This document shows positions 1 to 59,230 of a stretch of DNA of 59,230 bases, piece after piece. Where the stretch lies: the IMG/VR virus record IMGVR_UViG_3300005939_000010, positions 1 to 59,230 of that record; one strand, written 5' to 3'. This stretch comes from a virus (Duplodnaviria; Caudoviricetes). Below the pieces are notes generated by a model, which saw only the letters and a list, made by a program, of their open reading frames with translations, searched no databases and had not been told where the DNA came from. The position numbers and the translations under genes are program-made. Position 1 is the stretch's first letter, and every line of letters begins with the position of its first letter.

Positions 1-78
1 ACGGCGGCCAACTGGATTCGCCGGTATCCCGAGCGGAAGCAGATCAAGTTCGCTCTGCTCCGCACCCGTGAGGCCTAA
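1..78 (+). CDS. major capsid protein, C-terminal end (partial)
   Basis: Frame 1 reads TAANWIRRYPERKQIKFALLRTREA*, resembling the C-terminus of YuA-like major capsid proteins; lies upstream of head-tail genes and is followed by a terminator. Confidence 0.75.
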   Translation, partial: TAANWIRRYPERKQIKFALLRTREA

Positions 79-109
79 TCTTAGGCCTGACCCCTCTTGA
101 GGCACAACC

Positions 110-143
110 GGGAGGGCTCTTAACAGGGCCCTCCCTTATCTTT
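110..143 (+). terminator. Rho-independent terminator after capsid gene
   Basis: GGGAGGGCTCT-TAAC-AGGGCCCTCCC hairpin followed by TTATCTTT. Confidence 0.7.
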
Positions 144-156
144 ACTGGAGGAAATT

Positions 157-678
157 ATGAAGGGTCTCCCAAGATCTTTGTCTCGCGGTGCTCACCAGAC
201 TCGCCAGCATGTCAGCCGGCAGGTTGTTGTGGTCGAGGACCTCACCATTGCGGTGGCCGCGACCGGCGAGGCCGTCGGTTTTGGTACCGCCGTCCTTGGT
301 GATTTTCCGGAAGGCAACATCCTGCTCCTGGGCTGTACCGGCTACCTTAAACTGGACGGCTCCGGCGCTGATGCCAATCTCACCGCTGACTGGGAAGGCG
401 ACTTCTCCGTTGGTAGCACAGGCACGGCCGACGCCACGCTGGATAGCACCGACGTCAACATCCTGCCTTCCACGGCGCTGGCTGCCGCCACGGCTGAGAT
501 CGGTGTTCGCACCCGCAGTGTGAATGCCACTCCGGTCATGCTCGACAATACCGACGGTTCCCTGGAAATCAACCTCAGTGCACTCATCGACGCGGCGGAT
601 ATTACGGACGACCAGTCTGTAGACCTTACCGTGAACGGTGAGCTTCAGCTGGCCTATATCGTCCTCGGTGACGACTAA
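157..678 (+). CDS. virion structural protein (possible head decoration)
   Basis: GGAGG RBS; MKGLPRSLSR N-terminus as recalled for YuA-like post-capsid proteins; beta-rich. Confidence 0.6.
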   Translation: MKGLPRSLSRGAHQTRQHVSRQVVVVEDLTIAVAATGEAVGFGTAVLGDFPEGNILLLGCTGYLKLDGSGADANLTADWEGDFSVGSTGTADATLDSTDVNILPSTALAAATAEIGVRTRSVNATPVMLDNTDGSLEINLSALIDAADITDDQSVDLTVNGELQLAYIVLGDD

Positions 679-680
679 CA

Positions 681-710
681 GTAGTCACCATCCGACGGTG
701 ACTGCCTTTT
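681..710 (+). terminator. Rho-independent terminator
   Basis: GTAGTCACC-N7-GGTGACTGC followed by CTTTT. Confidence 0.5.
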
Positions 711-723
711 GTGGGAGTGTAGC

Positions 724-1287
724 ATGGACATGACGATCGCAATCAATGAGGCACTTACCCTGCTCGATCCTGAGGACGACAGCCATTGGACGGTTGACGA
801 CCTACCCAGGATGGATATAATCGAGGGTCTTCTCGACGACAAAAGCATCACGAGGCAGAACGTGACTGATGCCAATCCTGGATTTAGCAGGGGCTCGGCC
901 AATGTCACCAGCACAGAAGAGGTGGCCCAGGCGAGAGAGGCCGTCGTGCTAGATGATCAGCCGATGACCAAGCTCCAACTGGATGAGCAGATCCAGGTCA
1001 TGGATCAGGAAATTGCTTCGCTCCAGAGGGCTCGTAACGAAATCGCCAGAGAACGCGACCAGGTGCAAGAGGCGGAGTTTGGAGGCCATTCACCGGCCGA
1101 TGACACCAAAGCCCGTTTGGCTTACATCAAGTCTCAGCATGAGATCCGCATGGCACGCGCCGGTCGCCGAGCCAACATCTTCAAAATGGTAAGTGCAGGC
1201 GACATCGCCAAGGGCTCTCAGTTGGATGCAGCCATGTCCCGTAAGACGGCTCGCGGCACCCAGCGCCCGCAGCGACCGCCTCTGTAA
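724..1287 (+). CDS. hypothetical head-associated protein with coiled coil
   Basis: GGGAG RBS before ATG 724; LDPEDDSHWTVDDLP motif seen in siphovirus proteins downstream of capsid. Confidence 0.55.
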   Translation: MDMTIAINEALTLLDPEDDSHWTVDDLPRMDIIEGLLDDKSITRQNVTDANPGFSRGSANVTSTEEVAQAREAVVLDDQPMTKLQLDEQIQVMDQEIASLQRARNEIARERDQVQEAEFGGHSPADDTKARLAYIKSQHEIRMARAGRRANIFKMVSAGDIAKGSQLDAAMSRKTARGTQRPQRPPL

Positions 1288-1296
1288 GGAGGAGAA

Positions 1297-1929
1297 ATGG
1301 TACGCCGATGGAATCCTCTAGGCACAAGACAGCAGGCCGACTTCTTCAACGCTCAGGAGCGTCGGAAGGGCCTGCGTCATCCTGGCTTTGAGCTTCATCG
1401 CACCCACGACTTCACCGTAGCCGAAACTGGTATAGCGGTCAGCGGCCTGTTCCCAGACAGGTCGCTGCCTTTTACTGTAGGAACAAAGGTCAAGATCACA
1501 GGGGCCACACCTGCCGGCGTCATATTCGAACTTGGCGATGCCACCACTGGGCTTGCGATCTGGATCGCTGCGGCTGACGACAAACTCTATGCTGCATTTG
1601 GAGATGCCGTCGCCGCTGATGGTGTTACGCTCACAGGGCCCGTCACGGTGGAAGACCAAGTCCTTGACATCGTAGTCGCCGTCATTCCTTCCTCTGGTAA
1701 GGCCAGGATGTGGGTCAACGGTAATCTTGTGGCGTCCGGAGAGGCGACCGGTGGATCGCTCCCGAACGGTTGGGCGGCTGCCAGCAACGGAGCCGTAGCG
1801 ACCGTCGAGGGGACTGTGACAACTCGGGTAGTAGTGTGTGACAGAATCGCCCTGTCTAATGCCCAGGTGATCCTCCCGGTGAGTTGCTACCACAACCAAA
1901 GACCACGTCAATTCAGCGAGGTATCCTGA
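1297..1929 (+). CDS. virion protein with LamG/concanavalin-like beta-sandwich
   Basis: AGGAGG RBS; GVIFELG...ARMWVNGNLVA pattern typical of LamG-like folds. Confidence 0.5.
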   Translation: MVRRWNPLGTRQQADFFNAQERRKGLRHPGFELHRTHDFTVAETGIAVSGLFPDRSLPFTVGTKVKITGATPAGVIFELGDATTGLAIWIAAADDKLYAAFGDAVAADGVTLTGPVTVEDQVLDIVVAVIPSSGKARMWVNGNLVASGEATGGSLPNGWAAASNGAVATVEGTVTTRVVVCDRIALSNAQVILPVSCYHNQRPRQFSEVS

Positions 1930-2783
1930 TGTCCTTCCTAGTTGAAGACGGTTCCGGTAAGAAGGGTGCGACGTCGTATGCGACGATCGCCGAATTCAAG
2001 TCCTACTTCACCGATCGCGGTAGTGCTGCAGCTGTGGCCCTTACTGATCCTGTGATTCAGGCAGGCCTTATTGCTGGAACCGACTACATCGATACACGGT
2101 GGGGACTCAAGCTCAGGGGCACGCGCCGATTCACCACCCTCACTTCTCGATCCGCCTTCACCCTGTCAGCTCAGCCGTCCGATGGTGATACTGTCACAGT
2201 GGGTTCCGCGATCGCCACCTTCAAGACTACGGCCACGCTGGACACCCACGCTGAGATTGGCGACATTCTTTACGACACCCTCAGCAACCTTGCGACGGCT
2301 CTAGCTGCTGCCTCTGCTGCCGCAGCGGACGGCAAGGTTGCTGACTTTTTGTTCCCTAATCCAGACCTAGCAACGCTCGTCATCTATACTGACAACGACG
2401 GTGTGGCTACGACAACGACGGCAGGGAACGGTTCCTTTGATGTAGCGACGTCGACCGGCTGGTCTCTGAACCAGCAGCCCTTGCAGTTCCCGAGATCGAA
2501 TCTGCGGGACTCAACCGGCCTACTTATCACTGGCATGCCAGATCCCCTGAAGGAAGCCACGTTCGAGTATGCCTACCGTTCGACCATCGCCGACCTGGCG
2601 CCGGACCCGACGGTAGACGCCTCTGGTGGGAAGGTAACTGGGTCTCGTAAGAAGGTCGGTCCGATAGAGACAGAGACGACCTTCAGCGCCGATGCCAACA
2701 TCGCTATCACGAAGCCCTACCCAGCGGCCGATCGGCTCCTCCAGGAGTACGTGAAGGGCTCCAATGGAGTCGTGAGGGCATAA
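1929..2783 (+). CDS. head-tail adaptor (DnaT-like family) with internal insertion
   Basis: MSFLVEDGSG..ATSYAT...YFTDRG, QPLQFPR and KKVGPIETE motifs; ATG overlaps the upstream TGA. Confidence 0.8.
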   Translation: MSFLVEDGSGKKGATSYATIAEFKSYFTDRGSAAAVALTDPVIQAGLIAGTDYIDTRWGLKLRGTRRFTTLTSRSAFTLSAQPSDGDTVTVGSAIATFKTTATLDTHAEIGDILYDTLSNLATALAAASAAAADGKVADFLFPNPDLATLVIYTDNDGVATTTTAGNGSFDVATSTGWSLNQQPLQFPRSNLRDSTGLLITGMPDPLKEATFEYAYRSTIADLAPDPTVDASGGKVTGSRKKVGPIETETTFSADANIAITKPYPAADRLLQEYVKGSNGVVRA

Positions 2784-3193
2784 TGGCAGACATCATAGGA
2801 TACACCGCACTGGCCGCAGAGGCCAAGACCCTGATTGAAGGGACCGGTCGGTCCGTAGTCTTCAATCGTTTCGACCAAGCGCCTGCTGATGCCGGTAAGC
2901 CTTGGGAGGGCCCTGCCAATCCAATAGGCACGCCCGATGCCACGGCCACTCTCCATGGAACCTTCGTGCCTCCGGCTGATAGTCGTGCCCTGGGCTTGGG
3001 TGCCATCGACGCAGATCTCCTAAAGCGTAGTGAGCAGATTTGCATTGCAGCGCCGGGGACTGTGAGTCCGCCGTTCGACCTCCGGACAGCGAACCAGCTG
3101 GTAGATGGCGGCACCCAGTGGAAGGTTGTTTTCACACAGACTCTGAAGCCTGGCGACGTTGTGCTACTCTACTTCATTGGAGTGCAGAGATAA
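2783..3193 (+). CDS. head closure / head-tail joining protein
   Basis: Position after adaptor; size; LKPGDVVLLY C-terminal motif; TAATG coupling. Confidence 0.65.
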   Translation: MADIIGYTALAAEAKTLIEGTGRSVVFNRFDQAPADAGKPWEGPANPIGTPDATATLHGTFVPPADSRALGLGAIDADLLKRSEQICIAAPGTVSPPFDLRTANQLVDGGTQWKVVFTQTLKPGDVVLLYFIGVQR

Positions 3194-3630
3194 TGCCAGC
3201 CTCGAGAGACCAAGCCTATTCTGACATCCTCGGCCTTCTCACGACAGCCTGGGTGACGACAGCCAGCCAAAGCGCCTCCCTCATCAAGTGGGAGAACGTG
3301 TCGAATAAGTCCACTCCTCCGACGACTGACACTCCATGGTGCCGTGCGACCGTTCGCCACGCGACAAGCCGACAGGCATCCCTGGCCGGAGCCATGGGGA
3401 CGCGCCGGTTCCGGCGAACTGGAGTCCTCACAGTGTCGGTCTTCTATCCATCTGGCACCGGTTTGCCAGGGGACACAGATCTGGCTAAAATAATCATGGA
3501 TGCCTACGAGGGAGTTACATCCTCCAGTGGCGTCATTTTCAGGGATGTGACGATAAACGAAATTGGCCCAGACGGCGACTTCTTCATGGTGAACGTTGTC
3601 GCAGCCTTCGAATACGACGAAATCAAATAG
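3193..3630 (+). CDS. tail terminator protein
   Basis: TAATG-coupled start MPASRDQ; PW.R.TVRH and G..RFRRTGVLTVSVFYPSGTG motifs; immediately before tail tube. Confidence 0.75.
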   Translation: MPASRDQAYSDILGLLTTAWVTTASQSASLIKWENVSNKSTPPTTDTPWCRATVRHATSRQASLAGAMGTRRFRRTGVLTVSVFYPSGTGLPGDTDLAKIIMDAYEGVTSSSGVIFRDVTINEIGPDGDFFMVNVVAAFEYDEIK

Positions 3631-3639
3631 GAGTCTCCG

Positions 3640-5226
3640 ATGGCGACGAATTACAAGCTTGATAGTAATGGCACCGGCCTCAGCATTGCCGAGGAGGAGT
3701 CGCTGAAGGTTCTCCCCGGGACGCCTGTCTGGATTCCGGCCGAGCCGAACACCTATCCCGACTTCGGTGGGGAAATCACGAACGTTGCCAGAACCCCGAT
3801 CAACGCCTCCCGTCAGCGGAAGAAGGGTGTGGTCACGGATCTGGATGCGACCGGCGGCCTCAGCACGGACCTGACCCAGGACAATCTTCAGCTCCTGCTT
3901 CAGGGTTTCTTCTTCGCCGATCTCCGCACCAAGGGCGATCTCAAGAACGCTCCTGGTATCACGACCATGACGCTCTCGGTCACAAGTGTCACTGATACCT
4001 TTACGCGTGTTGGTGGTACGACCGACCTGACGACCCTGTTTGCGGTCGGCGATATCATCCTGACCAGTGGCTTTGCCAACTCGGCCAATAACGGTATCCG
4101 CAAAGTCGCGACGGTTGCCGCCACGACTATTACCACGACCCTGGCCGACGGCGCTGGCGGAGCGGACACTACGGTTGACGAGTCTGTCACCTCCAATGCT
4201 TCGATCGTCAAGGTTGGTGTTGAGACTGCGGCTGGTGACATCGATGTTGACATGACCGGGAGCCGACCGGCTCTTACGTCGACCGTCCTGGACTTCACCG
4301 ATCTCGACCTGGTTGTCGGCGAGTGGATCTTCGTCGGTGGTGACAACTCAGCCACGGCCTTCCAAATCAATGCAACCAACAATGGCTTTGCTCGTGTTCG
4401 ATCCATCACGGCCACCAGGCTGGAGTTTGACAAGACCCAGGCCACCATGGTCACCGAGGCCAACACGACTGAGCTGGTTCAGATCTTCTGTGGTCGATGC
4501 CTGAAGAACGAGACCGGCGCTGACATTGTCCGCCGGACCTATCAGCTGGAGAGAACTCTCGGCAAGGCCGACACCGGGGACACTTATACTCAGGCTGAGT
4601 ATGTTGTCGGTGCCATCCCCAACGAGTTCAATGTCAACATCGCCGCAGCCGATAAGGTCACGGCGGACCTGGCCTTCGTTGGACTGGACGCTGAGTATAA
4701 GAATGGAACCGTAGGCCCCAAGGCTGGCACACGGCCGACGCTAGTGGAGGCCGACGCCTTCAATACCTCGTCCGATTTCAGCCGGATCAAGCTGCAAGTC
4801 CACAACGAAAGTGACGGAAACCCTTCGGCACTGTTTGCTTATGCCTCGGACATCAGCCTGACGCTGACCAACAACGTTGTCCCGAACAAGGCAATCGGCG
4901 TCCTCGGGGCCTTTGATGCTTCGGTCGGAACCTTCGAGGTGGGTGGTTCAATAACAGCCTACTTCTCGGATGTCGCTGCCATCGCGGCCGTCAGGGCGAA
5001 TTCCTCCATCACCATTGACGCTCACCTGGTTGCGAACAACGCTGGCATCACCATCGACATCCCACTGATTACCCTGGGCGATGGGAAGCTCAGCATTGAG
5101 CAGGATTCCCCGATCACTCTTCCTCTGTCGATGGAAGCTGCTACTGGTGCCTCATTCGACAGCAATATGGACCATACGATGTTGATGGTCTTCTTTGATT
5201 ATCTGCCTTCGCTGGCTGACGCCTAA
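3640..5226 (+). CDS. major tail (tube) protein
   Basis: 528 aa; EPNTYPDFGG...RTPIN.SRQRKKG and GTFEVGGSITAYF motifs of YuA-like tail tubes. Confidence 0.85.
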   Translation: MATNYKLDSNGTGLSIAEEESLKVLPGTPVWIPAEPNTYPDFGGEITNVARTPINASRQRKKGVVTDLDATGGLSTDLTQDNLQLLLQGFFFADLRTKGDLKNAPGITTMTLSVTSVTDTFTRVGGTTDLTTLFAVGDIILTSGFANSANNGIRKVATVAATTITTTLADGAGGADTTVDESVTSNASIVKVGVETAAGDIDVDMTGSRPALTSTVLDFTDLDLVVGEWIFVGGDNSATAFQINATNNGFARVRSITATRLEFDKTQATMVTEANTTELVQIFCGRCLKNETGADIVRRTYQLERTLGKADTGDTYTQAEYVVGAIPNEFNVNIAAADKVTADLAFVGLDAEYKNGTVGPKAGTRPTLVEADAFNTSSDFSRIKLQVHNESDGNPSALFAYASDISLTLTNNVVPNKAIGVLGAFDASVGTFEVGGSITAYFSDVAAIAAVRANSSITIDAHLVANNAGITIDIPLITLGDGKLSIEQDSPITLPLSMEAATGASFDSNMDHTMLMVFFDYLPSLADA

Positions 5227-5283
5227 TAGCCGCATCAACGGGAGCGCGGCAGGCTATAGCAATACGAGTACGGGAGCAGCAAA

Positions 5284-5742
5284 ATGAGTCTGAAGAGCCA
5301 GTTCAAAACCGACAAGCAGTTGGAAACCAAGGGCATTGTGATCGACTATGGAGAGACCAGAATCACGGTCGCCAGAGCCGGTGGTGCCAACAAGAAATTC
5401 AGCCGCATGCTCGACGCCAAGACCAAGCCCTATCGCAGAGCGATCGCGCTTGGCCAGTTCGACGATGAGCGGGCCAATGCTATCCTCCGTGAGGTCTACT
5501 CTCACACCGTCATCCTCGGCTGGGAGGAAAACACTGGTACCATCGAAGAGCCGAAGTGGGAATCAGGAATTTCTCCGGAGGATGCCGGCGTCGAAGCTGG
5601 TGATACATTGCTGCCGGTGACGCCTGAAAATGTCATGCTCGCCTTCGGCAACCTACCCGACGTATTCTTTGACATCCAGAATCAGGCCTCGGCCAGCGCT
5701 CTCTTCCGCGCGGAGCTGAACGAGCTCGCAGCGGGAAACTGA
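5284..5742 (+). CDS. tail assembly chaperone (gpG-like)
   Basis: Between tail tube and tape measure; ARAGGANKKF motif; ends in slippery G GGA AAC TGA. Confidence 0.8.
   Translation: MSLKSQFKTDKQLETKGIVIDYGETRITVARAGGANKKFSRMLDAKTKPYRRAIALGQFDDERANAILREVYSHTVILGWEENTGTIEEPKWESGISPEDAGVEAGDTLLPVTPENVMLAFGNLPDVFFDIQNQASASALFRAELNELAAGN
5733..5739 (+). other. -1 programmed ribosomal frameshift site (GGGAAAC)
   Basis: X XXY YYZ heptamer in the correct phase just before the stop; the -1 frame stays open to 6080. Confidence 0.8.
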
Positions 5743-6080
5743 TTGAGGTCCTGCTCTATACGCTGGAGCAGGGCTCTGTCGAAAAGCGTATCATACAGCA
5801 ATGCCTTCGGGATCGTAATCCGATCCCGAAGCGTATTGCGAATGCTCCCGCCCTTATCATGGGGCTGGAGCTGTACTTCACCGCGTGGCTTGAGCTGGAC
5901 CCAGACCGGCCTTCTGGTTGGGGTGTGGGTCCAATACCTTGGAGGTCAATAGGTGATTATGCCAAGGTCTTTAAGATACAAGGAGAACAACGTGACGACT
6001 TCTTCTATCTCGTGAGGGCGATGGACAATGCCTATGTCAAATATGTGCAGGCAAAACGAGCACAGAAAGTGAAGAAATGA
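5733..6080 (+). CDS. tail assembly chaperone, frameshift extension (gpGT-like)
   Basis: -1 frame reads GKLIEVLLYTLEQG...MGLELYFTAW..., in frame with ORF 5859-6080. Confidence 0.75.
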   Translation, partial: GKLIEVLLYTLEQGSVEKRIIQQCLRDRNPIPKRIANAPALIMGLELYFTAWLELDPDRPSGWGVGPIPWRSIGDYAKVFKIQGEQRDDFFYLVRAMDNAYVKYVQAKRAQKVKK

Positions 6081-6562
6081 GCCTCGAGCGGTTTGCCCGA
6101 CGAATGAAATTGCGAGCACGCAACGTGCCTCGTGAGGTCAATAAGGTTGTCCGCAGGGCAGCACTTGCGGTCGACCAGGCGGTCGTCCTCGGCACACCGG
6201 TAGACACTGGCCGCGCTCGTTCCAACTGGATCGTATCCCTGGGCTCTGAGGGGACTGAGCAAAGCCGCAACGCAAAAGGTCAATTCGGAGGTAGGGTCAT
6301 TGAGCCTTACAGCCCAATTCCGGCGGGAACCGATCCCGGTAAGTTCGGTGAGTCCGGCAATGCCCAGGCTGCTATCTCCCAGGGACAGGAACAAATCTCA
6401 CGAAGTCAGCCGGGGGCAGCGATCATTATTGCTAACAACCTGGACTATATTGCACGGTTGAACGAGGGCTCCTCATCTCAGGCGCCAGCGATGTTTGTCG
6501 AAGCAGCTGTGCAGGCTGCGGTCGGCGCTATAAAAGGGGTCACGATAGACACAGGACGCTGA
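6077..6562 (+). CDS. neck / tail completion protein (HK97 gp10-like)
   Basis: TPVDTGRARSNW and NNLDYIARLNEGSSSQAPAMFV motifs. Confidence 0.8.
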   Translation: MSLERFARRMKLRARNVPREVNKVVRRAALAVDQAVVLGTPVDTGRARSNWIVSLGSEGTEQSRNAKGQFGGRVIEPYSPIPAGTDPGKFGESGNAQAAISQGQEQISRSQPGAAIIIANNLDYIARLNEGSSSQAPAMFVEAAVQAAVGAIKGVTIDTGR

Positions 6563-6563
6563 T

Positions 6564-9017
6564 ATGCCTACCGAACGCATCAACATTATCGTTCAGGAGA
6601 AGGGCACACGTGTCGTCAAAAGACGGCTCACCGAGATCGGTGGTGTTGCCCAGAGGTCAGCCCTCGGGGTGAGATCCCTTCAGAGTGCCCTTCTCGGCCT
6701 TGGCGTCGGACTGGCACTCCGGAGTACCATCCGGACTATCGCTTCCTTTGAGCAGGCGTTGTCCACTGTAAAGGCTGTCTCCAGCGCTACGAATACCGAA
6801 TTCCTTCGACTCCGTGACACTGCTAGAGATCTTGGTGCCACAACGCGGTTCACTGCGACGCAGGCTGCTGAGGGCATGGTTGAGCTGTCCAGAGCAGGCT
6901 TTGAAGTCAGCGAGACCTTGGTCTCCGTCAAAGACACGCTGCTCCTAGCACAGGCCGGTTCCCTCGATCTCAAGAGGGCTGCCGAGCTGACTGCCGGCAC
7001 GCTTCGTGGCTTCGGCCTTGCGGCTGATCAGTCCGGACGAGTGACCGATGTCTTGGCCTTCGCAGCCAATAGTGCAGCCACCGATGTGAACCAACTCGGC
7101 GAGGCCATGAAGTTTGTGTCCCCGGCTGCCAAGGGCCTCAACGTGTCCCTTGAGGAGTCGGTCGCTGCCTTGCAGGCGCTTGCTGACGCCCAACTGAAGG
7201 GCTCGCTTGGTGGAACCGGCCTTCGGCAGGTAATGATTGCATTGGAAGCTCCGGCGGCAAAGACCCGGAAGATTCTCTCCTCGGTAGGTCTTACGACAGA
7301 TCAAGTCAGGGTGTCCTCGGTCGGTCTAACCAAAGCTCTGCAAAATCTGAAAGAGGCCGGCATCACAACTGGCCAGGCTTACCAGATCTTCGGCAGACGA
7401 GGCGGTGGCGCCGCCAACATTCTGATCAACTCGGTTCCTAAGATCAAGGCAAATAATGCGGAACTGTTGAATGCAGCTGGTGCGGCCAAGGAAGTTGCTC
7501 GCATCATGGACGACAACCTGAACGGGGCTCTACTGAGAGTGAAGTCGGCCTTTGAGGCTGTTCAACTTTCCCTTGGTGAGTCCGGCTGGAGTGACAGGCT
7601 CCGGGGACTTCTGGACGGCCTCGCCAACGGCCTTCGCTACCTGGCTGCAAATATCGAGATCGTTCAGGGAGTTATCTATGCCTTGGCAACGGCAGCGATT
7701 CCCACTCTAATATCTGCCTTGGTTACTCTGGCTCCTCTGCTCGGTCTGGTCGCGATCGGCGCTGGCATTGGGGCCTTGGTTGCCTACCGTCGAGAGATCA
7801 TGCTAACAGAAGACGGGGTGTCTGACCTTGGCGATCTCATGTCGGCAGTGTGGGAACGTATCATCACCACCGGCCAGATAGTTGTTGACTTCTTCAAGAC
7901 CCAGTTCGGTGGAATCACCACCGCGTTCGACGACATTGAGTTTGGCGTTGCCGATATGGTCATGCTGACCGCCAGGGGCCTAGATGCATGGATCGGCCTG
8001 TGGCGAGGGGCGATCAACGCCATCGTGGCCCTCTTCAAACACCTGGGTCCGGCTCTCAAAGAGATCATGATCGACGCGATGAATGAAGTCTTCGCGGTCC
8101 TTGACGCAGGATTCCGTCGATTCTACACCACCCTGGGTAAGATCCCTGGGCGCATCGGTGAACCCTACCGGCGTCTGGCTCGAGACGGCCTTATCCCTCG
8201 GCTTGAGAACACAGCCGCAGGCTCTACTGAAACCCTGGCGAATGCCGTTGTGGATGGATTCGCCAAAGGCTTTGATGAGATCACGGTGTTCGAGGATTCC
8301 GTCAATGGTCTTTTCGACAGAGCGGATGTAATCGCAAAGGACCGTATTGCAAAAGCTCAAGAACAGGCTGCGGTGGCAGGCTCTACGCTTCCGTCAGGAA
8401 CAGGTGTTGCTCCCGCACCTGAGGAGGGCCCTGCCGCACGCCTGTCTCAACTTCAAGCCGGTGTTCAGGCCGGTCTTGAGTCGATTGGACAGACGATTCA
8501 CAATTTCGGGGCACAGGCTGAGGCAACCCTAGTCAACGCCTTCAACTCGGCGGAGGACGCCTTGGTCCAGTTCGTGACTACTGGCAAGGTCAACTTCAAG
8601 TCGCTGGTAGATTCGGTTCTGGCAGATCTGACTAGACTTCTGGCTCGACAGGCTATCTCTGGCCTGCTCAACGCGATGGGTGGGTCCGGGGGTATCTTTG
8701 GTACCATCGCTTCGGCTTTCAGCCAGGGCGGAGGTGGTGATAAGGCAAGGGCAGCCGGTGGTCCAGTATCGCCAGGACAGTTCTACGTCGTTGGAGAGAA
8801 GGGCCCAGAGCTATTCTCCCCGTCCGCCTCTGGGTCGATAGTCCCGAATGGTGCCGCCCAGAACATGGCGGCTGGCGCCCAGGGAGGAGCGCAGGGTGGG
8901 AACATCACTATAATAAATGTGTCGTCGAAAGAAGAGGCCCTCGCCGCGCTGGAAAGTGCTGAAGGCGAACGGATAGTCGTCAACTACATGAGCGAACAAG
9001 AACGGCAGGTGCAATAA
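6564..9017 (+). CDS. tape measure protein
   Basis: 817 aa Ala/Leu-rich; TP901-type core (ARDLGATTRFTATQAAEGM); C-terminal RAAGGPV...VGEKGPELF. Confidence 0.92.
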   Translation: MPTERINIIVQEKGTRVVKRRLTEIGGVAQRSALGVRSLQSALLGLGVGLALRSTIRTIASFEQALSTVKAVSSATNTEFLRLRDTARDLGATTRFTATQAAEGMVELSRAGFEVSETLVSVKDTLLLAQAGSLDLKRAAELTAGTLRGFGLAADQSGRVTDVLAFAANSAATDVNQLGEAMKFVSPAAKGLNVSLEESVAALQALADAQLKGSLGGTGLRQVMIALEAPAAKTRKILSSVGLTTDQVRVSSVGLTKALQNLKEAGITTGQAYQIFGRRGGGAANILINSVPKIKANNAELLNAAGAAKEVARIMDDNLNGALLRVKSAFEAVQLSLGESGWSDRLRGLLDGLANGLRYLAANIEIVQGVIYALATAAIPTLISALVTLAPLLGLVAIGAGIGALVAYRREIMLTEDGVSDLGDLMSAVWERIITTGQIVVDFFKTQFGGITTAFDDIEFGVADMVMLTARGLDAWIGLWRGAINAIVALFKHLGPALKEIMIDAMNEVFAVLDAGFRRFYTTLGKIPGRIGEPYRRLARDGLIPRLENTAAGSTETLANAVVDGFAKGFDEITVFEDSVNGLFDRADVIAKDRIAKAQEQAAVAGSTLPSGTGVAPAPEEGPAARLSQLQAGVQAGLESIGQTIHNFGAQAEATLVNAFNSAEDALVQFVTTGKVNFKSLVDSVLADLTRLLARQAISGLLNAMGGSGGIFGTIASAFSQGGGGDKARAAGGPVSPGQFYVVGEKGPELFSPSASGSIVPNGAAQNMAAGAQGGAQGGNITIINVSSKEEALAALESAEGERIVVNYMSEQERQVQ

Positions 9018-10766
9018 ATGGCTTGGTTCAAAGGGACGGCTACCGATTACTGGGACTTCATGGATACCCTGAAGAACCTGGTGAAGGATGATCACATCTC
9101 GGCGGCTGCCATTCTGAATGGCGGCACCGGCTTTGCCATTGGCGATACGATCACGCTTGCCGGCGGAACGAAGTATCACGAGCCGGAAGTCGAGGTCATG
9201 GGGATAAACTCCGGTGACTACGTCACTGTCGCCGTAGTTTCGGCTGGAGGGGCGAACTACGCTGTCGGGGATAAGATTATCCCGGCTGCCGGAACCTTCT
9301 CCGTACCTGTTGAACTGGAGGTCCTGACACTCGCTGGAACCGCCGTAGCCACTGTCGCGATTAATAACCCAGGTATCTGCTCTGCACAGCCCTCGAATCC
9401 TGTAGCGACGACCTCGGACGGCATCGGGACCGGCTGTACGATGACCCTTACGTTTGCGGCTGGCACAGGGATTATCACTGCGATCCACATGGCCGACTCC
9501 GGTGTCTACACGGTCCAGGCCACCAACCCAGTCTCCCAGAACACATCCTCCGGATCAGGCACCGGCGCTAAGTTCACCATGACCTATACCGATACCGCCT
9601 GGGAGACCAAGGTGGATTGGGAAGCTGATGAGGCCACCGCCGTCGTGATAGCTGTGGCAGGAACTGGATACGTTGTTGGTGACAAGGTGACGATCGTTGG
9701 CGGCTCAGGCTCTCACGACTGTGTCGTCAATATTGATACCGTCTCTGCCACTGTGCCGACGGCGGTCTCGGTGTACTCGGCTGGTCAATATAAGACCACG
9801 CCGAGCAACCCTGCCTCGACCTCTGGTGGTACCGGCTCCGGTCTGACTCTCACCATGACCTGGACGCCATCAGCAGCAGAGATCAAATACCTAATGATTC
9901 ATAATACCACGTCGGATCAGTACGTCGGGTGGCGTGCCTTTACGCAATCCACACCGGATGCCGCATACCTCCTTGAGTGCACCGGCTTCACCGGCTTCAC
10001 CTCTGATGTGGAAGTCTGGGCAGATCAACCCGGCGCGTTGGGCAATCTAGAAACCTACTGTCCTTTGTCCGGGGGCGCATCACCAGCAACTGTTACCTAT
10101 TGGATTGCCGTTGACGACAACCGAATCGCCGCAGCCTTCAAGGTAGGTTCCGTCTATCCGAATTTCTATGTTGGTGGGATTGACAAATATCTCACAGCCG
10201 ATGAGTATTCCTATCCTCAACTGATTCTTGGTTGTATAGCCGACGAGCTCCCCTACAACTTCAGTGGTGTTGGCTATGCCGGAATGACAAATCCAGGGGC
10301 TGATAATACTGGCTGGGACGGTCCGGGATATTTGCGGACACCAGACGGCACCTGGATCAAGGTGTTGAATTGGTGGGATGATAGCGGGACTCCCCGCCTC
10401 GTTGACACAACCTACGTTGCCGTCGCCCCTGCTGGAGGAACTGAGCACAACCCACCTGCCGGCGCGAACGGTTGGTATGCTGACTACCGTGCCAATTGGC
10501 AGGACATGTTTGGGGTTCAAACCGCCATCGGTGCAGTCTTTCACGATCTTGGCCGAATCAGTAGCGAATTCGTCCTGATCCCGGCAACATTGTCGTACCG
10601 CCCAGACAACGTGATCTATGGGAATATGATTGGGGTGTTCTCTTTCAATCCGGATGGTGACGTCGATTCTGAGGACCGTATCTATGTTGGAACGGCTGTC
10701 TATCGGTGCTTCCAGAACTGCAACAAGACCAACCGAAACTATTTCTTCTGTATAAAGGAAGAATGA
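9018..10766 (+). CDS. tail / baseplate-proximal virion protein with beta-repeat insertion
   Basis: MAWFKGTATDY start as in YuA-like tail proteins; three GGxGY/FxxGD repeats. Confidence 0.7.
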   Translation: MAWFKGTATDYWDFMDTLKNLVKDDHISAAAILNGGTGFAIGDTITLAGGTKYHEPEVEVMGINSGDYVTVAVVSAGGANYAVGDKIIPAAGTFSVPVELEVLTLAGTAVATVAINNPGICSAQPSNPVATTSDGIGTGCTMTLTFAAGTGIITAIHMADSGVYTVQATNPVSQNTSSGSGTGAKFTMTYTDTAWETKVDWEADEATAVVIAVAGTGYVVGDKVTIVGGSGSHDCVVNIDTVSATVPTAVSVYSAGQYKTTPSNPASTSGGTGSGLTLTMTWTPSAAEIKYLMIHNTTSDQYVGWRAFTQSTPDAAYLLECTGFTGFTSDVEVWADQPGALGNLETYCPLSGGASPATVTYWIAVDDNRIAAAFKVGSVYPNFYVGGIDKYLTADEYSYPQLILGCIADELPYNFSGVGYAGMTNPGADNTGWDGPGYLRTPDGTWIKVLNWWDDSGTPRLVDTTYVAVAPAGGTEHNPPAGANGWYADYRANWQDMFGVQTAIGAVFHDLGRISSEFVLIPATLSYRPDNVIYGNMIGVFSFNPDGDVDSEDRIYVGTAVYRCFQNCNKTNRNYFFCIKEE

Positions 10767-11791
10767 TGGCATACCAAACCGGATCATCGACAGGCCAGAC
10801 AGACTTGATCAATAAGCTCCAGACCTTTGCGGCTGCGAACGGGTTCACCGTTAACAACTACGACGCCGGGAACCACTTCTGCTCTATAAGCAGAGCGGCC
10901 GACAACCTGTACTCTACCATCTACTGGGACACTACAACCCACATGGCGATATATCAAGCGCTGGGCTATTCGGGCACCTATGCCCAGCAGCCGTGGAATC
11001 AGGCGAATGACTCTGGCAATGGAAACAGCACTCTTGCACAGATCTACTCTGGACGTAATGTGAACAACATTGGAGCCGGACCCTTCACGTCCTATTACTT
11101 CTTTGCCTACACTGATCCGTATTCCCTACATATCATACTAGAATTCTCCCCTGGGCTTTATCGGCATTTCGGTATGGGCTCATTGCAGAAGTCAAGTACA
11201 TGGACGGGTGGGGCCTACGTCTACGGCCATCACTGGAATAGCCAGAATAGTGGAGCACCACTGGACGATCCTGACGTAGGATACCATTCCGTGTTTCTTG
11301 ACGGGGCGCACGATCCGTCGTACGGCACCTATGGCTACTCAATCAATACCGGAGCAACCCTACATTGTGAGGGCCTACCTAGTCAGCCCAGTGGAGGGAA
11401 GTGGGGTGTCAGTATGTCGGCCTGGGCCAATTACCCACTGGTTGACCGCGCCGCAGTGGATAGGGTCCGCGTCGTGGGAGGTTGCAGAGGTGGGATTGCC
11501 TTGTCGCAATTTGGGTGGCTGCTACCAGACAAGGCAGCAGGCTTCATACCGATTATCCCATTTGAATCTTTCTATGTTGACGGCGACGCAAGCAGCCCTC
11601 CTATCACCTGGCGACACTTGGGAAGGGTCGCGAACGTAGGCCACATCCACCTGCATGGTATTGATCCAGCTGAGGAGCTGACCGTTGGCCCCGATACCTG
11701 GACAGCCTTTCCGGCTGTGCGTAAGGCCATGGTCGGCGGCAACAATCAGGAGTCCTGGAACATGGGTATCATCTACCGAAAGGTGACATAA
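10766..11791 (+). CDS. virion structural (tail) protein
   Basis: MAYQTGSSTGQTDL start and EFSPGLYRHFGMG motif; translationally coupled. Confidence 0.7.
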   Translation: MAYQTGSSTGQTDLINKLQTFAAANGFTVNNYDAGNHFCSISRAADNLYSTIYWDTTTHMAIYQALGYSGTYAQQPWNQANDSGNGNSTLAQIYSGRNVNNIGAGPFTSYYFFAYTDPYSLHIILEFSPGLYRHFGMGSLQKSSTWTGGAYVYGHHWNSQNSGAPLDDPDVGYHSVFLDGAHDPSYGTYGYSINTGATLHCEGLPSQPSGGKWGVSMSAWANYPLVDRAAVDRVRVVGGCRGGIALSQFGWLLPDKAAGFIPIIPFESFYVDGDASSPPITWRHLGRVANVGHIHLHGIDPAEELTVGPDTWTAFPAVRKAMVGGNNQESWNMGIIYRKVT

Positions 11792-12177
11792 TGTCTCTCT
11801 CCGATTACCTTGAAAACTGGCTGTTGACGCAGCTGATGGCAGGCAAAACGTTCTTTGTGGGATACGGCTCCGCCGGTGGAGAAAGCTCCTTCACGGAATT
11901 CTCTAGCAACGGATACGCGCGTAAAGCCTATGGCGCTTACACTGTCACGTCAACACCTGGCGATGACCAACATGTGACGAACGACGCGGCCATCACGCAT
12001 GCTGCGGCAACAGGCACCCAAGGCACAGCCACGCATGTCGGTATTTGGGATGCCCTGACGGCTGGTAATCTTCTCGCTGTTGTGTCCTTCGCGGAGTTGG
12101 GTCTAGCCAATGTGTCGGTCATCACTGGAACTCAGATTGAGTATCCCGCTGGTAAGTGTAAACTCCAGATTGACTGA
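11791..12177 (+). CDS. small tail-fibre-associated protein
   Basis: MSLSDYLEN...GYAR...THVGIWDALTAGNLL pattern common in phage tail proteins. Confidence 0.7.
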   Translation: MSLSDYLENWLLTQLMAGKTFFVGYGSAGGESSFTEFSSNGYARKAYGAYTVTSTPGDDQHVTNDAAITHAAATGTQGTATHVGIWDALTAGNLLAVVSFAELGLANVSVITGTQIEYPAGKCKLQID

Positions 12178-12185
12178 GGCTACCT

Positions 12186-14666
12186 ATGTCTGTTGCCCTG
12201 AATGGCTCAACCCAGTTCCTCGACATTGCAACTCCTAAGTCTGGATTTCCATTCTCGGTATCGTTCTGGTTCAAGACAACCGATGTCTCTCAGGGTGGAG
12301 CAAATGCGACGCTCGTCTCAAACGACACCGGGACCTCTGGCAGTCAGAACATAAGCCTGCTGAGTGGGCTGACAGCAAACTATCCGGTGACTGCATTTTC
12401 CTACGCCACCTCGTGGTCCACTGCCTATCAGGTGTCGCCATGGCCTGCCAATAGCACGTGGCACCATGTTACGGTAGTGTGGACAAGTTCCTCCAGTCGC
12501 CATGTGCTATTGGACGGAGCATCAAAGGGAACCGGGGGAGGCTCACAAAACACAACAGGCATAAGCTACTTCTCCGTTGGAGCAAGGTTCCGCAATACTC
12601 CGAGTGTCTTCTACAGCGGCTCTATAGCTGAGGTTGTATTCTACGGTTCTGCCCTTTCTGATGCCAATGCAGTCTTACTGGCCAGTGGTACAAACCCCCA
12701 GGACGTGGACGCTGTCAACATCCTAGGCTACTGGACGCTCTATGACGACAACTCAGAAGAGCTTGGTGGGACATCCCTTACTGAGCACGCCTCTCCAACC
12801 TACGCAACTGGTGATCACCCCACAATCAGCGCTGCGGCTGGGACAACCCAGCGGGACATCCAGTTCGACGGCGAAGGCTCGCTGATTGTCACACCAAAGA
12901 TCATCCAGTACCTGGACATCCAGTTCGACGGCGAAGGCTCTCTGATTGTTGAGCCTGGTGTCAGTAACATCAATCATCTAGGCTATGTCTTCCCGTCGCC
13001 TCTCATAGTGAAGCAACCGGATTGGGACCTTGGCTGTGACCAAGGCTCGATAACACCATGGGACAAGGCGATACCGACAGTACTTGATCCATTGGTTTCC
13101 GAGGGCATCGAGCATCAAGTAACAACGACTCCGATGGACCAGAAGAAGCATGTCGGAACTGGCATTTTCACTCCGGTGGAAACCCCATGGTTCGAGCATG
13201 CCCACATGCTCCCACGCGTGGTGCAGAATGTTGGCAACGTAGTCACCGAGCAATCGATTCTGTGCGAGCTCTACAACGCCGACCGGAAAGAGCTGATCAC
13301 AGTTTCGTCAATCACCGACAACCTGGGCGTCGGGTTCCAAGTCATAGGTGTTCCGGCGACTCCATTCAATATAGCATCTCAGGATAGTTTGTCCTTCTCG
13401 ATCAAGGTTCTCCAGTCAGGTGACTTCTCAATTGACGGCGAATATACCATGACGCTGTCAACTGGTGAGGAGTACACCATCTACATCATTGGTAGTCGTA
13501 TTGTCCTTCTACCAGTTCGCCCAGAGGCACCACTGAAGGAGCACCTAATATTCGACACCAAGATCATCGACCATGTGGATGCGTCCGAGCAGCGGATCAT
13601 GAATCGGAAGTATCCGCGAAGTGAATTTGAGATGCGATTCAAGGGTGATGATCGCAAGCGCCTTGAGCTCTTGCTGTTTGATCGACAGTCGAAGGTCATA
13701 GCGGTTCCGGCCTGGCACGAACCGGCCTTCTTGGGTTCGGCTGGGGCAACGGTCGGGACTGACACGATCACAGTTAACACCACAGACTATGCCAACTTCT
13801 TTGTTGGTGGCTATGCTGTTATCCTTCAGGATGAGCACGTCTTTGACGCTTTGAAGATCGATGCCATAACAGCTACTACCATACAGTTCTCGTCTAATTT
13901 GGCAAACAGCTATTCCCAAAACACGCAGGTCTTGCCCCTGATGACAGCCTACACCATGCCGACAACACCTATGGTGAAGGCCGTCTATAATGATCAAGAC
14001 TTCAATGTACGCCTGAAGGTACATGCCTCGGAGAACGATATTGCCTCAGCGGATGCCTTCTCCACCTATAACGGCAAGACCTTTCTTGACGACCCGAACC
14101 TTGTGGAGCGTGACCTGAAGGAGACTCTCGAAACAAAGGTCTACGTCCTGGATAACGGGACCGGCGACTTGGAGCAGTTTGCTGTGTGGGACCACGCAAT
14201 GCGGCACAGCCGTAAGGGATTCAAGACGAACAACCGGCAGGAATTGTGGGAGCTCCGGCAGCTGTTTCACTATCTCAAAGGCAGGCAGGTCTCCCTCTAC
14301 ATCCCAACATTCTCCAAAGATCTGGTGCCAAACCAGACTTTGCTCAACGCCAACAGCACCTTCACAATGGACCACATCGGCTATACGGTAAACGCTCACC
14401 AGCGATGGCCGAAGCAGGTATTCAGAATGCACCTCCTAGACGGTACGATCTTGGTCAGAACGATCCAAGGCTCCGCCGAGGTAAGTGGATCCGTAGAGCA
14501 ACTCACCGTGGATTTAGCATGGCCGTACGATATCGAACCGGAAGACATCGAGCGCGTTGAGTTTCTCGAGAAGATCCGACTGGACACGGACGATATAATA
14601 ATCGTACACCACAATGCTCTCGGGGAGTCCCAGAGCATAGTCGCCACGAAGGAGGTTAGTGACTGA
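12186..14666 (+). CDS. tail protein, N-terminal LamG domain fused to distal-tail-like domain
   Basis: FSVSFWFK, WHHVTVVW, YSGSIAEVVFY LamG motifs; C-terminal SEQR...YLKGRQVSLYIPTF region. Confidence 0.75.
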   Translation: MSVALNGSTQFLDIATPKSGFPFSVSFWFKTTDVSQGGANATLVSNDTGTSGSQNISLLSGLTANYPVTAFSYATSWSTAYQVSPWPANSTWHHVTVVWTSSSSRHVLLDGASKGTGGGSQNTTGISYFSVGARFRNTPSVFYSGSIAEVVFYGSALSDANAVLLASGTNPQDVDAVNILGYWTLYDDNSEELGGTSLTEHASPTYATGDHPTISAAAGTTQRDIQFDGEGSLIVTPKIIQYLDIQFDGEGSLIVEPGVSNINHLGYVFPSPLIVKQPDWDLGCDQGSITPWDKAIPTVLDPLVSEGIEHQVTTTPMDQKKHVGTGIFTPVETPWFEHAHMLPRVVQNVGNVVTEQSILCELYNADRKELITVSSITDNLGVGFQVIGVPATPFNIASQDSLSFSIKVLQSGDFSIDGEYTMTLSTGEEYTIYIIGSRIVLLPVRPEAPLKEHLIFDTKIIDHVDASEQRIMNRKYPRSEFEMRFKGDDRKRLELLLFDRQSKVIAVPAWHEPAFLGSAGATVGTDTITVNTTDYANFFVGGYAVILQDEHVFDALKIDAITATTIQFSSNLANSYSQNTQVLPLMTAYTMPTTPMVKAVYNDQDFNVRLKVHASENDIASADAFSTYNGKTFLDDPNLVERDLKETLETKVYVLDNGTGDLEQFAVWDHAMRHSRKGFKTNNRQELWELRQLFHYLKGRQVSLYIPTFSKDLVPNQTLLNANSTFTMDHIGYTVNAHQRWPKQVFRMHLLDGTILVRTIQGSAEVSGSVEQLTVDLAWPYDIEPEDIERVEFLEKIRLDTDDIIIVHHNALGESQSIVATKEVSD
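12854..12949 (+). repeat. 36-bp direct repeat, 60-bp period (DIQFDGEGSLIV x2)
   Basis: GGACATCCAGTTCGACGGCGAAGGCTC(G/T)CTGATTGT at 12854 and 12914. Confidence 0.9.
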
Positions 14667-15463
14667 TGTCGTACGATGCCTTTGAAGATGCTCAAGAGAC
14701 CGGAGGTAAGATTGAATTCTACACCCTTACCATCGGCAATGAGATATACCGGATGCATGACGACATCGCGGCAACGATCAATATCGCCGGTGACCTCTTC
14801 TATCCGGTGACGGTCAGCCGTGGCCATATTGCTACTGGCGTTGAACACTTGACGATCACCCTCCCGGGAGACCATCTCTTCTCACGGAAGTTCACCAAGA
14901 TCGCTCCTGGGCAGACTGCCACCCTTACGATCCAAGCCTACCATCTGGGTGATACCGCAGACCTGAGGGTCATATACAAAGGCGTCATCCGGTCGGTCGC
15001 GTTCACGAATGGTATGTCTAGTTCTTCATTGTCTATCGTCCCTATCAGTGAGGCCTTCAGTAAAGAAATTCCAGAGAGAACCTTTCAGGCCTCCTGTAAC
15101 AACATATTGTTTGACCCAAACTGCAAGATTTCAGCAGGAGCGAACTACTACGAGACCGCAGTGACTGTGGAGACCGGCAATCTAATTACGCTCCCAGGCC
15201 TTAACACAGCCAAGGGTAATGGGTGGTGCACCGGTGGCTTCGTTGGCTATGGAGTTTTGGACTACCGACTTATTCTTGAACAGGCCGCAGACGTTCTGAC
15301 GCTGGCTCTACCGTTCTACGAAACGGTATTGGCTGCGACCGTCACAGCCTACGCTGGTTGCGACCGATCGATTGGGACATGCAGTTCTAAGTTTGGCAAC
15401 TCCCTTAACTTCGGAGGCTGCCCATACGTACCAACCAAAAACATCTTTGCGACGGGGTTGTAA
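14666..15463 (+). CDS. tail hub / assembly protein (DUF2163, BR0599-like)
   Basis: C-N-I-L-F-D-P-N-C and AGCDRSIGTCSSKFGNSLNFGGCPYVP cysteine motifs. Confidence 0.85.
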   Translation: MSYDAFEDAQETGGKIEFYTLTIGNEIYRMHDDIAATINIAGDLFYPVTVSRGHIATGVEHLTITLPGDHLFSRKFTKIAPGQTATLTIQAYHLGDTADLRVIYKGVIRSVAFTNGMSSSSLSIVPISEAFSKEIPERTFQASCNNILFDPNCKISAGANYYETAVTVETGNLITLPGLNTAKGNGWCTGGFVGYGVLDYRLILEQAADVLTLALPFYETVLAATVTAYAGCDRSIGTCSSKFGNSLNFGGCPYVPTKNIFATGL

Positions 15464-15464
15464 T

Positions 15465-18251
15465 ATGGCTTTCTGGCTGATGTTCTTCTTTTGGGCAGCT
15501 TCCTTTGCTGTCTCCCAACTTCTGGCGCCGAAGCCGGACATCGAACATGCGAAGGCTGCCACCCTGGATCAATTCACTTTCCCGACGGCGACCGAGGGGC
15601 GGATCATTCCTCTGGGCTGGGGGACCTTCCGCATCCGTGGCCCCAACGTCATCTGGTATGGAGACTATCTTGCTCGTCCGATCACAGAGAAGATCAACAC
15701 AAGTCTCTTCAATAGTAAGCGCATCACAATTGGCCATAACTACTACTTAGGTATTCAGTTCGGCCTTTGTCTTGGCCCAGTGGCGTTGCGGAAGATCTGG
15801 ATCGGGGACGAACTTGTCTGGTCCGGCAACCAAGCCACCGATGGCGACATAACGATCGACGAGAAAGAAGTCAGGGGCACGTTCTCCTTCTACACTGGTT
15901 CAAAGACGCAGGCCCAGGATCCTTATCTGGCTGTCCACCAAAGCCCATGCCCAGGGTATCGGAACCTGTCCTACGGCGTCCTGAAACAGGGATTCGTAGG
16001 GCCCTCCACTTCGATCAAGCCTTGGTCCTTTGAGGTCTCGCGAATCCCTACTGGCTACACCAGTTATCCGACGGTCAATACCTACGACGCCAACCTGATG
16101 GAAGTCGCCGCAGAACTCCTGACCAATACGGAATGGGGATATGGCTACTCTGCCGCCGAGATCAACACAACCGACTTCTCAGCAGCCGGGGCAACCCTCT
16201 ATAATGAGGGAAACGGATTCAGCTACGTTCTTCAGCAGCAGATGAAGGCCACACAACTGTTGGCTGAACTCGAACGACAAGGGGATATGAAATTTCGCAT
16301 CGATCCGACGACGGGGAAATGGCGTGTCGCCCTTGCCCGTGACGGCTATAGTCTACCATCCCTACGGACCCTAGACTCGACCAACTTGAAGGAGGTTGTT
16401 GATTTCTCTCGAGGTGGATGGGAGCAGACCATCAACTCTGTGCGGATAGGGTATGAGCGGCGGTCCAATAATTACGGGACGAGTTATGCTCCGGCTCAGG
16501 ACGGTGCTAACCTCCAGATCCAAGGTCGGGTTGTGCCGGCAACATGGACCTATCCCGGAGTAAAGGATGACGCTCTTGCAAACAAGGTCTCATGGCGAGA
16601 ACTACGGTCCAACTCTTATCCCCTGGCCAAGGGCCGGTTCAAGGTAGATCGGTCCTTCTGGGATGCTTACGTTGGTGAGGTCTTCGCCCTTACCTATACG
16701 ATCAGAGATCTGACGATCACCAATCTGCCGATGCGCATCACGCGGCTGGACACAGGCAATAAGAAGGATCCCGAGATACTTGTGGATGCGGTTCAGGATG
16801 TCTTCTCCTGGAGGGCTGCCTCTTTTGCCGATCCGGATACTACCAGTTGGGTTGCGCCAGTGAAGACCCTGATCCCCTTCCCGACTGCAGAGCAGCTGGC
16901 CTTTGAGGCTCCCTATGCTATCTCCCGTCGTGATCTCTATCCGTCGGAGGGCCGCATCTGGGTCACTGGTGAGAACCAAGGCCGGGGCGCAACCGGCTTC
17001 ACCATACTACAGCGAAACGGTTCAGGCACACCGTCCGGCTCCTACTATAATGCCGGCGGATCCCAAGGCTTCGCTTTCACCGGAGTCCTAGACGGCGCTG
17101 TCGATAACGATGACACCACAATAGACATTACGACCGACATGAACGTTGCTGAGATCCTAGCCACAACGATCAACGACATCGGTAACAACCTGACCAACCT
17201 TGTTCTGATCGGTGATGAGTTCGTCTCCTGCACAGGCGCGTCGGTGATCTCCGGCGGTATACAGCTCACCGGTTGCTATCGCGGCCTCCTTGACTCGGCT
17301 CAGCAATCCCACGCGGATGCAGTGGATGTCTGGTTCATCAACGCTGGTGGTGACTTGACAGACACAGCCTTCACCATTACCCATACTGTCGACCTGAAGC
17401 TCCTGCCGTTTGATCAGGCCGGCAACCAGGTCTCGGACAGTGACGGAGCTCTCGTTGTCCTTCAGGAAACCTTGGTGTCCCGGGAGCGAAGACCGTATCC
17501 GCCGACCTTTGCGAAGATTGGCGGAGTCCAGTATCCATCGTCTGGTGGTCTTGATTCCCAATGGGGTAGTACGGAAGACACGAAGGGCCTGAAGATCGAG
17601 TGGAACCGTCGGGACTTCCGTATCTATGACGAACTGTCACAGTATGCGGTGGACGCGTCCACGATCAACAGCGATTTCCCAACCAACAACACGACCGAGT
17701 ATGCGGTCGAAGTATGGAACGATCCAGACGGGACACCAACGCTCCTATTCACGACTGGGTGGGACGCGGCGGCGCCAGACTATGCCTACCGAACGGAGAT
17801 CCTTCGGTACACCGACGGCGTGATCCCGACGCGGATGCGTATAAAGATCAAGACGCGGCACACACATACGACTGTAGTCTATGAGGCTACCCAAACCCTG
17901 GACTGGGACTTCGACATAACAAGCACCCAGTTTACCGGCGACAAGAACTGGGGCACGCTGGCTGCCTCAACTGCCTCGAGCACCTGGACGGCGCCAGACA
18001 CTGGCACCTATGCTTTCGCTGTAGCGACGGCGCTTAATGCTTCTGCCAAGGTTCAGGCCCGAATCAACAGTGGCTCCTGGGTCGACGTCATCACTGCCGG
18101 AGGCCTGGCTGGGAACCTTGTAGGTGTGACTGCAGCCGACACAATCGAGGTCCAACACGACGACTCCACGACCGGAGGCCAAACCCTCCTTACCGTAGGA
18201 TCCCCAACGTCGGCCGAGGATGCCTACGCCATACTGGCACTCAATTCCTAA
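15465..18251 (+). CDS. tail tip / central fibre (host specificity) protein
   Basis: FPTATEGRIIPLGWGT.RI.GPNVIWYGD N-terminus; about 928 aa; last tail gene. Confidence 0.85.
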   Translation: MAFWLMFFFWAASFAVSQLLAPKPDIEHAKAATLDQFTFPTATEGRIIPLGWGTFRIRGPNVIWYGDYLARPITEKINTSLFNSKRITIGHNYYLGIQFGLCLGPVALRKIWIGDELVWSGNQATDGDITIDEKEVRGTFSFYTGSKTQAQDPYLAVHQSPCPGYRNLSYGVLKQGFVGPSTSIKPWSFEVSRIPTGYTSYPTVNTYDANLMEVAAELLTNTEWGYGYSAAEINTTDFSAAGATLYNEGNGFSYVLQQQMKATQLLAELERQGDMKFRIDPTTGKWRVALARDGYSLPSLRTLDSTNLKEVVDFSRGGWEQTINSVRIGYERRSNNYGTSYAPAQDGANLQIQGRVVPATWTYPGVKDDALANKVSWRELRSNSYPLAKGRFKVDRSFWDAYVGEVFALTYTIRDLTITNLPMRITRLDTGNKKDPEILVDAVQDVFSWRAASFADPDTTSWVAPVKTLIPFPTAEQLAFEAPYAISRRDLYPSEGRIWVTGENQGRGATGFTILQRNGSGTPSGSYYNAGGSQGFAFTGVLDGAVDNDDTTIDITTDMNVAEILATTINDIGNNLTNLVLIGDEFVSCTGASVISGGIQLTGCYRGLLDSAQQSHADAVDVWFINAGGDLTDTAFTITHTVDLKLLPFDQAGNQVSDSDGALVVLQETLVSRERRPYPPTFAKIGGVQYPSSGGLDSQWGSTEDTKGLKIEWNRRDFRIYDELSQYAVDASTINSDFPTNNTTEYAVEVWNDPDGTPTLLFTTGWDAAAPDYAYRTEILRYTDGVIPTRMRIKIKTRHTHTTVVYEATQTLDWDFDITSTQFTGDKNWGTLAASTASSTWTAPDTGTYAFAVATALNASAKVQARINSGSWVDVITAGGLAGNLVGVTAADTIEVQHDDSTTGGQTLLTVGSPTSAEDAYAILALNS

Positions 18252-18339
18252 CGACGACAACCGTGCCAACAGGCCTGACTGAATGCGAGCCCTGGGGACC
18301 CTCTCCTGGGCTCTCATTCGTTCTGGGCTATAATAGTAC

Positions 18340-18627
18340 ATGGCTGACAACGAGACTACCAACAAGCATGTCCTCCTCTCCGACGAAGAGATCAGCGCTC
18401 TCGTTTCCGACGCGGTTCAGCGAGGCGTTCATGAAGGCCTCCTCCGGGTTGGCATTGACACCACCGATCCGATCCAGCTTCAGCGGGACTTCCAATTTGT
18501 CCGCGATCTCCGCAAGACTGCCGACTCAATCAAGTCAAGGGCCCTCCTCACCGCAGTCGGTATAATCGTTGTTGGTACTATAACCATTGCATGGCTTGGT
18601 ATCCGTACAATCTTTAAGACCCCGTAA
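18340..18627 (+). CDS. small membrane protein, holin-like
   Basis: 95 aa with one C-terminal hydrophobic helix; end of late region; TATAAT just upstream. Confidence 0.5.
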   Translation: MADNETTNKHVLLSDEEISALVSDAVQRGVHEGLLRVGIDTTDPIQLQRDFQFVRDLRKTADSIKSRALLTAVGIIVVGTITIAWLGIRTIFKTP

Positions 18628-18649
18628 ATCCCTCTAGACCTACCAACTT

Positions 18650-18928
18650 CGACTCTACCTTGCCCGCGCGACTCTACCTTGGTCTGAAGGTAGAGTCGGA
18701 CCCTGTGTCCCCTGCAATCAGGATAGCGCCCAGCCGACTTCGCCTACTCTACCTACTCTACCTTGTCCCAACTTCCACAGCTGGATGCCCAGGAGACTCT
18801 ACCTTGGTACTCGATACCTTATTCTTTCTTTCAAGGTAGAGTAGGTAGAGTAGGTAGAGTCTGACCTTGTCGATACTAGACTTACGCGCGACTCTACCTC
18901 GACTCTACCTTGCAAGGTAGAGTCGCAG
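18650..18928. repeat. iteron-like pseudo-palindromic element A (12 x ACTCTACCT, both orientations)
   Basis: 7 forward and 5 reverse copies; 23-bp inverted repeat 18743-18765/18832-18854; perfect 26-bp palindrome 18900-18925. Confidence 0.92.
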
Positions 18929-18947
18929 ATATTTTTGATGGATTCCG

Positions 18948-19021
18948 TTTTGCTTTCAGGAGATGTAGCTTATACTTAATGTAGAGAGAAGAGAACCCTA
19001 CTAAGTAAAAGGGGTGAAACC
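18948..19021 (+). promoter_or_regulatory. early promoter cassette (TTTTGCTT-N15-TATACT, 5' stem-loop, RBS)
   Basis: TTGCTT 18950-55, TATACT 18971-76; leader nearly identical to 49441-49494. Confidence 0.75.
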
Positions 19022-19282
19022 ATGGCACTAACAAAAACCACAACAGAAGGCATCGCGAATCTACTGGTCAACGGACTCGCCTCTGGGCATCTTAGTATCG
19101 AACGGGTCAACGATGTTATGCGGACGTTTGAGCATCTTGAGATGGAATTTGGTATGGAAGCTGACGAAGAGCTCAACCCCAGAATGGAACAGGGTCATAG
19201 AGTTATCCTGCAGCAGCGCTCGCGTCTTGCTGGTAACCTGATGGATGCTATCCATACAAAGCTGGAAAAGGCTACGGCCTAA
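19022..19282 (+). CDS. hypothetical early protein
   Basis: Directly behind promoter and AGGGGTG RBS. Confidence 0.7.
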   Translation: MALTKTTTEGIANLLVNGLASGHLSIERVNDVMRTFEHLEMEFGMEADEELNPRMEQGHRVILQQRSRLAGNLMDAIHTKLEKATA

Positions 19283-19319
19283 AGAAGGCCAAACTTCAAT
19301 CAGTGAAAGGGTGAAGATC

Positions 19320-20363
19320 ATGGCACATGAAATCGAAGCACACGACGTCTTTGGTGAGGTCCGTGAGCACGGTGAAAGAGCATGGCATGGCCTCGGGGTG
19401 GGAATCCCGGACGGGTTGGAAACCTGGCCGGCATTCGAGCATATTGGCCTCGGCTGGGAAACTCAGCTGCTTCCGTTGTTCGCGACGCACACCAAGGACG
19501 GGAAGAAGAAACAGTTCAAGGTCCACTCCCATTCCGTCCACATCCGCAAGGACAATCTCCAGGAACTCGGCGTCGTCGGCTCCGGCTACAAGCCGATCAG
19601 CAACAAATCGCTCGCGGAGTTTGCGGACGCCCTGGTCGAGGTAGATAAGTCCGTCACGGTCGAGACAGCCGGTTCGCTCCGTAATGGTCGGTGCGTATTT
19701 GCCTTGGTCCGGCTGCCGAAGGACATCGCGGTGACAGACACCGACATCCTACACCAGTACGTCCTCATCCGCAACAGCCACGACGGGAGCAGCGCCTTCC
19801 AGATCTACCCGACCTCGATCCGCGTCGTCTGCGCCAACACCCTCCGGATGTCCGAACGGGACATTGCTCGAGGCATCTCCTTCCAACACACCGGCGATGT
19901 AGTTGGTAAGATCAACCACGCGCGTCTCGCCCTGGGCTTGATCACTCAGGAATCTGCAAGGTTCGAAGCCCAGGTGCGTGTCCTCGCTGCGAAGCATTTG
20001 AACAAGGACGAGGTCGCTGGCTACTTCCGTGCCTGCTACGACGCGACCTTCGGTGTGGTCCCCGATACGGCTCCCGACGACACGGACACGAGGGCCTCTC
20101 AGCGGTTCATGCGGCAGATCACCAAGCGTGACGCCCTGCTGGAAGTCTGGGGCGCCAACATGGAGAATGAGCGCCAGAGCATGGACGGAATCCGCGGCAC
20201 AGCGTGGGCTGCCTATAACGCGGTCTCGGAATATCACGACCACCAGCGCGGTCGGTTCCTCCCGGTGAGCGAGAGCCAGGGACGTGCCCACAGCAATCTC
20301 TTCGGAACCTCCAACCAGCAGAAGCTCGTGGCCTTCAAGAAGGCCCTGGTGCTGGCAAGCTAA
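19320..20363 (+). CDS. DUF932 / phage-plasmid LGT family protein
   Basis: AWHGLG, ETAGSL.NG, NSHDGS, RVVCANTL, GTAWAAYNAVSEY.DH motifs. Confidence 0.9.
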   Translation: MAHEIEAHDVFGEVREHGERAWHGLGVGIPDGLETWPAFEHIGLGWETQLLPLFATHTKDGKKKQFKVHSHSVHIRKDNLQELGVVGSGYKPISNKSLAEFADALVEVDKSVTVETAGSLRNGRCVFALVRLPKDIAVTDTDILHQYVLIRNSHDGSSAFQIYPTSIRVVCANTLRMSERDIARGISFQHTGDVVGKINHARLALGLITQESARFEAQVRVLAAKHLNKDEVAGYFRACYDATFGVVPDTAPDDTDTRASQRFMRQITKRDALLEVWGANMENERQSMDGIRGTAWAAYNAVSEYHDHQRGRFLPVSESQGRAHSNLFGTSNQQKLVAFKKALVLAS

Positions 20364-20372
20364 GACCCTTTC

Positions 20373-20410
20373 AAACGGGAGGTGGGAAGAAATTCCCATC
20401 TTTCCGTTTT
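20373..20410 (+). terminator. terminator hairpin abutting next promoter
   Basis: AAACGGGAGGTGGGA-N6-TCCCATCTTTCCGTTTT. Confidence 0.6.
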
Positions 20411-20472
20411 GCTTTTCCTAGATATAGCTTATACTTGAAGTAGAGCAATGGTGCTCAAAAGGGAATAACGCT
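20407..20472 (+). promoter_or_regulatory. early promoter cassette
   Basis: TTGCTT 20409-14, TATACT 20430-35, GAGCA-ATGG-TGCTC hairpin. Confidence 0.7.
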
Positions 20473-20733
20473 ATGAAGCTGACCGAAGCCACCTACGAAA
20501 TCAACAATCGTAAGGTTACAATCAAGAGAATCGAAATTGGCCGAATCGTGTTCTGGATTGGTGATGACTCCTCCTATAAGGCGGAAGTCACTGATGGTGA
20601 ATCTGCTTGGCAGGTAGCGAATAAGGTTCTCGTCATGACCAACGGTGGCCGCAAGAAGGCAAAGGACGTTGCTAATGTAACCAACTCGGAAATCTGCGAC
20701 CTCGGTTGTGTCATCGAGCAGATTGCTTCGTAG
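20473..20733 (+). CDS. hypothetical early protein
   Basis: Behind promoter and RBS. Confidence 0.65.
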   Translation: MKLTEATYEINNRKVTIKRIEIGRIVFWIGDDSSYKAEVTDGESAWQVANKVLVMTNGGRKKAKDVANVTNSEICDLGCVIEQIAS

Positions 20734-20742
20734 GGAGAAGCC

Positions 20743-20979
20743 ATGTTCATCGGCGGTAAACGAAAACCACACCTGACCGACTTCGTCATTCAGTACTGCG
20801 ACAAGCGGGATGAGTGTGGGAGTAAGACCTGTCCGCAACAGTCGGCCAATGGTAAGGGCATCATCAGGGCCGACGTTGCCTATATTGAAGTGCATCACTG
20901 CCCGAAGTATCGCCCGTTGGATGGCGGTCAGGTAGGAACTGAGGTTCGAGAAATGGGGGTGTGGAAAGATGGCGCTTAG
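20743..20979 (+). CDS. hypothetical Cys-rich protein
   Basis: GGGAG RBS; four Cys. Confidence 0.55.
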   Translation: MFIGGKRKPHLTDFVIQYCDKRDECGSKTCPQQSANGKGIIRADVAYIEVHHCPKYRPLDGGQVGTEVREMGVWKDGA

Positions 20980-21202
20980 GCCAGGAACAACGCGGTGGCA
21001 CTGTGCAACCTGCCAGAAGCATTTCAACACAACCCTAATACACGGCAACGTCGTGAAGTGTCCTGATTGTAGTCGAACGGTGAAGGCTCAAGGCGTTGCA
21101 CATTCGAAGGTCCAGGGCTTGGGTTCTATGTACCAGCAGAATATCGGCCTGGAGCTTTTGTTCGATGCACAGAGGCCAGACCGACAAAATCCGAAGAAAT
21201 GA
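20969..21202 (+). CDS. zinc-ribbon protein
   Basis: CATC...CPDC. Confidence 0.6.
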   Translation: MALRPGTTRWHCATCQKHFNTTLIHGNVVKCPDCSRTVKAQGVAHSKVQGLGSMYQQNIGLELLFDAQRPDRQNPKK

Positions 21203-21270
21203 TTTGGCTTCTTCTGGTTTGTAGTGTATTGTTTAGGTAGAGAAGAGAACTCTAGCCGAAAGGATAAGCC
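21203..21270 (+). promoter_or_regulatory. early promoter cassette (variant)
   Basis: TTGGCTT...TATTGT then AGGTAGAG-AAGAGAA-CTCTA leader like 18980 and 49457. Confidence 0.55.
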
Positions 21271-21414
21271 ATGAAAACGAACCTGACTATTATCACGATT
21301 GCCTTGATCGCTCTGGTATGGTGTGGTACTGCTCTTGGTAAGTGGGCCAACACTGAAAGCCAGGCGACGGAAGCTCGCTGGAATGAGGCCGTGAGTGTAC
21401 TGGGGTCGAAGTGA
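21271..21414 (+). CDS. small membrane or secreted peptide (47 aa, absent from ORF track)
   Basis: MKTNLTIITIALIALVWCGTALG...; AAGGA RBS behind promoter. Confidence 0.55.
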   Translation: MKTNLTIITIALIALVWCGTALGKWANTESQATEARWNEAVSVLGSK

Positions 21415-21656
21415 TAAGCCGGTGCTGTCGTCAGGGATGTGAACTACGTATTTTTGTACACGAGCATGGCATAGGAACCGAGGAGGCCATCCGTCGTCTC
21501 ACAGCAATGGGCCAAGCACAACGACTTGCCTATGCCTACGGCATGAGTCCCAAGAAGTACAAGAAGTGGAAGCGGAAGAAGGTGTGGGCAGCACGAATGA
21601 AATGGCTGTGGAAGTGGGTCGGCGGTTCGATCCTTTGCTTCGCAGCGCTTTCCTAG
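21411..21656 (+). CDS. hypothetical basic protein
   Basis: GTGA overlap with upstream ORF. Confidence 0.4.
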   Translation: MISRCCRQGCELRIFVHEHGIGTEEAIRRLTAMGQAQRLAYAYGMSPKKYKKWKRKKVWAARMKWLWKWVGGSILCFAALS

Positions 21657-21664
21657 GAGGTACC

Positions 21665-22189
21665 ATGAAGATGGCAGAAGAGACCAAGATCTGCAGCAAA
21701 TGCAACCTTCCCAAGCTACTCGACGATTTTCACCGTGGTTGTGTCTGCAAGCTGTGCTTCTCTGAACAAGAGGTAGCACGGAACGACAAGACCCGACCAC
21801 AGGCCATTCGTCTTGGCCAACACTACACCTGTAAGGACGACAACTTCATCCGTGCCCACTACGTAGTCATGACGGATGAGCAGATGGCTCTTCATCTGAA
21901 GAGGACCCTTCAGGGTGTCCGCGCCCACCGGCAGGATGTTCTCTGCCTGATCAAGGTCAGCGACAACCGTCTCCCTGGGCCTGACGACATCGACCATTTT
22001 TGGTTTCGGCAACGCTACGACATTGCGAAGGTCTCGGTTGAGTGCTGGCCAAACGAGGCAGGAGAAACTATCCTTGCGGTCTATAGCCCAGTGGACGCGC
22101 CGGAAGAGGCAATACATGGAGCCCTCGACGCAGCTGGATACAGCACTAAGGTCTTCCTCGCCTGGATGGTGAATAGGGTGAACGTATGA
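21665..22189 (+). CDS. hypothetical protein with N-terminal zinc finger
   Basis: AGGAGG RBS; KICSKC...CKLC. Confidence 0.6.
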   Translation: MKMAEETKICSKCNLPKLLDDFHRGCVCKLCFSEQEVARNDKTRPQAIRLGQHYTCKDDNFIRAHYVVMTDEQMALHLKRTLQGVRAHRQDVLCLIKVSDNRLPGPDDIDHFWFRQRYDIAKVSVECWPNEAGETILAVYSPVDAPEEAIHGALDAAGYSTKVFLAWMVNRVNV

Positions 22190-22297
22190 TCCGGTTCTTG
22201 GAGGGAGTGCTATGCGGCCTGCTGCTCGGGGCCCTCGGTTGGGACCTGCTCCAAGGCGCGGTGATGAAGGCGGTGAATATTGTTCAGGAGATCGGCC

Positions 22298-22624
22298 ATG
22301 CAGTGTAGCTCGACGGTGGACATCACCCTAGAGTACAGGGATCGCCAGTTCGTCGTCCAAGAGGTTCCGTACTCGGTCTCCTACGACTACGGCCCTGGCT
22401 GCCGCTACTGTGCCAACGGCGACCCTGGAGAGTCTCCATCGGAGGACTTCCAGTTTACCTGTGGGATGACGGTAGAGGAGGTGATCGAGGTCATTGCAGA
22501 AGCCTTCATCGCCGACTCCGAGGCGGTTCCGGCCTGGGTGGCGGCCGAGGCCTCCAGCATCCTGCACGCGATCCAGAAGGAAGCCTACGACCGAGTCTAC
22601 GACAGGCTGGTCAGCTCCGTCTAG
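22298..22624 (+). CDS. hypothetical protein
   Basis: AGGAG RBS; acidic. Confidence 0.55.
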   Translation: MQCSSTVDITLEYRDRQFVVQEVPYSVSYDYGPGCRYCANGDPGESPSEDFQFTCGMTVEEVIEVIAEAFIADSEAVPAWVAAEASSILHAIQKEAYDRVYDRLVSSV

Positions 22625-22670
22625 AGGCGTCGGTATACTACGTCTGAACCGAAACCTTCAGGAGGATACT

Positions 22671-22958
22671 ATGTCTCAACGTGTATGGCGGCTGACAATC
22701 GAAAAGGAGAATGGCAACCTCCCCCAGATCTGTGGATCAGAGGAGGCGATGCGGTCCGAGTTGAACGCTTGGGTGGAGCACGAGAACAGTTCCGCTGACG
22801 AGTGGCTCCAGCACGAGGAGAGTGGACAAACATACCGAAACATCGAGGCCAGCAAGGTTCGCCAGGTGGATGGTTTCATGGACGACGCGGCCAGAAGCCC
22901 TGTCGTCCTCGCCTACCGTTTCATCGACGTACTGGGAATGTTCCTTCTTGAGATGTAA
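22671..22958 (+). CDS. hypothetical protein
   Basis: GGAGG RBS; TATACT upstream near 22634. Confidence 0.6.
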   Translation: MSQRVWRLTIEKENGNLPQICGSEEAMRSELNAWVEHENSSADEWLQHEESGQTYRNIEASKVRQVDGFMDDAARSPVVLAYRFIDVLGMFLLEM

Positions 22959-22969
22959 GGGGTAAGGCT

Positions 22970-23311
22970 ATGCAGAAGAGCGAAGCACATGGAATCATGA
23001 GAGACGTTATCCGGAAGCTCCCTGCCGGCTGGAGTGGTAGATGCTGGGACAACTGCGGTTGGCACGTTGAGTGGTTCAACGGCGCTGTGAAGCTCTATTA
23101 CTGCGGGTTGCTCGCCTCCCGAAAGACCGGACGCAACTTCTGGGCCATGGTGGGAGAGCCAGGTAGTCTGGGCGGGATTCCGTTCTTGACGCGACCGAAG
23201 ATTCGACACTTCAGGAATCCCAAGAGTGCAATCAGGAGCGCGGTTCGGTATGCCCAGGATAGGCTTGCTCCGATCCACATGTCACTGGACCAGGTCGAGG
23301 CCTACCTATGA
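22970..23311 (+). CDS. hypothetical protein
   Basis: RBS; ATGA overlap with helicase. Confidence 0.55.
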   Translation: MQKSEAHGIMRDVIRKLPAGWSGRCWDNCGWHVEWFNGAVKLYYCGLLASRKTGRNFWAMVGEPGSLGGIPFLTRPKIRHFRNPKSAIRSAVRYAQDRLAPIHMSLDQVEAYL

Positions 23312-24759
23312 CCTACAAGTACAAGACAAAACCGTATGACCATCAGCATGAGGAGTTCACCCAGCATGGGAAGGATCCCTTCCGTGGGTTGTTCTGGGAG
23401 CAGGGTGTCGGCAAAACAAAGCCGGTCATCGACTCTACGGCCTACCTCTATGGCGAGAAGGAGATCGACGGCCTGTGTGTGATAGCGCCGAATGGGGTGC
23501 ACCGGAACTGGGTCTCCGACGAGATCGTTGCCCACATGCCAGACCACATCGCCGAACGGATGCAGTCTCACATCTGGTATAGCACGGACACCAAGAAGCA
23601 CGCACGGTCGTTTGGGTATGCTCTGAACCACGACGGCCTGGCCTGCCTGGTCATGTCCTATAACGCGATCTGGACAAATCGGGGTCGCGACGCATGGAAG
23701 GCTTTCCTCAAGAAGCGTCGGTGCATGTACGTCCTTGACGAAAGTCAGCGAGTCAAGAATCCAAGTGCCAAGTGGTCCAAGCGCCTGCTTGGTTCGGCGA
23801 CAGTTGGGGCTCCCTACCGGCGCACCCTGTCTGGAACACCGGTGACGAACTCTCCGTTCGACATCTACAACCAGCTACGGTTCTTGGTGCCAAATATCTG
23901 GCATCAGTTTGGCATCCGGGAGTTTTCTGCCTTCAAGCAGTACTTCGGCATCTGGGAGCAGCGATACATCAGCGAGGAGAAGTCGTTCCCGCATTGTGTT
24001 GCATACAAGAACCTCAACACGCTACACCAAATCCTACACGAGGTCGGAACGCGATTGACCAAAGACGAAGTCCTTGACCTGCCGCCCAAGCAATTCTCCA
24101 AGCGATACTACGACTTGACGTCTACACAGAAGAGGGCTTACCAGCAACTCAGAGACGACTTCGTTATCGAACTGGAGAATGGGGAGATCACGGCGATGCT
24201 TGCTATCGTCCGGCTCCTGCGGTTCCAGCAAATTTGCTGCGGCTACCTACCAACCGATGACGACAACCCGACACTCCGCGACCTCCCTGGTGGCAACCCA
24301 CGGCTGGCTCTCTTGGTCGATACGATTGACGAGCTCCCACACAAAGCGATCATCTGGGCAAGGTTCACCAGGGACATCGACCTAATCACCCAACACCCGA
24401 AGCTCAAGAACAGATGCGTCTTCGTAGACGGCAGGGTCACAGGGCCCAGAAGAGGCGAGGCGCTTGATGCCTTCCAGAAGGGCAACGACGTGCAGTTCTT
24501 AGTGGCCTCTGCGGCTGCTATCGGAACCGGCGTCACGCTGACGGCCGCACGGACGGTGGTATACTACAGCAACTATTTTGATCTAGAGCTCCGGCTCCAA
24601 TCAGAAGACCGTGCTCACCGCATCGGTCAGGAGCATCCGGTGAACTACATCGATCTGTGCTGCCCCAAGACCGTGGACGTGCAGATCATCGAGTCTCTGC
24701 GGAAGAAGGTCGGTGTGGCCTCTGTCATCACCGGCGACGTTTTGAAGGAGTGGATATGA
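23308..24759 (+). CDS. SNF2-family (SF2) helicase
   Basis: EQGVGKT, VLDESQ, LSGTP, QSEDRAHRIGQ motifs. Confidence 0.93.
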   Translation: MTYKYKTKPYDHQHEEFTQHGKDPFRGLFWEQGVGKTKPVIDSTAYLYGEKEIDGLCVIAPNGVHRNWVSDEIVAHMPDHIAERMQSHIWYSTDTKKHARSFGYALNHDGLACLVMSYNAIWTNRGRDAWKAFLKKRRCMYVLDESQRVKNPSAKWSKRLLGSATVGAPYRRTLSGTPVTNSPFDIYNQLRFLVPNIWHQFGIREFSAFKQYFGIWEQRYISEEKSFPHCVAYKNLNTLHQILHEVGTRLTKDEVLDLPPKQFSKRYYDLTSTQKRAYQQLRDDFVIELENGEITAMLAIVRLLRFQQICCGYLPTDDDNPTLRDLPGGNPRLALLVDTIDELPHKAIIWARFTRDIDLITQHPKLKNRCVFVDGRVTGPRRGEALDAFQKGNDVQFLVASAAAIGTGVTLTAARTVVYYSNYFDLELRLQSEDRAHRIGQEHPVNYIDLCCPKTVDVQIIESLRKKVGVASVITGDVLKEWI

Positions 24760-24974
24760 TACGACTACTGATCCTACTACCGATTATGATGGGCCTCGCA
24801 ATCAGTTGCATTCACCATGAGGCGCCGGTGGGCTATACTTACACGGTTCCCATTATAGAGCCGAGCAGGCACGAGCCGGACTGGGTTGGTGAGGTACTCC
24901 TCCGGTGGTGTATTGAGTCGTTGCTGCGAGATCCGAATAAGTTTGATCCGCACGGTATCATAGCAAAGGGGTGA
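24756..24974 (+). CDS. small putative lipoprotein or membrane protein
   Basis: MIRLLILLPIMMGLAISC; ATGA overlap. Confidence 0.45.
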   Translation: MIRLLILLPIMMGLAISCIHHEAPVGYTYTVPIIEPSRHEPDWVGEVLLRWCIESLLRDPNKFDPHGIIAKG

Positions 24975-24976
24975 CC

Positions 24977-25540
24977 ATGGCTAAAGACCCATTCGCAGGT
25001 TTCAGAATTGAGAAAAAGCCCACTGACGAAGCCTTCGCCAAGTTGGACGAACTCATCAGGCAGCTGCTTAAGGCTGAAAAGGACGTAGAGGTAGCTGACG
25101 CGGCCTTGAAGAAGGCCCAGGCGGTGAAGAGGCAACTCGAGGAGTACGATCTGCCAGAGTTCATGGCCGGTCTCGGTCTCTCAGACTTCACATCTACCTC
25201 TGGGCTATGTGTGACTGTCATTAAGAAGATACGAGCCTCTATCGGCGACCGCAAGGCCAAGGCGTTCAAGTGGCTAATAGAGAATGGCCATGGCGGACTC
25301 ATTAAGCGTAGCGTGATGGTCGCGTTCAATGTGGACCAGGGTGATGCCGCTGGTAAGTTGGTGAAGGAATTACGGCTACGCGAGGACTGTGGCGCCGGAG
25401 TAAAGCAGGAGATGAAGGTGGAGGCAGCATCACTGACATCCTTTGTGAGGAAGCAGCTGGAAGCCGGCACCTCAATACCAACCGATGTGTTCGGGGTGTT
25501 CGAGCAAAAGTACGCTAAGATCGATCTCAAGAAAGACTAA
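24977..25540 (+). CDS. conserved phage replication-region protein
   Basis: AFKWLIENGHGGLIK and SLTSFVRKQLEAG motifs; typical position before the SSB-like gene. Confidence 0.65.
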   Translation: MAKDPFAGFRIEKKPTDEAFAKLDELIRQLLKAEKDVEVADAALKKAQAVKRQLEEYDLPEFMAGLGLSDFTSTSGLCVTVIKKIRASIGDRKAKAFKWLIENGHGGLIKRSVMVAFNVDQGDAAGKLVKELRLREDCGAGVKQEMKVEAASLTSFVRKQLEAGTSIPTDVFGVFEQKYAKIDLKKD

Positions 25541-25611
25541 CGTCCATGTGGACCGTGCCGCAGCGCCGGAGCACGTAAAAGGGTCCGCCGCATTTTGAGG
25601 AGATTCAGGTA

Positions 25612-26433
25612 ATGGCAAAAGACAAGAAAACTGCACTGGCCGCGCCGAGCGCTGCTAATGCATTGGCGAAGGCTGACTTCGGCGAACACGCTGGCGTCGG
25701 CTTCGAGAACCAGACAACTGACGACATCGCCATCCCGTTTCTGGGTCTAGTCCAGGCGCTCAGCCCAGAGAAGGAGGAGAATCATCCGAAGCAAATCCCG
25801 GGAGCCGTGGAGGGGAGTCTGTTCAATACGGTCACACGGGAGCTCTTCGGCGACACGGTATACTTCGTGCCGTGTACCACCGAGCATGTCTACGTTGAGT
25901 GGATTTCCCGCGACGATGGTGGCGGATTCGTCGGCATTCATACCCCTTCGTCCGAATTCGTCAAGGCCTCCAAGGCTGCGGCTGAGCAGTTCAACCACCT
26001 CAAGACCGACGAGGGTCACGAGCTTCAGGAAACCTTCTACATCTACGGCCTCCTGCTCGACGGTGCCAACGGTAAGGCGGGAACCAGCCCGATCGTGATT
26101 GCCTTCACGTCGACCAAGATCAAGAAGTACAAGGCCCTGATGACGAAGCTACATACCGTCAAGTCGACACCGCCGATGTATGCCTTCCGCCTTGGCATCA
26201 CGTCGTGTCCTGACAAGAACAAGAAGGGCCAGCCCTTCAAGAACTTCGAGATTGCTCCCGCCCAAGGCGCTTCGATCATGGACGCGGTCAATCTCCCCGG
26301 CACGGATTTCCAGGGATTGCTCGAAGAGGGTAAGGCCCTTGTTCGGGCAGTTCAGGGCGGTCTGGCCAAGGCTGACCACGCCTCGCAGACCGGTGAGACC
26401 AAGGCCGAGGGCGACGCTGACGAAGTCTTCTAA
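25612..26433 (+). CDS. putative ssDNA-binding / annealing protein
   Basis: GFEN.TTDDIAIPFL.LVQALSPE motif; acidic tail ending DADEVF. Confidence 0.65.
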   Translation: MAKDKKTALAAPSAANALAKADFGEHAGVGFENQTTDDIAIPFLGLVQALSPEKEENHPKQIPGAVEGSLFNTVTRELFGDTVYFVPCTTEHVYVEWISRDDGGGFVGIHTPSSEFVKASKAAAEQFNHLKTDEGHELQETFYIYGLLLDGANGKAGTSPIVIAFTSTKIKKYKALMTKLHTVKSTPPMYAFRLGITSCPDKNKKGQPFKNFEIAPAQGASIMDAVNLPGTDFQGLLEEGKALVRAVQGGLAKADHASQTGETKAEGDADEVF

Positions 26434-26458
26434 GTCTCTTCTGAGTACCTCACTCCAC

Positions 26459-26496
26459 GGCAGCGCCTGCCCACCCCAGCAGGCGCTGCCACTTTT
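26459..26496 (+). terminator. Rho-independent terminator
   Basis: GGCAGCGCCTGC-N8-GCAGGCGCTGCC-ACTTTT. Confidence 0.8.
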
Positions 26497-26585
26497 GGAT
26501 AAGGAGGTGACGGCATGCTAGAGGTGCGACAAATAGTTGAGATTCTCATTTGTGTTCTGTTTCTGCATATGATAAGGGACAAGCG

Positions 26586-27815
26586 ATGAAGTGGGGTCGC
26601 CAACAAGAGGAAGCGATCAGCGCCGTAAGGCGGTGGCTAAGGAACACAAGCGATCAGCAAGTCTTCAGGTTGTTCGGCTATGCTGGCACTGGTAAGACTA
26701 CGCTCGCTGTGTACTTAGCAGAGAACGCTGGTCGGGTGCTCTTCGGAGCATACACTGGTAAAGCTGCATCAGTCATGCGGAAGCGCGGCTGCTCTATGGC
26801 CCAAACCATTCACCAGTTGATCTACCTCCCAGCATCTCGGTCAAAGGAGAAGCTCCGCGACCTACAGCGAGACCTCATGGAGGCTGCACATGAACTCCGC
26901 AGTGAGGGAGCAGAACAGGAACAGATCGACAAATCCACGGCTATCATACGAATCAAGCATGATATCGAGATCGAAGAGGCACGGCTCAAACGTCCCCGGT
27001 TCTCACTGAACTTAGACTCGACTGTGAAGGATGTCGACCTCGTCGTTATTGACGAATGCTCGATGGTTGATGAACGTATGGGTCAGGACCTTCTCTCCTT
27101 TGACACACCGGTCCTCGTCCTCGGCGATTCTGCTCAACTCCCCCCGGTGAGAGGTGGTGGCTTCTTTACCGACAAGAAGCCAGACATCATGCTGACAGAG
27201 ATCCACCGGCAGGCGCGTAACAACCCCATCATTGACCTGGCGACAAAGGTTCGTCTCGGCGAGACCCTCATCCCGGGAACCTATGGAGAGTCTGTCGTGA
27301 TGACCGGAAAGCCTGACCCTGCCATAGTAAAGGCTGCTGACCAGATCCTTGTTGGTCGCAACAAGACTCGTCGATATGTCAACTTCCGCATGCGGGCCCT
27401 CCTGGGCAAAGAGGGCGAACCTGCTCCCGTCCCCGGCGATCGACTGGTGTGCCTTCGTAATGATCACGAGGCTGGTCTTCTGAATGGTACTGTCTGGTCC
27501 TGTAGGGACGCGGCCTATGTAGACGGATACGATAGGATCGGGCTGACAGTTGAGGACGAGGACGGCGATGTGACGATCGATGTAGAGGCCCACATGCATT
27601 ACTTCGAAGGCCGGGAGGACGAGCTCCGCCACTGGGAGATAGCTGAGGCCCAGTGCTTTGATTATGGGTATGCCCTGACGACGCATAAGGCCCAGGGATC
27701 ACAATGGCCTCGCGTCTTTGTCTTCAACGAGAGCCACATATTCCGTGGGTCTGCAAGGAAGTGGCTCTATACTGCTATCACGAGAGCTTCAGAACAAATC
27801 ACGATTTGCCAATAG
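26586..27815 (+). CDS. RecD/Dda-like SF1B helicase
   Basis: GYAGTGKTT, IDECSM, GDSAQLPPV, YALTTHKAQGSQW, YTAITRA. Confidence 0.93.
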   Translation: MKWGRQQEEAISAVRRWLRNTSDQQVFRLFGYAGTGKTTLAVYLAENAGRVLFGAYTGKAASVMRKRGCSMAQTIHQLIYLPASRSKEKLRDLQRDLMEAAHELRSEGAEQEQIDKSTAIIRIKHDIEIEEARLKRPRFSLNLDSTVKDVDLVVIDECSMVDERMGQDLLSFDTPVLVLGDSAQLPPVRGGGFFTDKKPDIMLTEIHRQARNNPIIDLATKVRLGETLIPGTYGESVVMTGKPDPAIVKAADQILVGRNKTRRYVNFRMRALLGKEGEPAPVPGDRLVCLRNDHEAGLLNGTVWSCRDAAYVDGYDRIGLTVEDEDGDVTIDVEAHMHYFEGREDELRHWEIAEAQCFDYGYALTTHKAQGSQWPRVFVFNESHIFRGSARKWLYTAITRASEQITICQ

Positions 27816-27823
27816 GAGATTAG

Positions 27824-29617
27824 ATGTCGCAATACGGACCAACCCTGCCATTTTCTGAAGAGCTTCACGCCGAGAAGTATCGCGGCAAGGGTGAGACCTT
27901 CAAGGAGGCAACGAACCGGATAGCTGGAACACTGGAAGATAGCGAAGGGCACTTTAGGGCCTTTCGTGATGCTCTCCTTAATATGCGATTCATGCCTGGT
28001 GGTCGCATTCAAAACGCCATTGGCTCCACCAAGAACTGCACGGCCTACAACTGCTATGTGGCCGGCAAGATAGCCGACTCCTTTGTAGCAGGTGACGGCG
28101 CCATCATGCAGATAGCCTCTGAGGCCGCAGCTACTATGCGAATGGGTGGTGGGATTGGCTACGATTTCTCAACGCTGCGTCCGTGCGGCGACACTATCAA
28201 GAAGCTCCAGTCGCAGTCCTCAGGACCTATCTCCTTCATGGAAATCTTTGACGCGATCTGTAGATGCATTGCCTCCTCCGGCCATAGGCGAGGGGCACAG
28301 ATGGGAATCATGCGTATTGATCATCCCGACATCGAAGACTTCATCAGGTCAAAGCAACCGCCGAAGGCAGCTCAGCCGATCATGGAGCAACTGGCCAAAC
28401 ACCGGCATGGGACGCCGGAGTGGCTCGCTTGGTACCAGGCTCTTCAGGCGGTGTTCCAACTCACAGGGTTCAACATCTCAGTCGCCGTAACGGACGAGTT
28501 CATGAAGGCGCTTGAAGCCAATAGCGAATTCCCTCTAAGGTTCAATGACAAGGTGTATCGAACAACGAACGCGACGGCACTGTGGGACATGCTGATGCGG
28601 TCCACCTGGGATTGGGCCGAGCCGGGAGTCATCTTCATCGACACTATCAACCGGATGAACAACCTGTGGTATTGCGAGGAGATCATCGCGACGAATCCCT
28701 GCGGTGAGCAGCCACTGCCGGCGCACGGTGCCTGCCTCCTGGGCTCTTTCAACCTGACGCAGTACATCGTTCGGTCCCTGGGCCAGACTCGGCCATACTT
28801 TGACTTTGGTGAGTTGATAGAGGATATTCCACACGTGGTTCGGGCAATGGATAACGTGATCGATAAATCCACCTATCCCCTTCCCCAGCAGGAACAGGAA
28901 GCGAAGAGCAAGCGCCGGATGGGGCTGGGTGTTACTGGCCTGGCGAACGCTTTGGAAGTCTTGGGAATGCCTTACGGCTCTGATAGTTTCCAGCGAATGG
29001 AAATGCGAATCCTCATGACCATCGCAAATGAGGTCTACCGTGCATCGGCTCTCCTTGCCCAGGAGAAAGGAGCTTTCCCGTTATATGACCGGAAGTACTT
29101 ATCCTCCCCGTTCATCCAACTCCTCAACGATGACGTGAAGGCTTTGATCAGGCAACATGGGATCCGCAACAGCCACCTCACCTCCATAGCACCTACCGGC
29201 ACCATCTCCCTGTGTGCTGACAATGTGTCGTCCGGTATTGAGCCGGTCTTTTCGTATAGCCAACGGCGAACCGTCAACATGCCGTCCGGCCAGGTAGAGA
29301 CTGACTTCGATGACTACGGCAAGCGCGTGTTCGGTGTTAGGGGTAAGCGATGCCAGGACGTCACCATCGTGGAGCATCTTGATGTGCTGGAAATTGCGAC
29401 TCGCTGTGTAGACTCCGCCGTGAGTAAGACCTGCAACGTACCAGCCGACACACCATGGTCAGACTTCAAGGCCCTCTACGTTGAAGCATGGAATCGCGGC
29501 TGCAAGGGCATCACGACCTTTCAGGTAGGCGGTAAGAGAGCCGGGATTATCAAGTCCACGGATGACGCTGCGGCCTGCAAGATCGATCTACAGACGGGAC
29601 GTAAAGAGTGCGAGTGA
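27824..29617 (+). CDS. nrdJ: class II (adenosylcobalamin-dependent) ribonucleotide reductase
   Basis: PGGRI, GGGIG, TNPCGEQPL, IAPTGTIS; no NrdB small subunit in window. Confidence 0.9.
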   Translation: MSQYGPTLPFSEELHAEKYRGKGETFKEATNRIAGTLEDSEGHFRAFRDALLNMRFMPGGRIQNAIGSTKNCTAYNCYVAGKIADSFVAGDGAIMQIASEAAATMRMGGGIGYDFSTLRPCGDTIKKLQSQSSGPISFMEIFDAICRCIASSGHRRGAQMGIMRIDHPDIEDFIRSKQPPKAAQPIMEQLAKHRHGTPEWLAWYQALQAVFQLTGFNISVAVTDEFMKALEANSEFPLRFNDKVYRTTNATALWDMLMRSTWDWAEPGVIFIDTINRMNNLWYCEEIIATNPCGEQPLPAHGACLLGSFNLTQYIVRSLGQTRPYFDFGELIEDIPHVVRAMDNVIDKSTYPLPQQEQEAKSKRRMGLGVTGLANALEVLGMPYGSDSFQRMEMRILMTIANEVYRASALLAQEKGAFPLYDRKYLSSPFIQLLNDDVKALIRQHGIRNSHLTSIAPTGTISLCADNVSSGIEPVFSYSQRRTVNMPSGQVETDFDDYGKRVFGVRGKRCQDVTIVEHLDVLEIATRCVDSAVSKTCNVPADTPWSDFKALYVEAWNRGCKGITTFQVGGKRAGIIKSTDDAAACKIDLQTGRKECE

Positions 29618-29661
29618 GCGAGGATTTGTCGTTTTGACTTTCTAGAGGGTAGTATAGTACC

Positions 29662-30546
29662 ATGATTGAATACGACTTACAGGAAGAGCAGATTAAGGAG
29701 TACTTCGCCACAGCACAGGAGCGATACTCCATAATGTTGCGGAGGCGTGATGGGTCACCGAAGCCATGGTCGGATGATCAGGTCTTCAGGAACTGGCGGT
29801 TCTGTAATGTATTCCGCGAGGACGATAAGGTCACTGAGTGGATACGGAAGAACGTTCGGGAGCCTTTGCAGAACAACCCCAAGGTCATCACCGCGATGGC
29901 GGCATGCCGTATCTTCAATCGGATAGCAACCCTTGAGAGATTGGACAAGGCCCATCTCTTTATTGACTGGAACGCGGCTGAGTGCCGTAGGGTAATGGCC
30001 GGTGTCACGCCGGTTGTGGGTGCGGCATACGTCGTCAAAACGCCAGACGGTATGGATAAGCTCAACGGCTGTATTGAGATGGTTGATGCGTTTCAGCGGG
30101 ATGCCGCTAATGTGCTAACACATCTGGCAAGCCACCAACGTGGTCCTCTTTCCCTTGAACAGGTCTGGACAATTTTACAGCGTTTCCCTTGTATTGGCCC
30201 GTTCATGGCCTATGAGATAGTTTCAGACTTACGACACACCTACCTACTCAAGGACGCATGGGATGTATGTCGTTGGGCATGCCCTGGTCCCGGCGCTGCG
30301 AGAGGTCTGTCCTGGATTCATGCTAGGAATATGACGGCAGTTCCGTACGGCGGTAAGAAGGCGTCGGCCGCAGCCATCAAGGCCATGCGGATTTTGCTTC
30401 TTCACTCAACAGCGAAATCGCTGTGGCCGGCAGATTGGCCTCGGTGGGAGATGCGTGAGGTGGAGCATTGGCTCTGTGAGTACGCCAAGTATGCCAAGGT
30501 CAAGCACCTAAGAAAAACCATGAAAGTTAGATATCAAGGAGCGTAG
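29662..30546 (+). CDS. aGPT-Pplase1 / 5-hmdU DNA kinase helical domain protein (stand-alone)
   Basis: PWSDD.VF...RFCNVFREDDKVT, GPFMAYEIVSDL, GPGAARGL, REVEHWLCEYAKY. Confidence 0.85.
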   Translation: MIEYDLQEEQIKEYFATAQERYSIMLRRRDGSPKPWSDDQVFRNWRFCNVFREDDKVTEWIRKNVREPLQNNPKVITAMAACRIFNRIATLERLDKAHLFIDWNAAECRRVMAGVTPVVGAAYVVKTPDGMDKLNGCIEMVDAFQRDAANVLTHLASHQRGPLSLEQVWTILQRFPCIGPFMAYEIVSDLRHTYLLKDAWDVCRWACPGPGAARGLSWIHARNMTAVPYGGKKASAAAIKAMRILLLHSTAKSLWPADWPRWEMREVEHWLCEYAKYAKVKHLRKTMKVRYQGA

Positions 30547-30548
30547 GT

Positions 30549-31346
30549 ATGAAGATCTGGATACCAACCCGTTCACGACACCTAGTCTTCACGCAGGCAG
30601 GCCGCACGCTGGCACAGCTCATCAAGGTTCCCGAGCTCGTGGATAAGGTGGTCGTCGTCTGTCCCCTTGAGCAATTTGCCTCTTATGCCAACAGGATGCC
30701 CTCTGGTGTTCGCCTCTCAAGCTGCCCCGTCAGCGGCATCACCAACGTCCGCCAGTGGATCGGCCAGGTTGCAAAGGACGAGGGTGACGAGCACTTCTGT
30801 ATGATGGATGATGACCTCGGGTTCCTGATCCGCAAGGACCACCCGGATTGGCACCTGTTTGGTCAGGAACCTCAGCAGACCCTGGATATGGTCAACTACA
30901 TTGAGACGCTGCTGAAGCAGGGCTACGGCGCGGTCGGTGTTTCGGCTCGCGAAGGGCAGAACCGACTGGAAGATTGCCCGACTGACAACACGCGGCTGAT
31001 CCGCGTCCTCGCCTTCAACACGGAAGCCTTCCTGGGCTGTGAGCACGGTCGGGTAGAAGTGATGGAGGACTTTGACATCCTGCTCCAACTCCTTCGTAAG
31101 GGCCTGCCCAACTGTGTCACGGTGAGGTATGCCCAGGGGCAACGACAGACGCAGGAGGCCGGAGGTTGCAGCGACTACCGTTCGCATGCGGTTCATGAGG
31201 CTGCGGCTGAGAAGCTGGCTGAACTGCACGCGCCGTATGTCCGGACCCGGGAGAAGAAGAATAAGTCTGGTGGAGAATTTGGGACACGCAAGGAAGTCAC
31301 AATCGCATGGAAGAGAGCCTATGGCTCGAGTCTGAACGATGCCTAG
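30549..31346 (+). CDS. GT-A fold glycosyltransferase, TET/JBP-associated (TAGT/GREB1-like)
   Basis: IWIPTRSR, GITNVRQWI, MMDDDL (DxD), EDFDILLQLL, GGCSDYR. Confidence 0.75.
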   Translation: MKIWIPTRSRHLVFTQAGRTLAQLIKVPELVDKVVVVCPLEQFASYANRMPSGVRLSSCPVSGITNVRQWIGQVAKDEGDEHFCMMDDDLGFLIRKDHPDWHLFGQEPQQTLDMVNYIETLLKQGYGAVGVSAREGQNRLEDCPTDNTRLIRVLAFNTEAFLGCEHGRVEVMEDFDILLQLLRKGLPNCVTVRYAQGQRQTQEAGGCSDYRSHAVHEAAAEKLAELHAPYVRTREKKNKSGGEFGTRKEVTIAWKRAYGSSLNDA

Positions 31347-31665
31347 GATCCGCCCATCCCACCGTCTGGAGCAGATCACCGACAACCTGGTAACCCTTCG
31401 GCTATTGGCAGGACTGAAGGAAACGCCAGAAGGCTGCTTTGTCTGGCAACGGCACAAAGATCGTCACGGCTACGGCCAAATGTGGTACAATGGTAGAAGC
31501 CACTGGGTGCACCGCCTGTCCTACGCCATCTTCAAGGGCGATATTGAGGAGGGCCTGACAATAGACCACCTATGTCGAAACCGTGCCTGCTGCAACCCAG
31601 AGCATCTTGAGGCAGTTACGCAAAGCGAGAACTCATTAAGGAGATGGCAGTCATGCACGTCATAG
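31339..31665 (+). CDS. HNH homing endonuclease
   Basis: CFVWQ..GYG..VHRLSY..IDHLCRNRACCNPEHLEAVTQSEN. Confidence 0.92.
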   Translation: MPRIRPSHRLEQITDNLVTLRLLAGLKETPEGCFVWQRHKDRHGYGQMWYNGRSHWVHRLSYAIFKGDIEEGLTIDHLCRNRACCNPEHLEAVTQSENSLRRWQSCTS

Positions 31666-32672
31666 AAACGAGAAACGTCCACGAGGCCTTGCCGGAGGTC
31701 ATGCGTTATTTGCAGGAGCATGGTGAAGGCCGCGAGAGTAGGAACGGACCAGTGCTCAAAGCGCCGGGACCTGTGACTATTGTTTACGAACGGCCTACCG
31801 AGCGCGTCATGTTCTGGCCACAGAGGGATGCGAATCCCTTCTTCCACTTGCTTGAGGCCATGTGGATGTTGTGTGGTCGGAATGACGTTGCATTCCCGGC
31901 GTCCATAATAGGCACCATGCGAAACTTCTCCGACAATGGTGTCACCTACAATGGGGCTTACGGCCATCGGTGGCGGAGCCATTTTGGCTATGACCAACTC
32001 AGTACTATTGCGTCGGCTCTGAGAGAGAATCCCGACTGCCGACGGCAAGTCCTAACAATGTGGGACCCCTGGCTTGATCTCGGTCTCGAATCGAAAGACC
32101 TCCCGTGCAACACGCAGGCCTACTTCTCAATCAGTGGTGGTGTGTTGAATATGATGGTGACAAATCGATCCAACGATGCGGTCTGGGGAGCCCTCGGTGC
32201 CAACGCTGTGCACTTCTCTGTACTCCTTGAGTACATGGCCGCAAAAATTGGTGTGCCGGTCGGGACCTACTGGCAGGTAACAAACAACCTGCATCTCTAT
32301 CTCGACAATCACCGAGACTTGATGGAGGAGATGGCTAAGAAGGCATGGCCGTCCACCCAGTCCGAAAGCCCTTATCTGATGGAAGTTGTCAAGACCACCC
32401 CACTGATTCCCCGAGGTGACGTCCACCGTTTTGAGCAGGACCTGGGTGTCCTCCTGGACGACGGTCTTCTCCTGGGCATGACGGACCCCTTCATTCGCAA
32501 GGTGGCTGCTCCGATGCTAATGGCTCTCCGAGCCTATAAGGCCAACGAGGCCCCTGAGAAGTTCGATGCGGCGAGGGGAATTCTCCTCAAGGGTATGGAC
32601 CAAGACGGCGACTGGGCCGCGGCCTCGCTGGACTGGATAAACAGACGTGAGCGTAAGTGGAGGAGTAAGTGA
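31653..32672 (+). CDS. thymidylate synthase homologue, probable dUMP hydroxymethyltransferase
   Basis: SRNG, RDANPFFHL.E, GAYG.RWR, DLPCN, NRSND..WG..GAN; the Asn matches the dUMP-specifying position. Confidence 0.85.
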   Translation: MHVIETRNVHEALPEVMRYLQEHGEGRESRNGPVLKAPGPVTIVYERPTERVMFWPQRDANPFFHLLEAMWMLCGRNDVAFPASIIGTMRNFSDNGVTYNGAYGHRWRSHFGYDQLSTIASALRENPDCRRQVLTMWDPWLDLGLESKDLPCNTQAYFSISGGVLNMMVTNRSNDAVWGALGANAVHFSVLLEYMAAKIGVPVGTYWQVTNNLHLYLDNHRDLMEEMAKKAWPSTQSESPYLMEVVKTTPLIPRGDVHRFEQDLGVLLDDGLLLGMTDPFIRKVAAPMLMALRAYKANEAPEKFDAARGILLKGMDQDGDWAAASLDWINRRERKWRSK

Positions 32673-33208
32673 TGTCTCTAGAGCCCAGAGTGATCCAGCG
32701 GATCCGCCAGCGCCGGGAAGGCGGGCATACGACGCGGTGTCATACGGTTCCGCATATTGGGACCTACGACGTCGCCCAGCACTCCTGGCATGCGGCTGTA
32801 CTCCTATCGGAGCTACATCCCGGCGCCTCTAAGGAACTACTCCTCCATGTCCTGCTGCACGACGTACAGGAACGATGGACCGGCGATGCTCCGGCCTTTG
32901 CTAAGTGGGCCTTCAAGGATGTGGGCGCAGCCTTATGGAAGGCTGAGGAGAAGGTCTCCAAGGCGATCGGTGTCTGCAACACACTTACTCCCTACGAGGC
33001 CGAGTGGGCCAAAGCCGTCGATGTCCTGGAGCTCTGGATGTGGTGTCTAGACCAGGAGGCCATCGGGAACTGTGGTAATGTGGGCAACCTGAAAGTGAAT
33101 ATCAGCCGGTGGGCTTCAGAGCACCGCGAGAAGCTGCCGATGCCAGCATGGCACTTCTTCAAACAGTATGGATGGCAACGTGAAAGCGATATTCTGGAGG
33201 TATCATGA
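32672..33208 (+). CDS. HD-domain 5'-deoxynucleotidase (YfbR-like)
   Basis: VAQHSW, LLHDVQERWTGD, KAVD.LE. Confidence 0.85.
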   Translation: MSLEPRVIQRIRQRREGGHTTRCHTVPHIGTYDVAQHSWHAAVLLSELHPGASKELLLHVLLHDVQERWTGDAPAFAKWAFKDVGAALWKAEEKVSKAIGVCNTLTPYEAEWAKAVDVLELWMWCLDQEAIGNCGNVGNLKVNISRWASEHREKLPMPAWHFFKQYGWQRESDILEVS

Positions 33209-33741
33209 AGCATGATCTAGACACAGCACACCTGGAGCATATCACGCCGGTATGCGACGAGGACAAGGCCGGTCTCAACAAGGCCGAGGCCCAGTACAAG
33301 GGCAGTTGGAAACGGCGCGGTGGCATTGGGGCCTATATGATGCTCTGTCGTAAGTGGGACCGCATCGAGAATGCAATTGAGAGTGATAGCGGCGTCACCA
33401 TGTACGGTAAGAAGGTCTCTCTTCGCCATGCTCTTGCCATGCTGACAGCAAAGCTGGAGCAGTGTGGGTCCAGCGATCTTGGCTCTCAGAATATCGGCCA
33501 AATCTTGGACGTGCTCCAGGGTGTTCAGGGCGACCACCGTTTTGACATCTTCGCCAAAATCGCATCCGACGATCGACCTGAAGGGCTGATTGACGACATC
33601 CGCGACCTCCGCCGGTATCTGGTTCTCGTTGAGGCCGAGATGAGGGCACGCGGCAGCAAGGGTGCTGTATCGACGCATCGCGACAACGTTGTTCAGACAA
33701 CGGTTCTTCCGGAAGCACCTAGTGATGGAGGCGCAAAATGA
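33205..33741 (+). CDS. nucleotide-modification-associated all-alpha (MazG-like) protein
   Basis: YKGSWKRRGG.GAYMML.RKWDRIE and DDIRDLRRYLVLVEAE. Confidence 0.7.
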   Translation: MKHDLDTAHLEHITPVCDEDKAGLNKAEAQYKGSWKRRGGIGAYMMLCRKWDRIENAIESDSGVTMYGKKVSLRHALAMLTAKLEQCGSSDLGSQNIGQILDVLQGVQGDHRFDIFAKIASDDRPEGLIDDIRDLRRYLVLVEAEMRARGSKGAVSTHRDNVVQTTVLPEAPSDGGAK

Positions 33742-34019
33742 GTAGAGACAAGACAGACGCTGAGAACTTCATGGAGTTGCAGAAGGCCGTGGTCGCTGCA
33801 ACACGGAAGGCGATTGAGGAGAACGCGGTCGACCTACCAGTCGCAATGCTGGCACAGTACATGCACTCAATCGGCGGTTTCTTCCATGAAGAGGGCTATG
33901 GCACGTCGGGTCCGAAGCACGAGTATCCCTTCAGGCTTCGCGTACAATCAACAATCCGACCGAATATCGAGTCGGCCTCGAAAGTTCGGGTGGTTGAGCA
34001 AGTGTTGGGGTGGGGATAA
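33738..34019 (+). CDS. hypothetical protein
   Basis: GGAGG RBS; coupled to both neighbours. Confidence 0.55.
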   Translation: MSRDKTDAENFMELQKAVVAATRKAIEENAVDLPVAMLAQYMHSIGGFFHEEGYGTSGPKHEYPFRLRVQSTIRPNIESASKVRVVEQVLGWG

Positions 34020-34534
34020 TGGAACCCGTTAGAGACATGATCTCAAGGCCAAGGCGTAGGGATCAGATTCGTGAGTATGTGGTCGGGCTGATGTTTGATG
34101 AGGCGATGCAGAAGGTCGTACTCATCAAGAAAGAGCACGGTCCGAAGTGCGTTGTCGGTTTCTGGAACGGGGTCGGTGGTCACGTTGAGCCAGGTGAGGT
34201 CCCGATTGACGCTATGGTCCGGGAATACCGTGAAGAGGCTGGGGTGTTGACTACTCCTTCCGATTGGATGCTGTTCACCGAACTGGACGGAGGGCCGGAG
34301 TTGGAGTCACCTGAGTTCAGGGTGTCCTTCTACTGGGGACGGCGCCAGAGTGCTGTCTCCCGTGCTCGAACCATGACGGACGAACGCGTCGGGACTTTCT
34401 GGGTCGCCGACATCGCTGAAAATCTGCGTGATGAAATCGTCCCGAACCTTTCATGGATGATCCCCTTCCTTAAAGACCCTGGCACCACCAACTACATTCC
34501 GGCGCTTTGCTGCACCTATGAGGATAGCAAATGA
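34019..34534 (+). CDS. Nudix hydrolase
   Basis: Nudix box GGHVEPGEVPIDAMVREYREEAG. Confidence 0.9.
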   Translation: MEPVRDMISRPRRRDQIREYVVGLMFDEAMQKVVLIKKEHGPKCVVGFWNGVGGHVEPGEVPIDAMVREYREEAGVLTTPSDWMLFTELDGGPELESPEFRVSFYWGRRQSAVSRARTMTDERVGTFWVADIAENLRDEIVPNLSWMIPFLKDPGTTNYIPALCCTYEDSK

Positions 34535-36510
34535 TACAGCAACCTCTCTTCCAACCTGATGTCGACTGGAAGCCTCCGAAGATCAGCGACCTTCCCTCCT
34601 GGGCAGATGCCCGGAGGGTTTCGGTCGACTGTGAAACGAGGGACGACCACATCAAGAAGCTCGGCCCAGGAGTGCGACGGGGAGGCTACATTTGCGGCTA
34701 CTCCTTTGCGATCGAGGACGGACCCAGCCACTATGTTCCCTTGCGTCATGAGGGTGGCGGCAACGTCCCAAACCCTCAGGCCGCGCTTCAGTATCTCCGT
34801 GACCAGTCTAAGGTCTTCAAGGGCTCGATCTGCGGTGCCGGCTTGCAGTATGACCTTGACTACTTCGCGGAGCAGGACATAATCTTCCGGGAGGCCGAGT
34901 GGTTCCGTGATGTGCAGATAGCCGAGCCACTTCTTGATGAGCTACAGATGTCCTACTCCTTGGAGAATATTGCCAAAAGGCGCGGCATCCCTGGGAAGGA
35001 CGAGGGTGGCCTCTTTGATGTCGGCAGCCTGATGGGTATTAAGAGGAAGGATATCAAAGGCACTATCTGGAGAATGCCAGCACAGCACGTTGCGGCCTAC
35101 GGCATCCAAGATGCGGAGCTGCCTCTACAGCTGCTCCGGCGCCAGGAACGTGAGATCGACGAGGAAAACCTATGGGATATCTACAACCTTGAGTCTAAGC
35201 TGCTGCCCGTTCTGGTGAAGGTCCGGCGACGCGGTGTGCGTGTCAATTTTGACCAACTGGATAAGGTGGCGAAGTGGTCCCTTGTCGAAGAAGGCAAGGC
35301 CCTCGAAGAGGTATACACGCGGACCCTGGTTCGGGTAGCCGTCGGAGATGTCTGGAAGGTCAATGCCCTCGTGCCTGTCCTGCAGAGCATAGGTGTTACG
35401 GTCCCAATGACGGTTCCCAAAGGCAAGTCCAAGCCAAAAGAATCCGTCAGCAACGACTGGCTGAAATCACTGAATCATCCTGTGGCCATAGCCCTCTACA
35501 GGGCACGCAAGATCAACAAGCTCCGGACAACCTTCGCAAACTCCGTACGAGAGCACGCGGTAGGTGACCGGATACATTGCACGCTCAACCAACTACGTAG
35601 GACCGACGACGAGACTGGAGACGACAAGGGAGCTCGTTATGGCCGACTCTCCTGCACCTTACCCAACCTTCAGCAACAGCCGTCCAGGGACGACCCTAAG
35701 CATGACCTATACATCGCCAAGCGTTGGCGGTCGATCTACGTCCCGGACGAGGGCGGCCTCTGGGCCTGCGATGACTATTCCCAGCAGGAACCTCGGTGGT
35801 TGGTCCACTACGCTGAGCACTGCCACTTGAACCCGAAGCTCCCGAAGTTCAACTTCCCTTCGGCCAGTGTAGCTGCGGCCAAATACCGCGACGATCCAAA
35901 TACCGACAACCACACGATGATGGCCCGTATCGTCTACGACCTCGGCGACAACGAGCAGCCGACCAAGGACCAGAGGACCGCAGCAAAGATCATCTACCTG
36001 GGCCTCTGCTATGGTATGGGTGGCGGCAAGCTCGCGAGGTCTCTGGGCCTACCCACCATCTGGAAGGATAAGTGGAACGGTATAGGTAAGTATGAGGCCG
36101 CAGGCCAGGAAGCCCAGGCGGTGCTGGACCTATTCAACACCAGAGCTCCGTTCATCAGAGGCATGGCGAAGGAATGCGAGAGGCGTGCCAAGCGCCGTGG
36201 CTTTATCAAAACCGTTCTGGGTCGGCATTGCCGGTTCCCGAAGAAAACGAACGGTGGCTGGGACTGGTGCCACAAAGGGCTGAACCGTTTGATCCAAGGT
36301 TCCTCCGGCGACCAGACTAAGAAAGCCATGGTCGACGCCGACGCGGCTGGCTACCGCGTGCAGTTGCAGGTGCATGATGAGCTCGACCTGACAGTTGAAA
36401 ATCGTGGCGTGGCAGAGGGATTGGCAATAATAATGCGTGAGTGTGTAACGGCCAACGTCCCATTCAAGGTGGACGTGGAAATTGGGCCCTCTTGGGGCGA
36501 AATCAAGTAG
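34531..36510 (+). CDS. polA: family A DNA polymerase with 3'-5' exonuclease
   Basis: DCET, YDL, DYSQQEPR (motif A), KIIYLGLCYG (motif B), QVHDE (motif C). Confidence 0.95.
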   Translation: MIQQPLFQPDVDWKPPKISDLPSWADARRVSVDCETRDDHIKKLGPGVRRGGYICGYSFAIEDGPSHYVPLRHEGGGNVPNPQAALQYLRDQSKVFKGSICGAGLQYDLDYFAEQDIIFREAEWFRDVQIAEPLLDELQMSYSLENIAKRRGIPGKDEGGLFDVGSLMGIKRKDIKGTIWRMPAQHVAAYGIQDAELPLQLLRRQEREIDEENLWDIYNLESKLLPVLVKVRRRGVRVNFDQLDKVAKWSLVEEGKALEEVYTRTLVRVAVGDVWKVNALVPVLQSIGVTVPMTVPKGKSKPKESVSNDWLKSLNHPVAIALYRARKINKLRTTFANSVREHAVGDRIHCTLNQLRRTDDETGDDKGARYGRLSCTLPNLQQQPSRDDPKHDLYIAKRWRSIYVPDEGGLWACDDYSQQEPRWLVHYAEHCHLNPKLPKFNFPSASVAAAKYRDDPNTDNHTMMARIVYDLGDNEQPTKDQRTAAKIIYLGLCYGMGGGKLARSLGLPTIWKDKWNGIGKYEAAGQEAQAVLDLFNTRAPFIRGMAKECERRAKRRGFIKTVLGRHCRFPKKTNGGWDWCHKGLNRLIQGSSGDQTKKAMVDADAAGYRVQLQVHDELDLTVENRGVAEGLAIIMRECVTANVPFKVDVEIGPSWGEIK

Positions 36511-36518
36511 GAGACACC

Positions 36519-37859
36519 ATGGCACAGAAAGCATTGACGAAGGTAAAGAAAGACGCCATCGCCGAGGACATACTTCTCGGTAGTATGACGCAGCAGGAAA
36601 TAGCCGAGAAGCACGGCGTGTCGAGAGGTTCAGTCAGCACAGTGAAAGCTGAGTACGGACTTCAGGATGCCCAGAAGGTGCGGACCGATGTTGTGACAGA
36701 TCTGGGAACGGATGGTGGATCACTGAAGATCGATTCGACCGAGTTCAAAGGTAATCAGCCGCGCTGGTTGGACATCAAGAACCCACGTGAGTTGCTTAAG
36801 CATTGTGACGTCGATGCTGACGTTTGGATGGTGGACCGGTGCCGTGTCTCTTCATCGGAAGTAACGATGAAGCTGAAGAAGGCAGTCGGTAAGTTGTCAA
36901 CCCACAAGCCGGTTGTCTACACAAATGTCCACGTCTCCATACAGCTCAAGCGCCGGATGCCGTCGGAGCAGGCAACCCTGGCCGCAATTGAGAGGCTACG
37001 TACCAGCAAGATCAGAGTGCCGAAGGTTTCCTACAAGCCGAAGAAGGAAGGCGTCCTCTTAGAGTGGTGCCCGTACGACCACCATCATGGTCTCCTGGCG
37101 TGGGCCCCTGAAGTGGATGCCAGCTGGGATTTGAAGATCTCCGAGGAATTCTTTGATAAGGCTGCCACTGACGTCATTCGCAAGGCATCCATGTTTAATG
37201 TCGAGCGAATCATAATTCCGTTCGGCCAGGACTGGTTCCACTGTAATGATCCGTCCTACGCAACGCCTGCCGCAAAGCATCGGCTTGATATGGAAGGCCG
37301 ATTGATCAAGGTATTTGAGACTGGCTACTGGTCCCTCTTCCGTGCCATCGAACGGTTCCGCCAGATAGCGCCTGTTGATATCGTTTGGGTCCCCGGCAAC
37401 CACGACCCTGAGACATCCTACTACTTGGCGAGGGCCCTGGCCGCCCACTACATGGATATTGATGGTGTGTACCGCAAGGGTGTCACAGTTGACTACACAC
37501 CACGCTCTCGTAAGGTGTACTTGTGGGGTACCAGCTGCATCGGGTTCTCCCATCCCATGGGTCGGGCTCTCTGGGAACGGCAGCGCGGTGTCTTCGCCGA
37601 GCTATTCCCAAAAGAGTGGGCTGCGGCCAACCACCACGAAATCCACACCGGCCATCTACATAAGGTCATGGAGTTGGAGTATATGCAGGCGGACACAGCC
37701 GGCAGCCACACTGTGGTTCGTATGCTGCCGTCCCTCTGTGCTTCCGACAAGTGGCATCACGAGATGGGCTTTCTTGACAAGAACCGTGCCAGCGCCTCCT
37801 TCATTTGGACGAAGGACGCAGGCCTTTCCTGCCAATTCACGACAAGGGTGAAGACGTGA
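36519..37859 (+). CDS. HTH plus calcineurin-like metallophosphoesterase
   Basis: MTQQEIAEKHGVSRGSV HTH; DHHHG, GQDWFH, VPGNHD, HTGHLH. Confidence 0.8.
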   Translation: MAQKALTKVKKDAIAEDILLGSMTQQEIAEKHGVSRGSVSTVKAEYGLQDAQKVRTDVVTDLGTDGGSLKIDSTEFKGNQPRWLDIKNPRELLKHCDVDADVWMVDRCRVSSSEVTMKLKKAVGKLSTHKPVVYTNVHVSIQLKRRMPSEQATLAAIERLRTSKIRVPKVSYKPKKEGVLLEWCPYDHHHGLLAWAPEVDASWDLKISEEFFDKAATDVIRKASMFNVERIIIPFGQDWFHCNDPSYATPAAKHRLDMEGRLIKVFETGYWSLFRAIERFRQIAPVDIVWVPGNHDPETSYYLARALAAHYMDIDGVYRKGVTVDYTPRSRKVYLWGTSCIGFSHPMGRALWERQRGVFAELFPKEWAAANHHEIHTGHLHKVMELEYMQADTAGSHTVVRMLPSLCASDKWHHEMGFLDKNRASASFIWTKDAGLSCQFTTRVKT

Positions 37860-37961
37860 GATGGATAGACTACTTGTCGGCATCTGTGGTTGCGTGATGT
37901 GGTGGGCTTGGTTTAAGATCCACCTGTGGTATCTGAAATTCTTTTATCCAGGGAGAAAGAA

Positions 37962-38834
37962 ATGAATGCGTATGTGGTGGCATCAATTACCCTGCTGATC
38001 TTGGCGTTCATACAGAACATCTCGTTCAGCATCGTAAGCCGGTCGCGGAACCGTAACAACATGAGGTTCCACTTGATCGCGGCTTTCTTCAGCAACTCCA
38101 TCTGGTTCCTGACCTTCCGCCATCTGATCAAGGCCGATATGAGCCTCTACCTGTTTCCGTGGTACTGTGTCGGTACGATGCTCGGCTCGGTCTTCGGGGT
38201 GCGAATCTCAATGCTGATCGAGAAGTGGCTCGGCGCTGAGGCGGACTCCCATGTGAAGAAGGTCGACACCGGCAAGCTGAACGAGCGCGTTACTCGCATC
38301 GAAAAGTTCATGCAGATCCAGCGAAGGGACTTTGATGTCGACAAGAAACCAACCATTAAGACAAGAGACCGCCTCCCTGGGAAGCCTTCCGTCTACGTGA
38401 CGGTCGGCTTCTCGCGGTGCGGGAAGACCACCTGGGCCAATCGCCACCGGAAGAATCTGGACGCGACCATTGTCTGCGGCGACGATATCCGTCGTGCTCT
38501 GGGCGACAAGGAGTTTAACTATGCCAGGGAGCCGGTTGTCAATATGGTGCTGTCTCTTGCTGTGAGGGCGCTGGTACTCCGTGGCCAGAACGTGATCGTT
38601 AAGGCAACGAGCCTCCGTAGGGGCGACCGTGCCCAGTGGGTGCGGCTGTCCGAGGATGGGTTGGCTACGGTGAATTGGATTCACTTCGAGAGACCACCTA
38701 TGAAGGAGTGGCAGGCCAGGTGCGTTCAGGCGAATTTTGATTGGCGTATAATAGAACACCAGATAAGAATCTTCGAGGGCCTGGACGCTCTCGAGATCGA
38801 AAACATAGGTGTCATCGATGGGAGTAGGGGATGA
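37962..38834 (+). CDS. membrane domain fused to P-loop kinase (AAA_33 / polynucleotide-kinase-like)
   Basis: About three hydrophobic helices in the first 90 aa; VGFSRCGKTTWA and VCGDDIRR. Confidence 0.7.
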   Translation: MNAYVVASITLLILAFIQNISFSIVSRSRNRNNMRFHLIAAFFSNSIWFLTFRHLIKADMSLYLFPWYCVGTMLGSVFGVRISMLIEKWLGAEADSHVKKVDTGKLNERVTRIEKFMQIQRRDFDVDKKPTIKTRDRLPGKPSVYVTVGFSRCGKTTWANRHRKNLDATIVCGDDIRRALGDKEFNYAREPVVNMVLSLAVRALVLRGQNVIVKATSLRRGDRAQWVRLSEDGLATVNWIHFERPPMKEWQARCVQANFDWRIIEHQIRIFEGLDALEIENIGVIDGSRG

Positions 38835-39214
38835 AAGGCGTAGTCAACTACAATTACTACACAGCTCTGCTGTTTGATCGTCGGCCCGATCTACATATGA
38901 CGGTCCAGTACTACTGCAACTTGACGCCGAGGAAGCTCGGCCAACTCATCGTGAACGTAAACGATCTGATCACAGACTCTGATCTACGACAATTTAAGAT
39001 CAAGCTCGACATTGAGGACTTCTTTGGACCGAAGCATACCGTAAGGGTGCTCCGCCCACATGAGCTGCTGGCACCACCGTGGCTTCTGGCAATTAGTAAA
39101 GAAAACTGGTCTCCGCACATTAGCTGTAAGGACAACGCCTTGATGGTGAAGGCCGACACCTTGGTTATCATGACAAAGAGAAGGGAGATTGTACGGTGGA
39201 ACCTGCTGAAGTAA
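38831..39214 (+). CDS. putative 2H phosphoesterase
   Basis: Two HxT/S motifs, LHMTV and PHISC; 127 aa. Confidence 0.55.
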   Translation: MKGVVNYNYYTALLFDRRPDLHMTVQYYCNLTPRKLGQLIVNVNDLITDSDLRQFKIKLDIEDFFGPKHTVRVLRPHELLAPPWLLAISKENWSPHISCKDNALMVKADTLVIMTKRREIVRWNLLK

Positions 39215-39690
39215 GAGAGCAAGACCTCGGACTATTACGACGCGCCCTTGGTGTGTCCACTGTGTCCCCTGACCCAACTACCAAGGTCGGTGCGGTTCTG
39301 GCTAACACGGAAGGGATTGTCATAGCTACCGGCTTCAATAGGTTCCCGCGCGGGATCACTCCTGATGCACGGCTGAACGATCGGCCCTTGAAGAATGAGA
39401 TGGTAATCCACGCGGAACCAAATGTGATTCTCCAAGGGCTTGAATTGATCAGCAAGGTTGGTATGTATTTTTGCACGCTGTATATAACAACGTTGCCGTG
39501 TGCCCGTTGCACCGGGATCATCTTGGATGCCAACATTGGCAGCGTTGTGTGCCTGGAACCTACTGCGGAATTCCTTACTCGTTGGAAGGATTCCGTTGAA
39601 CTGTCCCGTAGTCTCTTCGAGGAGGCCGGGGTGCAACTGAAAGAGTATTCACTTGAGGAGCTAGACAGAGATGGCAAAGAGCAGATTTGA
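39196..39690 (+). CDS. dCMP deaminase
   Basis: SPDPTTKVGAV, GFN.FP, HAEPN, PCARC. Confidence 0.92.
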   Translation: MEPAEVREQDLGLLRRALGVSTVSPDPTTKVGAVLANTEGIVIATGFNRFPRGITPDARLNDRPLKNEMVIHAEPNVILQGLELISKVGMYFCTLYITTLPCARCTGIILDANIGSVVCLEPTAEFLTRWKDSVELSRSLFEEAGVQLKEYSLEELDRDGKEQI

Positions 39691-40018
39691 AGGCCTGTCG
39701 CAGACAGCGATGGTCGCAATCAACAATGCGTGTGCCGAACGGTACGAAGGCGTCAAGAAAGTGTCCCGGTTCCGTTCGAAGGACGACGCCATGGCAACCC
39801 TTCGAACGGTGCTGGCCGATACCGGCGAGAAGATCATCCGCCTGCTGAAGCCGGACTACGTCAAGCGCGGCAAGGCGGCTCCCCGGTTCACGCTCTACCG
39901 TGACGGCATGACCGCGTCCGAGTACGTTGACGCGTGCCTGGCTCAGGATCATCCGCGCGGTGAGGCCATGCGTGATCTCCGCTACGACGCCAACCTGGGA
40001 CTCATCTCCCTTGTCTGA
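39671..40018 (+). CDS. hypothetical, putative DNA-binding protein
   Basis: RFTLYRDGMTASEYV...DLRYD motif; basic. Confidence 0.55.
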   Translation: MAKSRFEGLSQTAMVAINNACAERYEGVKKVSRFRSKDDAMATLRTVLADTGEKIIRLLKPDYVKRGKAAPRFTLYRDGMTASEYVDACLAQDHPRGEAMRDLRYDANLGLISLV

Positions 40019-40025
40019 GCGAGAC

Positions 40026-40421
40026 ATGCGACAAAAGGTTGTTCGGTGCCTCCGGTCCCTGGATGCGATTTCGGTCGAGAATCCAGTAGGACCGGGGACG
40101 CCGGACGTGAACTACGTTGAAGGCTGGATAGAGCTGAAGTGGCTCCGGTCCTGGCCGAAACGTGCAGAGACGCCTGTCACGCTTGATCATGAGTTGACGA
40201 CAGAGCAGCGTGCGTGGGCGCGGCGAAGAACCAAACGGGGTGGTAGAGCATGGGTCATGCTCCAGTGTAGGAAGGAGTGGCTCCTCTTCCGAGGTGACGT
40301 TGCCGCCTGCTTCCTGGGCACTGCGACCCGAGCCGAGCTTTACCGGCATGCTACCATCTGGTGGCAAGACGGATTAGACACCAACGGACTTACTGGGGCG
40401 CTCAATGCAACCGAATTATAA
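40026..40421 (+). CDS. PD-(D/E)xK nuclease / Holliday junction resolvase-like
   Basis: VEN..GPGTPD...WIELK...TEQRAW; possible TTG start at 40011. Confidence 0.75.
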   Translation: MRQKVVRCLRSLDAISVENPVGPGTPDVNYVEGWIELKWLRSWPKRAETPVTLDHELTTEQRAWARRRTKRGGRAWVMLQCRKEWLLFRGDVAACFLGTATRAELYRHATIWWQDGLDTNGLTGALNATEL

Positions 40422-42768
40422 GGCGTCAGTGGAGTTTCTGGAGAAGTGGAGCCCAGGAGGGCCTTGGGTTCTTACCGCCATCTCCCTGGATAAGAAGAGC
40501 ATCGATACGAAGACCTTTCGCAAGGCCGAGGATGTAGAGGCCTGGCTTCAGACATTCGGTGCCGAGAGGAATATCTACTTCTCTGTAAACTCCACGCGGT
40601 ACGATGTATCCAAGAAGCCTATGCGGGAGGATGTGAAGGCTCTCGACTGGCTGCATGTGGACATCGACCCGAGGGCTGGGGAGGATATAGCCAAGGAGCA
40701 GGCACGAGCCTTGGGTATCCTCCAGTCCCCTCCAAACGGCCTACCCAGGCCAACGGTCATAGTATTCTCGGGAGGCGGATACCAAGGCTTCTGGAAGCTG
40801 GAGGACCCGAAGGAGATCAACGGGGAGGAAGCCTTATACGAGGACGCGAAGCGATACAACCAGGCGCTTGAACTCGCCTTTGGAGCAGACAACTGCCACA
40901 ACGTGGACCGTATCATGCGGCTCCCTGGAACGCTGAATCGCCCTGACGCTCGAAAGCGGAAGAAGGGCCGCACAATTCAGCTGGCCTGCCTCATCTCCTG
41001 GGAGGATGACCTCTCCTATCCCCTTTCAAGATTTACTCCGGCGCCAGCCGTCCAGGCTGAACAGTCTGGCTTCGGTGCAACAAAGTCGGTCAAGGTCTCC
41101 GGTAACATCCAACGGATAGACGACGTGAACGACTTGCCGGCGCAGGTCACCGACCTATGTAAGGTAGTGATCGTACAGGGCTCCGATCCTGACAACGCTG
41201 ACAGGTTCCCATCTCGTAGTGAGGCGATCTTCTTTGTCTGCTGTGACTTGGTGCGTGGCGGTGTTGATGACGACACCATCTTCTCTATCCTTACGGATCC
41301 CGACTTCCGGATAAGCTCCTCCGTATTGGACAAGGGCCGTAGTGCGGAGGCCTACGCTATCCGCCAGATCGAGAGGGCCAGGGAGGACGCTGTTGACCCA
41401 CTACTACGGGAGATGAACGAGGACTATGCCGTTGTGCGAATCGGCGGTAAGACGCGCGTCATCTACGAAGAGTGGGACGAAATCCTCGAACGGCACCGGC
41501 TGGTCAAGTCGACCTTTGAGGACTTCCGCAACATGCATATGAACCGTCGGGTCAAGCAGGGAATGGACGCCCAGGGGAATCCGCGATACGTGCCTCTGGG
41601 CAAATGGTGGCTGGAACATGAGAGTCGTCGTCAGTATAAGAGGGTGACGTTTGCACCTGAGCACGAGGTCGCTGACGCCTTCAACATGTGGCGAGGCTAT
41701 TCCTTTGAGCCGGTCCCTGGGAACCAGCATGGTCTATACCTGGAGCATATCCGGGAGAATGTTTGCGAGAATGATGAGGCACTCTACGACTATGTCGTTG
41801 GGTGGATGGCCTCAGCCGTGCAGCATCCTGCTACTCCCGGCCATACGGCGCTGGTGCTACGTGGCGATCAAGGTGTGGGTAAGGGTTTCCTCGCGAGGAC
41901 GTTCGGTAAGCTGTTCGGCCGCCACTTCCTAGCCGTCTCCAACGCCAAGCATCTAACCGGCAACTTCAACGCACATCTCCGTGACTGCGTCGTACTCTTC
42001 TGTGACGAGGCTTTCTACGCTGGCGACAGAACGCACGCCTCCACGCTGAAGACCCTGGTCACCGAGGACTCCATTATGGTGGAGCCAAAGGGTGTGGATA
42101 CCGAGATGGTTGGGAACTGTCTTCACCTAATTATGGCATCGAACGAGGACTGGGTTGTGCCAGCAGGTTACAAGGAACGGCGCTTTTGCGTGCTTGACGT
42201 TGGTGAGGCCCATATGCAGGACGGGGCCTATTTCCGTAAGATCATAGACGCTATGAAGGCTGGTGGCTGGCAGTCCCTACTGCACCACCTGCTGACCTAC
42301 GATCTATCGGGGTTTGAGGTACGGAAGCTCCCGCAGACCAGGGCCCTTCAGGAGCAAAAGATCCATTCGTTCGAGACAACTGACGAATGGTGGTTTCAGA
42401 AGCTGCGTGACGGTAAGGTGATGGCTGAGCACGACGTATGGAAGCCGAACGTGCTGGTCAACGAACTGACCGCTGACTTCACAGACTATACCAAGCTCTT
42501 CCAGAATGCCAACCGACGGGGCTCGGCGACGAAGCTGGGACAGTTCTTGCACCACGCATGCCCAGGAGAGTATCCGGTTCGGTGGCAGGGCCGGGAGACA
42601 GTGGTCTTCCAAGACAAAGCTATTCAACGGCCATACTACTACCGACTTCCATCACTTGACGAAGCACGGAAGCACTGGGACGACAAGTTTGGCGGACCGT
42701 ATATGTGGCCGGAGTGTGAGCAGGAAGGTGGCGGACCCGAGGGAGAAGATGAAAATCTACCATTCTAG
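40405..42768 (+). CDS. primase-helicase (RepB-like primase plus D5-like SF3 helicase)
   Basis: HVDIDP, SGGGYQGFW, DRIMRLPGT.N; GDQGVGKG, FCDEA, MASN, RRF. Confidence 0.9.
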   Translation: MQPNYKASVEFLEKWSPGGPWVLTAISLDKKSIDTKTFRKAEDVEAWLQTFGAERNIYFSVNSTRYDVSKKPMREDVKALDWLHVDIDPRAGEDIAKEQARALGILQSPPNGLPRPTVIVFSGGGYQGFWKLEDPKEINGEEALYEDAKRYNQALELAFGADNCHNVDRIMRLPGTLNRPDARKRKKGRTIQLACLISWEDDLSYPLSRFTPAPAVQAEQSGFGATKSVKVSGNIQRIDDVNDLPAQVTDLCKVVIVQGSDPDNADRFPSRSEAIFFVCCDLVRGGVDDDTIFSILTDPDFRISSSVLDKGRSAEAYAIRQIERAREDAVDPLLREMNEDYAVVRIGGKTRVIYEEWDEILERHRLVKSTFEDFRNMHMNRRVKQGMDAQGNPRYVPLGKWWLEHESRRQYKRVTFAPEHEVADAFNMWRGYSFEPVPGNQHGLYLEHIRENVCENDEALYDYVVGWMASAVQHPATPGHTALVLRGDQGVGKGFLARTFGKLFGRHFLAVSNAKHLTGNFNAHLRDCVVLFCDEAFYAGDRTHASTLKTLVTEDSIMVEPKGVDTEMVGNCLHLIMASNEDWVVPAGYKERRFCVLDVGEAHMQDGAYFRKIIDAMKAGGWQSLLHHLLTYDLSGFEVRKLPQTRALQEQKIHSFETTDEWWFQKLRDGKVMAEHDVWKPNVLVNELTADFTDYTKLFQNANRRGSATKLGQFLHHACPGEYPVRWQGRETVVFQDKAIQRPYYYRLPSLDEARKHWDDKFGGPYMWPECEQEGGGPEGEDENLPF

Positions 42769-42778
42769 TCAAAAAGGA

Positions 42779-42830
42779 TTTTGCTTTCCTCCTGAAATAG
42801 CGTATGGTATACGTAGAAAGGAGACTCAAT
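42779..42830 (+). promoter_or_regulatory. promoter (TTTTGCTT-N16-TATGGT)
   Basis: Same upstream motif as other cassettes; AAGGAG RBS follows. Confidence 0.55.
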
Positions 42831-43523
42831 ATGGATTTGCTTCAACACAAAGAGGGTATCTGCGGACACACAGTAGCACCACGAATCGGTAAGCGCCTGA
42901 ACATCCATCCGGATGTGAAGAGGCCGCGAGAACGCTACTTTGCTCCTGACTCCCGCCGATGGTGGCGGAAGGGTCAAATGCCGGAGCGAGATTCCTACAA
43001 GCAACGATCTTACTCCGCCGAGGATCGTTTCGCCGACAAGGTCGAGCAACGGACCTTCGCGAACATCACCGAGGCCGCCAAGTATGTCCGGACCTTTATG
43101 GAGAAGCCTTGGTTCCAGCGCCGGTTCCCACTGTTTGCTTCGGTGGTAGTTCGCTACCAACCAGGGACTCGGGTCTCTCGCGGTGGGCCAATGCGGTATG
43201 CCGAGAACCGGAACGAGGTCACAGAGGGCCGGGTCACGCTCTCGTCCTGGGGTATGGGTAAGAAGGGCCGACGCGGTGGTGAAGTTGTCCTACTCCATGA
43301 GATGGCCCACGCAGTCCTGCCGGAAGGGCACGGCCACGACCGACGGTGGGCACGGCACTTCCTGGAGTTCATAGGCTGTATGATGGGGCAGAGTGCTCGT
43401 AAGATCCTGATGGACGAGCTCCGTATGGCAAGGGTGCCGTTCTCCCCATTCAAGCAAATTGAGTTCACGGAGGAGCAGCTGGTACGTCTGGCGGCAGCCC
43501 GACCCAATCCGAAGGGGAAATGA
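42831..43523 (+). CDS. HEXXH zinc metallopeptidase-like protein
   Basis: VLLHEMAHAV...HGHD...F. Confidence 0.7.
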   Translation: MDLLQHKEGICGHTVAPRIGKRLNIHPDVKRPRERYFAPDSRRWWRKGQMPERDSYKQRSYSAEDRFADKVEQRTFANITEAAKYVRTFMEKPWFQRRFPLFASVVVRYQPGTRVSRGGPMRYAENRNEVTEGRVTLSSWGMGKKGRRGGEVVLLHEMAHAVLPEGHGHDRRWARHFLEFIGCMMGQSARKILMDELRMARVPFSPFKQIEFTEEQLVRLAAARPNPKGK

Positions 43524-43903
43524 TGTTAGTCTGCAAATATTGCCAAGCCCAGTTGCTTGATACAAAGGCGGATCGGTGTCCTGCCTGTGGTGCCGTCAAC
43601 TCCATGAGGCCAATACCTAACGGTGGTGTCTTCATGAAGCCGGCAGAGTCTGTCATCCCTCCCGACGAGCTTGACCGGATGATGGGTCTTGACCCGACGG
43701 CCGACCCGTATGGGCCGCGCGGTGTTATTGGCTATCTCAAGGGCGATATAACCTGGCTTGGTTCCAGAGTTGAGTTCGCCAAGATCGTGGAAGGTATCGA
43801 GGTTCGACAAGTGGCTGGGGTGGTAAGCCACATCACCGGCATCGGTTGGAAGAATGACCTGGACCTGGGTCTAGCCCTTTTGATGGAGGCACAGGGTGGC
43901 TAA
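43520..43903 (+). CDS. zinc-ribbon hypothetical protein
   Basis: CKYC...CPAC; ATGA overlap. Confidence 0.55.
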   Translation: MMLVCKYCQAQLLDTKADRCPACGAVNSMRPIPNGGVFMKPAESVIPPDELDRMMGLDPTADPYGPRGVIGYLKGDITWLGSRVEFAKIVEGIEVRQVAGVVSHITGIGWKNDLDLGLALLMEAQGG

Positions 43904-44108
43904 GAAACGAAAAGAAGTCGTCGTTGAGAAGAACGGTCTCAAGCTGGTTTTCTGGAAGGAAAGTAGGGACGAAGTGAATGTAGACGTCTACCGTGGTGAG
44001 GAGAAGATTATGGAATGGGCCTTTCCCCTACTCCCAGGCTTCAAGAGTCTCCAAGCAGCGGCAGATCTCTGGACAGACCAGGCGATTATTCAGGCGAGGG
44101 ATGTTTGA
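43896..44108 (+). CDS. hypothetical protein
   Basis: GGAGG RBS before GTG. Confidence 0.5.
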   Translation: MAKKRKEVVVEKNGLKLVFWKESRDEVNVDVYRGEEKIMEWAFPLLPGFKSLQAAADLWTDQAIIQARDV

Positions 44109-44884
44109 TGGCTGCGACCAAGATCATCAACTACAAGTGGACCACAGAGATGCGGCCTAACGATCTGGCCCCGATCTGGCCCTTCGTCAACGAACCGGTC
44201 GACCTGATCTTCGCTGATCCGCCTTATAACTACGGCGTCAAGTATAAGGACGACGAGACGAGGGACAAGCTCCCGCCAGAGGAGTATCGTGCCTTGGTAG
44301 AGGCCACCCTGTTCAAGCTGTCCAAAATGGTCAAGCCGGGAGGCACGCTCTGGTGGTTGTGTCCCGCTGAGGCAGGTGATTGGGTCTGGCAAGCTATCCA
44401 CAAATATGGATGGCTCCTCTACGGTAAGCCGATCATCTGGTACGAGCGCTTCAGTCAATACCAGCAGAAGAGACTGACGTCGGACTACCGGCTACTGTTC
44501 CCACTCATCGGCGGTGGCCAAACCAAGGCGACAACCTTCAACCCGGACGACATTCGCGTCAAGTCGGTCCGCCAGCTGATGGGTGATCCTCGTGCCAACC
44601 CCGACGGTCGCGTCCCTGGGCATTTATGGGTCGTCTCTCGTCTCCAAGGCAACGCGGCGGCTCGGGTTGACTGGCACACGGCTCAGCTGGGTCCCGGACC
44701 ACTGGAGACCATCGTACAAGGCTGGACGAACCCAGGCGACACCGTCCTCGACGCCTTCGCTGGCTCTGGTTCCCTGGGCGTGGTGTGTAAAGCCCTGGGT
44801 CGCGATTTCGTAGGTATTGACGGCTCGGCCACCTACTGCAAACTGATGAGGCAACGACTGAAGGAGGCGCCAAGTGCTAAGTAA
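44108..44884 (+). CDS. DNA methyltransferase (N6-adenine / N4-cytosine, beta class)
   Basis: DLIFADPPYN precedes VLDAFAGSG. Confidence 0.9.
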   Translation: MAATKIINYKWTTEMRPNDLAPIWPFVNEPVDLIFADPPYNYGVKYKDDETRDKLPPEEYRALVEATLFKLSKMVKPGGTLWWLCPAEAGDWVWQAIHKYGWLLYGKPIIWYERFSQYQQKRLTSDYRLLFPLIGGGQTKATTFNPDDIRVKSVRQLMGDPRANPDGRVPGHLWVVSRLQGNAAARVDWHTAQLGPGPLETIVQGWTNPGDTVLDAFAGSGSLGVVCKALGRDFVGIDGSATYCKLMRQRLKEAPSAK

Positions 44885-45593
44885 CACCCAACTGCTCCTG
44901 ACCGGCGCTACCAATAGACTATCAGTCGCTGATGAACAAAGCCTGTTCCGTAGGCTGGTGGCGGCTCGCCGTACTATCGATGCTCTTGAGGCCAAGAAGA
45001 GGCGAATAGCCCAGGAGTCGTCGCAGCTTGGGATCGCACGTCAACAATGGACTGTAGTTCGCAACCAGCTGTCAACGGCCAACCTACCTATCGTGGTCCG
45101 GATGTCACAGAAGTATACGTCTGGTGCCATAACGCAGGAGCAGCTGATATCGGAAGGGCTGGTTGGTCTGTTGCGGTGCATCGACCGGTTTGACCCGGAT
45201 CGGGGATTCAAATTCTCGACCTACCTATGCCGGTCACTGATCAACATCTTCTGCCGGTTCATTGCCAAGCAGCGCCGGCACACCGTTGGTAGAGTGGACG
45301 ATGACGAAAACTACATCAGAGAAACCGAGTCGGCGGAGAGGTTCGACTGTGACGAAGTGGTTGACCTTGTCCACGCCCTGGACACCAACCGAGCCGAGCT
45401 GGATGAAGTTGAGATGGCTGTCGTTCGGTTGTTCTATGGGATCGGGACAAAGGGCGGACCCAAGACCATGCATGAGATTCACCTGATCGTCGGCCTTACC
45501 AAGGGCCGCATCCAACAAATTCACAGCGAGGCTGTGGAGAAGCTGAGACACCTGTTCACTATCTATATGGAGCCAAGCTATGAGACTGAGTGA
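44874..45593 (+). CDS. sigma70-family RNA polymerase sigma factor
   Basis: ANLPIV, LISEG.VGLLRCIDRFDPDRGFKFSTY (region 2); C-terminal region 4 HTH. Confidence 0.88.
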   Translation: MLSNTQLLLTGATNRLSVADEQSLFRRLVAARRTIDALEAKKRRIAQESSQLGIARQQWTVVRNQLSTANLPIVVRMSQKYTSGAITQEQLISEGLVGLLRCIDRFDPDRGFKFSTYLCRSLINIFCRFIAKQRRHTVGRVDDDENYIRETESAERFDCDEVVDLVHALDTNRAELDEVEMAVVRLFYGIGTKGGPKTMHEIHLIVGLTKGRIQQIHSEAVEKLRHLFTIYMEPSYETE

Positions 45594-45738
45594 GATCATC
45601 CTGAGGGGTAAGGCGTTGTTGAGTAGGGCCGAGCCGGACGAAGAGCCGATCAGTATGCCGCAGCGTATCATGAAGGGATCGAAAGTGGTTCGTATCCCGA
45701 ACGGCATCCGGAAGCGATTTGGGATGGCGAAAAGATGA
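45580..45738 (+). CDS. small hypothetical protein (52 aa)
   Basis: GGAG RBS; GSKVVRIPNGIRKRFGM is weakly AbrB/MazE-like. Confidence 0.35.
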   Translation: MRLSEIILRGKALLSRAEPDEEPISMPQRIMKGSKVVRIPNGIRKRFGMAKR

Positions 45739-45958
45739 TTGCCCGCCTGGTGCTGACATGCGTAGCGGTCACAATATTTGGTGCGGCGTGGACTATGTGG
45801 CTCGTGCTGAATCGTTTGGCATCGACGTGTCCCAGTTGCGAGACAACCTTGCGATGACCGTAGGGGAAAGACTGCGGCGCCACCAAGTGGCGTTGAATAC
45901 TGTGGAGCTTTTAAGGAAAGCGAGAAGAATCAATGAAGAGAGTGCGAGTAGCAAGTGA
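45719..45958 (+). CDS. hypothetical protein resembling small partners of nucleotidyltransferase genes
   Basis: FGIDVSQLRDNLAMTVGERLRRHQ motif; start uncertain. Confidence 0.45.
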   Translation: MGWRKDDCPPGADMRSGHNIWCGVDYVARAESFGIDVSQLRDNLAMTVGERLRRHQVALNTVELLRKARRINEESASSK

Positions 45959-46211
45959 AGAGTACGAAATCAGGTTCCACCGATATCAGAATGACGATGG
46001 GGTGATGGAGACTAACTGCCTGATCCTCCATGTCTTCGGTGAGCATAGTATGGTCCCGGTGGCCCAAGCCAGTGTCAAACTCCACCACAAAGACCAGGAC
46101 ATCAAGAAACTTGGCTACAAGCACGCACTCACGACGACTCTGGCCAACAGCGTGTTTGATAAGCCCGAACGGGCCGTGGTCTGGAACGCGATGAAGGAGT
46201 TGTGGGTATGA
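45933..46211 (+). CDS. hypothetical protein
   Basis: HHKDQDIKKLGYKHAL motif; coupled to next gene. Confidence 0.55.
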   Translation: MKRVRVASEEYEIRFHRYQNDDGVMETNCLILHVFGEHSMVPVAQASVKLHHKDQDIKKLGYKHALTTTLANSVFDKPERAVVWNAMKELWV

Positions 46212-47632
46212 GCAACATCCTAATACAGAACAAGGGTGAGCTACCTCTATGGGGCATGCGCCTTCTGGGCCTCTCGAACAAGAACGCGGACCAGATCGGG
46301 CAGTTTGGTACAGGCCTCAAGGAAAGCATCGCTCTCCTGGCGCGGCTGGAGCAGTTGCCGGTCATATTCTCCGGAGACCTGCGAATCGACTTCAAGGTGC
46401 TTGAACGGGACGACCAGCAGGAGATCTGCTTCCACCTGTCTCAGCCCAGAGGAGACTGGGAGGCGTGGAAATGGCACGGGATGGGGATGCATCCTGACTT
46501 CGGTAAGGCCGACTGGAACGATGCGTGGATGATATTCCGCGAGATCATCTGTAATGCCTTGGATGAGTCGGGCGTGGATGATCTCCATCACGACGTGACA
46601 TCGTCGACTCTGGAAGGTGTACCAGGGGCGACCCGAGTATACATCCCTGTCACACCGAAGATCCTGGAGGCCTACACGAAGATCCATGATCGGCTCCTAC
46701 TCCTGTCTGACGTGGCCACCGTGCGGCCGGTGTACCGGGCCCGCATCCTCGCGAAGAAGGCCAACCACCCAGGGCTGCAAGTCTTTCACCGTGGCGTCTG
46801 GATTCAGGAAAGCACTGTGCCGTCCCTCTATGACTACGAGATCGGCGACCTCAAGCTGAATGAGTCTAGGTCGGCCGATTGGTATGACGTCAATAGCAAG
46901 ATAGCCCGTGTGGTGTCCGCCTTTGGCGTAGAAGAGGCCAAGGTGTTGATTGCCCGCATGCTGATTGATAAAGATGCACCCTCCGATGGTGACTGCTGCC
47001 TACCAGATGAGGAGTCCGACAGACCCCACTTCTCGGATCGTGCAAAGTGCTACGAGGAGAAGTGTCTTGCAGCCTGCAGCCACTATACCACCGTGTCAGA
47101 AGGTGAGGCGTGGCGGGAGGCCTTCTCGGCCTTGTTCGGGAACAACGCGGTCATGTGTACGAACGACAAATTCTACTATGACCGGCTGAATGATCTTGGT
47201 AGAAAGCCAGTTATCGTAGAGCATGACGGCCTCCGGTCGTTGCTGAAGGCAGCCGGAGTACCGTTTATGAGTCAGATCCTCACGGAGGAGCAGCAGGCCT
47301 ACGAAGAGCTCCGCGAACCGGACGATGGGGAGAGGGCAGTGTTCGGCCAGGTGTGGGACTTATTCTCTGGCGCCGGAATGACGCAGGGTAAGGCCAAGCC
47401 GGGGCATATGATGTTCCGTCAGCGGCCTGGCAAAGCCGAGGCCGTCTTCGGTGAGTATCGCAAGGGCATTTGCTACATCAACATCGACTATGTCGGCTCC
47501 GCACAGGAGCGAAGGGCCTGCATCGAAGAAATCGCCCACCACCTGTCTGGAGCGATGGACCACAGCAAGGAGTTTCAGCACTACCTCCTTGAGCTGGCCG
47601 ACGCCTTCATGCTAAGAAAGGAAGTCGTATGA
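46208..47632 (+). CDS. GHKL-ATPase-like N-terminus with C-terminal peptidase-like motif
   Basis: IGQFGTGLK, REIICNALDE; C-terminal IEEIAHH...DH..EF. Confidence 0.55.
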   Translation: MSNILIQNKGELPLWGMRLLGLSNKNADQIGQFGTGLKESIALLARLEQLPVIFSGDLRIDFKVLERDDQQEICFHLSQPRGDWEAWKWHGMGMHPDFGKADWNDAWMIFREIICNALDESGVDDLHHDVTSSTLEGVPGATRVYIPVTPKILEAYTKIHDRLLLLSDVATVRPVYRARILAKKANHPGLQVFHRGVWIQESTVPSLYDYEIGDLKLNESRSADWYDVNSKIARVVSAFGVEEAKVLIARMLIDKDAPSDGDCCLPDEESDRPHFSDRAKCYEEKCLAACSHYTTVSEGEAWREAFSALFGNNAVMCTNDKFYYDRLNDLGRKPVIVEHDGLRSLLKAAGVPFMSQILTEEQQAYEELREPDDGERAVFGQVWDLFSGAGMTQGKAKPGHMMFRQRPGKAEAVFGEYRKGICYINIDYVGSAQERRACIEEIAHHLSGAMDHSKEFQHYLLELADAFMLRKEVV

Positions 47633-48348
47633 GCATTCGAATCTGTGGCCTATGTAAACGCTACGGAAGCTGTGAGCATCCGGAGAAAGGTTTGGACGTT
47701 GTCGTTCCAAGTTGCCACCTCTTCCGAGACGCTGACACCGGCGACCGCGTGTGCCTCAACTGCGTCAAGTTCAAAGGTAATGGCGCTGGCGGCACCTGTA
47801 GCGGAACGAGGGAGTATGTACAGTATTGTCGATCCTATGAACCTACCCACGGACACCGAGGTATTCCTCAGGGGCGAGTTGATTGCGGTGTCCCGAATAT
47901 GGTGAAGGGTCCGGCAGAATGGCCGAGGCACATCGGCCGTGACCGCCTTGATCTGCTGTTTGCTGAGCAGGCCAAGTTGAACAAGAGAGCCGGTTTTGAC
48001 GTGGAGGAAGTATTCTCAGAACCAGGGAAGATCGACCTCTTATTCGCTGGCCACTGGACCAACGCCTTTGCGACTGCGATGCAGAGTGAACTCTGCGAGC
48101 TCCGCGACTGCACCTACTGGAAGCATTGGTATGCTGAGGCGCGTGAGGGGCGCCAGTACGAAATCTCCGATCTTGAGCACGCCAAGGTTGAGGTTATTGA
48201 CCTCCTGTTCTTCTGGATAAGTCTATGCCAGACCCTGGGCATGGGGCCGGAGGATGTGTACCGTATCTACCATGCCAAGTTGGCGAAGAACCACGCTCGC
48301 CAGGACGATGACTGCACGAGTGAGCAAGCGAAAGGCTACGACATATGA
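47629..48348 (+). CDS. dimeric (all-alpha) dUTPase with Cys-rich N-terminus
   Basis: ELCELRD..YWKHW, EVIDLLFF, YHAKLAKNHARQ. Confidence 0.8.
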   Translation: MSIRICGLCKRYGSCEHPEKGLDVVVPSCHLFRDADTGDRVCLNCVKFKGNGAGGTCSGTREYVQYCRSYEPTHGHRGIPQGRVDCGVPNMVKGPAEWPRHIGRDRLDLLFAEQAKLNKRAGFDVEEVFSEPGKIDLLFAGHWTNAFATAMQSELCELRDCTYWKHWYAEAREGRQYEISDLEHAKVEVIDLLFFWISLCQTLGMGPEDVYRIYHAKLAKNHARQDDDCTSEQAKGYDI

Positions 48349-48527
48349 AGTGGACTGACCGAGAATTGATGTATCTGCGAATCGAGGTCCGCGAGTACAT
48401 GATGCGGCGGACCTTGATCCGGAGTCATGTGGAGAGGCTCTTTTACTTCATCCTACGAACGCGGACCCAGGCAGCCATTCGTAAGATGTTCATGAAAGAA
48501 CTAAGCCAGAACCGGAGGAAGGTATGA
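48345..48527 (+). CDS. hypothetical protein
   Basis: ATGA overlaps at both ends. Confidence 0.45.
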   Translation: MKWTDRELMYLRIEVREYMMRRTLIRSHVERLFYFILRTRTQAAIRKMFMKELSQNRRKV

Positions 48528-48958
48528 GTACGAAACTACAGATCAACAGCCTGGCCGCGATGGAGCGCCTGCTGGGTGAGGGCCCTGACGATGCGATGGC
48601 CGTAGAGATACGGAAGTCGGTCCTGATCGAGTACGAACGGAAGCACGTTATGCCGGCGCTGGAGGCAAGGGCTGTGGCCTTGGCCCATGTTGCCGGTGAC
48701 CAAGTGTTCTGCGAGAGGAGCACTCACTATCCCCATCGGAACGTGCTCAGGGCGGAGTACGTTGATGCCATCAGGAAGCAGGCGACGGAGATCATTGACG
48801 ACGCGATGCGCACTACCATCCGGGACACCGTAACTGAGGTCTTTGGTGAGCTGACCACCCGTGAGAATATCGCAACGGTGGTAGATGCCAAGATTACGCC
48901 GGAGATCACGCGGCAGGTGCGTCGCTCGATCGAGGAGAAACTCCTTGGCTTCAAATGA
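48524..48958 (+). CDS. hypothetical protein
   Basis: GGAGG RBS; KLQINSLAAMERL start. Confidence 0.6.
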   Translation: MSTKLQINSLAAMERLLGEGPDDAMAVEIRKSVLIEYERKHVMPALEARAVALAHVAGDQVFCERSTHYPHRNVLRAEYVDAIRKQATEIIDDAMRTTIRDTVTEVFGELTTRENIATVVDAKITPEITRQVRRSIEEKLLGFK

Positions 48959-49137
48959 TCCATTGGAGAGGGACTATGGTGTGCTTCTGGGCCTTACTGG
49001 GCCAATTCTTCTTCAGCGTGCCGGCGATTATCGCCGTATCGCCGAAATTGTTGGTGCTGAGTCTTCTGCTGGCAAATATATGTTGTCTCAAGCCCAGAGG
49101 GCGGAAGAGGCAATCGCATCCCTTGGGAGGAAATTCA

Positions 49138-49422
49138 ATGAGCACAGATGATACCTTGGAGCCGGAGCATGTTGAGGCGCTCCAGCAGCATGAGATTCTG
49201 GCCCTACAATACAGCGGCACCAACAACGAGTACCTTGCAGCGGCGAACAAGCTGGCCGCACAGTTCATGCGTGCTAATACGATGCAAGGAGTAGGGCCGA
49301 AGGGTCAGCAGCTTCAGAACAAATACCTTCGCCTTATGGTTGGAGTGTTGGAGTGCTTTGCTGAGGACACCAAGCGCCTGGCCAGCAGCCTTGATACGGA
49401 ATTGACGGATTTATCTGAATAG
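49138..49422 (+). CDS. hypothetical protein
   Basis: GGAGG RBS before ATG 49138. Confidence 0.55.
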   Translation: MSTDDTLEPEHVEALQQHEILALQYSGTNNEYLAAANKLAAQFMRANTMQGVGPKGQQLQNKYLRLMVGVLECFAEDTKRLASSLDTELTDLSE

Positions 49423-49424
49423 TA

Positions 49425-49494
49425 TTTTGGTTCCCTCGTCGATAGCTTATACTTAATGTAGAGAAGAAAACTCTACTAAGTAAGGGGTGAAACC
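49425..49494 (+). promoter_or_regulatory. early promoter cassette
   Basis: TTGGTT 49427-32, TATACT 49448-53, GTAGAG-N7-CTCTAC hairpin, AAGGGGTG RBS. Confidence 0.75.
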
Positions 49495-49998
49495 ATGAAT
49501 ACGATAGCCTTCAGAAACGAAATTCAGGTCGCGCTGTGGGAAGAAGAGCTTTGCGGACAGATCAGTGACGGCTTTTGGGAAAACACCAAGCCCTTCGACC
49601 ACTGGGAAGTATGGTGCGACGCGGACGTGACCGTTGATCCTGAGCGCGTTGGCTGCAATTTCCTAGCGATCAAGTGTAACTACGACCTGAATCGCACGGA
49701 GCTCCTCGACTGTGTTGGCGACCGTATGTTGGTCCTGGCCCGTTTGGTGAAGCACTACGGCCTGACTGATGGCATTCTCTTCAGTAGGATGATGAGCGAC
49801 AACGGCAGCATCATGGACACCAGCATCTATAAGGGTGCCTGCTGGGACCGTATCCGCGAGAACCTGGTCAGCCGTATGAAGGCTTGGGACGTCTCCGCTG
49901 CCGCCGTTCAGGTAGTAGCCAAGAACGCGGCCTACACGCTGAAGAACATGCGGGTCGAGCTGAAGGACATGAAGAAGATTATCAAGAATCAGGGATAG
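49495..49998 (+). CDS. hypothetical early protein
   Basis: Behind promoter; GQISDGFWEN motif. Confidence 0.7.
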   Translation: MNTIAFRNEIQVALWEEELCGQISDGFWENTKPFDHWEVWCDADVTVDPERVGCNFLAIKCNYDLNRTELLDCVGDRMLVLARLVKHYGLTDGILFSRMMSDNGSIMDTSIYKGACWDRIRENLVSRMKAWDVSAAAVQVVAKNAAYTLKNMRVELKDMKKIIKNQG

Positions 49999-50001
49999 GC
50001 G

Positions 50002-50069
50002 TTTTTGCTTCTGCCGGTTTGACCTTATACTTTAGGTAGAGCAACGGTGCTCAAGCGAAAGGGTGTATC
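50002..50069 (+). promoter_or_regulatory. early promoter cassette
   Basis: TTGCTT 50005-10, TATACT 50026-31, GAGCA-ACGG-TGCTC hairpin. Confidence 0.72.
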
Positions 50070-50327
50070 ATGGCGATCGATATGAGATGCGAAGGATGCG
50101 GAGTGGGCCTGGTCAATATAGACGACGGTCCTTTGTGCCCTGCCTGCAAGGATGAAGAGGAAGATACCACCGTCAAGGAAGAGAAGGCCACGCTGCTGGT
50201 TGACGCCATAGCGGACCTCATCTCGGCCAGCCACGACGCCGGTGAGAACCCCGAGAGTATGGGTGACCAGCGCCGGTTGACCGAGACCACGGATGAACTG
50301 AAGCGTCTGGTAGTAGAAATCCTATGA
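50070..50327 (+). CDS. zinc-ribbon hypothetical protein
   Basis: CEGC...CPAC. Confidence 0.6.
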   Translation: MAIDMRCEGCGVGLVNIDDGPLCPACKDEEEDTTVKEEKATLLVDAIADLISASHDAGENPESMGDQRRLTETTDELKRLVVEIL

Positions 50328-50509
50328 GACGCTTCTTCCGGATGTTCTCCAACTGCCTCCAGATCTATGCCCTCGCAGCCATAGTGTTTCTTGGTCTCAT
50401 AGGCGTGGTGGTGACCTGGCCGGTGGCTCTGTGGGCGATGGGTGTTACAGCAGCATTCGCCCTGATCAGTACGATACTCTATTCTATTGAAGAATGGATT
50501 GATGGCTAA
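50324..50509 (+). CDS. small membrane protein
   Basis: Two hydrophobic helices; ATGA overlap. Confidence 0.55.
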   Translation: MRRFFRMFSNCLQIYALAAIVFLGLIGVVVTWPVALWAMGVTAAFALISTILYSIEEWIDG

Positions 50510-50702
50510 CCAAGCAACAACCTGCGAGACGTGTCGGTATGGCATGGCACCTTTCAATCTGGAACCGTGCCGCACCTGCCTCCAAGGCTTCGAGGACAAC
50601 TACGAGCCGAGGGAGGACTGCTTAGGCTATCGCTTCATGGCCGCTGTGATCATCGGGGCCCTGATCCTTGGTGCTGTGGCTCTTTGGGGGATGTACCTAT
50701 GA
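50502..50702 (+). CDS. small Cys-rich membrane protein
   Basis: CETC..CRTC and C-terminal TM helix. Confidence 0.5.
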   Translation: MANQATTCETCRYGMAPFNLEPCRTCLQGFEDNYEPREDCLGYRFMAAVIIGALILGAVALWGMYL

Positions 50703-51529
50703 AAGCCAAATGGCTCAAACCGATGGCGGCCAAGCCCTATCGGGCGGACCGGACTACCTTCCCCGCATTGGTGCAGCCGAAGTTCAACGGTATCCGTATA
50801 GAGTGGGATGGCGTCGAAGCCTACACCAGAACACCTCGTGCGGCCAAGCCACACGTCCAGACGATGCTCCACGCATTCGTACCAAAGCTCCCTGAGGGCT
50901 GGGTCCTAGACGGTGAGCTTCTCCTGCCGCGCGGCTTCTCGTTTCAGCAAACCGAGTCAGCCGTCAAGAAGGAAAACGAGCACAGCCCCCTGCTCTACTA
51001 CGCCATCTATGACGTAGACATGCGGGACAATCCGGAGGTGCCGTTCTGGTCGCGATGGGACAACCTCAACTGCTGGTATCCTGGGCTCTCAGTGGAACTG
51101 CGAAAGCATATGATCCTCTCGACCTGTTTCACGGTGAATCATGCCGAGTCAGTAGACCACTGGCTCAACACTTGGATCGGAAGCGGCTATGAAGGCGCCA
51201 TTGTTCGTGAGAGGAACGCCGTCTACAGACATGGGAGCAGTGGTCGGGCGCTGCAGAAGTATAAGAAGCACCTTGATGCAGAATTCGAGATCGTTGGTGT
51301 CAAAGAGGCCACAGGTAAGGACGCCGGCACAGCGGTCTTCATCTGCAAAATGCCTAACTCGGACGAGACCTTTGATGTTCGACCGATGGGCACGTTCGCT
51401 CGTAGGAAGGACTACTGGGACAATCGTGCTGACCTGATAGGTAAGCCCCTGACCGTCAAGTACTGGGACACGTTCGACTCTGGCGTCCCTCAGTTCGGGC
51501 AGGGCATAGCGGTGCGGGACTATGAGTGA
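50699..51529 (+). CDS. ATP-dependent DNA ligase (minimal)
   Basis: QPKFNGIR (motif I), LDGEL, YEGAIVR, LQKYK, OB domain LTVKY. Confidence 0.92.
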   Translation: MKAKWLKPMAAKPYRADRTTFPALVQPKFNGIRIEWDGVEAYTRTPRAAKPHVQTMLHAFVPKLPEGWVLDGELLLPRGFSFQQTESAVKKENEHSPLLYYAIYDVDMRDNPEVPFWSRWDNLNCWYPGLSVELRKHMILSTCFTVNHAESVDHWLNTWIGSGYEGAIVRERNAVYRHGSSGRALQKYKKHLDAEFEIVGVKEATGKDAGTAVFICKMPNSDETFDVRPMGTFARRKDYWDNRADLIGKPLTVKYWDTFDSGVPQFGQGIAVRDYE

Positions 51530-51607
51530 GAGATCATGTAGAAACTGTCGCTATCGCGGTATCCCATGGCCGCATTGCTGGTGCTGTGGGATGTCTATGG
51601 GTAGTGA

Positions 51608-51892
51608 ATGGGCTCCGCGAACGCGGTGGCAAGAATTCTGGAGGTGGGTATGGAGAGGGTGAAGGTCAAGCAGAACTATCGAAGTGCGGCGCTGGCGACG
51701 GAACTGGAAATAGCTATGATGAAGCACGGCACTGGCTCCTTTGTCTCCACACATGAAGTCGTCGGCGTTCTTGATGAAGAATTTCGTGAGCTGAAGGACG
51801 AGGTCCACGCCAACGATACCGACGCGGTGCGGAGGGAGTTGCTTGATATAGCGGTTGGGGTGGCGTGTATTGACGCGCTGTCGATGGAATGA
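51608..51892 (+). CDS. MazG-like helical protein
   Basis: STHE..GVLDEEFREL.DEV...RRELLDIA; start may be 51650. Confidence 0.5.
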   Translation: MGSANAVARILEVGMERVKVKQNYRSAALATELEIAMMKHGTGSFVSTHEVVGVLDEEFRELKDEVHANDTDAVRRELLDIAVGVACIDALSME

Positions 51893-52110
51893 GTGACGCC
51901 GGCAAGGGCGACACGCCCCGTAAGGTAGACCGGGAGTCGTTCAGTAGGACGATGCTCCGCCTCTATGGAGTCCGATGCCCAGAGTGCGGAGGGGATGGGA
52001 TCATTGATGATGCTCCGGCGCTGGACGATACGTGCAAGTGGTGCAATGGCGCCGGACTCATAGAGTCGTGGGTTCATAAGAGATGGTTGGCTCAAGGGGA
52101 ATTTCTATGA
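51889..52110 (+). CDS. small zinc-finger protein
   Basis: CPECGGDG...CKWCNGAG. Confidence 0.6.
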   Translation: MSDAGKGDTPRKVDRESFSRTMLRLYGVRCPECGGDGIIDDAPALDDTCKWCNGAGLIESWVHKRWLAQGEFL

Positions 52111-52268
52111 GAGACATACTTGGGATGGTCGCGGTGGCTGCTGGTATTGCCGTCCTAACGCTATTGGCGATGGCCTTACTTGCTATAGGCCTCCGTCCGA
52201 CGGCCTGTATCTGTGGGGGCCTGATTGCTGGGTGGTTCGCTATTCGCAGAGTGCGGAGGTGGCTGTGA
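52107..52268 (+). CDS. small membrane protein
   Basis: Hydrophobic; ATGA overlap. Confidence 0.45.
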   Translation: MRDILGMVAVAAGIAVLTLLAMALLAIGLRPTACICGGLIAGWFAIRRVRRWL

Positions 52269-52516
52269 TGAAGGTACCAAAGAAACCGAAGGCCGGGCAG
52301 GTCATTGTGATGCGGAACAGCTACCACAAGGAGTTTGTCCCGGAATATGTCGACACCTTCAAGAACAAGTACGAGGCACTCACGTGGGTGCGGAATAAGC
52401 TGGCTGAGGAGCCGGGAGATCTCTACATGATCTGTCCGATTGCCGCCCTCGGTTGGTCAACGGTCAGGGCGAATCTTAGGAGATGCAACGGTAGGCAGTG
52501 GAGTAACGAGATATGA
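52268..52516 (+). CDS. hypothetical protein
   Basis: GGAGG RBS; TGATG coupling. Confidence 0.5.
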   Translation: MKVPKKPKAGQVIVMRNSYHKEFVPEYVDTFKNKYEALTWVRNKLAEEPGDLYMICPIAALGWSTVRANLRRCNGRQWSNEI

Positions 52517-52794
52517 TGCGGTGTTGGCGGCACCGCTGGATCTATACCTGCAAATCTGAACGGTTCTGCCGGCGCTGTGGTGCTCACCGGTTCCTCACAG
52601 GACTCTTTCCTCAATGGGAGGTGGTGTGGAACTTCAAAGAGCACGGCATACTAGAGGAGGCCATCTGGTGGTTTTCCCTATCAAAGGCGGCACAGGACAA
52701 AGTAGCTGAGAGGTGTGGGCTGTCCCACAAGTCATATGGTGGCTCATTTTCGTACGACTACATCTGTCAGATGCATAGGGAGGAACACGCATGA
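52513..52794 (+). CDS. hypothetical protein
   Basis: ATGA overlaps; CRRC. Confidence 0.45.
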   Translation: MMRCWRHRWIYTCKSERFCRRCGAHRFLTGLFPQWEVVWNFKEHGILEEAIWWFSLSKAAQDKVAERCGLSHKSYGGSFSYDYICQMHREEHA

Positions 52795-53076
52795 TCATGG
52801 TCGACGCACTACATCCGTGCCTCGCGACGGGAGGGTGGAGATGGAAGAACGCCTGCCACATGTTCACGGACGGTGATCTGGATTCGCTGCACCTCTTCGC
52901 ACTAAAGTTGGGGGCTGAAGCGGTCCTGGTTCCAGCATAAGCCTCGGCACCTTCCTCACTACGACCTTACAAAGAGCAAGCGCCTGGAGGCCATTCGGCT
53001 CGGTGCAGTTGAAGTGGAACGTGACACGGTGGTCCGGAGTATACAATATTGGAGGCAAGCCGGTGTAGACTGCTAA
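52791..53076 (+). pseudogene. DUF4031-like gene with a one-base frameshift in a G5 run
   Basis: CHMFTDGDLDSLHLFALKLG continues in another frame as LKRSWFQ..PHYDLT..KR..AIRLGA; extra G in 52910-52914. Confidence 0.7.
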
Positions 53077-53144
53077 GGAGGCAGCCCAGACTGTAAATCT
53101 GGTTTCGGAAACGGGCCTAGTGGGTTCGATACCCTCAACCGGCA
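53059..53144 (+). tRNA. trnY: tRNA-Tyr (GTA)
   Basis: GCCGGT/ACCGGC acceptor stem, CCAGA-CTGTAAA-TCTGG anticodon arm, long variable arm, GGTTCGATACC T-loop; no encoded CCA. Confidence 0.85.
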
Positions 53145-53172
53145 ATAATCGAGTTCAGTTAGGAGATGCAGC

Positions 53173-53832
53173 ATGAAACGATTCCTTTTGTGCCTGATCG
53201 CTGTCCTGTGCGTTGCCGCAGGAGTGGCAGGCTGTGCTATTTCGCGGAAGGTGACGCCGGCAGTCGTCGACCCTCGTGCGGTCGACTATGCGGCGGAGGC
53301 CGGGGTCATTGACCCGAACGACTATGGCGGCTACGCCAATCTTGAAAAAGCTGTCAAGCTCGAGGCCGCAGTGGCCAACGCCTATGAGCTGAACGACTTC
53401 ACGCTGCACCAGGCCCTCGATAAGAACACGGTAGACGCGCGGCAGTTGGGGCAGATCACGTCTCGTAACACCAAGATAGCACTGGCTCGTGAGGGCCTCC
53501 TCTTCGGAGAGAAGGGCCTCCTCACCCTGGGCCTCGGCATGATCGGGATGGGATCCCTTGGCGGATTTGTAGGACTTCTGAAAAAGCGTAAGGGCGACTT
53601 CACTCCTGCGGAGTTGGAAGGAGCGATGGCTCAAGCCGGTATCGAGGTCGGAGTCAAAGAACGACAGTTCTGCCAGTTGGTAAAGGGCGCTCAGCTGTTC
53701 TTTGATCAGCATCAGGTCGACGACGGGCAAGGAGGCGTGACGGATGACGCGGCGGGCAAGGAATTGAAGGCCGCGATGGGACATATCATGGACACCGACA
53801 CTCGGATGGCAGTGAAAGTGGCCAAAACATAG
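53173..53832 (+). CDS. lipoprotein with second membrane segment
   Basis: Signal peptide with lipobox VAGC; LLTLGLGMIGMGSLGGFVGLL helix. Confidence 0.7.
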   Translation: MKRFLLCLIAVLCVAAGVAGCAISRKVTPAVVDPRAVDYAAEAGVIDPNDYGGYANLEKAVKLEAAVANAYELNDFTLHQALDKNTVDARQLGQITSRNTKIALAREGLLFGEKGLLTLGLGMIGMGSLGGFVGLLKKRKGDFTPAELEGAMAQAGIEVGVKERQFCQLVKGAQLFFDQHQVDDGQGGVTDDAAGKELKAAMGHIMDTDTRMAVKVAKT

Positions 53833-53874
53833 CTTCGCTTCGCCTCAGCATAGCATGCAGTTCTGAGGCTACCA

Positions 53875-53907
53875 GGCCCTGCGGAACCGAGCCCGCAGGG
53901 CTTTTAT
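53875..53907 (+). terminator. Rho-independent terminator
   Basis: GCCCTGCGG-N8-CCGCAGGGC-TTTTAT. Confidence 0.8.
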
Positions 53908-54044
53908 TCTACATAGATACTCTAATCGCTACAATCGTTAAACAGTATAGATGGTCGAGACGTTGTAGACGGATTAACCGTTATTATCCCTACTATCACG
54001 TTGGAAGTGGTACGATCCCTACAGTCCCTACAGTATACGTCCGG

Positions 54045-54328
54045 CGCGACTCTACCTTGGTGAGTAGAGTCGAGGTAGAGTCGCGCGTAAGTCTAGTAAT
54101 GGAGTGAGCAGACTCTACGTACTCTACTGACTCTACCTTCAACCCACATTCTCCAGCTGGAGGCCCAGAAGCGGTCAGCGACTCTGGGGCTGGCTCCTGT
54201 ACCTTATACTCTCTATTTAAGGTAGAGTAGGTAGAGTAGGTAGAGTAACTCATTATCCTGGAGGGACTTATGTGCGACTCTACCTTGACTCTACCTTGAA
54301 ACCTTGAATAGACAAGGTAGAGTCGCAG
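54045..54328. repeat. iteron-like pseudo-palindromic element B (about 12 x ACTCTAC(CT))
   Basis: Same motif and architecture as 18650-18928; 54064-54098 is the exact reverse complement of 18874-18908. Confidence 0.92.
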
Positions 54329-54454
54329 GTTATCGGTCGTTGCCAGTCGGATCATCTGCTACCTGGGCTCTGGACCGCCCGACAGCGTCCGCTGTTCCAT
54401 CACCTCAGACTCCAGCAGTTTGCCACTGGGCCATAGATTGACTATACTAGGAGT

Positions 54455-55030
54455 ATGAATGAGTCGCCAATTACAATCGTAACAACGCCGACGACAAAAC
54501 TTGAGCCTTTTGACGCCAAGTCCGTTTCGGCCTTGGTCCCGAAGGCTGCTTGGGTCAGCCGGAAGTATGGCACCTTCAAGAAGTGGACTGCGAGGGCCTT
54601 CTCCGACGTCCTGAACGAGATCTGTAACACAGGCGTCATGTACCGCGCGTGCCATGCCCACGGCCTCAGCTATCCCCAGTTCTACAAGCTCCGGAAGGAG
54701 TATTCGGAGATGGAGGAGTTGGTCGAGATGGCTCACGAATTCTACCGCGAGAAGATCTCCCATGTCATCCATGATCGAGCCGTTGATGGATGGGAGGAGC
54801 CGGTCTACTACCAGGGAGAGTGTATAGGCCACGTGCAGAAGTACAGCGACCGCCTCCTGGAGCTCCAGGCCAAACGACACTGTCCCGAGTACCGCGACAA
54901 GTCCCAAGTGGACCACAACGTCACCGGTGGCGTCCTCCTCATCCCCACAGCGCCTGTGACGGACCCAGAGGCCTATATGGAAGAGCTCCGTAAGCGTAAG
55001 GCTATTCCTTCGAAGGTAGTCCCCGAGTAA
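54455..55030 (+). CDS. terS: terminase small subunit
   Basis: RAVDGWEEPVYYQG...KYSDRLLE motif; upstream of terL. Confidence 0.8.
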   Translation: MNESPITIVTTPTTKLEPFDAKSVSALVPKAAWVSRKYGTFKKWTARAFSDVLNEICNTGVMYRACHAHGLSYPQFYKLRKEYSEMEELVEMAHEFYREKISHVIHDRAVDGWEEPVYYQGECIGHVQKYSDRLLELQAKRHCPEYRDKSQVDHNVTGGVLLIPTAPVTDPEAYMEELRKRKAIPSKVVPE

Positions 55031-55050
55031 GCCAATGTGTTCGATCTTGT

Positions 55051-55218
55051 TCGCCGTTGCTCGCCGTTGCTCGGCTGGGATACCAGCTGGTACCAAACTG
55101 GTACACCACATTTGCAGACAATGCAGCGAGGTACAACACAGCGCCCACCTGGTACACTACGTAACACCTTGAAAACGTCGGTCTACCAGCTGGTACACTC
55201 GGAAACCACCTGGTACAC
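55051..55218. repeat. CCA(G/C)CTGGTACAC repeats between terS and terL
   Basis: Copies at about 55083, 55093, 55145, 55186, 55206; tandem TCGCCGTTGC x2 at 55051-55070. Confidence 0.75.
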
Positions 55219-55249
55219 GCCGTAACAGAGCAATAAGAGAGATACCAAG

Positions 55250-56791
55250 ATGAGTACAGCCCTTATAGACTGGCGTACGACCGAGGGACAGCTGAAGCCC
55301 TACGTTCTTGACGAGCACGGTACGGAGACGGAAGCCACATGGTGTCCTCAACCAGGTAGTCAGGTCCTATTCCTACAGTGTCCAGTTGAGGAGGTCCTAT
55401 ACGAGGGCACGCGCGGACCTGGTAAGACCGACGCTCTCCTGATGGACTTCGCTCAAACTACCGGCCAAGGCTTCGGCGCTGAGTGGCGCGGCATCCTATT
55501 CCGCCAGACATTCCCGCAGCTGTCCGACGTCATAGTCAAGTCAAACAAATGGTTCCCTCTCATCTTCCCTGGGATCAAATACAACGCCTCGGCTCATATA
55601 TGGACCTGGCCCACTGGCGAGACTCTTACGTTCTCCTATGGCATGAGGGAGAGTGACTACTGGAACTATCACGGTAAGGAGTGGCCGTGGCTGTGCTTCG
55701 AGGAACTTACCACCTGGGCCGATCCTAAGTTCTTCCTCAAGATGTTCTCCTGCTGCCGAGCGTCAAGGCCGGGGATGCCGCGAAAGATACGTGCGAGCAC
55801 CAACCCATACGGACCGGGACACAACTGGGTCAAGATGCGGTATGACTTGCCTGTACCACCTGGCGAGATACTCGGCTCCCTGATAGAGGAGAGGGGCGAC
55901 GAAGGGGAGATCATCCCAGCGCGTATGGCTATACATGGCTGCCTTGATGAGAACCAGATCCTACTTACCGCCGACCCGAACTACAAGGGTAAGATCATTG
56001 CCTCCGCCAGGGGCAACAAGGCTCAACTGGCTGCCTGGCTACATGGTAGTTGGGACATCGTCGCAGGTGGGATGTTTGATGACCTGTGGGATGCCACTCG
56101 CCATGTTGTCCCACCCTTCGATATCCCTAGCAGCTGGCGGATAGACCGGTCCTTCGACTGGGGTTCCTCAGCGCCGTTCGCCGTGGGGTGGTGGGCCGAG
56201 AGCGATGGCTCCGACCTACGGCTCGCCGATGGTCGTATATGCTCCACCGTCAAGGGCGATCTATTCCGGATCGGTGAGTGGTACGGCTGGAACGGTGAGC
56301 CGAACGAGGGTGTCCGTATGATTGACAAGGACATCGCTAAGGGTATAATTGAGCGTGAACTGGCCTTGGGTATCTACGACCGTTGTAAGGCTGGTCCAGC
56401 CGACGGAAGTATCTTCAACGACGAGAACGGCGTATGTATTGCATCAAACATGATGGCTCCTATGTTCGTGGAGGGAGAGAAGCGGAGAATTCGCTTCGTC
56501 AGGGCGGACAAACGTCCCGGCACCCGAAAGGCCGGTTGGGAGCTGATGCGACAACGACTCCTCGCTGCGAATCCCGGCGAGGCTGGCCCACGCGAATTTC
56601 CTGGGCTCTTCATATTCAGCACATGCCGGCAGTTCATTCGTACTGTGCCAGTGCTACCACGAGATCTCGACAAAGACCCCGACGATGTGGATACCTCAAC
56701 CGAGGACCACATTGCCGACGAAGCCAGATATCGCGTCATGTTCTCAGGCTGGCGGCCGAAATCGTCCCGAGCCAGAGGCGTCCCATCATAA
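55250..56791 (+). CDS. terL: terminase large subunit
   Basis: GTRGPGKT, FEELT, STNPYGPGH, FDWG, EDHIADEARY. Confidence 0.93.
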   Translation: MSTALIDWRTTEGQLKPYVLDEHGTETEATWCPQPGSQVLFLQCPVEEVLYEGTRGPGKTDALLMDFAQTTGQGFGAEWRGILFRQTFPQLSDVIVKSNKWFPLIFPGIKYNASAHIWTWPTGETLTFSYGMRESDYWNYHGKEWPWLCFEELTTWADPKFFLKMFSCCRASRPGMPRKIRASTNPYGPGHNWVKMRYDLPVPPGEILGSLIEERGDEGEIIPARMAIHGCLDENQILLTADPNYKGKIIASARGNKAQLAAWLHGSWDIVAGGMFDDLWDATRHVVPPFDIPSSWRIDRSFDWGSSAPFAVGWWAESDGSDLRLADGRICSTVKGDLFRIGEWYGWNGEPNEGVRMIDKDIAKGIIERELALGIYDRCKAGPADGSIFNDENGVCIASNMMAPMFVEGEKRRIRFVRADKRPGTRKAGWELMRQRLLAANPGEAGPREFPGLFIFSTCRQFIRTVPVLPRDLDKDPDDVDTSTEDHIADEARYRVMFSGWRPKSSRARGVPS

Positions 56792-56800
56792 GGAGAGCAC

Positions 56801-58240
56801 ATGAGTATCTCTACTACCCATCCACTCTACGCTGAATACCTGGCCGACTGGATACAGATGTCGGACTCCTACGCTGGTGAGCGTAGGGTCAAGGAGAAGC
56901 ATCTACTCTACCTGCCTGCCACACCTGGCCAGATCGAGGACGGCCTCAGGGCAGGGCAAGATGGGGAGACCCACTACAAGGGATACAAGACACGGGCCAG
57001 GTTCCCCAGCTTTGTATCGCAGGCCGTAGAGGCGCTGCTAGGTATCATGCATGCCAAGCCAGCCACCATCGAGCTACCTGCCCAGATGGAAGCCCTCCGC
57101 GAGAATGCGACTGTGAAGGGCGAATCGCTACAGATGCTCCTTCGTAGGATCAATGAACACCAACTGGTAGCTGGTCGCCTTGGCCTATTGGCTGACGTAG
57201 CTAACGACAGCACCATTGGGACCATGCCGTATATCGCTATCTATAAGGCCCAGGACATTATCAACTGGGACGACGGGAAGCGTGAGGAGCTCGTATACCA
57301 GGTGCTCAATATGGTGGTCCTGGATGAGAGTGAGTTTGAACGGGTCAACAACTTCGACTGGAAGCAGGTCAAGAAGTATCGGCTCCTGGTCCTTGGTGAG
57401 TTGCAAGAGAACGCGGCTGAGGGCACGTACCAGATGGGTGTCTACAGGGAAGACGGCACCATGGAATTCGACGAGAACGCCATGATCGTACCGTCTATCG
57501 GTGGTACGACCCTGTCTAAGCTCCCGTTCGTGGTCATCAACAGCAAGGATATCGTCGCCGATCCGGACGACCCTCCTCTCCTGGGCTTGTCCCAACTGGC
57601 AATGACCGTCTACCGAGGCGAGGCTGACTACAGACAGGCGATCTTCATGCAAGGCCAAGACACCCTGGTCCTGATGGGTGGAGATGGTGATAATCCCCGC
57701 ATTGGTGCCGGCGCTGTGGTGAATCTGCCTATCAATGGCGACGCCAAGTATGTTGGTGTCCAGAGCAAGGGCCTACCAGAGATGCGTAAGTCCTTGGAGA
57801 ACGACCGAGCTGAGGCCGCTGAAATAGGCGGCAAGCTGCTAGACTCACGCGGAGGGGAAGCTGAATCAGGAGACGCGCTGCGAATTCGAGTAAGCGCTCG
57901 CACTGCATCTCTCAACCAGATCGCCCAGTCCGGGGCCGAAGGGCTCCAGAGCATACTGCGGACAATCGCTACCTGGATTGGTGCCAACCCTGAGGAGGTC
58001 ATAGTTGAGGCCAATAGGGACTTCGCTGATGACCAACTTGACGGGCAGACCTTGGTACAGTACATGACGGCTAAGAGCCTTGGTGCTCCCCTGTCCAAGC
58101 GCTCTATTCATCGCATCCTTCAGGAGAAGGACTTGACCGAGATGGAATTTGAGGCTGAAATGATCGAGATCGAAGGAGAAGCACCGGAACCAGGTGAAGG
58201 AACTGGAGTTGAAAATGAACCGGGGAACGAGGATGACTAG
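56801..58240 (+). CDS. portal protein (DUF4055 type)
   Basis: THPLY, YLP, Y..Y..RARF, PPLL.L, ESGDALRIR; follows terL. Confidence 0.88.
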   Translation: MSISTTHPLYAEYLADWIQMSDSYAGERRVKEKHLLYLPATPGQIEDGLRAGQDGETHYKGYKTRARFPSFVSQAVEALLGIMHAKPATIELPAQMEALRENATVKGESLQMLLRRINEHQLVAGRLGLLADVANDSTIGTMPYIAIYKAQDIINWDDGKREELVYQVLNMVVLDESEFERVNNFDWKQVKKYRLLVLGELQENAAEGTYQMGVYREDGTMEFDENAMIVPSIGGTTLSKLPFVVINSKDIVADPDDPPLLGLSQLAMTVYRGEADYRQAIFMQGQDTLVLMGGDGDNPRIGAGAVVNLPINGDAKYVGVQSKGLPEMRKSLENDRAEAAEIGGKLLDSRGGEAESGDALRIRVSARTASLNQIAQSGAEGLQSILRTIATWIGANPEEVIVEANRDFADDQLDGQTLVQYMTAKSLGAPLSKRSIHRILQEKDLTEMEFEAEMIEIEGEAPEPGEGTGVENEPGNEDD

Positions 58241-58539
58241 TGAAGGCGTCCAAGGAGATAGCTCTCCTACGGAACGACCTTGCCGATCTACTTGATGGGA
58301 GTTCATCTAGTGCCCTAACAGTGAAACGGGGCTTTGTTTACCAGCCGGCAAGTGCAGCGTCGGGCCTGACAGTGAGCTATGAACTACGAAGACCAGACCA
58401 TACAATCTACGAATCCGGCACTGCCGAGGAGGTAGATTTGACTGGAAGATACGTCAAGATCTGGACGTTGACGACACCAGATACATGGTACGTACTAATT
58501 AATGATTCCGCAGGTGGTAAGGCCTGCAAGATGTTCTAG
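58240..58539 (+). CDS. hypothetical protein, probable virion accessory
   Basis: GTG overlaps portal stop; shares segments with both downstream ORFs. Confidence 0.55.
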   Translation: MKASKEIALLRNDLADLLDGSSSSALTVKRGFVYQPASAASGLTVSYELRRPDHTIYESGTAEEVDLTGRYVKIWTLTTPDTWYVLINDSAGGKACKMF

Positions 58540-58548
58540 GAGGAAGAC

Positions 58549-58995
58549 ATGGCGAAGACATTTGAAGTTCTCTATCAGGCTCCGAATGCAGCTCCCGGCG
58601 CCACAGTGCAAGTCGATGTGTACAAGGCAGACAAGTCACTGGACGTCGCACAGTCCGGCGCTGCTACGCCGATCGGTACCACCGGCCGATACTACAAGAC
58701 CTTCAACGCCGACGCTCCTGGTTGGTTTGCAGAGATCTCTGACGACCAAGGCGGCAAGGCCGTGAAGCACTTTGGTAAGCCGGAGTGGGGTTCGCACGGA
58801 ATCTTCGACCTGGTTGGAGATGTCCAGACAGCAGTCGACGCAGTTCAGGCAGCAGTCGACGCCATCAACACGGCGGTCGGAGTATCGGATGGGAAGATTG
58901 ACAGCCTGGCGGTCGACGTCACTACCGCCCTCGCTGCACTCTCTGCTTTGGATGTGAAGATCGACGGCCTCGGCAACCCTCCGATGATTGGGTAA
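58549..58995 (+). CDS. probable virion protein, beta domain plus coiled coil
   Basis: AGGAGG RBS; heptad-like VQTAVDAVQAAVDAINTAV. Confidence 0.65.
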   Translation: MAKTFEVLYQAPNAAPGATVQVDVYKADKSLDVAQSGAATPIGTTGRYYKTFNADAPGWFAEISDDQGGKAVKHFGKPEWGSHGIFDLVGDVQTAVDAVQAAVDAINTAVGVSDGKIDSLAVDVTTALAALSALDVKIDGLGNPPMIG

Positions 58996-59039
58996 AATAA
59001 CTTCAGGCGCTTTGGAACCTCTGAGAAAGGTAAAAAGCT

Positions 59040-59230
59040 ATGAAGCATTCAGTAGAAGTAGCGAAGCTCAGACGAGAGCTTCCTGACATCCTAGACCCAG
59101 CCCCAAGTGCTGTCGGGCTGGAGTATGTAGAGCGGATATCCTCAGCCTTTGACTACGAGGCCGCTGCTTTCACCAAGGACGACGCCTGGCATGATCTGGA
59201 CCTGTCGTCCATTGTCACGGACACCGACGC
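59040..59230 (+). CDS. hypothetical protein (partial, runs off window)
   Basis: AAAGG RBS; MKHSVEVAKLRRELPDILD...WHDLDLSSIV. Confidence 0.55.
   Translation, partial: MKHSVEVAKLRRELPDILDPAPSAVGLEYVERISSAFDYEAAAFTKDDAWHDLDLSSIVTDTD

What the first reader, a model, noticed from the sequence alone, without database searches (positions are those of the whole stretch)
29662..34534. Candidate pathway for glycosylated hydroxymethyluracil (base J-like) phage DNA
Seen: a tightly packed block encoding an aGPT-Pplase1/5-hmdU-kinase helical domain with no fused P-loop, a GT-A glycosyltransferase (DDD, ED..L, GGC), a thymidylate synthase homologue with the dUMP-type Asn, an HD nucleotidase, a MazG-like protein and a Nudix enzyme, directly upstream of polA. 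Established: M6/ViI/phiW-14-type phages incorporate hmdU and hypermodify it through a 5-hmdU DNA kinase and amino acid or amine transferases, with PLP or radical SAM enzymes in some cases. The kinetoplastid base J glucosyltransferase belongs to the TET/JBP-associated GT family. No aGPT-Pplase2 transferase, PLP, rSAM or TET/JBP gene was recognised here. Inference: hmU is made at nucleotide level and then glycosylated in DNA, with the helical protein as the base-recognition or flipping partner. That would be a TET-independent route to a base J-like nucleotide.
Basis: partly seen in the sequence, partly recalled or inferred. Interest (0 to 1): 0.9.

Follow-up and report, generated by a model that had tools for sequence, protein, structure and literature searches.

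The report
Kinase-free sugar-on-hydroxymethyluracil phage DNA module
This uncultured M6/PhiJL001-like phage most likely replaces thymine with hydroxymethyluracil and then attaches a sugar to it in DNA, a widespread gene set whose DNA product has not been measured, and the scan has met it in other phages before.

Summary
The genes are real. Pfam gives HMUDK_hel (clade-1 aGPT-Pplase) at 29662-30546, a TAGT GT-A glycosyltransferase at 30549-31346, a thymidylate-synthase homologue with Cys155 and Asn187 at 31644-32672, then HD, Nudix and PolA. Only the 'MazG-like' label could not be verified.

The window is a 93%-complete viral record syntenic with phages M6, PaMx11 and PhiJL001. It has no 5-hmdU DNA kinase, amino-acid:DNA transferase, TET/JBP, radical SAM or PALP-type PLP gene in six frames.

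In 48 related viral records the helical protein travels with the TS homologue (47/48). Glycosyltransferase (16) and kinase/transferase (29) cassettes are near-exclusive alternatives, with an overlap of 1. They swapped at least 5 times on the helical-protein tree. Relatives of the glycosyltransferase at about 40% identity sit beside ParB-linked TET/JBP genes.

Glycosylated 5-hmU DNA is therefore the best reading, at about 0.55.

The helical protein keeps the Glu/Cys pair that is catalytic in PaMx11 gp46, occurs with every cassette type, and is not consistently adjacent to the glycosyltransferase.

Against the reading: PhiJL001 DNA is reported to cut normally with restriction enzymes.

This scan has already reported the same module in at least 8 other genomes. 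Pyle et al. surveyed GT-A plus ThyS contigs. Novelty is moderate.

The parts
27824..29617 (+). Ribonucleotide reductase; upstream anchor of the conserved nucleotide/replication module
   Evidence: PF02867 E 1.7e-102; 62% identical to M6 gp46 and 59% to PhiJL001 gp14
29662..30546 (+). Clade-1 aGPT-Pplase (Pfam HMUDK_hel): stand-alone HhH-glycosylase-like protein with a conserved E268-H269-x-x-C272-E273 motif; likely an enzyme, reaction unknown
   Evidence: PF18723 E 1.5e-39; 31/40/40% identical to M6 gp55 / PaMx11 gp50 / PhiJL001 gp19; AF2 pLDDT 96; VIA Z 10.2 to PaMx11 gp46 8z2n_B, rmsd 3.9, 212 aligned; motif aligned to gp46 E243/C247; motif in 47/47 and 47/48 relatives
30549..31346 (+). TAGT-family GT-A glycosyltransferase; predicted to put a sugar on 5-hmU in DNA
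   Evidence: PF20691 E 4.5e-16; phrog_842 3e-36; 41% identical to PhiJL001 gp22; DDD, EDFD and GGCS invariant; GT-A fold
31339..31665 (+). HNH homing-type endonuclease inserted between glycosyltransferase and TS homologue; not part of the chemistry
   Evidence: PF13392 E 2.3e-15; phrog_826 1e-30; same position in L017-L019
31644..32672 (+). Thymidylate-synthase-family enzyme, predicted dUMP hydroxymethylase (Cys155, Asn187; about 110-aa C-terminal extension beyond the Pfam match)
   Evidence: PF00303 E 4.6e-19, profile 57-226 of 266 only; phrog_5131 4.3e-123; 49/52/44% identical to M6 gp58 / PaMx11 gp51 / PhiJL001 gp24; residues; the only TS-family gene in the record, and no ThyX
32669..33208 (+). 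HD-domain phosphohydrolase, conserved next to the TS homologue in M6 and PaMx11; inferred nucleotide-pool enzyme
   Evidence: HD_3 E 1.7e-5; phrog_6047 3.5e-43; 49% identical to M6 gp59
33205..33741 (+).
   Evidence: No Pfam, PHROG or PDB-profile hit; homologues in loci of both cassette types
33738..34019 (+). 93-aa protein of unknown function
   Evidence: No Pfam or PHROG hit; seen only in L004/L017-L019
34010..34534 (+). Nudix hydrolase; inferred nucleotide-pool sanitiser
   Evidence: PF00293 E 2.7e-10
34531..36510 (+). Family A DNA polymerase (PhiJL001/M6 type) that must accept the modified dNTP and template
   Evidence: 51/53/46% identical to M6 gp62 / PaMx11 gp55 / PhiJL001 gp28
39196..39690 (+). 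dCMP deaminase, supplier of dUMP
   Evidence: PF00383 E 5.7e-16; homologous to M6 gp65, PaMx11 gp56 and PhiJL001 gp30
47629..48348 (+). Dimeric-dUTPase-family protein; possible dUTP/dTTP exclusion enzyme (inferred)
   Evidence: PF08761 dUTPase_2 E 4.6e-8

Best explanation
The block is the nucleotide and DNA-modification core of a Mesyanzhinovviridae-like siphovirus.

Proposed pathway: dCMP deaminase supplies dUMP. The TS-family enzyme (Cys155, Asn187) hydroxymethylates dUMP to 5-hmdUMP. HD, Nudix and dUTPase-family enzymes shape the nucleotide pool. The phage PolA puts 5-hmdU into DNA. The TAGT GT-A enzyme then transfers a sugar from a host NDP-sugar directly to the 5-hydroxymethyl group of hmU in the DNA polymer. 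The product is an O-glycosyl-5-hmdU, base J-like, of unknown sugar, anomer and extent.

The glycosyltransferase is one of several interchangeable tailoring cassettes. In relatives the alternatives are kinase + amino-acid:DNA transferase + tailoring enzymes, or methyltransferases. All plug in next to a constant pair: the TS homologue plus clade-1 aGPT-Pplase.

The clade-1 protein is not an adaptor for the glycosyltransferase. It is most likely a Cys-dependent enzyme acting on 5-substituted uracil in DNA, independent of phosphorylation, and its reaction is unknown.

Shown: domain identities, folds, conserved residues, synteny and co-occurrence. Inferred: every chemical step.
For: Identity and synteny:
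- Pfam and PHROG assignments.
- Gene-for-gene synteny with M6, PaMx11 and PhiJL001. The window lacks their gp51-54 / gp46-49 cassette and has a glycosyltransferase instead.
- M6 and PaMx11 modifications are made from 5-hmdU in DNA (Lee 2021 abstract and passages).
- A DUHMT gene is reported in all analysed Mesyanzhinovviridae (Lydia paper passage).

TS homologue:
- It has Cys155 and the uracil-type Asn187. Its Pfam match stops at profile position 226 of 266.
- There is no second TS or ThyX in the record.

Absences: no kinase, ADDT, TET, radical SAM, PALP or Nmad5 in six frames.

Survey: I examined 48 of the 80 loci returned for the helical protein, taking those on contigs of at least 24 kb.
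- TS homologue in 47/48.
- TAGT-type glycosyltransferase in 16/48.
- Kinase-like gene in 29/48 and ADDT in 22/48.
- Glycosyltransferase with kinase in 1/48, and glycosyltransferase with ADDT in 0/48. Fisher p = 5e-8 on rows that are not independent.
- The glycosyltransferase label needs 8 changes on the helical-protein tree, at least 5 of them forced by well-supported branches.

Glycosyltransferase acceptor:
- Three relatives at 40-41% identity lie 1-2 kb from Tet_JBP (E 1e-26 to 3e-29). In L012, the one whose neighbouring genes I scanned, there are also ParB_N and a sugar-nucleotide enzyme. No C5-methyltransferase or TS was found in these fragments. This fits the ParB-linked T-dioxygenase class of the 2026 PNAS paper (passages).
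- The TAGT family includes the T6-type enzyme that acts on glucosyl-hmC DNA (Durham-phage paper passage; BFVD match to the PKO111 enzyme at TM 0.77).

Helical protein: E-H-x-x-C-E is conserved and aligns with gp46 E243/C247 (Wen 2024 passages).
Against: - There are no chemical data for this phage or any relative.
[quoted passage not shown] The original paper is not held. This argues against dense T4-like glycosylation, though not against partial or site-limited modification.
- Sequence cannot separate a dUMP hydroxymethylase from a dTMP synthase. The call rests on orthology and on the truncated Pfam match.
- The glycosyltransferase acceptor is inferred from context only. TAGT members can also glycosylate a sugar rather than a base.
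- The record is 93% complete, so a missing gene cannot be excluded.
- The hhalign match that places the Glu/Cys motif is weak overall (probability 1.3%, E 0.039). Fold scores of Z about 10 are in the range common for helical proteins.
- One glycosyltransferase-bearing relative in the survey (G034/L075) and one outside it (L016) do carry a kinase-like gene.
Confidence: 0.55

Rival explanations
1. One reading: the helical protein is a non-catalytic base-recognition or base-flipping subunit that the glycosyltransferase needs in order to reach hmU in duplex DNA.
For: The two genes are 2 nt apart in the window and 0-12 nt apart in its three closest relatives. The protein has an HhH-glycosylase-like fold, and its relative gp46 is described as using a flipped-out base (Wen 2024 passages).
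Against: The protein is equally conserved in 29 kinase-type records and 4 other records without a TAGT gene. On its tree the cassette types interleave. In the other glycosyltransferase lineages the gene lies 0.4-4.9 kb away, upstream or downstream. It retains the Glu/Cys motif that is catalytic in gp46. By recall, JGT works alone; phage 5mYOX-linked glycosyltransferases are reported to transfer sugars to 5hmC in DNA (Pyle preprint introduction).
Confidence: 0.1
2. A hidden kinase route: the membrane-anchored P-loop kinase at 37926-38834 phosphorylates hmU in DNA. The clade-1 protein then displaces the phosphate as in M6, and the glycosyltransferase decorates that product or a different fraction.
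For: AAA_33 P-loop domain, E 9.8e-13. PaMx11's own 5-HMUDK also scores better on AAA_33 (2.9e-6) than on the HMUDK model (0.002). Two relatives (L016, L075) do combine a kinase-like gene with TAGT genes.
Against: There is no similarity to M6 gp54 (BLASTP E 3.8). Neither M6 gp54 nor PaMx11 gp49 hits any window ORF. PF18748 is absent at E<=1. The best phage matches of the kinase domain are T4-type PseT polynucleotide kinases, 172 records at 28-36% identity. It sits next to a protein with two HxT/S motifs that looks like a 2H phosphoesterase (by eye). It occurs only in L004/L017 and L019, not in the other glycosyltransferase-bearing loci whose flanks cover that distance.
Confidence: 0.07
3. The ordinary reading: the TS homologue makes dTMP, the DNA is canonical, and the glycosyltransferase acts on a non-DNA acceptor such as a host envelope or a phage protein.
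For: phiJL001 DNA is reported to digest normally. Hydroxymethylase and methylase activity cannot be told apart from sequence. In Pyle et al.'s survey about 65% of contigs with a glycosyltransferase hit had no neighbouring base-modification gene.
Against: The TS homologue is the syntenic counterpart of those of M6 and PaMx11, whose DNA modifications derive from 5-hmdU. The helical DNA-modification protein accompanies it in 47/48 records. The glycosyltransferase sits inside the replication operon and alternates with DNA-kinase/transferase cassettes and, in relatives, with TET/JBP. It belongs to the TAGT family of DNA-linked glycosyltransferases.
Confidence: 0.13

Closest known systems
Thymidine hypermodification clusters of Pseudomonas phages M6/YuA and PaMx11 (Lee et al. 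2018, 2021; Wen et al. 2024)
   Same: Same virus family and gene order: helicase, RNR, [variable cassette], clade-1 aGPT-Pplase, TS homologue, HD, PolA, dCMP deaminase. The TS homologue is 49-52% identical and the clade-1 protein 31-40%.
   Different: The window has no 5-HMUDK, no amino-acid:DNA transferase (PF18724), and no PLP, radical SAM, FAD or acetyltransferase tailoring genes. A TAGT glycosyltransferase stands downstream of the clade-1 gene instead.
Alphaproteobacteria phage PhiJL001 (AY576273; Keylargovirus), gp19-gp24
   Same: The nearest sequenced isolate found that carries the same combination: gp19 HMUDK_hel (40% identity), gp22 'glucosyl transferase' (41%) and gp24 TS homologue (44%), with no kinase or ADDT in the whole record (G022).
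   Different: PhiJL001 has two small ORFs and an Nmad5 protein (gp23) in the cluster. The window has an HNH endonuclease and no Nmad5. Its DNA is reported to cut normally with restriction enzymes.
Base J synthesis in kinetoplastids (JBP1/2 thymidine hydroxylase + JGT glucosyltransferase)
   Same: The predicted product class is a sugar O-linked to 5-hydroxymethyluracil in DNA. Pyle et al. report that phage GT-A DNA glycosyltransferases structurally match a T. cruzi JGT homologue (passage).
   Different: Here hmU would come from a nucleotide-level TS-family hydroxymethylase, not from oxidation of T in DNA. There is no Tet_JBP gene. The JGT relation was not tested here because no JGT structure or AFDB library was at hand.
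Phage 5mYOX/TET-linked GT-A glycosyltransferases (Burke 2021; Pyle 2024) and ParB-linked T-dioxygenases (PNAS 2026)
   Same: Same Pfam family (TAGT). Three relatives of the window's glycosyltransferase at 40-41% identity sit in TET cassettes, and the one scanned (L012) also has ParB_N.
   Different: The window uses the pre-replicative TS route. Pyle et al. counted GT-A + ThyS contigs but, in the passages I read, treated them under cytosine sugar hypermodification. In those passages they did not name the clade-1 Pplase or the absence of a kinase (supplements not seen).
T6/T2-type beta-glucosyl-HMC alpha-glucosyltransferase
   Same: Same Pfam and PHROG family (PF20691, phrog_842). The BFVD model of the Klebsiella phage PKO111 enzyme matches at TM 0.77, E 4.9e-17.
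   Different: That enzyme adds a second glucose to glucosyl-hmC made by a dCMP hydroxymethylase route. Here the TS homologue has the uracil-type Asn, and no first glycosyltransferase is present.

Membership tests
Pfam PF18723 HMUDK_hel / clade-1 aGPT-Pplase | Profile match over the curated cut-off across the whole domain | tested here: met
   136.5 bits against 25, profile 4-277 of 281
Pfam PF18723 HMUDK_hel / clade-1 aGPT-Pplase | HhH DNA-glycosylase-like all-helical fold shared with clade-2 (AADT) | tested here: met
   AF2 pLDDT 96. VIA Z 10.2 to 8z2n_B (rmsd 3.9, 212 aligned) and Z about 10 to archaeal Ogg. Foldseek gave no hit at E<=1e-3, and Z about 10 is within the range common for helical proteins.
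Pfam PF18723 HMUDK_hel / clade-1 aGPT-Pplase | Association (fusion or neighbourhood) with a 5-hmdU DNA kinase, as the Pfam name implies | tested here: not met
   No PF18748 in six frames at E<=1. No blastp hit of M6 gp54 or PaMx11 gp49. 19 of 48 relatives also lack a kinase-like gene.
Amino-acid:DNA transferase (PF18724 ADDT, clade-2; PaMx11 gp46 / M6 gp51) | Profile match to PF18724 | tested here: not met
   The window protein hits only PF18723. There is no PF18724 anywhere in the record.
Amino-acid:DNA transferase (PF18724 ADDT, clade-2; PaMx11 gp46 / M6 gp51) | Catalytic Glu...Cys pair (gp46 E243, C247) | tested here: met
   E268 and C272 align with them in hhalign, a weak overall match. 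Both are invariant in 47 homologues. The motif [EQ]H..CE is in 47/47 and 47/48 relatives.
Pfam PF20691 TAGT (TET-associated glycosyltransferase) | Profile match over the cut-off, GT-A fold and DxD motif | tested here: met
   59.8 bits against 27.5, profile 1-205 of 205. D87-D89 invariant. GT-A matches in PDB and BFVD.
Pfam PF20691 TAGT (TET-associated glycosyltransferase) | Genomic association with a TET/JBP dioxygenase | tested here: not met
   No PF12851 in the record. The feature is met in relatives L012-L014.
Pfam PF20691 TAGT (TET-associated glycosyltransferase) | Sugar transfer to a 5-hydroxymethylpyrimidine, or its sugar, in DNA | not testable with these tools
   Needs an enzyme assay or nucleoside LC-MS.
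Thymidylate synthase family, dUMP hydroxymethylase subgroup | TS fold with the catalytic Cys and the uracil-specifying Asn (E. coli C146 and N177 by recall) | tested here: met
   PF00303 at 69 bits. C155 and N187 align to the TS Cys and Asn, and MilA has Asp at the Asn column.
Thymidylate synthase family, dUMP hydroxymethylase subgroup | Product is 5-hmdUMP, not dTMP | not testable with these tools
   Indirect evidence only: 49-52% identity and synteny with M6 gp58 / PaMx11 gp51, and a Pfam match ending at 226 of 266 followed by an unrelated ~110-aa tail.
M6/ViI/PhiW-14-type thymidine hypermodification pathway | 5-HMUDK plus clade-2 transferase acting on 5-PmdU | tested here: not met
   Both are absent.
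Kinetoplastid base J pathway | JBP-type thymidine hydroxylase | tested here: not met
   No Tet_JBP.
Kinetoplastid base J pathway | JGT-type glucosyltransferase | tested here: inconclusive
   TAGT membership was shown. The link to JGT rests on Pyle et al.'s AFDB comparison, and no JGT model was available here.

The most novel reading that the evidence does not exclude
The clade-1 aGPT-Pplase (Pfam 'kinase helical domain') is an active, Cys272/Glu268-dependent DNA enzyme. It works on 5-hydroxymethyluracil without prior phosphorylation and is the constant core of hmU-based hypermodification systems.

One candidate reaction is conversion of the hmU residues that the tailoring cassette leaves untouched into thymine. 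That post-replicative hmU-to-T step was described for SP10 and PhiW-14, and I found no enzyme assigned to it in the passages I read. Another candidate is creation of the exocyclic methylene for direct group transfer.

Together with the glycosyltransferase this would give a mixed T / glycosyl-hmU genome. That would also explain why PhiJL001 DNA still cuts with restriction enzymes.
Probability: 0.25. Interest if true: 0.8.

Novelty: new variant of a known kind. Interest (0 to 1): 0.55.

Why it matters
If virions carry glycosyl-hmU, this would be the first base J-like nucleotide I know of that is made outside eukaryotes by a nucleotide-pool route rather than by TET/JBP. It would also add a sugar branch to the thymidine hypermodification map, which so far holds amino-acid- and polyamine-derived groups.

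The comparative picture gives a simple rule for mining new DNA chemistries. The TS homologue and the clade-1 protein are constant, and a swappable cassette sits beside them: glycosyltransferase, kinase + transferase, or methyltransferase.

The picture also isolates the clade-1 protein as a conserved enzyme with no assigned reaction. M6 gp55 was dispensable for GlyT formation in lysates (Lee 2021 passage).

PhiJL001 is a cultured isolate carrying the same set. The prediction can therefore be tested by nucleoside mass spectrometry if a stock survives.

Tried and rejected
Complex prediction. Complex prediction of glycosyltransferase (A2) with helical protein (A1) gave no support: score 0.00 in two runs, controls not run.

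Sequence search of the helical protein against PDB gave 0 hits at E<=10. Foldseek against PDB gave nothing at E<=1e-3.

The 'MazG-like' label for 33205-33741 was not verified.
- Pfam at 0.01 and 0.05 gave nothing meaningful, only a chance-level SMP match at 0.023.
- PHROGs gave none.
- A 12-row profile against PDB gave only chance matches at E>=0.16.
- The Atlas lead to DUF1599 scores below 0.9.

The P-loop kinase as the missing 5-HMUDK is rejected.

DNA-level search of the whole block against phage genomes matched only about 530 bp of the TS gene, in 74 records at 64-66% identity.

The first Fisher test (p = 6.6e-7) used Pfam calls only: 14 glycosyltransferase records, 26 kinase or ADDT records, overlap 0. 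tblastn and protein-level Pfam then added 2 glycosyltransferase records and 7 kinase-like records, including the one overlap (G034). The revised table 1/15/28/4 gives p = 5e-8. Rows are related (42 different of 49 in the tree), so neither p is a true probability.

Rows dropped:
- 32 of the 80 helical-protein loci, all on contigs under 24 kb, were not surveyed.
- L072 and L075 were left out of alignment A3 (L072 had a stop codon in its HSP range; L075 I dropped with it).
- L096 lacks the strict motif in its HSP.

Literature. I found no paper reporting a glycosylated hmU nucleoside from a TS-route phage. The library lacks most subscription journals.
- Iyer et al. 2013, Lohr et al. 2005 and Witmer 1981 are not held. 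Witmer 1981 is known to me only as a title in a reference list.
- Supplements are closed. Lee 2021 Figs S7/S15 and Pyle 2024 Table S4/Fig. S13 may list PhiJL001-type clusters, and I could not see them.

Full report
WHAT IS THERE

The window is a whole IMG/VR virus record of 59,230 bp, estimated 93% complete. From 26.5 to 42.8 kb it carries one co-directional replication and nucleotide operon:
- Dda-like helicase, 26550-27815
- ribonucleotide reductase, 27824-29617
- HMUDK_hel protein, 29662-30546
- TAGT glycosyltransferase, 30549-31346
- HNH endonuclease, 31339-31665
- thymidylate-synthase homologue, 31644-32672
- HD hydrolase, 32669-33208
- two small unknown proteins
- Nudix hydrolase, 34010-34534
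- PolA, 34531-36510
- a 472-aa protein
- a membrane-anchored P-loop kinase, 37926-38834
- a small protein with two HxT/S motifs
- dCMP deaminase, 39196-39690
- primase-helicase

Genes in the finding's range are 2 nt apart or overlap by 4-22 nt. The exception is the 'MazG-like' protein at 33205-33741, for which no library gave a match.

WHOSE GENOME IT RESEMBLES

BLAST of annotated proteins from Pseudomonas phages M6 and PaMx11 and from Alphaproteobacteria phage PhiJL001 against the window's ORFs shows gene-for-gene synteny. Identities are:
- RNR: 59-62% (M6 and PhiJL001; the PaMx11 RNR genes were not in the query set)
- PolA: 46-53%
- TS homologue: 44-52%
- HD: 36-49%
- HMUDK_hel: 31-40%

M6 carries gp51-gp54 between RNR and the HMUDK_hel gene: amino-acid:DNA transferase, PLP enzyme, radical SAM enzyme and 5-hmdU DNA kinase. 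PaMx11 carries gp46-gp49 there. The window has nothing in that position. Instead it has a glycosyltransferase immediately after the HMUDK_hel gene.

PhiJL001 has the window's arrangement: gp19 HMUDK_hel, gp22 'glucosyl transferase' and gp24 TS homologue. Its whole record contains no kinase and no transferase (G022).

THE TS HOMOLOGUE

Its Pfam match covers profile positions 57-226 of 266 and is followed by an unrelated tail of about 110 aa. In alignments to solved structures, Cys155 sits at the catalytic Cys. Asn187 sits at the Asn of the TS 'PFNIAS' segment. The CMP hydroxymethylase MilA, which is the best PDB hit at E 3.2e-18, has Asp there.

It is the only TS-family gene in the record, and there is no ThyX.

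Sequence cannot show whether it hydroxymethylates or methylates. The inference of hydroxymethylation rests on two things. It is the syntenic counterpart of the M6 and PaMx11 genes. Those phages' modifications are built on 5-hmdU in DNA (Lee 2021 abstract and passages; Lydia paper passage).

THE GLYCOSYLTRANSFERASE

The full-length TAGT profile matches. An AF2 model from a 48-row alignment has pLDDT 94.7. Foldseek finds 294 PDB chains at E<=1e-3, all GT-A enzymes or nucleotidyltransferases with the related fold, and the top hit is AvpGT at 8.4e-7. In BFVD it matches phage TAGT proteins, including:
- phiRSL1 B2ZYD7, TM 0.76, E 1e-19
- a T6-type beta-glucosyl-HMC alpha-glucosyltransferase from Klebsiella phage PKO111, TM 0.77, E 4.9e-17

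D87-D88-D89, E173-D174-F175-D176 and G205-G206-C207-S208 are invariant. So are eight Arg (R68, R134, R149, R152, R168, R211, R247) or Lys (K236) residues among the 29 invariant columns, which would suit a polyanionic acceptor.

THE HELICAL PROTEIN IS PROBABLY AN ENZYME, NOT AN ADAPTOR

It belongs to a large family of stand-alone proteins of about 290 aa: 949 near-length homologues at E<=1e-5 (longer fused forms were not searched). The AF2 model has pLDDT 96. It has the HhH-glycosylase-like fold. VIA-align gives:
- Z 10.4 to the queuine-salvage enzyme DUF2419
- Z 10.2 to PaMx11 gp46/PUGT (8z2n_B, rmsd 3.9, 212 residues aligned)
- Z about 10 to archaeal Ogg

These Z values are not decisive for a helical protein, and Foldseek gave nothing at E<=1e-3.

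More telling is the motif. In 47 aligned homologues, E268, H269, C272 and E273 are invariant. hhalign lays 'MREVEHWLCEY' on gp46's 'IQEVETILCKW', although the overall match is weak (probability 1.3%, E 0.039). That places E268 and C272 on E243 and C247.

Wen et al. 2024 describe Glu243 as a metal ligand. They describe Cys247 as the thiol proposed to attack C6 of the pyrimidine, and both were among their alanine mutants (passages). Lee 2021 report that mutating the conserved Cys or the neighbouring Glu abolishes activity in M6 gp51 and ViI gp247 (passage).

The motif [EQ]H..CE is present in 47/47 alignment rows, in 47/48 surveyed loci, and in M6 gp55, PaMx11 gp50 and PhiJL001 gp19.

Lee 2021 found M6 gp55 unnecessary for glycinyl-thymidine formation in lysates, and I saw no function assigned to it.

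SURVEY

Seeding with the glycosyltransferase returned 13 IMG/VR loci.
- Ten have the helical protein and the TS homologue within 10 kb.
- The other three (L012-L014) have neither. They carry a Tet_JBP gene 1-2 kb away, at E 1e-26 to 3e-29. In L012, the one whose neighbouring genes I scanned, there are also a ParB_N protein and a cytidylyltransferase/mannose-6-P-isomerase-type protein. No C5-methyltransferase or TS was found in those fragments, which are 11-52% complete.

That layout fits the ParB-linked phage T-dioxygenases described in 2026 (passages). The same glycosyltransferase clade is therefore coupled either to a post-replicative or to a pre-replicative source of a 5-hydroxymethylpyrimidine, probably hmU in both cases.

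Seeding with the helical protein gave at least 524 relatives. Eighty loci were kept. I surveyed the 48 that lie on contigs of at least 24 kb, using whole-record six-frame Pfam searches, tblastn and protein-level Pfam. The counts are:
- TS homologue: 47/48, and 16/16 of records at least 90% complete
- TAGT-type glycosyltransferase: 16/48
- kinase-like gene: 29/48
- ADDT: 22/48
- glycosyltransferase with kinase-like: 1/48 (G034/L075, which has two TAGT genes, a kinase-like gene and a MobA-like nucleotidyltransferase)
- glycosyltransferase with ADDT: 0/48

Four records have none of the three. In the three of them whose neighbourhoods I scanned (G030, G039, G048), FkbM-type or class-I SAM methyltransferases, or a weak GT-B match, sit next to the helical gene.

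One glycosyltransferase-seeded locus outside the 48 (L016) also combines a kinase-like gene with the glycosyltransferase, a radical SAM-SPASM enzyme and a methyltransferase.

On a maximum-likelihood tree of the helical protein, the glycosyltransferase label needs 8 changes, at least 5 of them forced by well-supported branches. The window sits in a supported clade of 4 glycosyltransferase-type and 3 kinase-type rows.

The constant unit is therefore the TS homologue plus the helical protein, and the tailoring cassette beside it has been exchanged repeatedly. Tight adjacency of glycosyltransferase and helical gene (within 12 nt) holds only for the window and L017-L019. Elsewhere the glycosyltransferase lies 0.1-4.9 kb away, on either side.

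THE OTHER KINASE

The P-loop domain at 37926-38834 (AAA_33, E 9.8e-13) has no similarity to M6 gp54. Its best phage matches are T4-type PseT polynucleotide kinases, 172 records at 28-36% identity. It occurs only in the window's closest relatives. I read it as an end-healing kinase, not the missing hmU kinase.

EVIDENCE AGAINST THE MAIN READING

There is no chemistry for any member. [quoted passage not shown] The second statement predates recognition of these families. The first argues against dense glycosylation. The primary paper is not held, so I do not know which enzymes were used.

Partial modification is the rule in this group; Lee 2021's abstract says 'up to half of thymidines'. That would reconcile the two observations but is not shown. 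TAGT enzymes can also glycosylate a sugar rather than a base. The record is 7% short of complete by CheckV's estimate.

WHAT IS NEW AND WHAT IS NOT

- Pyle et al. (preprint passages) counted thousands of GT-A contigs next to ThyS or 5mYOX and noted that many 5mYOX are probably hmU-forming. In the text I could read they did not single out the kinase-free clade-1 + TAGT + uracil-type TS set.
I could not check this because Iyer 2013 is not held.
- This scan has already reported the same module in at least 8 other genomes, with the same conclusion.

VERDICT

The pathway idea is plausible (0.55) and testable. The partner idea is not supported. The module is a new variant of a known kind and is recurrent in this scan. 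Interest is 0.55.

Noticed in passing
window 36441-39214: A 472-aa protein with a weak HTH match, a kinase with a hydrophobic N-terminus and a PNK-like P-loop domain (AAA_33), and a 127-aa protein with two HxT/S motifs (2H phosphoesterase by eye) lie between PolA and dCMP deaminase. The kinase hit occurs only in L004/L017 and L019, and the small-protein hit also in L018. It looks like an RNA or DNA end-healing set.
   Followed up: partly
window 31339-31665: An HNH endonuclease is wedged between glycosyltransferase and TS homologue, overlapping both by 8 and 22 nt. It is at the same place in L017-L019. PhiJL001 and M6 have an Nmad5 protein at that position instead.
   Followed up: partly
L016:8240-12778 and L075:11037-14670: These relatives have a richer cassette. 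L016 has a kinase-like gene, a 308-aa unknown protein, TAGT, radical SAM-SPASM and a SAM methyltransferase. L075 has two TAGT genes, a kinase-like gene and a MobA-like nucleotidyltransferase. They are candidates for tailored or phospho-linked glycans on hmU.
   Followed up: partly
L012:7714-10777 (also L013, L014): A ParB_N protein, a Tet_JBP dioxygenase, a cytidylyltransferase/mannose-6-P-isomerase-type protein and a glycosyltransferase 40% identical to the window's form one cassette. There is no C5-methyltransferase in the fragment. It is a candidate post-replicative T to hmU to glycosyl-hmU route.
   Followed up: partly
L069:10816-12782, L082:10822-13102, L096:9138-9980: These records have the helical protein and TS homologue but no TAGT, kinase or ADDT. 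They carry FkbM-type or class-I SAM methyltransferases, and L082 has a weak GT-B match, next to the helical gene. These are possible further tailoring variants such as O-methylation.
   Followed up: no
L011:8753-9478; L005:5996-6391; L010:9456-9944; L069:8638-9489: The variable slot also holds an Acb2/Tad1-hairpin protein (E 7.5e-17) in L011. T4 endoV-like pyrimidine-dimer glycosylase domains occur in the three other relatives.
   Followed up: no
window 33205-33741: A small conserved helical protein has the invariant segments Y-x-x-S-W-x-x-R-G-G and D-D-x-x-D-L-R-x-Y-L. It follows the TS/HD genes in both glycosyltransferase-type and kinase-type relatives and matches no Pfam, PHROG or PDB family.
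   Followed up: partly
window 44015-45593: An N6/N4 DNA methyltransferase (PF01555, E 7.7e-32) is followed by a sigma-70-family protein (regions 2 and 4). This is a second, independent DNA-modification gene in the same genome.
   Followed up: no
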